DNA of 64,000 nucleotides, from contig NC_052156.1 in the NCBI RefSeq assembly GCF_902713615.1, positions 30,159,287 through 30,223,286 on the forward strand, written 5' to 3'. Every line of letters begins with the position of its first letter. Positions within the stretch are counted from its first letter, which is position 1. Source of the DNA: Scyliorhinus canicula. Its lineage: Eukaryota. This document shows, one piece after another, positions 1 through 64,000 of the stretch. The translations under genes were made by a program, and so were the position numbers. The notes beneath the pieces were generated by a model. That model was not told the DNA's origin. It saw only the letters and a list, made by a program, of their open reading frames with translations, and did no database searches.

Positions 1-78
1 CGGGAATCGAACCGTGCTGCTGGCCTGCTTGGTCTGCTTTAAAAGCCAGCCATTTAGCCTGGTGAGCTAAACCAGCCC
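1..78 (-). mobile_element. tRNA-derived SINE head, cut by the window edge
   Basis: Minus strand reads GGGCTGGTTTAGCTCA...GGTTCGATTCCCG (A and B boxes). Confidence 0.65.
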
Positions 79-140
79 AACTTGTATTGGATACTCCAGT
101 GAATACCATGTGGTCATTATGTTAAATTTACAGGTTATCA

Positions 141-274
141 TTTATTTATATCACAGTTTCATGGTTAAAACAAGAGATATTAGAGATTGTTAAAAACAGT
201 CACAGATCCGCACTTTTATTTCCAATAGACAATAGTAGAAAATGTAATGCTGTTAATCTGATGGTAGCTTTATT
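141..274 (-). terminator. Candidate MKRN2OS polyadenylation signals
   Basis: AATAAA on the minus strand at 269-274, 215-220 and 141-146, downstream of the stop codon. Confidence 0.5.
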
Positions 275-361
275 CATCTTTTCCACAAAGAAGTTTCTTC
301 TGTGATTCAGTAGAAATATTGTTTCCGGTGTGATAGAATTAATATAATTAAGGCTATACTT

Positions 362-590
362 TTAAAATTGACTACTGATATCTTCTGATTGTAAGCCATC
401 CGCGATATAAAAATAGCTTCTGCTTAAGTCTCGGTAGAGCGTGATATATCTGGAGGCTCTTTTTGTCCGTGGAACCACAAACCTCTCGGTAAATTCAGTC
501 CTACTCATTTGTCGTTTACTTTGTGCCGCCAACACACGGTTGATGAAGGTCAGTGCATAGGAGTAGCAGTTGTGCTCATATTCATTGTAC
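362..590 (-). CDS. MKRN2OS: MKRN2OS last coding exon (R-YNEYEHNCYSYALTFIN...DISSQF*)
   Basis: Acceptor ttatag at 592/591 and TAA at 362-364; HNCYSYAL motif. The spliced CDS totals 645 nt (214 aa plus stop). Confidence 0.92.
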
Positions 591-772
591 CTATAATTAT
601 ACACACCAATAATCATATTTAGAAAACATTATTGTGATTGTCGTGGTTATTAAATAGTAGTTGTGAACAGCTGGATTAGGTAACAGGCAAGGACATCAGG
701 AAGGAAACCTAATCCCCCATTGTAGTTGTATCTTGTGAGACTTGTAGGTTAACGAAGGAGTTGGATGATAAT

Positions 773-1075
773 TCATAGAGTCCCTACAGTGAAGCAGGTC
801 CTTGGAGTCTGCACAGGCCCTTCGAAAGACCACCATACCTAGGCCCAATCCCCCACCCTATCACTATAACCCCACCCGACCTTTGGACACTTCGGGGCAA
901 TTTAATATGGTCAATCCACCTAATCGGCACATCTTTGGACTATAGGAGGAAACCGGATCACCTGGAGGAAACCCACACAGACACGGGGAGAAAGTGCAAA
1001 CTCCAAACAGACAGTCACTCGAGGTCGGAATTGAACCTGAGTCCCTGGCGCTGTGGGGTGGCAATGATAACCATG
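773..1075 (-). mobile_element. HE1/V-SINE
   Basis: tRNA-like head, GGGTTTCCTCC core and CR1-like tail. Confidence 0.8.
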
Positions 1076-2122
1076 TATTTGTTTTATAATACAAGTCTCT
1101 CTCCCAACTTAAGTATCTATATGCAACATCTTGAGGAATAATGAAAGCAAAAAAAAAAAAGCTGATCTTAAGGATTGGAATTTGCTCCAATTAGTTATTT
1201 ATTATGTGTGTAGCAGCAACCTGACATTTGATTTTCTTTTGAAAAACAAAGAAAGGTTTCCAGATATTTGTTTCATTGTTTTTGTTCAGCTGTGTAATAG
1301 GAATGAGAATTCTGCAGCAGTGATACTCCAGAATGTTATTTGATTTTTTTTTCCCCTCAATCTGTTCTCATGAAGCTGTTGCCTCGAGCCAGAGTGGAGT
1401 TTCAGGGATGCAAATATCTCCAAATGGCTCTTCACTACAAGCACGAAGGGCCAACCCTCACAACCAAGTCCAGCCTGACTTCACCCAGCACCCATACAGG
1501 CTCAATTCCAGCAAGGGCTGGCAGAATTAAACAACTAATGCATCAGAGGCCAGTAAATCAACCTATATCTTCTCAGCTCACCATGTTTCAGTACACCACC
1601 AATTGATGCAGTTACTCACTGGTCAAAATGGAAGGAAATGGGGACTTAAAGAAAAAGAGGAATATACAACAAAGAGTTACCTTCTAAGATTTTACTAAGG
1701 AATACAACTTTGCTAACTAAAAAAAATGATAATCATATAAATAATAAAATCCAAGTCTGCCATAGAAAAACACAGCTACAATTGGAGCACTTGCATGCAA
1801 TGGCTTCAGGGCAATCGTCCGTGTAATGTGAAAGGTGCAATGAGGTTTCAGAGCTAGGCTCAGTGTACTGGTGCATCATCTGCATTGAATGTATTATCAA
1901 TGAATTATCATTGAGGGTAGTTAGAATGTGGAATTATCTGCCGCAAAAATCACCGAAACAGAATTATTCAGTTATTTTAAAAGGAAATTAGTTTACGTAT
2001 TTCAAAAATAAGATTAAAAAAGGTTTGGGAAGTGAGCCAGAGACTGTCAGATCAATAGTTTCACAGGGCAAAATCATCAACACAATCTTGATGGTCCAAA
2101 TGACCTGTGCTATGGTTCATAC

Positions 2123-2285
2123 CTGTTTGGTAACCATAACTCAGCTGTGGAGAACTGTTCCAAATAAAGATCCCACTGGTTCATTAAACTGTACATGTCT
2201 GGTTGTACCAGTGGAACACAAATACATTCCTCCCAACCACAGTCAGCTCTTTGGATGCCAGTTTCAATGTAATTGTATACAACGC
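2123..2285 (-). CDS. MKRN2OS: MKRN2OS coding exon 3 (G-VVYNYIETGIQRADCGWEECICVPLVQPDMYSLMNQWDLYLEQFSTAELWLPN-R)
   Basis: Acceptor ttttttgcag and donor GTATGA; 163 nt; open frame with consistent phases. Confidence 0.92.
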
Positions 2286-2714
2286 CTGCAAAAAAAAAGA
2301 ACGGTGTGAATTAAAATGGTCACTGCATGCAGCATATGTGACTGTATATTAAATCTGTAACTTTTAAGTTAGACTTTTAGTTTAAAAAAAAGTCTGAGTA
2401 GAAACGAGTCTGAGTAGGAACGATTTCCCCTAAAGGAATGGTTTCATTCTAATGGTCCCAGACTGTCCCTTCATGGGAAAGTCACAAGCACATTACCTGG
2501 TCACTAATAGTGCAGTATTAGTGCCATAGGTTGCGTCCTTCTGCCTGAGAAGAACAGTATGGGTGGAAGAAGGGGCAGTAATTAGGACAATTATCAATGT
2601 CAATCAGAATTATAAATTTCATACCAAACTCCCAATCATCCTATGAATAAAAAAAACTAAAATCGGAAAATAGAACATTACTCTTGTTTGCCCTAACTAT
2701 TTTTTTTAACTTAG

Positions 2715-2944
2715 GCAAAAACAGAAAATACTGGACAATCTCAGTAGGTCTGACAGCATCTGAGGAGAGGGAGCTGCCGTTGAGTCTGGATTACTTTGTC
2801 AAAGCTTTGACCAAAGAGTCACCCAGACTCGAAACGTTAGCTCCGTTCTCTCTCCACAGATGCTGTCAGACCTGCTGAGATCATCCTGTATTTTCTGTTT
2901 TGGTTTCAGATTCCAGCATCCACAGTAATTTGCTTTTATCTTAA
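2715..2944. mobile_element. Older palindromic Penelope-like remnant
   Basis: Imperfect inverted repeat centred on CAAAGCTTTG (about 2800-2809); degenerate GAGTC-accca-GACTC-GAAA-CGTT motif; possible TSD AACTTAG (2708, 2945). Confidence 0.6.
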
Positions 2945-3041
2945 AACTTAGAAAATCGTTTTTTGGAGCAAATGTCATTTTGTGCCTAAATTACAGTGTT
3001 TTTGTTTATTAAGAGGTAATGTGATTTTATTTTAAACTCAC

Positions 3042-3091
3042 CACTGGTATTTGAAATTCCAACATGAAGATCGGATCTGCCATCATAGTCT
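3042..3091 (-). CDS. MKRN2OS: MKRN2OS coding exon 2 (R-DYDGRSDLHVGISNTS-G)
   Basis: Translated by hand. Acceptor ttttctag and donor GTGAGT; 50 nt; phases 2/1 fit the neighbouring exons; YDGRSDLHVG motif. Confidence 0.92.
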
Positions 3092-3323
3092 CTAGAAAAC
3101 AAAGTGTAAATAGATGTTAAACTACTGTCCTTCAGAACACTATTTCTTACACCTTAATTGGATAACATAATAACTGCTGGTAAAAAAAAAAGAAATAAAT
3201 AGGGGAACATACAAAAAAAAGAATCATAGTAAATAATGAAAAGTAATAGAAAAAAGGTTATTACAAAATATAAGTAAGTTGGAAAGAAAGTAAATATAAA
3301 AAGATAAAAAAAAAAAGGATCTT

Positions 3324-3635
3324 AGGCAGCACGGTAGCGCAGTGGTTAGCACAGTTTCTCCACAGCTACAGGGTCCCAGGTTCGATTGACGGCTTGGGTC
3401 ACTGTCTGTGTGGAGTCTGCACGTTCTCCCCGTGTCTGCGTGGGTTTCCTCCGGGTGCTCCGGTTTCCTCCCACAGTCCAAAGGTGTGCAGGTTAGGTGG
3501 ATTGGCCATGTTAAATTGCCCTTTGTGTCCAAAAAGGTTAAGTGGGGTTACGGGGATAGGGTGTAGGGTGCTCTTTCCAAGGGCTGGTGTAGACTCGATG
3601 GGCTGAATGGCCTCCATCTGCACTGGAGATTCTAT
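3324..3635 (+). mobile_element. HE1/V-SINE
   Basis: GGCAGCACGGTAGCGCAGTGGTTAGC head (A box), GGTTCGA (B box), core and tail ...GATTCTATG. Confidence 0.85.
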
Positions 3636-3843
3636 GTTTACTGCCCATGAGGCCTTCAGCCTCTGACTCTCTGCAAAAGCAACTCAGCTGTCCCACTCCT
3701 CTCCACATACACACAAACACACAAGTTGGAAAGAAAGATGATAGAAAAGAAAAGAATCTTAGAATGTTTACTGCACAGGAGGCCTTCAACTGTTGTGTAT
3801 ATGTTGATTCTCTGCAAAAGCAACTGAGCTGTCCCACTCCTCA
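3634..3843 (+). repeat. Local direct duplication (about 70-80 bp, two copies)
   Basis: ATGTTTACTGC...GAGGCCTTCA...CTCTGCAAAAGCAACT.AGCTGTCCCACTCCTC at about 3634 and 3764. Confidence 0.8.
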
Positions 3844-4562
3844 CCCCCCCCCCCCCCCCCCCCCCCCCATACAGCCATATGCTGTATTAACCACTTTCAC
3901 AACCTGCCTATTGAACAATTTGAGTACATATACCACCTCTGGATCCCTCGTGCTCCTGCACCTCCTTTTAGGAAATAAATGCAGAAAAATAAATCAAAAG
4001 AAAGTTGAAAAGAAATTCTGAACTCGGTATGTTGGGAAATAAAGAACAGAATTTAAACAAGGAAGGAAGAAAATTATATATAATTGAAAATTAAACTTCA
4101 TTGTGCACAATAATGCTCTTTTATTACAAAAGTCCTACTTTCATTTCAATCCTATTACTGTTACTCTCACCGGAGTGAAATTTTCAATGTGTGTAAATTT
4201 ACATTCCACCTGCTACGACAAAACATTGAAATAAAGCCACCCAAATCCTGTAAAACAGACAAGTGCTGTACTTGTGAAAAATGGTTCTAATTCATGAACT
4301 GTTGGCACTCGTCTGCTTTGCCAATTAATAATCCAAAGTTCTGTCACCCAGGTGTCATCTAAAAAGTCTCTAATGGTGCCACCAACGATCTCAGAACATC
4401 CCAACACGTTTTATAAATAATTAAATCCTTCATGAAATGTCATTGTTGTAATGCAGGAAACATAGCATCCAATTTGCACAGAGCAAGATCCCACATATAG
4501 CAACAAAATAAATGGCCTAGGAACTTTTTCTCAAGGTTTTGGTTGAGTAAATCTTGACTAAG

Positions 4563-4790
4563 TGATGCATGATCAATTGCACAAAGACTCAGATTGGGTA
4601 CAACTGTGGCTTTATTGCAGTCAGATGTGTGGCCTCCTACTGCAGCTGGCGAAATGGCAGATCAATGGAGGACACGCATATTTATACAGCTCCTAGTGGG
4701 GGGAGCCAGCCGGCAGCAGTTACTGGCGAACCTGTAGTACAGGTCCTACCTTACATCCCCTAATACAGGTGTACACAGTGGTTCACCACA
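4563..4790 (-). mobile_element. Solo LTR (228 bp)
   Basis: TG...CA ends; 5-bp TSD CTAAG (4558-4562, 4791-4795); TATAAAT and AATAAA on the minus strand. Confidence 0.8.
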
Positions 4791-5937
4791 CTAAGACACT
4801 GGAAGAACTTCTTCAGGCTGCTTTTTGATCTTTAACATCCACCTCAGGTGGCTTAAAAGGCCTCCTCCGTTGAATCCAAAAGGTGACACCACTATCTTTG
4901 CAACACTCAGTCAGTACCAAAGCATCAGCCTAGATTACTGCTCAAGTCTCAAGTACAACTTGAATCCACAACTTTCTGACTCTGATGCAAGATTTGAATA
5001 ATTAGTGAACACCAGAAGTTTCTGACATGTAACCAAAAAGCCATTTTGGGAACAATGGGGTTGGCTATTTTCTATAAGTCTTTGGTATTTGCCAAGAATT
5101 ATGTGCTGCTCCTACTAATGCAGAAGGTGGTGTGTGTCATTAACCTTCTCCTGAAACATTAAATCAGAACTCCTTTCAACAGGTTCAACCCTCATTTGCT
5201 GAGCCAGAGTTGGAACATAAGGACAATGGGAAATCTGATTTGTTACCATTTTGGGTCAATTTCTACTTGTCCCCCAGTGCAACCACCAGATCCAATCTGC
5301 CATACCTCAGTCTCTGATGTAACTGGTTGTTATATAGTTTATCATACTACAAAGAACATCACACATACAGTATTAATGGCACATTTCTCAAAAATACTGT
5401 TTCCAACAGAATATTAATTGCTTTTGGTTCTACTTTGCTCTCTGGAAACAATATTTGAAGGTCACAAAGCTTTATTTATTTATTCATTTTTAAAAGGTAT
5501 TAATCTATACTTTATATGTGGCTATGCAGGACCTGCTTCTTCTGGTGTTGGGTAACACTAGATATATATAATCAAACAGCAAAGAACATCTGACAATGCT
5601 AACTAAACAGATGAGGCAACTAAACTGGATGAGAAAGGTTGTTCACCTTCTTCAATTCCCCCAACACCTCCCTCCGCCCCAAGTCTCATGTTGAACAACA
5701 CATTTCTCAATGTTTTCGACATGGAGGAGTACCTTCATATTCTTTGCGGTTAACTGTAGACAATGTTGTCTATTATTTTAACAAATTAAATTACATTTGG
5801 CGTGTATGATTCGGTTTCAAACTGTATCACCGAGCCCGAGTCAGTTTTGAAGTTGTGCAGGAGCAGATTTAGGGGTTAACTCTGATGTGTAAATTAATGG
5901 CCAGTAATATCTCCGTTTGACTATCGGCACTCTTTAC

Positions 5938-6140
5938 CTCAGAAACGATCCTTTAGTAGGTTTGATGAGGAATGAGCACTTTTCATGATGACCATCTACA
6001 AACGAGTTGGGAATACTGACCGGGGCATCTTCCAATCTCCGTCCCGGCAGACTCTGACCACAGATCGGACACTGCTCCGGGATGTTAAAGCAATAAATAT
6101 CTTTCTGGCAGTGACGAAACATTATAATACGATTTTCCAT
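5938..6140 (-). CDS. MKRN2OS: MKRN2 opposite strand protein, coding exon 1 (MENRIIMFRHCQKDIYCFNIPEQCPICG...FLIKPTKGSFL-R)
   Basis: ATG at 6140 and donor AG|GTAAAG at 5938/5937. The peptide resembles the vertebrate MKRN2OS (C3orf83) N-terminus, and the gene lies opposite MKRN2. Confidence 0.9.
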
Positions 6141-6529
6141 TTCTTCCTTTACCAGACAGGGAAACACAGATAACTCCTGGGGGTCACTTTAAGTACCAAT
6201 TTCCTAGTCCGGGAACAATGTAATTGACAGGCGCAGGAGCCAATGGCAACTTGAAGAGAAATGAACAAACACCAATTAGGATCGGTGGCTGATTGCTGGT
6301 CCCATCAAAGGCGTGGTGGGAAGGAGCCGGGGTTGTGCCAAAGTGAGTTGCTCTCTGTTCACCTGGTGGGTGTAGCGCAGATCTGTAGAGAGCACAGGAA
6401 AGGGGTGAGGCTGGTGCTGTGGTGATATATTCCCAACATTTCCTGTTATATGACACTTTTTCATATGTTGAGCTACCTCTTCGAATGGGAAATTGGTTGA
6501 GACAGAGACAATCCAATTCTAAGTAGCAT

Positions 6530-6620
6530 GTTTTTACATGCGAGTCTTTTTGTATATCTGCACCCAGAACAATACTTTTCACTGTACCTCGGTGCACGTG
6601 ATAATAAAACAAATCCAATA
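6530..6620 (+). mobile_element. Rex1/Babar 3' tail fragment
   Basis: AATACTTTTCACTGTACCTCGGT...GTGATAATAAAACAAATCCAA matches the tail at about 50958-51010. Confidence 0.65.
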
Positions 6621-6987
6621 AAAAAGCAATAACTTCACTGGCAGGGCCTCATGCTGCGGAGGAGGGTTTGTAGGTGCAGACTGTGTTGAACAATCTTTCT
6701 CAAAGACAGCCACATAAACCAGCCACGCAGTGAATTCATGCCACATTTCTGCGTTACCTTTTTTCAACCTCTTTTGAGTCGAGGGCAAACCAATTCTAGG
6801 TGCAGACATGATTGATAACGCGATTGTATGATTTTTTAAAAATCACTGACCAATCACGTCATAGCGAAACTCGGGAGAGTAAAGCGAGCCAGTATGACTA
6901 GAGTGCTCCGTAACAGGTGAATCTTTACCAAAATGCTGAGAGCACTTTAAAATGCAATAATCATTCAAACTAAAACAAGTGTATTGT

Positions 6988-7300
6988 CCATAGAATCCCC
7001 ACAGTGCAGAAGGAGGCTATTTGGCGCATTGAGTCTGCACCAACTCTCTGATAAAGCACCCTACCTAGGCCCAGTCCCCCGCACTGTACCCCATAATCCC
7101 ACGCATTGATCATAGTTAATTCACCTAAACTGCACATTTTGGACTGTAAGAAAAAAACCAGAGTTCCCGGAGGAAACCCACCCATCCACACACACACACA
7201 TGGGGAGAATGTGCAAATTCCACACAGTCAGTCACCCAAGGCTGGAGTTGAACGCAGGTCCCTGGCGCTGTGTGGCAGCAGGGCTAACCATTGTGCCACT
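6988..7300 (-). mobile_element. HE1/V-SINE
   Basis: Same head, core and tail, on the reverse strand. Confidence 0.8.
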
Positions 7301-7359
7301 GTGTCAGTGAGGGAAAAGGCAAACCAAAGACATGCATCAGATATTCGCTATTGTTCACT

Positions 7360-7900
7360 GGTGGCACTTGCGTCTTGGGTCAGAAAATGCGTTCAGTTAC
7401 GAGGGAGGCTTGAGGACATAATCAAGGCTGACACTCCCACGCAATACTGAGTGAGTGCCTCACAGTTGGAGATACTGGGCGGGATTCTCTGTCCTGTCGC
7501 ACCAAATTTCTGGTGCGGCACACCCCCCAGGATTCTCTGTCGCGCCAGCCAGCCAATGGGGTTTCCTATTGTCGGCAGCCTCACGCCGCTAAGAAATCCC
7601 TGGGCTGCCAGCGCAACGGAAAATCTTGACAGCGGAGAATCCTGCCCTCTGTCTTTCCAGTGAAAAGTTAAATCGAGGCCCTGTTGCCATCTCAGATGGA
7701 CTAAAATATTTAATTCTATTCTGAAGAGAATCTCTCCCTGCTGGTTGGGCCAAGATTTATTACTCAATCAGTATCACAAAAACAAATAATCTGGTCATTG
7801 TTATATTGCTGTTGGTGGGAACTTGGTACATAGTGGTTAAAAAACTACTTCTTCGGCTGTCTGTGGAACGTTGTTAAAACATTAAATTTCTAAATGCAGG
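7360..7900 (+). mobile_element. DeuSINE-like element interrupted by a MITE
   Basis: Similar to 24140-24555 on both sides of 7477-7647. Confidence 0.6.
7477..7647. mobile_element. MITE (PIF/Harbinger-like terminal inverted repeats)
   Basis: Terminal repeats GGGCGGGATTCTC ... GAGAATCCTGCCC (12/13 match); the element splits a SINE. Confidence 0.7.
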
Positions 7901-8079
7901 CTACCTTTTTCAATATGGATATGTATAATGGCACAATTCTAAGGTATCCATTCATCAAAAAACTCATGATTTATATAAATATATTATTTTAATATTTCCT
8001 ATTATATGCTGTGTACTGTTACTTTTAAAAAAAATTTCCTTTGAATTAATGCTCATAAGAGCATTTCAGTGGAGAGGAT

Positions 8080-8460
8080 ATATGCAGAAAATAGAAATCA
8101 TGGTGTAAGGGGTAACATATTGGCAGGGATAGAAGATTGGCTCGCTGACTGGAAACAGAGTTAGCATAAATTGATTTTTTTTCTGGTTGGCAGGATGTAA
8201 CGAGTGGTGTCCCACAGGGATCAGTGCTGGAGCCTCAACCATTTTACAATTTTTTATAAATGACTTGGATGAAGGAGCCTTCATGGGGTGGTTGTTAAAT
8301 TTTTTGATGACACAAAGATAGGTAGGAAATTAAGTTGTGAAGAGGACATAATGAGGACATAACAAAGGGATATAGATAGGTTAAAGGGGTGGGCAAAGAT
8401 CTGGCAAATGGCGTGTAATGTGAAATTGTCTACTCTTGCAGAAGGAATTAAAATGAAGCA
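8080..8460 (+). mobile_element. Degenerate CR1 RT fragment
   Basis: SGVPQGSVL...INDLDEG...KF.DDTK-like sequence. Confidence 0.7.
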
Positions 8461-8744
8461 CATTATTGACATGTTAGGAGATTTAAATAATAACCATTCC
8501 TGTGATGTCTGTGACAACCATTTGAAAAAAATCCCTTAGAATGGGTAAATTTACTGGATCATTTAAGATTCCTATATCCCTTTCATGGAGTGAATAATGG
8601 AGATTGTGTGAATGCTTGGCTTCACAAGTACTTTAAACATAAGAAATGGAACATGCTGCAGAATCTTCCATTAGCAACTACAAGAAGCAGAATGCTGCTC
8701 TCATCACTTAAACTTTCTGCCGCTGTGTGAAGTTACCGAAGTTA

Positions 8745-8875
8745 CAACAAAGAACAAAGAAAAGTACAGCACAGGAACAGGCCCTTCAGCCCTCCAAGCC
8801 TGTGCCGACCATGCTGCCCATCTAAACTAAAATCTTCTGCCCTTCCGGGGTCCGTATCCCTCTATTCCCATCCTA
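8745..8875 (-). mobile_element. CR1 3' tail
   Basis: Near-identical to 9580-9705. Confidence 0.75.
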
Positions 8876-9574
8876 TGGGATTTGCAAATATTAATTAGAT
8901 ACTTATAATAATACATTATGGTCAGGCTAATTTTTTTGATTGACTTCTAAAGATTATTTGTAATTCTTTATAGTGTTCAGGTACAGCAAATTTAGAACCT
9001 GACAAATGTAGATATTAACAGTAATCTTTACTAATTATAAACTAAAACTATGTACAGGTAGCACAACAAAACTGTAGTAAGTGTATGGATGGTTGGGGTC
9101 TAAACTTTACTCACCTCACAAAATTCACTTTGTGGCTTTTTGTAGTGACCAGTGATGCTGGAACTCATGAAGTATTTCAAACTTCAGTGATACTGAACTA
9201 CAAAATGGAATAATCTTCTAGCACTGTAAGAACACATTTGAGAACACTGAGAGCAAAATAGAGATTGTTCCTGAATCTTGAAATCTCACATACTTTTAAA
9301 CTCTCACAGGATTTCATTACACCATATAACAACTTGAACAATAGCACCCACACGTAGCACACCCAGGTTATCTAAAATAACACTCGATATTGCACTTCAG
9401 ATCCTCCTTCCTACATGACTCATTCAAAATGGAAAAATAGGCTACTAATTGATCTTACTGTTGTTCTGATGTTTGTTTTGTTCATAATTAATTTGGAAAA
9501 TAAATCCATTTCTACTTCCATTTTAAACACAAATAAATTGAGGGGAAAATAGAATTTTAAAAAAATCAGATTCA

Positions 9575-10255
9575 AAGAACAAAGAACAAAGAAAAGTACA
9601 GCACAGGAACAGGCCCTTCGGCCCTCCAAGCCTGTGCCGACCATGCTGCCCGTCTAAACTAAAATCTATTACACTTCCTGGGTCCGTATCCCTCTATTCC
9701 CATCCTATTCATGCATTTGTCAAGATGCCCCTTAACTGTCACTATCGTCCCTGCTTCCACCACCTCCTTCTGCAGCGAGTTCCAGGCACCCACTACCCTC
9801 TGTGTATAAAACTTGCCTCGTACATCTCCTCTAAACCTTGCCCTTCGCACCTTAAACCTATGCCCTCTAGTAATTGACCCATCTACCCTGGGGAAAAGCC
9901 TCTGACTATCCACTCTGTCTATGCCCCTCATAATTTTGTAGACCTCTATCAGGTCGCCCCTCAACCTCCTTTGTTCCAGTGAGAACAAACCGAGTTTATT
10001 CAACTGCTCCTCATAGCTAATGCCCTCCACACCACGCAACATCCTGGTAAATCTCTTCTGCACCCTCTCTAAAGCCTGCACATCCTTCTGGTAGTGTGGC
10101 GACCAGAATTGAACACTATACTCCCAAGTGTGGCCTAACTAAGATTCTATACAGCTGCAACATGACTTGCCAATTCTTATACTCAATGCCCCAACCAATG
10201 AAGGCAAGCATGCCGTATGCCTTCTTGACTACCTTCTCCACCTGTGTTGCCCCTC
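9575..10255 (-). mobile_element. CR1 3' fragment
   Basis: ORF 9659-10081 (LERVQKRFTRML...RGDLIEVYKIM) plus the CR1 tail. Confidence 0.85.
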
Positions 10256-10519
10256 TTGGTATCTGGTGTTCACTTTACATATTGCCTGATGTACTCAATA
10301 AAAGACTGAAACAAATTTGGACATTTGGAAATAAATAGTTGCATCCAGCAACATCTGCAGAGAAACATATAATCCACTGTTGTACCCAAGAGTTTCTGAA
10401 ACTGGAGGGCACCACTGGCATTGGGCTGTATGTTAAACACTTGGTATGATATTTAATCATCTCTTGCCAACTTTGAACTTTTTTAAGTGTCATATTTACA
10501 ATAAAAGCAGAATTTAAAA

Positions 10520-10890
10520 CAATTGTTCATGGGATGTGGGTAACATTGATGTGCCCATTCTTAATTACTCTTGAAACTGAATTGTTTGATGGGCCATTTC
10601 AGAGGGCTGATAAGAGTCAACCCACATTCCTGTGGTTCTGGAGTCACGTATAGGCCAGACCAGGTATGAATGGCAGATTTCCTTCTCCAAAGGACACTAG
10701 TGAACCAGATAGGTTTTTAAAACAATCGATGATAGTTGCCAGGTCACCCAATACCAAGATTGGCATTACCCTCCAGCTGCGTTAACTGAATTTAAATTCT
10801 ACCAGCTGCCAAAAGGCGGGATTTGAACGCATGTCCCGAGAACATTAGCCCGGGTCTGGAGTGCCAGCCCATTGGTATTACCACCGTCTT
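10520..10890 (-). mobile_element. Second SINE family (other copies at 20065 and 27760-28120)
   Basis: Three dispersed similar copies in the window; tRNA B-box-like GTTCAAATCC. Confidence 0.7.
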
Positions 10891-10919
10891 CCCTGGAAAT
10901 GCTGTGAATACTCTGCCCT

Positions 10920-10969
10920 GGGGGGGGGGGGGGGGGGGGGTGGGGGGGGGGGGGGGGGGGGGGGGGGGG
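10920..10969 (+). repeat. G21-T-G28 homopolymer tract
   Basis: Read directly from the sequence. Confidence 0.9.
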
Positions 10970-11124
10970 TCAGGCTTTGTTTTATAAGTGCTCCTGTGAA
11001 AGACATTGGGACTCCTCATTGTGTTGACGGTGCTTTACAAATGTAAGTTGTTGGTGGTGACTGCTGTGAGAAGTAGGAGCAGGTGCTCACACAGGTGAGG
11101 AGTGAAGACTAGGCCCAGACAGTG

Positions 11125-11600
11125 ACTCCTGGGCATGCGCCACGTCAGGCCGCCGTCACTCCCTGGTGACAAAACAAACAGGAAAATGCGGCGGGGGCGC
11201 CCCCTCCGGCCAGTGCCGGAAGCGCACGGGGCGGTCCGGAACCCTTGTGTCCCGTCCCTGTGGCGGGTACGTGGGTTTAGACGGACGGACAGGAAACCGA
11301 TGGGGGTTGTGGCGGCGCGGGGGGCGGTGTTTGTGTGGAGCGGGTAGGCTGGGGGAAATGAAGAGGATGTAGGACTGGCGGCGGGATGATGAGTACTAAA
11401 CAGGTGACGTGCAGGTACTGAGCCTCTTGAATCGTGTTCCTTCTCGGGGAAGGCCGGGCTGGTGTCCGGGACTGGCGGCTCCCTCCCGGGGGTTATCCGC
11501 CATCAGATGGAGGGGGGTCTGCAAGGGAGGGCCAGGCCTTCAGCACCGGACAGACCCCCCCCAGCACAAAGGGTCTGGACACTGCCAGGGCCTGGCTCAA
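11125..11600. promoter_or_regulatory. CpG-rich promoter and first exon region of MKRN2, possibly bidirectional
   Basis: Local GC and CpG enrichment. NRF1-like GGGCATGCGC (11131), CRE half-sites (CACGTCA, CGTCA), ETS/GABPA CCGGAAG (about 11216) and GC boxes GGGGCGG (about 11228, 11321). No TATA box seen. Confidence 0.8.
11389..11414 (+). CDS. MKRN2: Makorin-2 coding exon 1 (MSTKQVTC-R); an in-frame ATG also lies at 11386
   Basis: ATGAGTACTAAACAGGTGACGTGCAG|GTACTG, matching the MKRN2 N-terminus MSTKQ(I/V)TCR. Confidence 0.93.
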
Positions 11601-13372
11601 TATTTTGACCATTTGCTGCATGTTTGCAGCGGATCTACCATTTGTTTTTAAATGGTGTGTTGAAGGTTAAATATTAAATCGCAGTGCTGGTTAATTACAT
11701 TTGATTTTTGTCTGTATTTTTATTCCGGATCGTTGAACGCCTTTAAAAGACTGATGTTACTGACTTGCCTGTTATATCCGTTTAATCACCCTCTTTGTGT
11801 CGGTGCTTCTGAGGACGTTTTTACTTGTGGGGATGAATGTCCGCGTTCTGCCCCATCAGTAACTTTTACCCTCTCTACCTGGGACTGTGGAGTTGGATTG
11901 GCATCAAGATCACCCCACCCCCATCACAAAAAATAGCCCCAGATTGCAACCTCAGCGTGGTTCAACTCCGAACTGAGCTCGTGGCCAGACCGACACAAAG
12001 ACTTGCCTATTTTCACCGATAGAATATCGCTTAATGCTGAATGCCCATCTGTTGCTGAAATTCACATCTATGCTTTTGTCATCTCTTAACTCTTTCAAAG
12101 CCCTCCCTCTCCTGGCCAGTCTCCCATCCTCCACCCTCCCCAAGCGCTGGCTCTTCCAAAATTCTCATGCTCATATCAAAGTGCCGCTTACCCATCATTC
12201 TTGTTTTTCCCCATCGGTGCTATTTGTGCGTTCAGCTGCCGAGGCCCAGGATTGCCCTTAAATAGAAATGGATTCAAGGAGGTTTATTTAAGGCCCACCC
12301 TTTGACCAAACTTTGAGACACATCTAAAAGCAAGGTGGCCATTGTTTTCCGTGTGTTTAAATGACAACTGAAGACTAAAGGTTAAACATACAACTCGCTA
12401 ACTCCCTTGATAACATCTATTTAGTCCATTTAGATAAGTACAATTCCCCTTTAAAGCAAGTTTTACATTAGAGGTTGCATTGGTCACATAGTACAGGAAC
12501 AGGCTATTTGGCTTAACCAGTCCACACCAATGCTTATGCTGCACTTGAGCTCCTCCTGTCTTTCCTCATCCAACTCTTATCACCATTCCCTTCTCCCTCA
12601 TATGTTTGTCTAACTCGAGCCTCCCTTTACTTACTTCAGCCACCTTGGGTGTAGTGAGTTCTGATTTCTTCCTACTCAGGGAATTCATAAGAAACTTCTT
12701 TACCCAATATGATTTCTCGGTGACCATTTTGTACTGAAGGGTCTTTTCATAAGTGGGAATATTTTCTCTGTGTAAACTTATATCAATACTTTTCACAATT
12801 TAAAATACCTCAATTAGGTGATCCCCAACCTTCTATCAAGAGAAAAGACCCAAGCTGTTCATTTGAAATTATTAAGTTTAACAGTGACCTACAGTGTACA
12901 ACAATGGATGCTCCAACACTAACATGTCTGGATCAGTTTGCAACTATCACAGATTCATTATGCCCCAACTGAATATAACTGCAGATGATTTTGTGGGTGA
13001 TTGAAATCAAAGACTAATACCTTCATAAAGTAGTATGCTTAGGGATCAATGAGTGATAAATTTGAGGGAGCACTTTATACAATGTAAATTAACATGAGTT
13101 GGCAATACATATAACATTTGTTTACATGTGCATGAATAATTTTGCAAATTCTAAAATCACAATGGTGATTAATGTTGTGATAGTATCATAGCTATTTACA
13201 GATGCCTTTTTTGTTTTTCTGTTTGTTTAGTCTGCTCCTCTTCAGATAATTCGATAAGCAATGGTGTACAACCAGTTTGTCTCAAATTATTGGCCTCCAA
13301 TATTGTCCTTTGTGTGTACATATAGTTATTAGGAGTAAAATGAGCTGAATCCTCTTAAATTATTCTGTTTAG

Positions 13373-13501
13373 ATATTTTATGCATGGGGTCTGCCGTGAA
13401 GGGAGCCGATGTATGTTTTCCCATGATTTGTCTACAAGCAAGCCATCTACAATCTGTAAGTTCTACCAGAAAGGACAGTGTGCCTATGGTGACCACTGCA
13501 G
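13373..13501 (+). CDS. MKRN2: MKRN2 exon 2, C3H zinc fingers 1-2 ([43 protein letters not shown])
   Basis: Acceptor ctgtttag and donor GTAGGG; 129 nt; phases 2/2. Confidence 0.95.
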
Positions 13502-13734
13502 GTAGGGTTACTGTGATTTTACTTTTTTTTTAAATTATACTGTACCGTTGCTACTAAATCATTTTTGGAACTGAATTGTTCGATTATACAGCTTTAAGAA
13601 ACTGGGTTGGGAATGTCAGGCTCCAGCTCACTATAGTAAATTTTGACGCTAGCCAGCATTATTTTGCAGGGATATAAAGCACCTTGTATGCTCTTTGGCT
13701 CACTTTCCCTCAAAATTATTACTGAAATCTGAAT

Positions 13735-15850
13735 ACTTTTTATTCATATGTAAAAAGCAAGATGGTGGCCAGGGAAAGGACTGGACCACTTAAGGACAGT
13801 GGGGAAATCTATGTGTTAAGCCAGAAGAAATGGGGTAAGTACTTTGCAACAGTGTTCACCAAAGAAAGGGACTTTGTGGAAGATGATTCTTGGGTAGGGT
13901 GTGTGGATTGTCTGGATCATGGTAACATCGAAAACGAGGAGGTATTGGGTCTTTCGATAAGTCTCCTGGGCCGGATGGGATTTACCTCAGAATACTGAGG
14001 AAATTGCTGGGGTTTCGACTGCCATCTTTGTATCCTCATTAGCTACAGGTGCGATCCCAGAGGACTGGAGAATTAGCTAATAGCTAATCTGTTTAAGAAA
14101 GGGAGCAGGGATAATCCTGGAAACTATAGGCCGGTGAGCCTTCACGTCGGTAGTAGGTGAATTATTGGAGAGAATTCTCAGGGACAGGATTTATACCCAT
14201 TTGGAAACAAATGGACTCATAAGCGATAGACAGCATGGTTTTGTGAAGGGGAGATCGTGCCTCACTAACTTGATCGAGTATTTTGAGGAGATGACAAAGA
14301 TGATTAATGAGGGGAGGGTGGTGGATGTTGTTTAGATGGACTTCAGTAAAGCCTTTGACAAGGTGCCTCATGGCAGACTGGTACAAAAGGTGAAGTCACA
14401 CAGGATCAGAGGTGAGGTGGCAAGATGGATAGAGAACTGGATTAGAACATAGAACAGTACAGCACAGAACAGGCCCTTCGGCCCTCAATGTTGTGCTGAG
14501 CCATGATCACCCTACTCAAACCCACGTATCCACCCTATACCCGTAACCCAACAACCCCCCCTTAACCTTACTTTTTATTAGGACACTACGGGCAATTTAG
14601 CATGGCCAATCCACCTAACCCGCACATCTTTGGACTGTGGGAGGAAACCGGAGCACCCGGAGGAAACCCACGCACACAGGGGGAGAACGTGCAGACTCCA
14701 CACAGACAGTGACTCAGCCGGGAATCGAACCTGGGACCCTGGAGCTGTGAAGCATTTATGCTAACCACCATGCTACCCTGCTGCTGATTGGTCACAGAAA
14801 GCAAAGGGTAGCAGTAGAAGGGTGTTTTTCTGAATAGAAGGTTGTGACTAGTGGTGTTCCACAGGGTTCTGTGCTTGGGCCTCTTGTTTGTAGTGTACAT
14901 AAACGATTTGAAGGAAAATGTAGCCGGTCTGATTAGTAAGTTCGCGGATGACACCAAGGTTGGTGGAGTGGCAGATAGTGTTGAGGATTGTCAGAAGATA
15001 CAGCAGGACATAGATAGGTTGGAGACTTGGGCAGAGAAATGTCAAATGGAGTTTAATCCAGACAAATGGGAGGTAATGCATTTTGGTAGATCTAACATAG
15101 AAAGGAAATATACCATAAATGGCAAAACCCTTAGGAATATAGAAAGTCAGAGAGATCTGGAAGTGTAGGTCCACAGATCTTTGAAGGTAGCAACACAAGT
15201 AGACAAGGTAATCAAGAAAGCATATGGAATGCTTGTCTTCATTGGACGGGGCATGGAGTATAAAAACTGGCAAGTCATGCTACAGTTGTATAGCACCTTG
15301 GTACGGCTGCACTTGGAATATTGCACAGAATTCTGGTCGCAACACTACCAGAAGAATGTGGATACTTTGAAGAGGGTGCAGAAGAGGTTTACCAGGATGT
15401 TGCCTGGTCTGAAGGGTGTTAGCTATATGGAAAGGCTGAATCGACTCTGACTGTTTTCATTAGAAAGACAGGGATTAAGGGGTGACCTGATAGAGGTCTA
15501 CAAGATTGAGAGGCATGGATCGAGTGGATGGGCAGGCACTCGACAGGGTGGAGGGGTTAGTCTCCAGGGGCATAAAGTTAAGATCTGTGAGGCAAGGTTT
15601 AGAGGAGATGAGTGAGGCAGGTTTTTTTACGCAGAGGGTGGTGAGTGCCTGGAATGCGTTGCCAGGGGAGGTTGTAGAAGCAGATACATTAACGGCGTTC
15701 AAACAGCATCTTGACAAACGCATGGATAGGATGGGTATAGAGGGATACGGCACAAGGAAGTTCTGAGGGTTTTGGCAACGGCTGGTATCATGACCGGTAG
15801 AGGCTTGGAGGGCCGAAGGGCCTATTCCTGTGCTGCATTGTTCTTTGTTC
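13735..15850 (+). mobile_element. 5'-truncated CR1 LINE interrupted by a SINE
   Basis: NYRPVSL, KFADDTK and LEYC..FWS motifs; tail ending (GTTCTTT)n. Confidence 0.85.
14445..14783 (-). mobile_element. HE1/V-SINE with an alternative CR1-type tail, nested in a CR1
   Basis: SINE core plus tail GGGCCGAAGGGCCTGTTCTGTGCTGTACTGTTCTATGTTCT. Confidence 0.85.
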
Positions 15851-16294
15851 ACTTAATTGTCTGCACCTGCTTTTCCGAACTCTTACCTGTTTGTTTCTGC
15901 CTCTTTTTTTAAAAAGGAATCAGTCATAGGATATGAGTGTCACTGGCCCAGATCTGGTTGCCCATCCCTATTTGCCCTTTGAAGGTGGTGATTAGCCACC
16001 TTCTTGAATTGCTATGGTCCATGTGGTGCACATGCGCACAGTGCTGTTAAGAAGGGGTTTCCAGCCAGGCTGATGTGTAGCTTGGAGGGGAACTTTTCGG
16101 TTGTGCTTGTCTTTTTAGGTGGTGGACGTAAAGGGTTAAAACTTATCTTTTTTATTTTTTGACTCATTATTTTCTCATGTTTTAACATTTACACTCTCAG
16201 TTGATATGGAACATTAGTGACAAGAACAATGCACGACCATTGAGTTCCTCAACTTTTTTTCCTTTGTATTCAATAAAGGGCTCAAAACAGTATT

Positions 16295-16715
16295 TGTAGC
16301 TATGAGGAGAAATTGGAGAAACTTGGTTTGTTCTCACTGGAATGACAGAGGTTGAGGGGCGACCTGGTAGAAGTCTACAGGCCTATGAGGGATAGTCAGA
16401 AGCTTATTCCCAGGGTGGAAGAGTCAATTACTCGGGGGCATGGGTTAAGGTGCGAGGGGCAAGGTTTTGAGGAGATGAATGAGGCACGTTTTTTACACAG
16501 ATGGTGGTGGGAGCCTGAATCTCGCTGCCGGGGGAGGTAGTGGAAGCAGATATGACAATTACTTTTAAGGGGCTTTTTGCAAATACATGAATAGGATGGG
16601 AATAGAGGGGTATGGCCCCCGGAAGGGTAGGAGGTTTTCAGTTCAGATGGACAGCACGTTCAGTGCAGGTTTGGAGGGCCGAAGGCCTCTTCCTGATCTA
16701 TAATTCTCTTTGTTT
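16295..16715 (+). mobile_element. CR1 3' fragment
   Basis: RGDLVEVY plus the CR1 tail. Confidence 0.75.
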
Positions 16716-17541
16716 TGTTAAGGGAGTATGAGCTGAATTTGCTGCTGGCCAGCTGCGAGCAGTAAAGCCCTATCTAGTACCAACTAAAATAAAGTATTAC
16801 ACACACACAACATCCAAGTATAAAAGTCACATCTGTCTCCGTTCCACCTGAAGGTACAGATGACTAATTAAAGCACAAATGTATCTACTCAGACAAAGTG
16901 AAATGGATCCATGAAAGCATGGTAACAAAAGGCTTGAACATACTTATTGTTATGAAGCGTACTATTGTATTTTGAAGTCCTGAAAAGGTGTGGTGTTGTG
17001 AAATGCCTGATAATGTTATTATTGGTACAACAAATGAAAACGTCATGTTAAATGCTTGTATACTTTAACCTCTTTAGTGTATTCATCTCTGCAGATTCTT
17101 TAGCTGTTGAATAAGAAAAAACAGCCTCAATAGTTTTATTCTCTTTGCCTCTTCTTGCCACTTCCACCGAGTTTTTTTCCTCCCTTCCAATCTGCAAAAC
17201 CTTCTTGGTATCCCCCATACCCACCGTCCCAACTAGCTTTATTTTCTTGCCAACCCGTTGCAGCTCCAAAGCTGATGGGACTGTCCCAATAAGCAGGTAG
17301 CTGGGAGGCAGATGTTGACAAAAATCCAGCCGGTAGAATCCACCGGACTTTCTGCTGCAGCCTGCCTCTCCCACCAGCTTTTTGCCTGCAATTTAACATT
17401 TAAATTTAACATTTCCCCTTTTATATCAGTAGGTGATATTTGTGATTTAAGGTAAAAGGGTGTGTTGTTCACCAGCAGACCTAATTCTCTGATGAAGCAA
17501 TGTGGATGATGTCTAACTACATTCTGTTTTCCATCGGTAAG

Positions 17542-17720
17542 ATATGATCATGTGAAACTTCCTGGATCTAGAGCAGTGGGGCCAGTAATCTCTCGAGTCA
17601 CCTGCACACCTGTTGTTCACGATGCAATTACACAACCCGAAGCTGCAGAACCGACTGTGCCCGTCAAAGTTACTGAATCTGGGAGATGTAAAAAGAAGAC
17701 GCTTGAATTAAAAGATCGAG
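17542..17720 (+). CDS. MKRN2: MKRN2 exon 3 (YDHVKLPGSRAVG...KKTLELKDR-D)
   Basis: YDH completes zinc finger 2. AAG acceptor and GTGAGT donor; 179 nt; phases 2/1. Confidence 0.9.
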
Positions 17721-18061
17721 GTGAGTATAAATTGGGCTGTGTGCTGGTCAGGTGTCCATTTTTATTCATGAGTTTCCTGTTCCACTGAGATTTCAGATAT
17801 TTTGCCACTCAAAGCCATAGCTGTCTCCCAAAATGAGAAAAAGTCAATGCCTCTTATTGCTGCTTTTGGCACATAATGAAATCGGAGAAGCTGCAAAGAA
17901 CCTATAACACTGTCCTCCATTCTCTCAGTTTCACCGTTGATACATGCTCCTTCATTTTTGCAATGTTTTTTTAGAACTCTCACCATATTTTCAGAAGTTT
18001 CCAAAAACGCCCCTCTTAGAATATATATTCAGCTCCACTTCTGTGTTGTCTTTTTTGTTTT

Positions 18062-18650
18062 CATAGAATCCCTACAGTGCAGAAGGAGGCCAATCGGCTC
18101 ATTGACTCTCGGAAAGAGCACCCTACCTAGGCCCACTTATCATAGAATAGATTATAGAATTTACAGTGCAGAAGGAGGCCATTTAGCCCATCGAGTCTGC
18201 ACCGGCTCTTGGAAAGAGCACCCTACCCAAGGTCAACAACTCCACCCTATCCCCATAACGCAATAACCCCACCCAACACTGAGGGCAATTTTGGACACTA
18301 AGGGCAATTTATCATGGCCAATCCACCTAACCTGCACATCTTTGGACTGTGGGAGGAAACCCACGCACACACGGGGAGGATGTGCAGACTCCGCACAGAC
18401 AGTTACCCAAGCCGGAATCAAACCTGGGACCCTGGAGCTGTGAAGCGATTGTGCTATCCACAATGCTACCGTGCTGCCACTTCCCTGCCCTATCCCTGTA
18501 GCCCCATAACTCCAGCTAACCGTCGGACACTATGGGGCAATTTAGCACAGCCAATCCACCTAACCTGCACTTTGGATTATGGGAGGAAACTGGAACCCCT
18601 GGAGGAACCTCACGCAGACACAGGAGAACGTGCAAACTCCACATAGTCGC
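18062..18650 (-). mobile_element. Two HE1/V-SINEs, one (about 18144-18478) nested in the other
   Basis: The tail at 18062-18140 resumes at about 18480 after a complete second copy. Confidence 0.8.
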
Positions 18651-19000
18651 CCGTGGTTGGTTTTCATTGATATCACCCAAGACCATGACATCTCCTGACT
18701 CTCAGCCCCTCCAGTTTCTCTGTTTTGTCAGACTGTTTGTCCAGCATCAAGTTTTGGATGAGCTGATGTATCTTCCTTCCAACCATTGGGAAGTGCACAG
18801 ATCACTACAGGTTCTATTTGCTTGCGACAGATTCCATTCCTCTCACAGACCAGTGTTTCAAGGTGAATTTGTAACTTCCGTGTCCTATTTAATCCTGAGC
18901 TGAACTGGAGACCCCAAATCCTCACCATCACAGAAGACCACCTACTTCTTCTACCTCTTGTATATTGATTGCCAACATCCCAGCACAACTCTCTGCTGAA

Positions 19001-19193
19001 GGGGCAGCAAGGTGGCGCAGTGGATAGGTTCGATCCCGGCTCTGGTTCACTGCCCGTGTGGTGTCTGCACATTTTCCCCGTGTTTGCATAGGCTTCGCCC
19101 CCACAACCCAAAGATGTGCAGGCTAGGTGGATTGGCCGTGCTAAATTGCCCCTTAATTAAAAAAAAATTGAGTATGCTAAAAAAAATTTAAAA
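19001..19193 (+). mobile_element. Short A-tailed SINE variant
   Basis: TSD CTCTGCTGAA (18991, 19194); A-rich end. Confidence 0.8.
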
Positions 19194-20064
19194 CTCTGCT
19201 GAAACCCACTTCTTTGTTTTTGTTACTTCTAGACTCGACTATTTCAATGCTCTCCTGGCTGACCTCCCATCACCTATTTGCATAAGCATGAGCTCATCCA
19301 AAACTGCTGCTGGAGTCTTACTTGCACTATGCACCATTCACCTGTCACCCATGTGCTTCAAGTTCACCAATGCCTTTATTTTTAAAATTCTCATCCATGT
19401 GTTCAAAAGCCGCCCTGCCCCCCCCCCCCCCCCCCCCCCCCCTCATTTGTCTATCTTGTCCTTTGACCTTCTTGAAAATTTACCTCTGACCGTGTCACCT
19501 TACTCCCTCCTCCTTTGGCTTGATATCAGTTTTTATCCTATGAGAAGTGCCTTGGGATAGTTTACTGAATCTTGGTTATACAAAAAGAGGGAAGAAAAAT
19601 ATAACAAAAATTAGATTATTTATGCTACTTGATCTGAATATGCAATATAATATTTAACCAGTTTATTAACTGGAAATGACTGAAAATTGGGCTGCAGAAA
19701 TAATTGGAAGTACAAACTGATTACCATTCCTTTAGTTCTGAGAGTATAAGTTTCTTTTGCTGTGAGATTTTGATTCATGCTTACATTTTCTGTTAGAGCT
19801 TTATCTATTTTGTTAAGATTTGTTTGCCTATGTAGGCACTGCCAACTCTGGTTTTGGTACTAAATCCAGAAACAACCAAGAGACTTTGGTTTGTAGCAAG
19901 TCTCGTTCCCATCCACCAGAGCGAGCTAGAGCATGTGTAGGGCATCAGTATTATGTGAATGGGGGCAAAGCTCATTTTGTGCTTTTGGGCCATGCTGTAT
20001 TTCGCTTCTGTGCAGCCGAACTTCTATCCTTCAACATATAATGGACTCAAATGTTTTTTTCCCT

Positions 20065-20740
20065 TATTCTTTCATGGGACATGGGCATCATTGGCAGGCC
20101 AGTATTTGTTGTCCATCCCTAATTGCCTTTGAACTGAGTGGCTTGTTAGGCCATTAGGCCATTGCCGATGCAGTTAAGGGTCGGCTACATTGTTGTGGCT
20201 CTGGAGACCAGGTCAGCTATGGACGGCTGATTTCCTTCCCGAAAGATCAGTGAACCAGATGGGTTTTTACAACAATTGAGGATAGTTTCATGGTTACTGA
20301 GGCTAGCTTTTCAATTCCAGATTTATTGATTGAATTTAAATTCCACCAGCTGCTGTAGTAGGAGTTGAACCCATGTCCTCACAGCTCCAGAGTCCCGGGT
20401 TCAATTCCAGCCTCTGGTGATTGTGTGTAGTTTGCACATTCTCCCCGTGTCTGCATGGGTTTCCTCCGGGTGCTCCGGTTTCCTCCCACAATCCAAAGAT
20501 GTGCAGGTTAGGTGGATTGGCCTTGCTAAATTTAAATTGCCCCTCAGTGTCCAAAAATGTTAGGTGGGGTTATGGGGTTACGGTGGAAGCGAGGGCTTAA
20601 GCAGGGTGCACTTTCCAAGGGCTGGTGCAGACTCTATGGGCTGAATGTCCTCCTTCTGCAAAGGAAATTTTATGAAATTAGCCTGGGCCTCTAACTCAGT
20701 CTATGGATTACTAGTCAAGTCAAATTAGCACTACGCCACT
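20065..20740. mobile_element. Minus-strand tRNA-derived SINE interrupted by a plus-strand HE1 SINE (about 20380-20675)
   Basis: The outer parts match 10520-10890; the inner part matches 3324-3635. Confidence 0.75.
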
Positions 20741-20804
20741 GTCTTCCCGTTTGATGTCAGTAGCAATGCAGAGCAAATTTTAAGTGGGATTTTCCTTGCA
20801 CTTT

Positions 20805-21765
20805 TGAACAAAGAACAAAGAAAAGTACCGCACAGGAACAGGCCCTTCGGCCCGCCAAGCCTGCGCCGACCATGCTGCCCGTCTAAACTAAAATCTTCTA
20901 CACTTCCGGGGCCCATATCTCTCTATTCATGTATTTGTCAAGATGCCCCTTAAACATCACTATCGTCCCTGCTTCCACCACCTCCTCCGGCAGCGAGTTC
21001 CAGGCACCCACTACCCTCTGTGTAAAAAAAAAACTTACCTCGTACATCTCCTCTAAACCGTCCCCTCGCACCTTAAACCTATGTCCCCTAGTAATTGACC
21101 CCTCTACCCTGGGAAAAAGTCTCTGACTATCCACTCTGTCTATGTCCCTCATAATTTTGTAGACCTCTATCAGGTCGCCCCTCAACCTCCTTTGTTCCAG
21201 TGAGAACAAACCGAATTTATTCAACCGCTCCTCATAGCTAATGCCCTCCATACCAGGCAACATCCTGATAAATCTCTTCTGCACCCTCTCTAAAGCCTGC
21301 ACATCCTTCTGGTAGTGTGGCGACCAGATTGAACACTATACTCCCAAGTGTGGCCTAACTAAGGTTCTGTACAGCTGCAACATGACTTGCCAATTTTTAT
21401 ACTCAATGCCCTGGCCAATGAAGGCAAGCATGCTGTATGCCTTTTTGACTACCTTCTCCACCTGTGTTGCCCCTTTCAGTGAACTGTGGACCTGCACACC
21501 AAAATCTCTCTGACAATACTCTTGAGGATTCTACCATTCACTGTATATTCTCTACCTGTATTAGACCTTCCAAAATGCATTACCTCACATTTGTCTGGAT
21601 TAAACTACCATCTGGCATCTCGCCGCCCAAGTCTCCAAACAATCTAAATCCTGCTGTATCCTCTGACAGTCCTCATCGCTATCCGCAATTCCACCAACCT
21701 TTGTGTCATCCGCAAACTTACTCATCAGACCAGTTACATTTTCCTCCAAATCATTTATATATACT
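20805..21765 (-). mobile_element. CR1 3' fragment
   Basis: ORFs 20898-21302 and 21600-21797; near-identical to 9575-10255 where they overlap. Confidence 0.85.
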
Positions 21766-22869
21766 ACGAAGTATATATGCTTATGGTGCTCACTCACTCC
21801 TCATATTTTGTTCAGTTTAAGAACTTTGTCCAATACTGCTCCAGAACCAGTATGCATTTTGTTTCATGTCTTCCACATAATCTCCTCGAGTTCTCCATTA
21901 ATATTTAATATTTGCATAAGAAAATGAAAAGCAGCACAAACGCAAGTTCAAATTTACTCCATCAATGCAAATAGATTTGTTTGTAATTAGCAAAATTCTA
22001 AATGCACAATTTTGGTGAAATCATGGCATAAAATCCTTCGAACTATAAAGAACTGTCAGAATTGATGTTATTCAAAGCATAAGTTAAATTGGAACATTGC
22101 TGATAATTATTGTCCATTGGTTATCACTGTAGTAATTATTGTCAATATATTTTAATCTAACCAACATATTTTTTATTTTATGCGTGCTAAAACAGGGAGG
22201 GAATTAATTCAATATATTTCCTCCAAAGCAAGCCCTCAATGAACCATTACTGATGTTTTTAAAGTTTTAAAACCCAAGGAGTAGATTTTCTTTGGTGTGC
22301 TGCTTAAATCGCTTTTTTGTTGTCATCTGACCTCTTTAATGATATCTGAGAAGCAGAACCTGAGCTGAACCACCTCATCACCACAGGGTGAAACTGTGTT
22401 TTCAGTTCTATTTATATACAGCAACAAATAGCAACATAAATTATTTAGATTTGCTTATTAAGCTATACTGTAGCCATAGGATCTGAAGTATGCTGGACCC
22501 GCCTCTTGTATTTCTTCTACCTGTGCGGCGTTGATCATAAGTAGACCATAACTTGAACTACACCCAACCCACAAATGTAATCTATTTTTGTTTTGCTTAA
22601 GGTGCTCACTCACGCCTCATTCATTACCTGCTCATTCAGTTCTGCATCTCATCTGTTATTGTCCATCTTTGATCAAGGTTTCAGCTTAATTCCATTATTT
22701 GTTTTTATCATTTCTCCCCCTTTGTTTATTTGCTCAGTTAGAGGGTTTGGGGAGGTGATCTTCAGGGCAGTGCCCGTTTCTGTATTCCATAATGTCTGCT
22801 AAGCATGATCCGATAACTTTTAAATGCATTTCATGCTGCAACTTTTTTTGGGCTTATTCTTCTCTTTAG

Positions 22870-23210
22870 ACCTTTGCAACCGAGCAGCAGAAAAATCTAA
22901 ATTGTTTCCTTTCCCACCATCTTACTGCAACACTACAAAGACTGCATCGCCTTTCTCTGACTCGGCAAAGTTTGTTTATGAGGATGTCCCAATGAAGCCG
23001 CCGTCATATTTGGACGCAGTTCGCAGTGGACTGGATGTTTCAGCATCAGTATGCAGTCATAATTCTGCACAGCAGCTGTGCCCTTTTGCAGCAGTTGGTG
23101 AATGCCATTATGGTGACAGCTGTTTATACCTTCATGGAGATGTGTGTGAAGTGTGTGAACTGCAAGTACTGCATCCAACTGACCTTGAGCAACGTAGAGC
23201 ACATGAACAG
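22870..23210 (+). CDS. MKRN2: MKRN2 exon 4: linker, C3H finger 3 and Cys-His motif
   Basis: Acceptor ctctttag; encodes [10 protein letters not shown]...[34 protein letters not shown]...RAHEQ; ends at the GC donor CAG|GCAAGT. Confidence 0.92.
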
Positions 23211-23831
23211 GCAAGTGTAGGTCAAAGTAATGTGCCATTCAATGGCCTGGATATACCCCTGTGCTATTAAAACTGTATCTTCTACATTCGGCAGCCACAA
23301 CTTGCTCTAGTTATTGCCAACTTGGTTTAATGAATTCAACTTTAAATTCTGCCAACTGAAAGAATTTACCTCTAAAATTCATCATGAAATAAAATCTCTG
23401 AAATTTCATCCTAAAGCAGTGAATTGAAAAAAAAAAAAGAGTAACACAAAGTCCTGAAAATGGGGGACGGCAGTATTTTAAAAATAAAATTCATGCCTCC
23501 CTTTTCTTGGGTTTATTGATTTTGTGTTCATTTTATTGATATGCTTTACATTTTTCTCATCCAAATGAATGCAAACATTTGTCTAATATGTATTATCTGT
23601 AAATATAAAGCATTATGAATGACACATATTTCATGTAATACTCCATCACAATTTAAGAGCTGAATTGTTATGCAATAGCGTATCCACAAAGCACGGCAAG
23701 CTAAGCAATGTGAGACCTGGTAGTTTACTATAAATGAATGAAGAAAGAGCTTGCATTTACATAGCACCTCCTATGACTTGTGGATCTCCCAAAGCATCTT
23801 GCAACCAATGAAGAACTTCTGAAATATAAAC

Positions 23832-23965
23832 AGCTCTGACAAAGTGTCATACAGACTCAAAACGTCAACTCTGTTTCTCTCCACAGATGCTGCCAGATCT
23901 GCTGAGATTTTCCAGCATTTTCTGTTTCTATTTCAGATTTCCAGCATCTGCAGTATTTGCTTTTA
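23832..23965 (+). mobile_element. Penelope-like terminal fragment, same family as 2715-2944
   Basis: CTGACAAAG...GACTCAAAACGTCAACTCTG...CCACAGATGCTGCCAGA...CCAGCATCTGCAGTATTTGCTTT is similar to 2805-2940. Confidence 0.55.
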
Positions 23966-24139
23966 ATTACGAACTTCCGACATGTGGGTCTGATTGTAAT
24001 GTTAGGGGAATTTACACACAGCAAGTGATGTTAGTTGAATGAAAACATTAGTCAAGACAACTGCTCTACTCTTGTTAGGATAGTAGCACGGGATCTTTTG
24101 CATCTCCCTGGATGCAACTGTTAGCCTAGATAGATTGTG

Positions 24140-24555
24140 TACTGATGTCTGTGTGGTTGCATTTCGGGAGATGAGCACAAAAATCAAAGCTGACACTTCT
24201 TGCGCAGTATTGTGGGAATACTGCACTGTCGGAGGAGGTGCTGTGCCGTCTTTCGGTTGAGACATTAAACCGAATCTGCTCCCTCTGTTAAATGTAAATG
24301 AGCCTGTGGCACTATTTCAAAGAAGTTCAGTGGAGTTTATCCTGGTGGCCTGGCCAATATTTATCCCTCAACGCAAAAGCAGATTATCTGGTCATATCAC
24401 ATAGCTCTGTGGGTGGGGACTTTCTTGTGTGCAAGTTGGCTGCTGCATTTCCTACATTACAACAGTGATTATAATTCAGAAGAACTTTATTTTCTGTCAA
24501 GTGCTTTGGGACATCCGGTGGTTATGAAATGCAATTTAAAAATGCAAGTCTTTAT
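24140..24555 (+). mobile_element. DeuSINE-like element (SacSINE1 type)
   Basis: GCTGACACT...GCAGTATTG...TGCACTGTCGGAGG...CCGTCTTTCGG.TGAGACATTAAACCGA resembles the Deu domain as recalled; similar copies at 7360-7900 and 4430-5000. Confidence 0.6.
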
Positions 24556-24629
24556 TTGTTGGATTCCATGACCTGAGCCAGAGATGAGAATGCTATACAA
24601 ACAGTATTTGTTTGTATAGTATGGTTAAA

Positions 24630-24825
24630 ATGCCTCATGGCGCCGAGGTCCCAGATTCGATCCCGGTTCTGGGTCACTATCCATGTGGAGTTTGCATGTT
24701 CTCCCCGTGTTTGCATGGATTTTGCCCCCACAACCCAAAGATGTGCAGGATAGGTCGGATTGGTCACGCTAAATTGCCCCTTAATTAGTAAAAAATGAAT
24801 TGGGTACTCTAAATTTAAAAAAAAT
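24630..24825 (+). mobile_element. Short A-tailed SINE variant (5'-truncated)
   Basis: Core plus AAATTGCCCCTTAATT...GGGTACTCTAAATTTAAAAAAA. Confidence 0.8.
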
Positions 24826-24991
24826 GTCTAGGGCTTACAAAAGACCGTTGTTACCCAACTACCGCTCTCTAGTGACTACGTTACTGAGTTTTCCACTGAT
24901 TTACGATTGGACGGCTGGTGCAGCACTGCTGAGTTCAGTCATTTCTCTTCCTCCCTCCCAATCTCTCCTTTTGTTCTCATCAATTCTTCCC

Positions 24992-25123
24992 AAATACCAT
25001 CGGAGAGAAGATTTGGAATTCTTTCTGACTGCATTCACCCATATTGTCTATCCTGCATTAGACAGTGGCGATGTGCTAAACAGTTTGAGAATAACATAAT
25101 CAAGTGAGTGCAACTGGTTTTAC
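24992..25123 (+). pseudogene. Duplicated fragment of MKRN2 exon 5 (3' half plus donor site)
   Basis: 130/132 nt identical to 25435-25566. Confidence 0.9.
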
Positions 25124-25334
25124 CTTTGCTGATGTTTTACCACAAATACAATAACAACAAGCAGAGCACCTTGAGTAAACAGGAATTAACTGGAAGCTGT
25201 ACCATTATGCTAAAAGGCCTCTGGTCTGCCACCAGATAAAGACAGTATTATACCTTGTTGGTTGGGAAACTTGTTCAATTTGCTTGGATTATGTGTTCCA
25301 TAAATGCTGACTTTTGACTTTCCATTTCATTCAG

Positions 25335-25546
25335 ATGTGTCTCATTGCTTTTGAGCAAGACATGGAGAAAGCCTTTGCTGTGCAAAAGAGTCAAGATAAA
25401 GTCTGTAACATTTGTATGGAGATAGTCTATGATAAAATACCATCGGAGAGAAGATTTGGAATTCTTTCTGACTGCATTCACCCATATTGTCTATCCTGCA
25501 TTAGACAGTGGCGATGTGCTAAACAGTTTGAAAATAAAATAATCAA
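25335..25546 (+). CDS. MKRN2: MKRN2 exon 5, N-terminal part of the C3HC4 RING
   Basis: Acceptor ttcattcag and donor GTGAGT; [29 protein letters not shown]...[33 protein letters not shown]. Confidence 0.95.
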
Positions 25547-25952
25547 GTGAGTGCAACTGGTTTTACGGATCAAGTGCCAATTTTTAACTGTTGCTATGCA
25601 GATCACAATTAGTGAGGCCTCTGATGACCAGAATTGCACATATGTATGTGAGAGGAAAGTGCATCTGTTAACTAAGTAGGATATCCATTATAACGTTTCA
25701 TTTAAAACTCTTCTATCCATTGATGTAGGTCATAAATATTGGCCTCGGGAGTATTGTTACAATTATTGATGTGGGAGACAGCTAAATTGATGAGGCATTT
25801 CATCAATGAGACATTTTATTTGTAACAGGGATTCCAACCTTGTCCTGTATAGGAAATTTGCTCTGTACTGACTCTAGCAGCTAGTCATAATATTGGATCC
25901 ATTGATATGGGAAGAATGGAACTAATGGAATTTCTTGTCCTTAAAATACCTT

Positions 25953-26178
25953 GGGCAGCACGGTGGCGCAGTGGGTTAGCCCTGCTGCCTCACACCGCTG
26001 AGGTCCCAGGTTCGATCCCGGCTCTGGGTCACTGTCCGTGTGGAGTTTGCACATGAGTCTCCCCATGTATGTGTGGGTTTCGCCCCCACAACCCAAAGAT
26101 GTGCAGGCGAGGTGGATTAGCCACACTAAATTGCCCCTTAATTAGAAAAATGAATTGGGAACTCTAATTTAAAAAAAT
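25953..26178 (+). mobile_element. Short A-tailed SINE variant
   Basis: Full head, core and short tail. Confidence 0.82.
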
Positions 26179-27123
26179 ATATATGTTAGCTGCCAAGATC
26201 CAGTGAAGCTTTTAAACTATGTAGATGGATTTCTTTTAGAGAAAATTCTTCCCACCCCAATCTTTTGGCCTAATGCTTAACAGTACAGCCCACATTTAAC
26301 AGTGAGTGATCAAGACCAGAAGACACCTGGTTTGACTACGTATCTGTATTGAACCAGAGTATTAGTCGGAGCCTTTCTGTATATTTAATTATACATTTAA
26401 AAGGTTCCAATAAATCCATGATATGTGAGGGCAAAGCTAAAGCAGTTTGTGCATATCTTCTGCACACTGAGAATGACTTAAACTTTATTTTCTTTAATAA
26501 ATTTAGAGTACCCAATTATTTTTTTTAAATTAAGGGGCAGTTTAGCATGGCCAATCTTTTTGGGTAGTGGGGGTCAAATAATGGCTAGAGTCTAGTTTGA
26601 CAGGAAATTACTGATTATATTGTGCTGTAATACAGAGGATCCCAAACTTTCTATTTGCTGAACCCCTCTTTGGAGGCTCATGTTCCATTCATGTTCCTCT
26701 CCCTTTCTGTAAGAAACAATATTTTGTCGTCCCCAAGGAAATGACCCTGCCTTCAGTTGTGCAGGGACCTTGTACCTCAATTAACTTCTTCAAGGATCTC
26801 TCTTTTCAAATTAGTCAGGAGATGCTACAGAAATATCTTTCATTGTAATTAGCGTAGTATCGCCTAGCGATAGGAAATACATTATCGGGTAATCTCTACA
26901 CAAGATGTTTGACTGCCCATAGATTTCTGCAAACAGACATTGAGCCAATTGGAGCTGCTTCTGGCCCCCTTACAATCACTCCTCGATTAGGGATGCATCT
27001 ATAAATCAAATTATTAATTGCTTCAATTTTCCATTTAGTTTTTTTGGACTAATTTTATACGTCGCATGTGCTAACTTTCATTAAAAAATCTCTCAATTAA
27101 AAAAAAAAAAATTGCTCTTCTAG

Positions 27124-27234
27124 GTCCTGTCCTGAGTGTCGCGTAGTGTCAGAATTTGTGATCCCGAGTGCTTATTGGGTGGAGGAAAAAGAGGAAAAGG
27201 ACCAGCTTATTGAAGCATTCAAGCAGGGAATGAG
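27124..27234 (+). CDS. MKRN2: MKRN2 exon 6, end of the RING ([37 protein letters not shown])
   Basis: Acceptor ctcttctag and donor GTGAGG; 111 nt. Confidence 0.95.
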
Positions 27235-27759
27235 GTGAGGTGATCTTGCTTTATGAAACGGGTTATTAAATTTCCACCTGTGGAGATTGGCTACCATGGA
27301 AGTAGTAAAATCTGAATGAAGAGGATTTAACTTCTGTTTGAGTTGACGCTTTCCATTAGTTGTGTGGCAGAGTTTCATATTCTTACAGCTAGGAGGGTGT
27401 GATGTGGCTAGGCATGTGCCCTTTCAGTTGACCTAGCTCTTGATTTACAGAAAAATGTTTGGTTATAAGCACCTTGGAATCAGAAGGCATTCAAATGTCT
27501 AAGCTGAGACTGCACTTTTCTGTGCAATGTACGCTTCATAAATTTTGCTATTTACGATATAATTTTTCCCCCCCCCTGGCCAATCCAACTTGCGAATCTT
27601 TGTTAATGCATAGAATTAGCAGTGAGAGAAAGCAAGGAAAGTTTGGGAGATGGTAGTATCCCAAATCCACTCAGATAGAATCTCTCTAGTTTCAACAGAG
27701 CTCATTCATTTCATGCATATGCACGCTGGGAAATCCTTGTTTCCACTAGCGGGGAAATG

Positions 27760-28120
27760 TCACTGCACTAGTGATCCAGCGGCCCAGGATAATGCTCCTG
27801 GTACATGGGTTCAAATCCCACCATTGCAGCTTGCGGAACTAAAATTCAATTAATAAATCTGGCATTGCAAAGCTAGTCTAAGTAATTGTAACCATGACAA
27901 TTATGATCAATGTTTCAAAAACCCTTCTAGTTCACTAATGTCCTTTTAGGAATGAAATCCACCATCCTTACCTAGACTGACCTATAAGTGCCTTTAGACG
28001 CACAGCAATGTGGTTGCTCTTAACTGCTCTCTGAAAGCCACTCCAATTCCAGGACCATTAGGGATAGCAACAAATGCTGGCCTTGAAAGTGATGCCCATA
28101 TCCCATGACGGGATATAAAA
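27760..28120 (+). mobile_element. Second SINE family copy
   Basis: Reverse-complement similarity to 10520-10890. Confidence 0.7.
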
Positions 28121-28787
28121 TTCTATTGATGGAATAGTGCTAAATTCTAACACCAGTGGAGCATGACTCACTTTGTTCTTGCTTAGGCAGTACATGCAGG
28201 TGACCTGGATCAGGGAGTGGTGTTTCCTTCATAGATTTGGTATCCTTGAAATACTTGCTTTGTATGAGTTTGTGTTGTATATCGTTGACATGTTGAAAAT
28301 TCGTGAGACACCCTTCACATTTGTGTTTAATAAATTAATCAGCTCTCTTTGTATTTTGCTGGTATTTAACTGGTGTCACGAAACTTGGTTATGCTTTTGT
28401 AAATACATGTTACATAGAAAACACCATGTAAGTTATCTTACTGCAGTTCTTAATACACTAAAATAAATTCAACAATGGGCAGAACAGTAAGAGTAAATAA
28501 TTGTTGGGGGGGTCAAAGTCTAGAAAACCTTCAAATGTGTTTTACTGATGTGTGGCATTCAATATTTTGGTAACTGTTAGGGTGTTATTAATGCGCGTTT
28601 TTACAATCCATTGCTGATATCAGTGCGGTGAGGTCATTAGTTGTCACTCGTGTATATTCGTATTTAACTGCCGTTAGTTCTGATTCTTTTCAGTTATTGT
28701 TATTTTGTTAATCTAGCTGATCCAGTTTTTCACTCCATGCTGTACATAAACTTGGTTATTTTATATATTAAAAGATTAATGTTATTT

Positions 28788-31700
28788 TATTTTTTAAAAT
28801 AATTTTTATTGAAATTTTTTACAGAAAATATAACAACAAACAATAACAAGCAACAATAAAACAACATAAGTATAACACCTCCAAGACCGTAGCAACGCAT
28901 GTATTGTAACCCCTCACCACCCCCCCCCCCCCAAACCCAGTAAATAACAAGAGAGCTTAAAAATAAATTAAAATTAAATAAACATAGTCAACGCCCCCCC
29001 CCCCGGTTGCTGCTGCTGCTGACCCAGTACCCTATTGCTTAGCCAGAAAGTCGAGGAAAGGTTGCCACCGCCTAAACAACCCTTGTACCGATCCTCTCAG
29101 GGCGAATTTGACCTTCTCCAGCTTAATAAATCCCGCCATGTCATTGATCCAGGTCTCCACGCTTGGGGGTCTCGCATCCTTCCACTGTAGCAAGATCCTC
29201 CGCCGGGCTACTAGGGACGCAAAGGCCAAAACACCGGCCTCTCTCGCCTCCTGCACTCCCGGCTCCACCGCAACCCCAAAAATCGCGAGTCCCCAGCCTG
29301 GCTTGACCCTGGATCCTACCACCCTCGACACCGTCCTCGCCACCCCCTTCCAGAACTCCTCCAGTGCCGGGCATGCCCAGAACATATGGGCATGGTTCGC
29401 TGGACTCCCCGAACACCTGACACACCTGTCTTCGCCCCCAAAGAACCTACTCATCCTAGACCCGGACATGTGGGCCCGGTGCAGCACCTTGAATTGGATG
29501 AGGCTAAGCCGCGCACATGAGGAAGAGTTAACCCTCTCCAGGGCATCAGCCCATGTCCCATCTTCGATCTGTTCCCCCAGTTCCCCCTCCCACTTAGCCT
29601 TTGGCTCCTCTACTGACGCCTCCTCCACCTCTTGCATTACCTTGTAGATATCAGATATCTTCCCATCCCCGACCCAGACCCCCGAAAGCACCCTGTCACT
29701 CACCCCCCTCGCGGGAAGCAAAGGGAATCCCTCCACCTGCCGCCAAGCAAACGCCTTTACCTGCAGGTACCTGAACATGTTCCCCGAGGGGAGCTCAAAT
29801 TTCTCCTCCAACTCCCCCAGGCTCGCAAACCTCCCATCAATGAACAGGTCCCTCAGCTGTCTGATGCCCGCTCTGTGCCAACCCTGGAACCCCCCATCAA
29901 TGTTTACCGGGATGAACCGATGGTTCCCCCTTAGCGGAGCCTCCATCGAGCCCCCCACTTTCCCCCTATGTCGCCTCCACTGCCCCCAGATCTTGAGGGT
30001 AGCCGCCACCACCGGACTCGTGGTATACCTCGTAGGAGGGATCGGCAACGGCGCCGTTACCAGGGCCCCCAGGCTTGTGCCTCCACAGGACGCCATCTCC
30101 AACCTTTTCCATGCTGCCCCCTCCCACTTGCGCACCATCGACACATTGGCCGCCCAATAATACCCCGAGAGATTGGGTAGCGCCAGCCCCCCACCATCTC
30201 TACCCCACTCCAAGAAGACCCTCTTCACCCTCGGGGCCCCATACGCCCAAACAAAGCTCATGATGCTGCAAGTCACCCTCCTAAAAAAGGCCCTAGGGAT
30301 AATGATGGGCAAACACTGAAAAAGGAAAAAGAACCTCGGGAGCACCGTCATTTTGACGGACTGCACTCTACCCGCCAGCGATAGCGGCACCATGTCCCAC
30401 CTTTTAAATTCCTCCTCCATCTGCTCCACAAGCCTGGTAAAATTAAGCTTGTGGAGAGTCCCACAACTCCTGGCCACCTGCACCCCCAGGTACCTAAAAC
30501 TCTTCACTGCCCTCTTAAACGGGAGCCTCCCAATTACCACCTCCTGATCACCCGGGTGCACTACAAATACCTCGCTCTTGCCCAGATTCAGCTTATAGCC
30601 CGAGAAGCTCCCAAACTCAGCCAACAGCTCCATCACCCCCGGCATTCCCCCCTCTGGGTCCGCCACATACAGCAGCAGGTTGTCCGCATACAACGATATC
30701 CGATGTTCCTCCCCACCCCGCACCAAACCCCTCCACCTCCCCGACTCCCTCAACGCCAAAGCCAGAGGTTCAATCGCCAGTGCAAAAAGCAAGGGGGACA
30801 GGGGGCACCCCTGCCTGGTCCCACAGTAGAGCCTGAAGTACTCTGATCTCCTTCCATTAGTAACTACACTCGCCATCGGGGCCTCATAAAGCAACCTCAC
30901 CCAGTTGATGAACCCCTCCCCAAATCCAAACTGCTCCAGCACCTCCCACAGGTACTCCCACTCAACTCTATCAAACGCCTTCTGTGCATCTAGCGCCACC
31001 ACTATCTCCGCCTCCCCCTCCACCGCCGGCATCATAATAACATTAACAATCTCCGCACATTCGTGTTAAGCTGTCTTCCCTTGACAAATCCTGTCTGATC
31101 CTCGTGTATCACCCTTGGCACACAGTCCTCTATCCTGGTGGCCAGGATCTTCGCTAGCAACTTAGCATCCACATTGAGGAGCGAGATTGGCCTGTATGAT
31201 CCACACTGCAGGGGGTCCTTATCCCGCTTCAGGATCAAAGAAATCAGCACCCGTGACATCGTCGGGAGCAAAGCCCCCCCCCTCCCATGCCTTATTGAAG
31301 GCTCACACCAACAGGGGGCAGACCAGGTCCGCATACTTTTTATAAAATTCCACCGGGAACCCATCCGGCCCCGGCGCCTTTCCTGACTGCATTTGATAAA
31401 TTCCCCTGACTAGCTCCTCCAACTCAGTCGGCGCCCCCAGCCCCTCCACCAGCTCCTCCTGCACCTTTGGGAAACGTAGCCTGTTCATGAAGCTCTCCAT
31501 CCCCCCCCCCCCCCCCCCCCCCCGGTGGCTCCGACCGGTACAGTTCCTCGTAAAAGTCCCTAAAGACCCCGTTCACCTCTGCCCCCTTCCGCACCACATT
31601 CCCACCCTTATCCATCACTCCACCAATTTCTCTAGCCACATCTCGCCTGCGGAGCTGATGCGCCAGCATCCTACTCGCCATCTCCCCATACTCATAAACT

Positions 31701-34402
31701 GCGCCTTGCGCCTTCCTCCACTGTGTCTCCGCCTTTCTTGTGGTCAGCAAGTCGAACTTGGCCTGCAAGCTATGCCGTTCCCCCAGCAATCCCTCCTCCG
31801 GGGCCTCCGCTTACCTCCTATCCACACCCAGGAGCTCCCCCACCAGTCTCTCTCTCCCTCCGGGCCCTCCCCCGGATCACTGCCTTCAGAGCCGCCCAAA
31901 CCATCTCCACCCGGACCTCACCCGTGTCGTTGGTCTCAAGATACCCCTCAATACTTCCCCGGACCCTCCTACACACCTCATCAGCCAGCAACCCCACATC
32001 CAGACGCCATAGCGGGCGCTGGTCCTGCGCCTCCCCCATCTCCAGATCGACCCAGTGCGGAGCATGGTCTGAAATTGCTATGGCCGAATACTCGGCATCC
32101 TGCAGCCTCGGGATCAATCCCCTGCTCAGGACGAAAAAATCAATTCGGGAGTAAACCCTATGCACATGGGAGAAAAAGTACTCCCATGCCCTCGGCCTCC
32201 CAAACCTCCAGGGATCCACCCCTCCCATCTGGTCCATAAACCCCCTCAGCACCTTGGCCGCCGTCAGCCTCCTGTCTGTCCTTGAACTGGACCGGTCTAG
32301 TGGGGGATCCAGCACCGTGTTAAAGTCTCCCCCCATGATTAGGCCCCCTGCCTCCAGGTCCGGAATGCGGCCCAACATACGCCTCATAAAGCCAGCATCA
32401 TCCCAATTTGGGGCATACACTTTTACCAGCACCACCTTCTCTCCCTGCAGCCTACCCTTCACCATAACAAATCTGCCCTCCTTGTCCGCCACCACCTCAG
32501 ACGCCTCGAACGCCACCCTCTTCCCCACCAGAATCGCCACCCCCCCCGGTTCTTCGCGTCTAATCCTGAGTGGAAAACCTGCCCTACCCACCCCTTCCTC
32601 AGACGAACCTGGTCCGCCACCTTCAAGTGGGTCTCCTGGAGCATAGCCACGTCCGCCTTCAGCCCCTTCAAATGAGAAAATACTCGAGCCCGCTTAACCG
32701 GCCCATTCAGCCCCCTCACGTTCCAGGTGATCAGCTGGATCAGAGGGCACTCCGCCCCCCTCCCCCTCCGACTAGCCATAGCTCATCGACTGCTCGCCCC
32801 AGGCCAGCACACCCCACCCGACCCGTTCCCTATGACAATACCGCCTCTCCTCTACCCCCCGGCCCACACCAGCTCCTTCCTGGCCATTCCAGCAGCAACC
32901 CGGTATCCCCCCCCCCCCCCCCCCCCCCCCCCGCCCCCAGGCTAGGACCCCCCTAGCCGCGACGCACCCTCCATGGTACTTCCGTGAGTCAGCTGACTTC
33001 TGCTGACCCCGGCAACTCCCGCCAAAACCTGGCCCCTCCCGACGTGGGGTCATTCCCCCGCCTGCCACACCTCCTTGGCTCCGCTTCAGTGCGGAAAAAA
33101 ACCAGTAGAGGCCAAACCCCCACCGCCAGCTCCACCCCTCCTGCCCCGCAGCGCGGGAAACCAGAGGAAAGCCCGCGCTTTCACGCTGCCCCACCCCACC
33201 TTTCTGACGCAGCTCCCAAATTCCAGCTCCACCCCATCCCCCAGTCCCGTACAGAAGAAAAACAAACCCCCAACATTCCCCTCATAACACAAAACCATAC
33301 CCAACAGAGCAAGAACCAGCATAAAAAATGCATGTCAAAATTACAAAAACAGCAACAGCAAAAACAGCAACAACCGTATTACACAGGACCCCGCAGCCCC
33401 CAGACCCTAGTTCAAGTCCAGCTTCTCCGCCTGTACAAAGGCCCACGCCTCCTCCGGGGACTCAAAGTAGTAGTGCCGGTCCTTATATGTTACCCACAGA
33501 CGCGCAGGCTGCAGCATTCCAAATTTGACCTGCTTGGCATGCAGCACCGCCTTCGTCCGGTTAAACCCGGCCCGCCGCTTAGCCACCTCCGCACTCCAGT
33601 CCTGGTAGATTCGCACTACCGAGTTCTCCCACTTGCTGCTCCTCCTTCTTGGCCCAGCGCAGCACACACTCCCGGTCACTGAACCGATGGAACCGCACCA
33701 GCACCGCCCGCGGGGGTTCATTCGTCTTGGGCCTCCAGGCCAGCACTCTGTGGGCTCCCTCAAGCTCCAGGGGCAAATGGAAGGACCCCGCCCCCATCAA
33801 CGAATTCAGCATCGTGGCCACATAGGACGAAAGATCAAACCCCTCCAGCCCTCCGCCAGGCCCAGGATCCTCAAATTCTTTCGCCTCGTGCGAAAGTCCA
33901 GCTCCTCCAAGCGGTCTTGCCACTTTTTGTGAAGTGCCTCGTGCATCTCCACCTTCCCCACGAGGACCATGGCCTCCTCCTCCCGATCAGCGGCCTGCTG
34001 CTGCAACTCCTGAATGGCCGCCCCCTGGGCTGTCTGGGTCTCAAGCAGCTTGTTGGTAGTCGCATTCAGGGAGTCCAGTAACTCGGCCTTCAGCTCCGCA
34101 AAACAGCGCAAAAGAGCAGCTTGCTGCTCCTGCGCTCACTTCCACCAATCCTCGGGTGCTCCTCCGGCCGCCATTTTGTCCTCCTTCCCCCGCTTTTTCT
34201 GGGGAGCTGCTGCAGCCTTTTCCTTTGCCCCACTCCGGGTGCGCACCATAAATTTCGGGGAATGTTCCTCCAAACACCTTCCCCCCCACCGGGAATCGTT
34301 GAAACAGCGCCGTTTGGGGCCCTAAAACAGGCCCGAAAGTCCTTTGATAGCGGGAGCTGCCGAACGTGCGGCTTAGCTCCGCATCACCTCAACCGGAAGT
34401 CC
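28788..34402 (-). mobile_element. Full-length L1-clade non-LTR retrotransposon (about 5.6 kb) with frameshifted ORF1 and ORF2
   Basis: TSD TTAATGTTATTT (28776-28787, 34403-34414); 5' end GGACTTCCGG; AATAAA and A-rich 3' end. ORF1 pieces at about 33407-34240 (RRKNLRILGL). APE endonuclease motifs (TWNVRGLN, QETH, GGDFN, SDH); RT motifs (QGCPLSP, LYADN); C-terminal CxxC...HMFWAC. Confidence 0.93.
29032..31035 (-). CDS. L1 ORF2 reverse transcriptase and C-terminal segment (667-aa open piece)
   Basis: From the ORF track: LDAQKAFDRVEW, GTRQGCPLSPLLF, LYADN (normally YADD). Confidence 0.8.
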   Translation of the reverse strand: MMPAVEGEAEIVVALDAQKAFDRVEWEYLWEVLEQFGFGEGFINWVRLLYEAPMASVVTNGRRSEYFRLYCGTRQGCPLSPLLFALAIEPLALALRESGRWRGLVRGGEEHRISLYADNLLLYVADPEGGMPGVMELLAEFGSFSGYKLNLGKSEVFVVHPGDQEVVIGRLPFKRAVKSFRYLGVQVARSCGTLHKLNFTRLVEQMEEEFKRWDMVPLSLAGRVQSVKMTVLPRFFFLFQCLPIIIPRAFFRRVTCSIMSFVWAYGAPRVKRVFLEWGRDGGGLALPNLSGYYWAANVSMVRKWEGAAWKRLEMASCGGTSLGALVTAPLPIPPTRYTTSPVVAATLKIWGQWRRHRGKVGGSMEAPLRGNHRFIPVNIDGGFQGWHRAGIRQLRDLFIDGRFASLGELEEKFELPSGNMFRYLQVKAFAWRQVEGFPLLPARGVSDRVLSGVWVGDGKISDIYKVMQEVEEASVEEPKAKWEGELGEQIEDGTWADALERVNSSSCARLSLIQFKVLHRAHMSGSRMSRFFGGEDRCVRCSGSPANHAHMFWACPALEEFWKGVARTVSRVVGSRVKPGWGLAIFGVAVEPGVQEAREAGVLAFASLVARRRILLQWKDARPPSVETWINDMAGFIKLEKVKFALRGSVQGLFRRWQPFLDFLAKQ

Positions 34403-36944
34403 TTAATGTTATTTATTAACTAGGCATTTTGACCTTTTTGTGGTCAAGATACCACAGCTTTTTGGCGACGAGAACAAAAAATTAGAACTTTCAGCACGTT
34501 CAACAAAATTTTGCTTTTCCGATGAAAGATAAGTTCGCAGCATCACGGCTATGTTTGGGTCTATCAGTGAGTATGTGGAAGAAAATGAGAACTGGCTGGA
34601 TTGAATATGTGAAAAGTTGGGAACAGTTTCTTGGCAAATTATAATAATAATTACAATAATCTTTGTTGTCACAAATAGGCATACATTAACACTGCAATGA
34701 AATTACTGTGAAAAGCCCCTCGTCGCCACATTCCGGCATCTGTTCGGGTACACAGGGAGAATTCCGAATGTCGAAATTATCTAACAGCTCGTCTTTTGGG
34801 ACTAGTGGGAGGAAACCGGAACATCCGGAGGGATGGATCACAGACGAGGCTAGAAAGCGCTCAATTCTCCTGAGTGTGTGTTGGGTAAAGACTTGCAAGC
34901 TAGTGAGAACTTTAGCTACACCATGGAAACCAGGGGATACTTCATTTGCGGATTTAGTTGCATTCCTCCGAATCAGCAAAATCCTAAACCCTCAGCAATT
35001 GTACAATGTTTCAAATACTATAGTCTTTTTTGGAAAACAGGACAGTCTTTAGCTAACTTAGTTGCTGAATTATGTCAGCTCTCTGAACGTTTTGAGTATG
35101 GGGCAGTTTTGGAAGACATGCTTTGGACAGATTAGCTTGTGGCATTAACGAGGACAGCATTCAGCGGCATTTGCTGGAAGAAGTCACACCAGCTGGAGGT
35201 TCCCTACCAAGTCACTCGCCACTCTGACTTGGAAATATATCGCCGTTCCTTCACTGTCGTTGGGGCAAAATCCTGGAACTCCCTCTCTAACAGCACAGTG
35301 GGTGCACCTACACCTTGGGGACTGCAGCGGTTCAAGAAGGCAACTCTCCACCACCTTCTGAAGGGTAACTAGGGATGGGCATTAATTGCTGGCCAAGCCA
35401 GTAACTCTCATCCTATAAATGAATTTTTAAAAACTTACTTTTAAGAAGACTGTAGAAATGTCTCAGGTCATAGAAATGGCTGCTCAAAATGCAAAAGATG
35501 TTGTGGTGACTAGGGGCTTTTCACAGTAACTTCACTGCAGTGTTAATGTATGCCTACTTGTGACAATAAAGATGGCGGCACACAGGTAGGTTCATCGATT
35601 AGAAAATGAACCTGCACGTAAAAAGGTGAAGACTGGAGTGTTTTAGGTGTAGAAGGTCACAGTTTGCGATTCATTGTAAGTTTATGAACAGGGTACATTG
35701 GCGTGGCACTACAGTTAAATTGTTCTAGATCCTCAGGCTACTCTCTTTTTCAAACCGAGGGCCATGCCCTACGCCATTAAAGGCAAAGTGGAGGAGGAGT
35801 TGATGGAGTCACCAGTGTTGCTACACAGATTACAGCTTAGTCGCAAAACTCCTGAAGATTGATGTTTAATTAAGGCATTAATTTAATTGTATTTCTGTAT
35901 TTAAAGAAAATTAAAATTAATGGGGGGAGAAGTGTTATAGAGTGGTTTTTATTATGCATCATCTTGTTTAAATCCATCGCTGATGTCATCAGTAAGTGCT
36001 GTCACATTGCCACCTGTGTATATTCAGCTTTAACTGCCGGTAGTACTGATTCTTTTCTGTTATTGTTATTTCGATGTTCTAACTAGCTGCTCCCGTTTTT
36101 GGAGTCCATACTGTATTTTAAACTTTGTTATTTTTAAATATTAAAGATGATTTATTTATTAACTTTATTAGCAACGTGCTCCGACTACCATTTTGTGGTC
36201 AAGGCTGACACATTTCTTTGTAAAAGTGGAACAGTTGAGTTCAGGGAAGTTCTGGATTCTTGGCAAGTGTTTTGTTCTTTTCCTAGTCACTAGGTGGCAA
36301 TCTAGTTTAACACAATATCGCTTGCCAACAGATCTAGCAGGAGAAATTCAGTAGAGTTTAAAATCCAAAGTGATTTTGCTTTTCCAGGTTTCTGAATTTC
36401 TGTTAAAGGGAGAATATAAGGATGCATGCACCACCGAGGCTAAATCGGAGAGCAATACTTTAGAATAAAATGTGCAAGAAACTTTGTGATTGTGTACTTA
36501 ATTTTTCAAGAGTGAAGATGTATCCAAAAATTGGCATTTTTATTTCCACTAATTTTCTTCCCTGCCCCATGAAAGCATTCCAATAAATTACTTCATGTAA
36601 TTTACAGAACTGTTGTCAATACAGCCAAGGGAATTTAAAAGATGAATGTTGTGCCTTTATCCTATGACCGTCTGTGTAAATAAATCTACAAAGGGTCATA
36701 ACTTATGGGAAAGGATATAAAGTCTATGTATGATGTAAATTCAAACAAAGCCCGCTATAGCTATTGCCATTTCTCCCCCCCCCCCCCCCCCCCCCCCACA
36801 CCAAAGGATAAATTTAATTTCAATTTGCACTGTGATTTGGCTTCAATATGTGAACTTCCAAAGGCGCTATACCACAGAACAGTCACAGCACAGAAAGAGG
36901 CCATTCAGGCCATCATGTCTGCACCAGCCAAAAAAGAAACTAGT

Positions 36945-37872
36945 TAGGTCTGATTAGCAAGTTTGCAGATGATACAAAGATTGGTGGAGTTCCAGATAGC
37001 GAGGTGGACTGTCAGAGAATACAACAAAATATAGATAGATTGGAGAGTTGGGCAGAGAAATGGCAGATGGAGTTCAATCCAGGCAAATGCGAGGTGATGC
37101 ATTTTGGAAGATCAAATTCAAGAGCAGACTATATGGTCAATGGAAGGGTCTTGGGGAAAATTGATGTACAGAGAGATCTGGGAGTTCAGGTCCATTGTAC
37201 CCTGAAGGTGGCAACGCAGGTTGAGAGAGTGGTCAAGAAGGCATACAGCATGCTTGCCTTCATCGGACGGGGTATTGAGTACAACAGTCAGCAAGTCATG
37301 TTACAGTTGTATAGGACTTTGGTTAGGCCACATTTAGAATACTGCGTGCAGTTCTGGTCGCCACATCACCAGAAGGATGTGGATGCTTTGGAGAGGGTGC
37401 AGAGGAAGTTCACCAGGATGTTGCCTGGTATGGAGGGGGCTAGCTATGAAGAAAGGTTCAGTAGATTAGGATTGTTTTCATTGGAAAGATGGAGGTTGAG
37501 GGGGGACCTGATTGAGGTCTACAAAATTATGAGAGGTATGGACAGGGTGGATAGCAACAAGCTTTTTCCAAGAGTGGGGGTGTCAGTTACAAGGGGTCAC
37601 AATTTCAAAGTGAGAGGGGGAAAGTTTAAGGGAGATGTGCGTGGAAAGTTTTTTACGCAGAGGGTGGTGGGTGCCTGGAACGCTTTACCAGCGGAGGTGG
37701 TAGAGGCGGGCACGATAGCATCATTTAAGAGGTATCTAGACGGGTATATGAACGGGCGGGAACAGAGGGAAGTAGACCTTGGAAAATAGGAGGCAGGTTT
37801 AGATAAAGGATCTGGATCGGCGCATGCTGGGAGGGCCGAAGGGCCTGTTCCTGTGCTGTAATTTTCTTTGTT
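36945..37872 (+). mobile_element. CR1 3' fragment with an intact frame
   Basis: ORF 37004-37789 (WAEKWQMEFNPGKCEVMHFG...) plus tail. Confidence 0.88.
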
Positions 37873-38883
37873 GTTTGTAGTTGCTCATTTTAATCCCACT
37901 TTCCAGCACCTGGTGCGTAGCCTTGCAGATTGCAGCGCTCCAGGGGCAGATCCAAGTACTTGTTATACAAGTGTCCTTTTTCTCCAGGCACTTTTTGTTT
38001 TGAATCTACATAGAATGATAGAATCCGTACAGTGCAGGATGCCATTCGGCCCATCAAGTCTGCACCAACTCTGAAAGCACCCTAACCTAGGCCCAATTCC
38101 CCTTCCTAACCCTGTAACCCCACCGAGGAACAATTTGGCATATCCAATTCACCTAACTCAGGATTTCTTCTTTTAGTAGAGTATATTCTGACTGAGACAA
38201 ATTAACGAATACCATATATGGTGTGTGAACTGTATTCCTGAAAAGGTTTTATAACTAAACTTGAATGTGTCTTTCTAATATAATGCATTTAGCAAAGATT
38301 AGAATTGGCTTGGTGTAGATAGAGGCTGGCAAAATAGATTTTGGACACCAACTTGCATGTAGATTTACAAAATATAGTAAAATCCTGCTCTTAACCATTT
38401 CAAATTGTGGGCTGTTTTTCTGTTTGGCACAGACAGTAATGTAAAATTTTGATTTTCGTTTCATCATACTTCACAAGTCATATTTGAATCTTAAGATATG
38501 GACCGGTGGCATCTGTTTCTGCAACTAATGATTTGCAATAGTTAATTAAATGCTGCCATAGTTAATAAGAGGCTGGGAGGAACCAAATGTCAGTGTTTGT
38601 ATTACGTATTTTTATCTTTGGCACACACAGCGTATCTCTGCTCACACCACATCATGTTCTAAGAATACACAGCACTTTGAGTGCTATCTTAAAAAAAAAT
38701 CATGGCTTTCAATATCTTGAGGCAGGTTTACTGGTCACAGTTTTCAGAGCCAGCAGTTTTTTAATTGCTTTCCTGCCATCATTTTGTGGGGTATGTGTTG
38801 GACCAACTGTGGTCCTTCTGTATTCCAATATTCAAATGCCTCAATTTCATAACGCAACCAAGTTGGTTATAACTGGTACTTTG

Positions 38884-39111
38884 AGGGCAGCACGGTGGCA
38901 CAGTGGTTAGCATTGTTGCCTACGGCGCTGAGGACCGGGGTTCGAATCCCGGCCCTGGGTCACTCTCCGTGTGGAGTTTGCACATTCTCCCCGTGTCTGC
39001 GTGGGTTTCACCCCCACAACCCAAAAGATGTGCAAGATAGGTGGATTGGCCACGCTAAATTGCCCCTTAATTGGAAAAAGTAATTGGGTACTCTAAATTT
39101 TTTAAAAATTA
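38884..39111 (+). mobile_element. Short A-tailed SINE variant
   Basis: 15-bp TSD ATAACTGGTACTTTG (38869-38883, 39112-39126). Confidence 0.88.
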
Positions 39112-39450
39112 ATAACTGGTACTTTGTTATGCCACCTCGTGCAGCAGAAAAAATGTCCAAAATGCAGTGACATGATTTTAAATTAATGGTTGCTATCAAA
39201 AAAAGTAGATGGTCAATGTTTTGTGATTGAGTTAACATTAAATAGAGTAAGCAAAATGGATAACAGTGGTGGAATAATTACTGATGGTTCCATGTGGAGC
39301 ATTGTCAATATCTAGTCTGGAACCTCAAAGTGTAGCTGGAGAGTGATGTGTAAAATATACTTTGGATTTACCCAAAGCTAGATTACCAAATACTACAAGT
39401 ATTGTGAATTATATATATATGCCCCTTTTTCTATTTTTTTCTATGAACAG

Positions 39451-39595
39451 TAAGAAGGCTTGTAAATACTTTGACAAGGGAAAAGGGTCCTGTCCATTTG
39501 GTGGAAAGTGCCTTTACCTGCACGCTTACCCTGATGGAACAATGGCAGAGCCCGAGCAGCCGAGAAAGCAGCTCAGCTCGGAAGGCAATGTGAGG
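39451..39595 (+). CDS. MKRN2: MKRN2 exon 7, C3H finger 4 ([29 protein letters not shown]...EGNVR)
   Basis: Acceptor aacag and donor GTAAAT; 145 nt. Confidence 0.95.
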
Positions 39596-39729
39596 GTAAA
39601 TAACCAAAGTCCTAAATATTTCGCTGCATGATGTTGTTTTGATGAACCTTTTCAGTATTCGTCCCAGGGCGTTTGAAAAGCATAAGCTGGTGAACCACGG
39701 ACTCGAGATGCATTAACTTAGTCATCGTT

Positions 39730-39960
39730 GGGCGGCACGGTGGCACAGTGGTTAGCATTGCTGCCTACGGCGCTGAGGACCCGGGTTCGAATCCCGGCCC
39801 TGGGTCACTGTCTGTGAGGAGTTTGCACATTCTCCCCGTGTCTGCGTGGGTTTCACCCCCACAACCCAAAGATGTGCAGGTTAGGTGGATTGGCCACGTT
39901 AACTTGCCCCTTAATTGGAAAAAATGAATTGGATATTCTAAATTTATTAAGAAAAAAAAA
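39730..39960 (+). mobile_element. Short A-tailed SINE variant
   Basis: Flanked by AACTT(A)GTCATCGTT repeats. Confidence 0.85.
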
Positions 39961-40541
39961 CTTGTCATCGTTAATGTTGAGCTACCTTGTTGAGCACGCT
40001 GACGGTGCATGTTTTGGATGTACTTATTTAAGATTCAGTTAAATTTGACTATTGCAAAAGGTCACCTGTTGATAGGTAGCCCATCTATCCATAAAAACAA
40101 AGTGTATCACTCCCTAATGTTTATTTTGCACTGACTTGAAGCATCATTGCACAGTGGGCCCAGGTTTACAGCTTTGACTGTTTTTTGATTATTTCAAGAT
40201 TTTAATATTCAGGCTATCCTGAAGGCTGTTACATTTTTTCACAATTGATATCAGATGGCTGTGGCCCTCTTATGAATTTGCAAAAGTTTTTTTTATAAAA
40301 CCTAATTCATTACTCTGAGAACAAATTATACCAATATCACTCAAGTAACTTTTGAGCTGAGCATTGAACTGGCACCTCAGTCAGGATGATGATACCACCA
40401 AGTACTCTATCATTAAAAAAAAATCTGAACATTACCTACTTAATAAATAAAAGTTCACAACTTGTCTGCGATTAATGTTTTAAAATAGATTCCAGTAAAA
40501 TACAATGTTCAATTAAACGGTGTTTCCTTCCCAACCTGCAG

Positions 40542-40724
40542 TTCCTTCACTCGGTGCGACTGTGGGATTTTATTGAAGAACGGGAGCACAGGGATGTTCC
40601 CCAGCATACAACCGAAGATGAAGTGGCAGAGCTTGGCGATCTCTTCATGCATCTTTCAGGAACAGAGGAGCGCAATGCATCTAGTGAGAGTCAGGCCGAC
40701 CAGCCTGTTTCTGTAGTGTTATAA
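40542..40724 (+). CDS. MKRN2: MKRN2 exon 8 ([15 protein letters not shown]...[10 protein letters not shown]...VSVVL*)
   Basis: Acceptor cctgcag and TAA at 40722-40724. The spliced CDS totals 1326 nt. Confidence 0.93.
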
Positions 40725-41633
40725 GAAGCTATAAACTAAACTACACCTTATTTCTGCTGAAACACACAACTGATTCACCTAAATGTGGAAGCTTGGTTCA
40801 AAATTATGTTTGAACCAGAACTGCTATATGATGGGAACAAATGGTACAATGAAGCTGTGGTTGAATCAGGACTGTATTTTACAGGGTTGACTATATTTAA
40901 CTGTATTTGATTTATTTAAGAATTCCAAACAGTTTTTTTTAAATCACTGCGGAGCGCACTACGCATACAGTTCCGAGCCCTTTTTCTGGTATTAGAGATT
41001 TTCTTATAGCTGTAATTTTAAAAGGAAAAGCTGTAGTTAATTGCTTTTATAAGGTATACATTAGTAACAAAGCAAAGCATTTGTTAGCTTGAATCCACAA
41101 TGGAAGCTGCAGAATATATTCATTTATGAATGAGGCCCCTCTCTTTTCACTCAATTCCTAGATCGGTGGGCTATGTGTTAGTGCTTTGCCGAACTAACCT
41201 TGGGAGACAGTAGGGGGAGTTTGATAATTATGTTGTCTTCCTCCCCGTCTGATGAAGTACCTGAATTTTGCATCCCAGAATATTGCCTGGTAACAGTGCA
41301 GGAATTTACACCCATATCCCACCATCAAAGTTTTTATCTTCCTCTTGTCAACCAAGCAGGCAGGTAGGCTGCTGCCAGCCACATAGTATTTTGCCATTCA
41401 TAACCAGCTACCAACAATTGTTTGAGAGCAACCTAAAGTGACAACCATATGTTGCCCCTCTCTCTGGCTCTGACCCTGTTTTGTTTCCAACCAAACAGCT
41501 GCGCAACAAAAGTACATGTGAAAAATGTTATGTATTTCCTTTTATCTGAAAGGTTATAATGATAGCTGGAAAAAAAAAATTAAATATTGTACCACAGGTC
41601 ATAACATAATCCTAAAATTGGAAGCAATTATCA

Positions 41634-42611
41634 AATAAAATAATTCAAGTCTCTTTGCTATTTCACCAAGCGTTGCCATGCTTGGGTGAAACTAAAAATC
41701 ATAGCAACAGCAGTCTGACTCCATGAATGAAAGGTTCAATACTAGTCAGTAAGGCTAATTCATATGCTAGTTAATAAATATGGGAAATGATGGGCTAAAT
41801 TTGGTAATCTTTCCCTGCAGATACAGATCAGATTGTAGCACATATGTTGTCAAACTGCTAGAAAACTGTATTAATCATGTCAAACCTGTAATGATGTGGT
41901 TTGGTGCAGTATTATGATAAAAATCAGTGAAAGGATTGCAAATAGAATTGCTTTCACAATTAGTTCCATTAAGCCAATGTTTTCAGTTGCTAAGCAGGTT
42001 ATTTCCATCTCGAGGATAGGACAAATCCCTAATCCTGCTTTTCCCATGCCACCTAACAACTTGGGACAGGGTAGCTATTCTGGACACATTCACAATCCAA
42101 AGTCTTGTGTTGGATGGGGGGTGTTGGGGGGGGAAACTAGGGATTAACATAATTATTCTTACCAGCCAAGCCTACATTATTTGATGGTAGTGTTTGTATT
42201 TTGTTATGTGCAAATGCTAAAGCTCAGTTGTAACGTGACCATTAACTGAGTCATATCAGAAAATAAGGACTTGTCAAACAATTGTGAATGTCAGGGTTAG
42301 TCATCAACTACTCAACTTGAATGTTAAAATGCAACTTCTTTAAAATTTTCAATGTTTTGTGAATGGTATTAAGTGAAATGGGGGAAAATTAAATTCTAAC
42401 ACCGCCATTTCCTACTGGTGTTACTATTTACCCCCCTCCCCGGCAAAAAAAAGTATTTCAGTGCCTGCCGTAGCAAACTCAAAATGGTAATGAGAGTTTC
42501 TTCCCCAATGATGGATTCTGAGTTCTATTGTACGTGCCAGATATTGGGTAAAGTTCTGTATTTACAAGTGGTTGTCCTTCTCCATTGTGCAGTAGTGCTG
42601 CTTTGAATAAA
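41634..42611 (+). terminator. Candidate MKRN2 polyadenylation signals
   Basis: AATAAA at 41634-41639 and 42606-42611; the second is followed by GT/T-rich sequence. Confidence 0.45.
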
Positions 42612-43104
42612 ATTTTCCTATGGTCGAGAAGAAGTTTGTCTGCGCTTTAGTTTTGAGAAGAAAATGCATTTCATAGCATCTTTGACATAACGAGAAGACT
42701 TTGCAGGCAATTATATTTTTGTAATGTTGGGGAAATTGAGCCTTGTCACTCGGCAATAAGAACCCAGTAGATCATAGAAAAGAACCAGAGGTGGTTCCAG
42801 TAACTGCCTGAAATAAGTGCATGGTTAATTTGTGTTTAAATTGGAGATTGAGAATGTTAGCTTGAGCCCAATATGATTTTGGTACCTAATTAGCAGTCCA
42901 TGTGTAGAGAAGCTCAAAGGTAAGCAATTCAGTTATTTCTGTGGGGCCAGGAGGAACTTGAATGCTTCCCTCTGCCCCCAACTGACATTTTTAAAACTAG
43001 GTCCAGAGGTTAACTGGATTGTCCAATGTTCCTGTGGTCCTGAACCGGCTGGCCATGTTAACTAGCCCAACCCTCAAACGTTTAGGTCTCCAGTCAACAC
43101 CATC

Positions 43105-44700
43105 AATGAACAATACAGCACAGGAACAGGCCCTTCGGCCCTCCAAGCTTGCACCGACCATGGTACCTGCCTAAACTAAAACCGTCTGCACTTAGAGTCC
43201 GTATCCCTCCATTCCCACCCTATTTCTATATTTGGCTAGATGCACTTAACTGCTGCTATCGTACCTGCACCCACCATCTCCCCAGGCAGCATGTTCCATA
43301 TATTTACCACTCTCTGTAAAAAAAAATTTTTAAAACTTGCCTAGCACATTTACTCTAAGCTTTTCCCCACGCACTTTAAACCTATGTCCTTTAGTACTTT
43401 ACTCTCCTACCCTAGGAAAGAGCATCTGACTATCCACTCTGTCCATGCCACTCATAATCTTGTAGACCTCTATCAGGTCGCCTCGCACCCTCCGTTGGAT
43501 CAGTGAGAACATCTAACCGCTCTGCATAGCTAAGGCCCTCCATGCCAGGCAACATCCTAGTAAACCGCTTCTGTACTCTCTCCAAAGCATCCACATCCTT
43601 CTGGTAGTGTGGTGACCAGAATTGTACACTATTCCAAATGAGGCCTAACTAAGGTCCTGGACAGCTGCAACATGACTTGCCATGTGTAGACTTGCCATTG
43701 AATATAAAAATATGATTTTTATATTCAATGCCCCGACCAATGAAGGCCAGCATGCCGTACACCTTCTTGACCACCTTATCCACATCGGTTGACAAGCACG
43801 CCCAAATCTCTGTCTGTCGGTACTTGCAAGAGTTCTACCATTTACTGTGTAATTCATACATGCATTGGACTTTCCAAAGTGCATTACCTCACACTTGTCC
43901 AGATTAAACTCCATCTGCCAATTCTCTGCCCAAGACTCCAACTAGTTTATATCCTGCTTTATCCTCTGACAATCCTCTTCACTACCCACAGCTCCACTAA
44001 TATTTTGCTGTCTACGAATTTACTAATCAGACCAGCAACATTTTGTTCCAAATCATTTATATACACTGTGAACAACAAAGGTCCCAGAACTGATCCCTCT
44101 GGAATGCTGCTGGTCACACCCTTCCACTACTACCCTCTGTCTTGTGTGACCGAGCCAGTTCTGTATCCAACTTACCAGCTCTCCTCTGATCCCATGTGAC
44201 TTCACCTTTTGTACCAGTCTACCATGAGGTACCTTGCCAAAGGCTGTATTGAAGTCCTATACAACATCTACTGCTTTTCCCTCATCTATATCACTTCCTC
44301 TAAAAACTCGATCAAATTAGTGAGGCACAACCTCCCCGTCACGAAACCATGCTGTCCATCACTAATAAGTCTATTTGTTTCCAAATGTGAGTAAATCCCA
44401 AGAATCTTTTCCAATAATTTCCCTACCACTGATGTATGGCTCACTGGCCTATAATTTCCTGGATTATCCCTGCTGCCCTTCTTAAACAATGGAACAACAT
44501 TGGCTACTCTCTAGTCCTCTGGAACTTCAAGTGTAGAAAATGAGGATACAAAGATTACTGTCAAGGCCCCAGCAATTTCCTCCTTTGCCTCCCTCAGTAT
44601 TCTGGAGTAGATCCCATCAGGCCCTGGGGATTTATCTACTTTAACCCTTTTTAAGATGCCCAACACCTCCTCTTTATTAATATCAACATGACTCAGAATA
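43105..44700 (-). mobile_element. Degenerate CR1 fragment
   Basis: FKKGSRDNPGNYRPVS and WQMEFN motifs plus tail. Confidence 0.82.
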
Positions 44701-45579
44701 TCTACATGGAATATCAGATAGGTGTCCCTGAATCTATATCAGCCAGCTGCCCCAAAATCTCGAGAACAAAATCCAGCACTGTTGCAGCTTATTTGGGGTC
44801 AGCATGGACCCACAGTCAATAATGAAAACACCAGATGACTGGCACTGGTTGAGTGATAAATGTTGGTCAGGACAGGGAGAACTGCCCTGTTAAAAGGCAC
44901 ACTTAGTACTGGAGCATATTCTGTGTTAAACCAACAACTTTCTAACACGGGTGCTATTGCAGAAGCAAGGCTGACATTAATGTTATTTGGTAAGACGTGT
45001 ACATTTACCTATATCTAGTGACCTGTGCAGCGTTCCCCTCCCTTGGCGATGCATAGCACTAAGTAAGCATATATTTTATCGCATTGGAGATATGCAGATC
45101 TTCTGTGGCATTGCACATGGTGATCATCAGGATGTTTTGGAAAAATATATAAATCTGGTTGTTTGAAGTATAAAACATATGGGAAATATATGGTATAAGC
45201 AGGAGGGCGAGTGAGATGGAGGAAAGAAGAAGAAACAAGAAGCAGAATGGCTAGGTTCGGAGGAGAAAGCACAGATGAGCATGAACAGAGCAGGAGTGGG
45301 GTCAGAGGCTGAAAGAGACACAGCAAGTAGGTATCAAGACTTGGGCAGTTGAGTGGGAAAGGGCATAGTGTGAAAGTTTGTGGGTAAGGAGGGAAAGCTT
45401 GGTAAGATGCAGATGATGGAGTTGGAAGAAGTCAAAAGTTGGTTGGGGAGGAGGGAGTGTTAGAAAGTCTGGGGCAGCTAAAGGAAACCAATATAGTCAT
45501 GTGAATGTACAAATTGCCCGATTGATTGACATGGAACCAAAATGACTTATTTCTGGCTGGCTTTAATTAAAAAGTTAAA

Positions 45580-48425
45580 GTATTTTTATTCCAGTTTTTC
45601 CAACATTTTACATTAATCACAAGAACCCCCCCAACACATTCAACCCTCACTCACCCCACCTCCCTCAGTCAACGGTAACCAACTCTCCAAAATCTCTCCA
45701 ACGCTGCCAGCAAATAGTTCCACTCTACCCGATCAAACGCCATTTCCGCATCTATTGCCACCAGCACCTCCAACTCTCTTCCCTCTGCCGGAGAAGGCAC
45801 CACATTCAGCAATCGCCTCACATTTGATGACAACTTAATGAACCCTGTCTGATCCTCCCCAATCACCCTCGGAAGACATACCTCCAACCTTAACGCCAGT
45901 ACCTTTGCCAATACCTTGGTATCCACTTTCAGCAAAGATATGGGTCTATACGACACACACTCCACAGGATCCTTATCTTATTTAAGCAGCAACGAGACGG
46001 TAGGCAAGACCCCCCCCCCACGTCTATCGAGTTCTTGAACATTTCCACCAACAACAGCGCCAGCTTATCCTTAAATCTTATAAAGTTCGACCGGTAACCC
46101 GTTGGGCCCCGCCGCCTTCCCCGCCTGCATCTTCCAGATTTTCTTCCTCTACCCCCACTGGCTCCTTCAGCTCTGCCTATCCACTTCCCCCAACCACGGG
46201 GCATTCTGAACTCCCCCAGGAATCCCTCCTCTTCCGCACATACTCTGGTGGCTCCAACTTGTACAAGTCCGTATAAAACTCCTCAAACACCTTGTTAATC
46301 TGTGCCAGAGTCATCACCAACTCCGTCCTATCCAGAACCATCTCCCCAGCCGTGGCCTGCCTGCGAAGCTGACCTGCCAACATCTGACCCACTTTCTCCC
46401 TATACTCCTGAACAGCCCCCCTTGCCCTTCTCAACTAACGCACCGCTTTCCCTGTGGACAGCAGGTTGACCTTCACCTGCAGCTCCTTCCTCTTTGCCCA
46501 GAGCCCCGGACCTTGGTCCCCCGCATACCTCCCATCCACATCCAAAATCTCTTCAATCAATCATTGGCATTCCTCACTCTCCACGTTAGCCTTAAACGAG
46601 ATCACCTTCCTCCTCACCACTGCCTTCAGAGCCTCTCAAACCACAGTCAGCAAGACCTCCCCCATGCAATTGAACCCCACATACTCCTCAATCGCCTTCC
46701 TGAACTTGTCATTGAAGCTCTGATCTGCCAATAACCCCATCCATCCTCCACTCTAGCTTCTGGGCCATCCCTGTCTCCAGTACCATGTCCAACCTGTGCG
46801 GAGCGAGATCGGAGATCACAATTGCCAAATACTCTGCCCTCTTAACTCCAGCCAACAGCACCTTCTTCAGCACAAAAAAATAAATCCTTCAGAATACCTT
46901 GTGAACCGGGAAAAACATCCACCTCTTCCTGAGCCTCATCTGGTCCTTCACCCTCAGATGGGTGTCTTCCATCATCACATCGGCCTTTAAAGGCAGAAAA
47001 ACCCTCGCCCCCTTCACTGGTCCCTTGATCCCCTTCACATTCTATGTCACCATTCTGTCTGGGGTCTGCCATCACCATTACTCAGGCCCCGCCCATCTGG
47101 CCGAATCTGCCTATCATTTGTTACTGTCTAACCCTGCCCCCAAGAATCCCCCCCCCCCATCCGCTTCCTCTTGCAAACACCTCACACACTATCGATCCCC
47201 TCCCCCAACATTCCCACCTCCCTTTCCATCGAAACCTGTTCAACCAGGCTCCAACGACCATGGTTGTGTCCCTCCCCACACACACACACACACTCCCGTT
47301 TACTAGTTAACCTTCATTTGGCTAGTGCAGTGACCCGTCAGAGCCTCTGCCCTCCCCCATCCCGGTCCCTCAGGCCTACATTCCCCCAAGAAACATGAAA
47401 ACACACCCATAAGGAGAAAGAAAGAGACAAAAACAAAATCCCAATCCAAGGGAAAAACTCAATAAAAAAACATTCCCAGTCCCCACCAACAAAGTCCAAA
47501 TCCCAACTCTCAATCTTTCAGCCTTAACGAACACCTCTGACACCTCAAAATAAAAGTCCTTCGAGTTATGAGTCACTAAGCTTCGCTGGGTAGACCAATC
47601 CGAACCTCACTCCGCTGCCTTAGTGCCGCCTTCACCTGTCCAAAGGCTGCCTGCCTTCTCGCCAACTCCCCCGCCAGACCTTGGTATATGCATATATCCG
47701 TGCCTTCCCGCTTCACATCTCGCCCCGCTCAAAACCTTCTCCTTCACGTGGTGCCTGTGCAAGCAGACTATGACCGCCAGTGGTGGCTCATTTGTTTTAG
47801 GCTTTGGCTGAAGTGACCGATGCGCCCTGTCCAACTCAGAGGGAGGGAGGGCTCTACCCCTCCCCCATCAACTCAGCAAACTTCTTTGCAAAAGTCAGCC
47901 TCTGGCCCTCCAACCCCTTTGGCAGACCCATGATCCTCACATTTTGTCTCCTCTCCTGTTTTCCAGATCCTCCACCTTCGCTCTGAACCCTTCTCACCCA
48001 TCGAGGGTAACTGGTCTCTGTACTGTGATAGTGCTCCCCGCCCTTCAACTTCTCTCCTTGTTGCTGACCTCTTTGTCAATGCAGCCTTTATGGGGGCACG
48101 TGTCTCATCCACCAACTCTTTAAGAAGGCAGTCATCTCCCTCTGAAGCACCTCTAAATGTTTGGCGAACAGCCTTTCAAACTCCATCGACACATCTTCGA
48201 ATCATAGTTTCAACCGTGATGGGAGAAGCCCCATCTGTTGACCCAGGCCCTTTCAGCTTTCTTTCCAAAACCTTTTTCTGGGATTTAGACATTCCCCAGC
48301 TCCTTTTGACTTCCCACACCAGCTCATCCAGAAACTACCCCTGAGACCAGGCATAAAAGTCCAAAAATCGAAGACTCCAGCAGGAGCCGCCTAATGTGGA
48401 CCTCCACCTCCATGTTGCCAAGTCC
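45580..48425 (-). mobile_element. Degraded, internally deleted L1-clade element
   Basis: ORF1-like (RRQNVRIMGLP, DRAHRSL) and ORF2-like (YRPISLL, DQTGFI, DAEMAFDRVEW) remnants; its ends resemble those of the 28.8-34.4 kb element. Confidence 0.8.
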
Positions 48426-50199
48426 CTCCACTCTACACCCAAGCAGCAATTAAACTCCCAGTGTGGATTTTAGTGTTTTCAGTTCCGTTAGCATTGTGAT
48501 CTAATGCTCCTTAACTTATGAAATTGCATACCCTATTTAATAGCAATGCCACAGGTGTTAGTCACACGTGTCCCATTATGTGCGCATTTCAGTACCAAAC
48601 TGTCAACTGGTTGGTCCAAACTCCAAAGTAAAAACGACATGAGGAAAAACCTTTTCATGCAGCAAGTGGTTACGGTCGGAACGCTATGATTGAACCTGTT
48701 TCTGCCACTCTGACAAAGTATTTAAAAGAGGATCAAATTGCTAACTGAAAAGGAAGAATGTGCCAGGGGAATGGGGAGAAAACAGGGGAAAATGGCTCAT
48801 TTGGAGAGCCAAGTGCAGACACAAGGCGGTTAATGGCTTCTGTGCTCCAAGAGTTCTGTGATTCTGAATCAGAAAAAACGTACTAAAAATCTGAGGTGAA
48901 AAATTCTCCCAGCCCTGCAATTACTTCCCCATTTTCTGTTTCATCTGCTGTTTTCCAATTCTGTCTGCTCTCCTGGTCATCTAATTTAATTTCTGAACCA
49001 CAATAATTTGGTTGAATAGCCAATTTGACTTGATGCAAATACTTGTGCTATTTGCTAATAAACAGGTCACTCAATTTCCAAAATTACAGAGCAAAGTAAT
49101 TACAGGCACATGGGCGATTTTGTCTTTTTGACAAACCTACCATTGCTATTGGGGGCAAACAATCCTGCAGCTGACTGTCGACCTTTAGTTGGCAGATATG
49201 GAAAAGTATTTAAGCACATCATACATGCACTCACTGACTACTGCTGGTGACAAGATGCCAGGAAAAAAAAAACATACCCAGCCGTAAACAGGAGGCCTGT
49301 TAAATAAACAATGATGTCAAATGTTTCTTAATCGTCATCTCACTCATGTTTTCCCACTGCTGGTGATTCCTTATGGGCTGTTTCACAGGTGCCAGCAACC
49401 TTCCAAGACCTTCTATTTTCAGTGGGCGAGTGAAGACCCGCACTGGCCTTCCACAGAAAAAGAAATCAAGTCACACGTGTAATTCAGCCAAGCCCTGTTT
49501 AGACAGGTGATTTGTTGCACTATACAGCTTCAGAAGTTCCCAACTTGGATCCCAGTGAGAAAAATTACCTGATCTCTGCCAGGACTGAAGTACGAGTGCA
49601 AGATCTGCATACCTGCAGAAAGGAGAAGAAAATTGGACACTATTCCCACTCCCAAAGAAAGTGCGAATGTATGGACAGTGTAATGCCACTGCAATCAAAT
49701 AGCCTATTCACACTCATTGTCTCAGTTCACATGTGAACAGGAGTAGGTCATTAAGCCCCTGGATTCTTAGGCCAGTCGTAGCTGTTAGGTATCCTAACAG
49801 CATCCTCTTGCCTTGTCCCTTAGGGATATACATTGTTCCTGTTATGTTCCTTTACACTGGTGGCTCAATACCCATTAAATCTAGTGTATCCTGCCCTCTT
49901 GTTGGTTCTTGAATCTATTGCTGTAGAAAATGATTTTAAATGCACTCCAGAAGTTCAGTACCCCGGTTTCCCAATCTTTATGAAAATTAAGAGTGTCCAA
50001 TTAAAACAACTTTGCTGCAAGCCTCACTCATCTCTGAGTTACTATATTCTGCCACTTCATTGCTGTAATTCAGGTCCCTGGAGACAACTATCATTTCAGT
50101 TTTAAGTCCTCTAACTATAGTCTCCGATCCCTTACCCACACCCGTACTAATATTACAGTAGTATATTTAAGATTCTTGCGTACAAGGCAGTTGTCCTCC

Positions 50200-50720
50200 G
50201 AACTCTTCTCCAAGATCCTCGTGTACAAAGCGGTCGTTCTCCCAACTCTCCTACATGGCACAGAAACTTGGACTACTTACAGACACCACCTCAAGAACCT
50301 GGAGATGTACCATCAATGGTGTCTGAGATGGATTCTCTGTAGCAGCAGGGAGGACTGGCGTACTATCATCCTTGTCTTTGAAGGTGCCAAGAGCACCAGC
50401 ATCAAGACCATGATCATCTGAAACCTAATCTGCTGGGTCGGCGATGTGTTTAGGATGTCAGAGTCCCGACTGCCGAAGCAAATCTTCTTTGCCCAGCTCA
50501 AGGAAGGATCCCGAACAGGAGGACAAAGGAAGCACTTCAAAGACACCCTGAAGGCTTACCTCAAGAAATGCAACATAAACGTAAACGCCTGGGAGACCCG
50601 TGCTCAGAAGAGACCCACTTGAAGAAACATCATGATTGAAGTGACAATTGTCCCAGGATACCCAATGGCAAGCGAGGCCCAGAAAAGGAGCCCGAGAAAG
50701 GAATACCTTTGATCTCGAGT
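50200..50720 (+). mobile_element. RTE-clade LINE 3' fragment
   Basis: KILVYKAVVLPTLLHGTETWT...HQWCLRWIL and RKHFKDTLK-like sequence typical of the RTE ORF C-terminus. Confidence 0.75.
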
Positions 50721-50957
50721 CCAAGGACTGAACTCACCTCCCAGAAACACCTCCCAAGTGAAACATCAGCCATGCAAGAACCCACAGAACTCATGACCAG
50801 TAATACAAAGTTTCTTGGGTGGACAATCATACTCGCTAGCAAATGATTTCCGAAGAAGATGTATATTTAATCGATAAGAATCCTCCTCAAGTTTTTCACC
50901 ATCTTTTATAAAGCCATTGAAACGTATAACTCCCAATTCTGCAATCATGTTGCAATT

Positions 50958-53440
50958 GGATTGGATTTGTTTATTGTCACGTGTACCGAGGTACAGTGAA
51001 AAGTATTTTTCTGCTCAACAGATCATTCAGTACATTGAAGAAAAGGGAATTAAACAAAATTCAAGAAAATACATGAGAATACATAATAGGGCAACACAAG
51101 ATATACAATGTAACTACATAAGCATTGGCATCGGTTGAAGCATACAGGGTGTAGTGTTAATGAGGTCAGTCAATAAAAGGGTCATTTAGGAGTCTGGTGA
51201 CAGTGGGGAAGTAGCTGTTTTTGAGTCTGTTCATTCGTGTTCTCAGACTTGCCCGATGGAAGAAGTTGGAAAAGTGAGTAAGCGGGTGGGAGGGATCCTT
51301 GATTATGCTGCCCGCTTTCCCCCGGCAGCGGGAGGTGTAGATGGAATCAATGGATGGGAGGCAGGTTCGTGTGATGGACTGGGCGGTATTCACGACTCTC
51401 TGAAGTTCCTTGCGGTCCTGGGCCGAGCAGTTGCCATACCAGGCTGTGATGCAGCCCGATAGGATGCTTTCTATAGTGCATCTGTAAAAGTTGGTAAGGG
51501 TTAATGTGGACATGCCGAATTTTCTTAGTTTCCTGAGGAAGTATAGGCGCTGTTGTGCTTTCTTGGTGATAGCGTCGACGTGAGTGGACCAGGATAGATT
51601 TTTGGTGATGTGCACCCCTAGGAATTTGAAACTGCTAACCATCTCCACCTCGGCTCCGTTGATGCTGACAGGGGTGTGTACAGTACTTTGCTTCCTGAAG
51701 TCGATGAACAGCTCTTTAGTTTTGCTAGCATTGAGGGAGAGATTGTTGTCGTTACACCACTCCACTAGGTTCTCTATCTCCCTCCTGTATTCGGACTTGT
51801 CGTTATTCGAGATCCGGCCCACTATGGTCGTATCGTCAGCAAACTTGTAGATGGAGTTGGAACCAAGTTTTGCCACGCAGTCGTGTGTGTACAGGGAGTA
51901 GAGTAGGGGGCTAAGTACGCAGCCTTGTGGGGCACCGGTATTGAGGAGGAGCTGTTGGTGTTCATTCTTACTGATTGTGGTCTGTTGGTCAGAAAGTCAA
52001 GGATCCAGTTGCAGAGTGGAGAGCCAAGTCCTAGGTTTTGGAGCTTTGATATGAGCTTGGCTGGGATTATGGTGTTGAAGGCGGAGCTGTAGTCAATAAA
52101 TAGGAGTCTGATGTAGGAGTCCTTGTTTTCGAGATGCTCTAGGGATGAGTGTAGGGCCAGGGAAATGGCATCTGATGTGGACCGGTTGCGACGGTATGCG
52201 AATTGAAGTGGGTCAAGGCGTTCCGGGAGTATGGAGGTGATGCGCTTCATGATCAGCCTCTCGAAGCACTTCATTACAACTGACGTCAGGGTCACCGGGC
52301 GGTAGTCATTGAGGCATGTTGCCTGGTTCTTCTTTGGTACCGGTATGGTCTTCTTGAAGCAGGTGGGGACCTCGGAGTGGAGTAGGGATAGGTTAAAGAT
52401 GTCTGTGAATACCTCTGCCAGCTGGTATGTGCAGGCTCTGAGTGCACGACCAGGGATCCCGTCCGGGCCCATCGCCTTCCGTGGGTTCACTTTCAGGAAG
52501 GCCGATCTGACTTCAGAAACTGTGATGGTGGGTATGGGTGAATTATGGGCTGCTGGGGCACTTAACAGCGGATTGTTGGTTACCTGCTCAAACCGAGCAT
52601 AGAATGCATTAAGTTCATCGGGGAGGGGTGTGCTGCTGCCTGAGATACTGCTCGGCTTCGCTTTGTAGCCCGTTATGTTGTTTAGTCCTTGCCACAACCG
52701 CCGAGAGTCTGTCTGTGACTCTAGCTTAGTTTGATATTCTCTCTTGGCATCTCGGATGGCTTTGCGGAGGTCGTACCTGGATTTCTTGTATAGGACAGGG
52801 TCGTCTGCCTTGAACGCCTCAGATCTGTCCTTCAGTAGGGAGTCAATCTCGCCGTTGAGCCATGGTTTCCGGTTGGGGAACGTACGTACTGCTTTCTTTG
52901 GCACGCAGTCGTCCACACATTTGCTGATGAAGTCTGTGACGGTGGTGGCATACTTATTTAAGTTAGTCGCTGAGTTCTTAAATATGGACCAATCCACTGT
53001 CTCTAAGCTGTCACGTAAGAGTTCTTCTGTCTCCTCGGACCAACACTGCACAACCTTCTTAGCTGGATTCTCCCGCTTGAGTTTCTGCTTGTAAGCCGGG
53101 AGAAGGAGCACAGTCTTATGGTCTGATTTCCCAAAGTGCAGTCGGGGGATGGAACGGTAGGCGCCCTTGATTTTTGAGTAGCAGTGGTCAAGAGTGTTGT
53201 CGCCCCTGGTGGGACAGGAGATGTGCTGGTGGAATTTTGGCAGTACACTCTTGAGGTTGGCTTTGTTGAAGTCTCCGGCTACAATGAACAAGGCCTCCGG
53301 GTGTTCTGTTTCGTAGTTGTTTATGACTGTGTACAGTTCATCCAGCGCCTTCCTCACTTCTGCCTGGGGTGGGATGTAGACCGCTGTGATAATGGCTGAA
53401 GTGAACTCACGTTGAAGATAGTATGGGCGGCACTTCACCT
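50958..53440 (-). mobile_element. 5'-truncated Rex1/Babar-type LINE
   Basis: ORFs 51822-53438 (VYIPP, AGDFN, SDH, LFIDYSSAFNT) and 51166-51876 (KFADD, QQRLYFLRKL); 3' end GTGACAATAAACAAATCCAATCCAA; one frameshift or deletion near 51950. Confidence 0.85.
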
Positions 53441-53616
53441 TCTAATTCACCTTCACCTTCGGATTTTACCTTCTAAATCAGTGGTGGGCAACCTAGAGTG
53501 GGTGCATAAGTGGCCCTCCTTCATCTCGCTGGCCACAAGATTTAAACCGGACATGTTCACTAACCATAACCCCATGTATAAGATTAAATACATTTAACAC
53601 GCATGGAACGTTTCAT

Positions 53617-53830
53617 TTTTAAAAAAATTTAGAGTACCCAATTCTTTTTTCCAACTAAGGGGCAATTTAGCGCGGCCAATCCACCTACCCTGCACATCTT
53701 TGGGTTGTGGGGGACGCAGACACGGGGAGAATGTGCAAACTCCACCGGTCAGTGACCCGTGGCCGGGATGGAACCCGGGTCCTCGGTGGCATGAGGCAGC
53801 AGTGCTAACCACTATGCCACCATGCCGCTC
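53617..53830 (-). mobile_element. Short A-tailed SINE variant
   Basis: Reverse copy with degenerate CATGGAAC.TT.CAT flanking repeats. Confidence 0.8.
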
Positions 53831-55499
53831 TCACATGGAACATTACATAACGAACTTTAGAGAAACAATCAACTTCAACCATGGTAAAACAAAATAATTT
53901 TTTAAATTTTGGAATCACAGGGAACACACTGCTCCCACAGTCGATGCTGTGTGCAATCAGCAGACACATCACTTCACTTACCCTTGGTTTTATGTGGGTA
54001 TCACTTCAGTCATATTGGTGAGAAAAAAAGCTACACGGACGGAAACCAGCAGAAACTTTCAACACTGTGGACAACGGTGGACAAAATGCACTCATTGGTC
54101 TAGGTGGTATTTGAGCCTCTAATTCACTCAGTTTATTTCTTGTATAGGTAGCAGACTTTATTGTGTCTTTCTACATTAATGATGCATTCCTCACACCATT
54201 TAACTTTTTTCCGGTGTTACGTTAGCCTCTTGTGAAGCATTCTTTTCATCTGAAATATCTACATCACAGCTTATAACCTGAACTCTGCTCGTATCCCATT
54301 TTAAAAGCAGCTTTTTGCTATAATTATGATGTTAATAAGATTATTATGCTTTGGGACCGTGTCTTTAATCATAGGTAAAATACAGGGAGCTACATGATCT
54401 TTCTTTTCTGAAGTCTGCCTGACAACAAGCCTAGGTCACATACCTGTTATAAGGAGACCTGGATTGATTTGCTGGAAGGAAGGTGTACGGTTTCACACTT
54501 GGAAGCAATGGCAACGGTATCTGTGCTTACAGTGGTTAGACTGGTAGTGCCATGAAGGTTACAAATGTCTAGTTTTAAACCGTTATATTACCAGTTGTCC
54601 ATTTGATTCTAGGATCAGACACAGTTGGGGTCTAAAGAATAGCTAATCAGAATTTCTATCTGGTTACAAAGCCCATGTGACCATGGACATGGGTTTTGAG
54701 AGGGGAAATGTGCCAAAGAAGCCATTGCCAAATCAGGTTACAGGCTTTCCTAAAATATCACAAAGTTAGTCTGCCTAGCTTTGAGAGTGAAAGGGCGGCT
54801 AGAGGCCGGATGTCTGGTTCACTATGCAAGAATACAGATGAGAGCTCAGGCTCAGTTTGTAAAGACAAAACCTGGGAGGAGTTAAAATGTGACTGGAAGA
54901 TTCACCTCACTTGCACAAGAGAAGGTTGTTCCAGAAAAACTCTCAACATGAACAAAGTTCTAGGATTAAAAGTTAACAGGCTAAGAAAGGGAAAGAATGA
55001 AAGTAAACCCAATGAGCCACAAATCACTTTTGACTGATTCCAGGAGAATTGAGTGGCCCAGACCTTACAGTCTCCAGATCATCGGAGATCGAACATACCA
55101 GCACCCCCCCCCCCCCCCCCCGGGATGTGCTTCAGGACCCCGTGAAAGTCTCGGACCCCCCCCCCCCCCCCCCCCCCAAAATGTGCTTCAGGACCCGCGG
55201 GAGGCTCAACACTGACTCCGGGTGAATTTCCCGGGAAGTTTGAACTTCTAATAGGCAAGTCCCCCACTCCCAAGGACCCACTGAAAAAGTCTCCGTCTCC
55301 AAGACAGTTCTGACGTACTTACTGGCTAACTATCAGGAAATGTAAGACAGAAAGATTCCAGTCCAACTCCTGGGTAACTATATAACACACAGGCCTGTTG
55401 ATGACCATTAAACTACTCCACCAAGAGGTTAACACCTACAGAGGTGGGGCAGGAAAGGAAATCAACACAAGAATAACCTGATAAACTCAGTTGGACGGC

Positions 55500-56040
55500 T
55501 TGTAAAACCATGTTTTACAGCTGCACTGTAGAAAGCATTCTATCTGGCTGCATCACAGCCTGGCATGGCAACTGCTTGGCCTAAGACTGGAAGAAACTAC
55601 AGTCGTGAACACTGCCCAGTCCATCACGCGAAACCGTCTCCCATCCATTGACTCTGTCTACACCTCCCGTTGCTTTGGGAAAATGGGCAACATAATCAAA
55701 GACCCCTCCCACCCGGGTTATTCTCGCTTCCAACCTCTTCCATCGGGCAGGATATACAAAAGTCTGTGAACATGCACTAACAGATTCAAAAACAGCTTCT
55801 TCCCCACTCTAACCAGACTCCTGAATGATCCTTTTATGGACTGAACTGATTTCGCCACGCTTCTTCCCTACTGAGTAGCACTACACTGTGTACGCTTCAC
55901 CCGATGTCTATGTATTTACTTTGAGTATCTATCGTATGAGCTATGTTTTTCATATATGGAGCAATCTATTTGGACTGTACGCAGAACAATACTTTTCACT
56001 GTACCTTGGTACCCGTGACATTCTACCCAAATCCAAAATT
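55500..56040 (+). mobile_element. Rex1/Babar 3' fragment
   Basis: Similar to the reverse complement of 51166-51490 and to the shared 3' tail. Confidence 0.75.
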
Positions 56041-57609
56041 CAAAACACAGGCACAGGTTTGTGTCTGCTCTACGGAGTTACAGAAAATGGAAATTAATAT
56101 AAACGGTTGCAAATGATTGCAGCAGCGTCCAGTTTTCTACTGGATGTTTTTATACTGTTCTCCAGTAGTAATTAATAGTACATTTGCAGTTTCTTTTGGC
56201 ATTTTAATGCTATTAAATTCTGTCATTACATTTTTCAATGATCTAATGTTCTGAATAGACTTATCCAAAAGAACTGCATATAGTTCTGTATAAAATGCAA
56301 ATTAACTTATTTTATTAAAATACATGGGACTGACAACAACTCTACAGGTATCCAATGAAATACCATGTTATCCCCACTCAATAGCAAAGAAACAAACAAA
56401 AAAAACTTAAAACAATAAACCTCCCAATTATTTATAACCACTTAAACACACTTGTTGCATCGTACGGACTCAGTTTACCGCATTAGTCCACCGTTAATCC
56501 TCACATCTGCTAAGTCAATATAAAGCGGTGAATATTTGCTTTAGTAATGTCTTCTTTGATAAGCAAGTTGTTTGCTGATTGGATCATCATGTAGAATGCT
56601 GTAATATAGCTGTCTCCAATTCAGCCACATTGCACCAGTGCATTAGTCTGAAGTTTGGGGGTGGGCATAGTAATGGACAAGATATGTCTGCTATGCAAGA
56701 GTCCATGATGTACAAGTCAGCTGTGTGTCCACCTTTGGGAAAGACTTCATGAAACTTACCAGGAATCCACACATTAAACGAAATGGATGCACCTTTTACC
56801 TTACAGGTTGGTATCATTAAATCTGAACAATGGCAACTCCCAGAATTGGTTACAAGTCCACAGATGCTGCATATTATTCGCTGGCCTACAGCACCCAAAG
56901 AAACATAACTGCACAGCTTTCTCCATTGCTCTTGACGAGATCACCAAGCAACCAGTCTTGTTGATGTTAAGGTTAAGGGATTCAAGTCTTCAGTGTGTGC
57001 AGCACGATGTAGAGAGGGTTCTGAGGCACTACGGTGGATTTTGGGTAATGAATGTTGCAACAGTTCAACAGAGGATAAAATCTGTAACAATTTCAGAAAG
57101 AAAAATCAAGCAATGGGCACACATTTGAGTCTAATACATGCAATTCATGTAGCTTGAATTACAGTTATGCAATTTAAGATGTATGGAATTATGGTTAGAA
57201 TCTATTATCCATTTTAATCCTTAAGGGGTTTCTTAAGATTCCTCGTAATTCATTTTAAGAAACCTTTTGTAATATCAATGCTGCTCCAGTCCTTTGTCTC
57301 ATCAGCTGTTTGATAGAAAAACAGTTTCATCCTTGTAACCCAATCACAAAAAATCCTGAATGTACATCTTCCATATCTGCCTGTTATTAATCATCTCCTG
57401 CATTTGTTGTATTCTGTATCTAGAATTCCATATGGTTATATCAGCTGACACATGAGCCTTCGGATTCCTAATGCAGTCAATCATTCCAGACTACCTGTGC
57501 GAATGTAATTTACTGGTGGAAATGGGAGCCTTATGCCTCGAGGCTAATCATACTCACCCTCTGCAAAACTCAGATTGAGCCTGCTCCCTAACATCTAAAT
57601 GAAAACCAA

Positions 57610-58329
57610 GGGTGGAATTCTCACAAGCTGCCGTGTTCGATGGCAAATATGACGGGAGGCCCAGGAATAAGTGTTAATTTACAGCGGGATCCTCCGCTGG
57701 TGCTCGCCATGGTGGGTTGGAAAACCCACCAGAGGCCGGTGTGAACCTTGTTTGCATCCCGTTAATGGGATGAAAACTAAGACCCCTCCTCCCCCCCCCA
57801 ACCAATGCCAGCTTGAAACATATTCGGAACAGTATAGCGTGCAGCTGTCAGGACTCACCGGAACAATACCTGGGGCAGCTTGTGGAGTTCAAGATGGAGG
57901 CTCCCTGGAACGGCACAGCTGTGGACCAAGGGTGCATCGGCAGGATGACCATCCAGATTTGGTGGCCTGGGGATAGGTCGATCATCCAACCTCAGGATTT
58001 TCCTGAAGATCGATCTTCATTCTCAGGAGATCCATCTTCTGGTCTCGAAATGCTCCTGGAGATCTATCTTCATTTTTAGGAGGTCCACCTTTCCTCAATA
58101 GAGGGTCAGCGTTATTGGGCAACCTTTCAATATGGCGTGCGAGCACAAGGGCGGATCATGTGCCCTCCAGGCCATCCCCGCCACTGAATACTGTGTGTAA
58201 CACCTGGGTGCATAATTAATGAGGTCAGGGCCAGAAGAGAGTTGGTGTGTTTCCCTGCCAACCTCCTCAGCGGGAAAGACCACGACAATAGCCGCGGCAC
58301 TTGAATTGCAAAATGGGAGAATTCCGCCT
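57610..58329. mobile_element. Non-autonomous DNA transposon remnant
   Basis: GGGTGGAATTCTC ... GAGAATTCCGCCT terminal repeats, similar to the MITE at 7477; GC-richer interior. Confidence 0.55.
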
Positions 58330-59130
58330 CAAATCATAATGGTTGTTAAATGTAGAATTTATAACAGATTGGACCGAAAATGTAATATCCAAACATATTT
58401 TCTAAATTTAAATTCAACTGGTGGGTCCACAACTTAAAATTACATTTGTTCATAACAGAACAATGCAAAAAGGTAATTATTTTATTACAGCACTTGTCTT
58501 AAAAGAGAAAGGATTGTGTACTGTTTTTTAAAGGCAATAAACATTATTCTGCAAAAGAAGCCACAGTACCAAAATGGCTCTTATCAAAGTCACAAATGAC
58601 ATCCTTTGTGACTGTGACAAAGATAAATGTTCCCTCCTTGCCCTCAACCTGTCTGCAGCCTTTGACATGATTGACCACACCATCTTCCTTCAAGGTCCGG
58701 CTGGCAGAGGGCTCAGGTCCCTGACCTGCTATTGTTTCCAGCAGGGACTAAGTGGAGAAGATGTTGTCTAATGCATTGGTAGGTTGCAATGAACATACAC
58801 TCAATTTGTAAGTGCTTAATCTTTTTTTTAAAAAGGACATTATACTCTGGCCTAAGCACACAAGATAATTATCATCATTATAAATATATCTGGTTCTTCC
58901 AAGATCATCACAAGTTGGAAAACAAGGATTGACATGGATGTGTGCAGAGCAGGAAATCACTACAAGAAAGCAGTGAAGGTGGATGTTGGAACCTTCTTTC
59001 AAGAGCGCCGGGGTCATCATTCTTAGATGGGTATTTAGAACTCTTTTCTTAATCCCCAAGGAAATAAGAATCCTTTGCCTTCAAATCACTGCTTCTTGCA
59101 AACGTTGGGAGGGCTGTCACACCTTGTCTA

Positions 59131-59390
59131 CAGTAAGAAGTCTTACAACACCAGGTTAAAGTCCAACAGGTTTGTTTCAAACACGAGCTTTCGGAGCACG
59201 GCTCCTTCTTCAGGTGAATGGAAAGGCTTGTTCCAGAAATGTTTTCTGGAACAAGCCTTTCCATTCACCTGAAGAAGGAGCCGTGCTCCGAAAGCTCGTG
59301 TTTGAAACAAACCTGTTGGACTTTAACCTGGTGTTGTAAGACTTCTTACTGTGCTCACCCCAGTCCAACGCCGGCATCTCCACATCATGG
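59131..59390. mobile_element. Palindromic Penelope-like (pLTR) insertion with a 12-bp TSD
   Basis: TSD ACACCTTGTCTA at 59119-59130 and 59391-59402; perfect inverted arms 59130-59239 and 59243-59352; hammerhead motif in each arm. Confidence 0.8.
59262..59305 (+). ncRNA. Minimal type I hammerhead-ribozyme-like motif; mirror copy on the minus strand at about 59177-59220
   Basis: CAC-CTGAAGA-A-GGAGC-cgt-GCTCC-GAAA-GCTC-GTG: conserved core boxes, a 5-bp stem II, a palindromic AGCT helix III and a short CAC/GTG stem I. Confidence 0.65.
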
Positions 59391-59879
59391 ACACCTTGTC
59401 TAGACATGGTGAAAATAAGTCTTAATCATTTTATGTAACAAGGTTAAAAAAAATACCAACAGCAGTTGAGAAGACAAACAACCCAAGTGTATTTGTCGAA
59501 GATCACCTCAAAAGTGGACCAAATTCTCAATGTCACCATTGTATATTTGCAATTGTAATCAGAATACTAAAGCACCTGATGCTATCAAAAAACATTTAGT
59601 ACCATCTGATAGTTTACAATTTCCAGAGTACGTCTGGTAGCTGCTGTACAAATGTCTATAATTTGCTTCTGGCACACTGTACTCCTTTCTAAGTTTAGCA
59701 GAAGACTACAGGATATTTGATTGCATGAGCCCGACTTAAATGGTTTCCAATCACAAAATAAATATAGATGATAGAGGTCATTCAGCCTATCTCAGTTATA
59801 AAAAGCTACAATTCTTCCAGTTATGACATGCATAACTCCTAAAGTGTATGTCTCCTCTGCTCTTTCTGGAAGTTTATTA

Positions 59880-60450
59880 GAGTCAAAGAGTTTTACAGCA
59901 CATCCGTGACAACCATCAAGCACCTAACTATTCTAATCCTATTTTCCAGCACTTGGGACCGTAGCCTTGTATTCTATGGTATTTCAAGTGCTCATCTAAA
60001 TATTTCTTAAAAGTTGTGAGGGTTCCCGCCTCTACCACACTTTCAGGTAGTGATCCAAATTCCAACCACCCTCTGGGTGAAAGTTTTTCCTCACATCTTC
60101 TCTAAACCTCCTTCCCATTATCTTAAATCTATGGCCTCTGATTATTGACCCCTCCACTAAAGGGAAAAGTACCTGACTATCCACCCGATCTATTTCCCTC
60201 ATAATTTTATACACATCAATCAGGTCTCCCCTCGGCCTTCTCTGCTCCAGGGGGAACAACCCCAGCCCTAACCAGTCTCTCTTGACAGCTGAAACAATCC
60301 AGCCCAGGCAACATTCTAGTGAATCTCCTCTGCACCCTCTCCAGTAAAATCACTTCCTTTCTATTGTGTGGTGACCAGAACTGTACACAGTACTCCAGCC
60401 GGGGCCTAACCAGCGTTTTATACAGCTCCAGCATAACTTCCTTGCTCTTA
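59880..60450 (-). mobile_element. CR1 3' fragment
   Basis: LVRPRLEYCVQFWSP, RGDLIDVYKIM. Confidence 0.8.
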
Positions 60451-60459
60451 GATATAAAT

Positions 60460-63400
60460 ATACAGAAATACAGCACAGAACATGCCCTTCGGCCCACGAT
60501 GTTGTGCCGAACTTTTATCCTAGGTTAATCATAGAATTTTGGACACTAAGGGCAATTTATCATGGCCAATCCACCCAACCTGCACATCTTTGGACTGTGG
60601 GAGGAAACCGGAGTACCCGGAGGAAACCCACGCACACACGGGGAGGATGTGCAGACTCCACACAGACAGTGACCCAAGTCGAAATCCAACTTGGGACCCT
60701 GGAGCTGTGAAGCAATTGCGCTATCCACAATGCTACCTTGCTGCCCTTAAGAAGAAATTAATCTACACTCCATTATTCTACCCTAACCCATGTACCTATC
60801 CAATAGCCACTTGAAGGTCCCTAATGTTTCCGACTCAACTACTTCAACAGGCAGCACATTCCATGCCCCCACTAGTCTCTGGGTAAAGAACCTACCTCTG
60901 ACATCCCCCCTATATCTTCCACCATTTACCTTACATTTATGTCCCCTTGTAATGGTTTGTTCCACCCGGGGAAAAATTCTCTGACTGTCTATCTATTCCA
61001 ATGATCATCTTATAAACCTCTATCAAGTCGCCCCTCATCCTTCTCCGTTCTAATGAGAAAAGGCCTAGCACTCTCAACTTTTCCTCGTAAGACCTACTCT
61101 CCATTCCAGGCAACATCCTGGTAAATCTCCTTTGCACCTTTTCCAAAGCTTCCACATCCTTCCTGGAGGTGACCAGAACTGTACACAGTACTCCAAATGT
61201 GGCCTGACCATGGTTTTGTACAGCTGCATCATCACTTCACGGCTCTTAAATTCAATCCCTCTGCTAATGAACGCTAGCACACCATAGGCCTTCTTCACAG
61301 CTCTATCCACTTGAGTGGCAACTTTCAAAGATCTATGAACATAGACTCCAAGATCTCTCTGCTCCTCTACATTGCCAAGAACCCTACCGTTAACCCTGTA
61401 TTCCGCATTCATATTTGTCCTTCCAAAATGGACAACCTCACACTTGTCAGGGTTAAACTCCATCTGCCACTTCTCAGCCCAGCTCTGCATCCTATCTATG
61501 TCTCTTTGAAGCCGACAACAGCCCTCCTCACTATCCACAACTCCACCAATCTTCGTATCATCTGCAAATTTACTGACCCACCCTTCAACTCCCTCATCCA
61601 AGTCGTTAATGAAAATCACAAACAGCAGAGGACCCAGAACTGATCCCTGCGGTACGCCACTGGTAACTGGGCTCCAGGCTGAATATTTGCCATCCACCAC
61701 CACTCTCTGTCTTCTATTGGTTAGCCAGTTCGCTATCCAACTGGCCAAATTTCCCACTATCCCATGCCTCCTTACTTTCTGCATAAGCCTACCATGGGGA
61801 ACCTTATCAAATGCCTTACTAAAATCTATGTACACTACATCCACTGCTTTACCTTCATCCACATGCTTGGTCACCTCCACAAAGAAGTCAATAAGACTTG
61901 TAAGGCAAGACCTACCCCATACAAATCCGTGCTGACTATCCCTAATCAAGCAGTGTCTTTCCAGATGCTCAGAAATGCTATCCCTCAGTACCCTTTCCAT
62001 TACTTTGCCTACCACCAAAGTAAGACTAACTGGCCTGTAATTCCCAGGGTTATCCCTATTCCCTTTTTTGAACAGGGGCACGACATTCGCCACTCTCCAA
62101 TCCTCTGGTACCACCCCTGTTGACAGCGAGGACGAAAAGATCATTGCCAACGGCTCTGCAATTTCATTTCTTGCTTCCCATAGAATCCTTGGATATATCC
62201 CATCAGGCCCAGGGGACTTGTTTATCCTCAAGTTTTTCAAAATGCCCAACACATCTTCCTTCCTAACAAGTATCTCCTCGAGCTTACCAGTCTGTTTCAC
62301 ACTGTCCTCTCCAACAATATGGCCCCTCTCGTTTGTAAATATTGAAGAAAAATACTTGATCAAGACCTCTCCTATCTCTTCAGACTCAATACACAATCTC
62401 CCGCTACTGTCCTTGATCGGACCTACCCTCGCTCTAGTCATTCTCATATTTCTCACATGTGTAAAAGGCCTTGTCGTTTTCCTTGATCCTACCCGCCAAA
62501 GATTTTTCATGCCCTCTCTTAGCTCTCCTAATCCCTTTCTTCAGTTCCCTCCTGGCTGTCTTGTATCCCTCCAGCGCCCTGTCTGAACCTTGTTTCCTCA
62601 GCCTTACATAATTCTCCTTCTTCCTCTTAACAAGACATTCAACCTCTCTTGTCAACCATGGTTCCCTCACTCGACCATCTCTTCCCTGCCTGACAGGGAC
62701 ATACATATCAAAAACACGCAGTACCTGTTCCTTGAACAAGTTCCACATTTCACTTGTGTCCTTCCCTGACAGCCTATGTTCCCAACTTATGCACTTCAAT
62801 TCTTGTCTGACAGCATTGTATTTACCCTTCCCCCAATTGTAAACCTTGCCCGGTTGCATGCACCTATCCCTCTCCATTACTAAAGTGAAAGTCACAGAAT
62901 TGTGGTCACTACCTCCAAAATGCTCCCCCACTAACAAATCTATCACCTGCCCTGGTTCATTACCAAGTACCAAATCCAATATGGCCTCCCCTCTGGTCGG
63001 ACAATCTACATACTGTGTTAGAAAAGCTTCCTGGACACACTGCACAATCACTACCCCATCCAAACTATTTGATCTAAAGAGTTTCCACTCAATGTTTGGG
63101 AAGTTGAAGTCACCCATGACTACTACCCTGTGACTTCTGCACCTTTCCAAAATCTGTTTCCCAATCTGTTCCTCCACATCTCTGCTGCTATTGGGGGCCT
63201 ATAGAAAACTCCCAACAAGGTGACTGCTCCTTTCCTATTTCTGACTTCAACCCATATTACCTCAGTAGGCAGATCCCCCTCGAACTGCCTTTCTGCAGCT
63301 ATTATACTATCTCTAATTAATAATGCCACCCCCCCCCCCCACCTCTTTTACCATCCTTCCTAATCTTGTTGAAACATCTATAACCAGGGACCTCCAACAA

Positions 63401-64000
63401 CCATTTCTGCCCCATCTCTATCCATGTCTCCGTGATGGCCACCACATCGTAGTCCCAAGTACCGACCCATGCCTTAAGTTCACCCACCTTATTCCTGATG
63501 CTTCTTGCATTGAAGTATACACACTTCAACCCATCTCCTTGCTGCAAGTACTCTCCTTTGTCAGTGTTACCTTCCCCACTGTATCATTACGTGCTTTGGC
63601 GTCCTGAATATCGGCTTCCTTAGTTGCTGGACTACAAATCCGGTTCCCATTCCCCAGCCAAATTAATTTAAACCCTCCCGAAGACTACTAGAAAACCTCC
63701 CCCCCAGGATATTGGTGCCCCTCTGGTTCAGATGCAACCTGTCCTGCTTGTACAGGTCCCATCTTCCCCAGAATGCGTTCCAATTATCCAAATACCTGAA
63801 GCCCTCCCTCCTACACCATTCCTGCAGCCACGTGTTCAACTGCACTCTCTCCCTATTCCTAGCCTCGCTATCATGTGGCACCGGCAACAAACCAGAGATG
63901 ACAACTCTGTCTGTCCTGCCTTTAACATCCAGCCTAACTCCCTAAACTTGTTTATTACCTCCACACCCCTTGCCCTACCTATGTCGTTGGTACCAATGTG
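60460..64000 (-). mobile_element. Long CR1-clade LINE (ORF1 esterase end plus frameshifted ORF2) running off the window edge
   Basis: ORF1 DLYKQDRLHLN (SGNH-like); ORF2 motifs YFNARS, ITETW, MGDFN, SDH, DFSKAFDKV, QGSVLGP, KFADD. A SINE sits in the 3' UTR at about 60528-60747. Confidence 0.9.

Follow-up and report, generated by a model that had tools for sequence, protein, structure and literature searches.

A partial copy of the RING exon in intron 4 of catshark MKRN2 is probably a pseudo-exon

Does a partial, nearly identical copy of a RING exon, lying in the intron just upstream of that exon, serve a shark makorin gene as an exon of its own, and what would the resulting transcript or protein look like if it did? 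An initial annotation of this DNA from Scyliorhinus canicula had suggested that the copy could act as an alternative exon that either removes part of the RING or shifts the reading frame. We examined this suggestion in the window, by which we mean the whole 64-kb stretch of DNA that was analysed, using comparisons within the sequence, protein and domain searches and a word search of sequencing runs.

The gene that carries the copy is MKRN2. Splicing of eight coding exons gave a protein of 442 amino acids that is identical to XP_038668605.1 (S. canicula probable E3 ubiquitin-protein ligase makorin-2 isoform X1). The initial annotation had placed junctions of this gene at 23210, 25335 and 27124, and all three fit the model, which reproduces the RefSeq protein exactly. 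The exons are as follows.

11386-11414, plus strand: MKRN2 exon 1 (spliced model)
13373-13501, plus strand: MKRN2 exon 2 (spliced model)
17542-17720, plus strand: MKRN2 exon 3 (spliced model)
22870-23210, plus strand: MKRN2 exon 4, with the third CCCH finger and the start of the Cys-His motif; ends in phase 0 (Pfam, spliced model)
25335-25546, plus strand: MKRN2 exon 5, 212 nt, with the end of the Cys-His motif and RING ligands C1-C6 (Pfam PF00097, spliced model)
27124-27234, plus strand: MKRN2 exon 6, which supplies the final RING pair, CPEC, and would be joined downstream in both splice paths (spliced model)
39451-39595, plus strand: MKRN2 exon 7 (spliced model)
40542-40724, plus strand: MKRN2 exon 8 (spliced model)

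Domain order, orthology and the RAF1 neighbourhood all agree on this identity. Pfam matches, taken exon by exon, gave two CCCH fingers, a third CCCH finger, the Cys-His motif, a C3HC4 RING and a fourth CCCH finger, in that order. The nearest relatives of the S. canicula model, among the matches listed, were all named makorin-2; the protein is 97% identical to basking-shark MKRN2 and differs from S. torazame MKRN2 at 3 residues. About 16 kb past the MKRN2 stop, a minus-strand open reading frame (57105-56944) represents the last coding exon of RAF1, tail-to-tail with MKRN2. This frame matched the RAF1 C terminus with an E-value of 3.9e-17, compared with 1e-8 for BRAF, and a tail-to-tail arrangement of MKRN2 and RAF1 has been described (PMC9024132). 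We also found that intron 4 of MKRN2 is a GC-AG intron, as the exon 4 donor CAG/GCAAGT (23205-23220; here and below, a slash marks a splice boundary) was the sole junction that reproduced the RefSeq protein.

From start to stop, MKRN2 spans 29.3 kb here, compared with about 22 kb in two S. torazame assemblies. Intron 6 (27235-39450) takes up about 12 kb and holds many repeat-like, proline-rich open frames. An A-rich stretch (27084-27121) lies directly upstream of exon 6, and a G-rich run with a poly-Gly frame (10913-10979) precedes the MKRN2 start codon by about 400 nt.

Intron 4 contains the copy, which we located both with a repeat finder and by base-by-base comparison.

24992..25123, plus strand: intronic copy of the 3' end of exon 5 (112 nt) and the start of intron 5 (20 nt) (repeat finder, blastn)
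25435..25566, plus strand: duplication source (base-by-base comparison)

The source consists of the final 112 nt of exon 5 (the RING exon) together with the 20 nt of intron 5 that follow. The copy is direct and matches it at 130 of 132 bases, with a blastn E-value of 5e-62 over the whole 64-kb window. One of the two mismatches (25089 G, compared with 25532 A) changes GAA to GAG and is silent, and the other (25095 C, compared with 25538 A) changes AAA to AAC and thus K to N; both the extent of the copy and these two substitutions are as the initial annotation had reported them. Homology ends abruptly at both edges, and base-by-base comparison found none beyond either end. The two repeats are spaced 443 nt apart, the copy being upstream, with a gap of 311 nt between the end of the copy and its source. 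The sequence GAGAATAAC is diagnostic of the copy and marks it against exon 5.

Repeats of this quality are scarce in the window. Only three pairs with at least 95% identity were found in the 64 kb: a 41-nt piece of a SINE, the copy and its source, and a palindrome at 59130-59352. In this sequence, the repeat of the RING exon is real, far beyond chance, and a singular event outside any repeat family. The palindrome is 223 nt long and matches its own reverse complement at 98.7%.

A different possibility is that the assembly created the copy and that the 132 nt are missing from the genome of the animal. The word search described below is not decisive on this point: about 82% of the distinct 31-letter words of 24930-25570 could be present in a run that lacks the copy, and the highest share observed was 0.72. 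The structure of the repeat speaks against such an artefact, as the two copies differ at two positions, their junctions are clean and unique, and they lie 311 nt apart rather than in tandem. A collapse or mis-join does not usually look like this. An assembly error appears unlikely on this evidence, and we assign the absence of the copy from the animal the lowest probability of all the readings considered here, close to nil.

We then turned to the splice signals, most of which lie at the two ends of the copied exon segment.

24939..24991, plus strand: pyrimidine tract, 53 nt, 87% pyrimidine, directly upstream of the copy (composition scan)
24976..24980, plus strand: branch-point-like CTCAT (yUnAy), with its A at 24979, 26 nt upstream of the first AG (motif match only)
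25004..25010, plus strand: three candidate acceptors within 7 nt, namely GAG before 25006, GAG before 25008 and AAG before 25011 (sequence reading)
25104..25109, plus strand: copied splice donor GTGAGT (CAA/GTGAGT), the same as the exon 5 donor (sequence reading)

The initial annotation had described a pyrimidine-rich tract of about 55 nt, free of AG, directly ahead of the copy, with the first AG after it at 25004-25005, a weak GAG acceptor and a retained GTGAGT donor. Each of these descriptions held on inspection. The tract is 53 nt long and lies within an AG-free zone of 65 nt (24939-25003), which ends at that same first AG, and the donor of the copy is that of exon 5. Plus-strand tracts as rich in pyrimidines as this one are rare: there are only two in the 64 kb, and they account for 0.05% of in-gene positions. 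The other is at 19409-19474, a C-rich run that reads as poly-proline.

Acceptors are generally preferred in the order CAG, TAG, AAG and GAG, with GAG the least used and seldom a functional site (PMC2699507). The first AG of the copy is of this least used kind. The six real MKRN2 acceptors other than that of exon 6 comprise three CAG, two TAG and one AAG, compared with GAG, GAG and AAG at the copy. This difference supports the reading that we favour, namely that part of the exon was truly duplicated, that the copy is a pseudo-exon, either skipped or included only as splicing noise, and that its inclusion mainly yields substrates of nonsense-mediated decay (NMD). We consider this reading probable, though well short of certain.

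Several signals count on the other side. At positions -20 to -5, the first acceptor of the copy has 11 pyrimidines out of 16, compared with 11-13 out of 16 at the real MKRN2 acceptors, so that it does not look poor apart from the G at -3. The combination of a constitutive donor, a rare tract and normal pyrimidine content places the sites of the copy above those of most pseudo-exons. We counted the pyrimidine content, the constitutive donor and the fact that the tract is one of two in 64 kb against the reading as a pseudo-exon; together, the strong donor, the rare long tract, the branch-point-like CTCAT and the AG-free zone favour some splicing. The real acceptor of exon 3 (17528-17541, ccatcggtaag/A) and the acceptor of the copy (24996-25005, ccatcggag/A) have the 7-mer CCATCGG in common, probably by chance.

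The copied segment runs from exon 5 into intron 5 and carries no poly(A), and it was therefore taken from DNA, or from an unspliced template, of this locus and not from mRNA. A retro-copied fragment was rejected because the copy includes 20 nt of intron 5, has no A-tail and is flanked by a single repeat, the 6-mer TGCTGA, which is at chance level. Transposon-derived exonisation was also rejected, as neither the copy nor the tract has another match in the window. Fragility of the landing site through H-DNA was not supported, as a search of the tract for mirror repeats of at least 9 nt found none. We saw no microhomology at the two junctions of the copy and no source for the pyrimidine tract elsewhere in the 64-kb window. 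The motif GTTTTAC recurs downstream of the copy (25134-25140), but annealing would have left the sequences in a different order. The tract and the copy could have been brought together by chance, by low-complexity DNA that is prone to breakage, or by selection, and these are indistinguishable here. The adjacency was counted against the reading as a pseudo-exon.

Two SINEs (24631-24825 and 25950-26180) bracket the duplicated region and are unrelated to the duplication. They belong to a tRNA-derived family whose members are 70-85% alike and occur on both strands, in at least ten other places as well; further copies are found, for example, at 38885-39109, 39728-39946, 53625-53828 and 19026-19190. 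A SINE-mediated event was rejected, as the flanking elements are ordinary members of this dispersed family and their spacing is 1355 nt, compared with the 443-nt spacing of the repeats.

Copy and source diverge by 1.5% (2 of 132 bases), a figure with broad Poisson limits. A shark mutation rate that was measured directly, 7e-10 per site per generation (PMC10587355), converts this divergence into about 1e7 generations. The copy may therefore be old in years despite its young look, and it might be common to S. torazame. At the changed codon, the other sharks retrieved keep K, which makes the N in the copy the derived state.

The same arithmetic bears on another history, in which the copy is an older functional alternative exon that has been kept like exon 5 by gene conversion, and in which the tract evolved or was retained for splicing. 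At the measured rate the copy need not be recent, the abrupt ends of its homology could be those of a conversion tract, and a random landing next to such a tract, given the small fraction of in-gene positions that qualify, would be very unlikely. However, a full old duplicate would be expected to retain homology to the first 100 nt of exon 5, and none is found upstream of 24992; nor is such an isoform annotated in any shark retrieved (among the matches listed). We consider this history very unlikely.

What inclusion of the copy would produce depends on the acceptor used and on the fate of exon 5. The exon in question is the following.

25006..25103, plus strand: putative 98-nt pseudo-exon that starts in phase 0 and ends in phase 2 (frame analysis)

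This is the exon that the initial annotation had proposed, and frame analysis agrees that it has the phases of exon 5; the lengths of the two, 98 nt and 212 nt, are both 2 mod 3. In agreement with the two outcomes that had been predicted for it, joining exon 4 to the copy and then to exon 6 retains the frame and removes 38 amino acids including the first CxxC, and inclusion of the copy together with exon 5 shifts the frame. The in-frame product would read HEQ/RRFGILSDC...ENNIIK/SCPECR. This predicted form has 404 amino acids, carries the K-to-N change and lacks CNIC, the CxxC that provides RING ligands C1 and C2, within the missing 38 residues. The segment encoded by the copy gave a partial, sub-threshold RING match in Pfam. 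Only the first AG (GAG before 25006) gives this in-frame product. The 96-nt and 93-nt forms, from the acceptors at 25008 and 25011, run into TGA at 25026-25028, with three or more junctions after it.

In the frameshifted exon 4-copy-exon 5-exon 6 transcript, the 98-nt form meets TAG at 25423-25425, and three exon junctions follow. Upon inclusion with exon 5, the distance from the stop to the last exon junction downstream exceeds 50 nt, and NMD is predicted by the 50-nt rule. The intron between the donor of the copy and exon 5 is 231 nt long. As exon 5 has a CAG acceptor and the same donor as the copy, and as this intron separates them, the default product of inclusion would be a stop-containing transcript and not a RING-dead protein.

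These frames bear directly on the proposal that the 98-nt copy replaces exon 5 in a RING-dead isoform, with NMD clearing transcripts that include both, so that the two exons would look mutually exclusive. The product would be a 404-aa makorin-2 with four CCCH fingers that lacks the end of the Cys-His motif together with RING C1 and C2, and it could retain binding of RNA or substrates while having no ligase activity. Equal phases and two exon lengths that are not multiples of three suit such a replacement, and human MKRN1 is known to be spliced into forms with an incomplete RING (PMC9024132). These MKRN1-short forms are the nearest parallel, as they come from a makorin paralogue and truncate the RING by alternative splicing and polyadenylation (PMC9024132). 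In MKRN1-short, however, the RING is cut at its C-terminal end and the final zinc finger is missing, whereas the hypothetical catshark form would lose N-terminal RING ligands by way of a duplicated exon fragment. The proposal also requires use of the weakest of three adjacent AGs together with skipping of exon 5, for which the sequence gives no reason, and an intron of 231 nt between the exons imposes no steric exclusion. Because the in-frame product depends on GAG, the least used acceptor (PMC2699507), the acceptor leans against a regular isoform. Together with the lack of any such protein in the searches described next, this leaves a RING-dead isoform with very little probability.

Protein searches gave no trace of a form made with the copy. 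A full-length profile search and a search with the catshark protein, the latter with at least 120 matches, gave RefSeq X1 (442 aa), X2 (430 aa) and X3 (391 aa) as the only isoforms of this gene among the matches listed. These three all contain the normal exon 5 and are set apart by their N termini alone. The junction peptide HEQRRFG (HEQ/RRFG) and the variant ENNIIK occurred in no retrieved protein (among the matches listed). Of the retrieved makorins, 229 have the RRFGIL motif, and an isoform without the first CxxC was absent from these as well. Both the composition of X1-X3 and this count (0 of 229) lean against a regular isoform. The copy has AG and GT in the right order and is missing from RefSeq X1-X3 (among the matches listed), as is the case for a pseudo-exon. 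A protein search with the open reading frame that spans the copy returned zero catshark fragments of any kind and is therefore silent on expression. The open reading frame of exon 5 was found on no contig as a recorded called gene, and the left junction of the copy had no match in a scan of metagenome contigs. NMD isoforms usually go without annotation as protein isoforms, which makes the negative results from RefSeq and makorin proteins weak.

We also looked for sampled 31-letter words of 24930-25570 in sequencing runs, and found S. canicula oligo-dT RNA runs and RNA-like contig sets. The most frequent share of the sampled words was 0.34, seen in nine runs from six studies. This is the share expected from exon 5 alone, which predicts 182 of the 544 distinct words of the interval. 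Some RNA-like runs lay above this mode, with shares of 0.36-0.39 and 0.56-0.59. One possible explanation for this excess is a retained intron, and another is the copy itself; the excess was counted against the reading as a pseudo-exon. DNA runs of a close relative, probably S. torazame, were also found, with a roughly 97-98% identity that is a rough figure obtained from the ratio of word shares.

The absence of the copy from RefSeq proteins says little about a poison cassette, NMD isoforms being rarely annotated. On this account, the copy is included together with exon 5 in a measurable share of transcripts, and the premature stop lowers MKRN2 output through NMD, possibly with tissue regulation, for which the CU-rich tract could bind PTB-type repressors. 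The position of the TAG ahead of three junctions agrees with this account, as do the strong donor, the long tract, the branch-point-like motif and the AG-free zone. The exon 4 donor is in addition a GC donor, a class that is enriched in alternatively spliced genes (PMC2490688). The candidate acceptors are of unfavourable kinds, however (GAG, GAG and AAG; PMC2699507), and regulatory poison exons as a rule have a long history and strong conservation, whereas the copy is only 2 of 132 bases off its source. We regard a poison cassette as unlikely, though it is the most credible of the alternatives to a pseudo-exon.

Comparison with known systems places the copy in a familiar class. Animal genomes contain many unannotated intronic copies of exons, of which only a part is expressed, for the most part weakly (PMC9013439). 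Such copies are a raw material for substitution-type alternative splicing; they are frequent, and split reads support only some of them (PMC9013439). Like the tandem exon duplications described by Ivanov and Pervouchine (2022, PMC9013439) and by Letunic et al. (2002, as cited in PMC9013439), the catshark copy is intronic and homologous to the adjacent exon, and has the same strand, phase and donor. It differs from them in that it represents only the 3' 112 nt of a 212-nt exon, lacks an acceptor of its own, borrows an unrelated tract and is not in tandem. Intronic copies of neighbouring exons are thus a known kind, of which the catshark copy is a partial, dispersed member that is odd only in its position behind a rare tract.

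Mutually exclusive exons kept apart by frame incompatibility and NMD offer a second comparison, since the two catshark exons are likewise both 2 mod 3 and their double inclusion shifts the frame. Mutually exclusive exons, as outlined in PMC9741552, are full-length homologues that encode interchangeable protein segments and are mostly ancient. The catshark exons share the phase needed for replacement but are not full-length homologues, as only 98-112 nt of the 212-nt exon are copied and there is no homology upstream of 24992. In addition, the putative catshark substitute would delete 38 amino acids and destroy a domain. Pseudo-exons and poison exons offer a third comparison, and they too are intronic AG-to-GT segments whose inclusion brings a premature stop. 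Whereas classic poison exons are conserved and their inclusion has been measured, the catshark copy is a putative exon that looks young and has GAG and AAG acceptors.

The following course of events would account for these observations if the copy is a pseudo-exon. In a probably lineage-specific event, the 3' 112 nt of exon 5 and the adjoining 20 nt of intron 5 were copied once into intron 4. The copy brought its strong donor with it and, by chance, landed behind a long pyrimidine tract, which gave it the anatomy of a pseudo-exon. We infer from its poor acceptors, clustered within 7 nt, that it is normally skipped or included at the low level of a cryptic exon. On inclusion, its expected partner would be the intact exon 5, 231 nt downstream, and a premature stop would follow, at TAG 25423 in the 98-nt form or at TGA 25026 in the 96-nt and 93-nt forms, with probable removal of the transcript by NMD. 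The protein product of the gene would then be the normal 442-aa makorin-2.

An unused copy would be no more than what local duplication ordinarily leaves behind, and mainly a caution for annotation and read mapping: reads from exon 5 are ambiguous because copy and source share 97 identical bases. If the copy is used, it would represent an early stage of exon birth, in which a duplicated exon end with its donor was joined to an unrelated, pre-existing pyrimidine tract, and the gene would yield either an NMD isoform that limits itself or an E3 that binds RNA but has lost ligase activity. In the strongest form of this second case, the copy would be a functioning MKRN2 exon, older than it looks through gene conversion and spliced by way of its rare tract, acting as an NMD brake or encoding the 404-aa RING-dead, RNA-binding and possibly dominant-negative protein. 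We hold this combination to be quite improbable. Were it true, the locus would document a regulatory exon born of partial exon duplication behind a ready-made acceptor tract.

The arrangement may matter for the stability of the gene as well, as direct repeats 443 nt apart could mediate deletion of the first 100 nt of the RING exon. Elsewhere in the gene, intron 2 contains long open frames at 14848-15763 that are reverse-transcriptase-like (YINDLKENVAGLISKFADDTKVGG) and, judged from the listing of open reading frames, are probably a LINE fragment.
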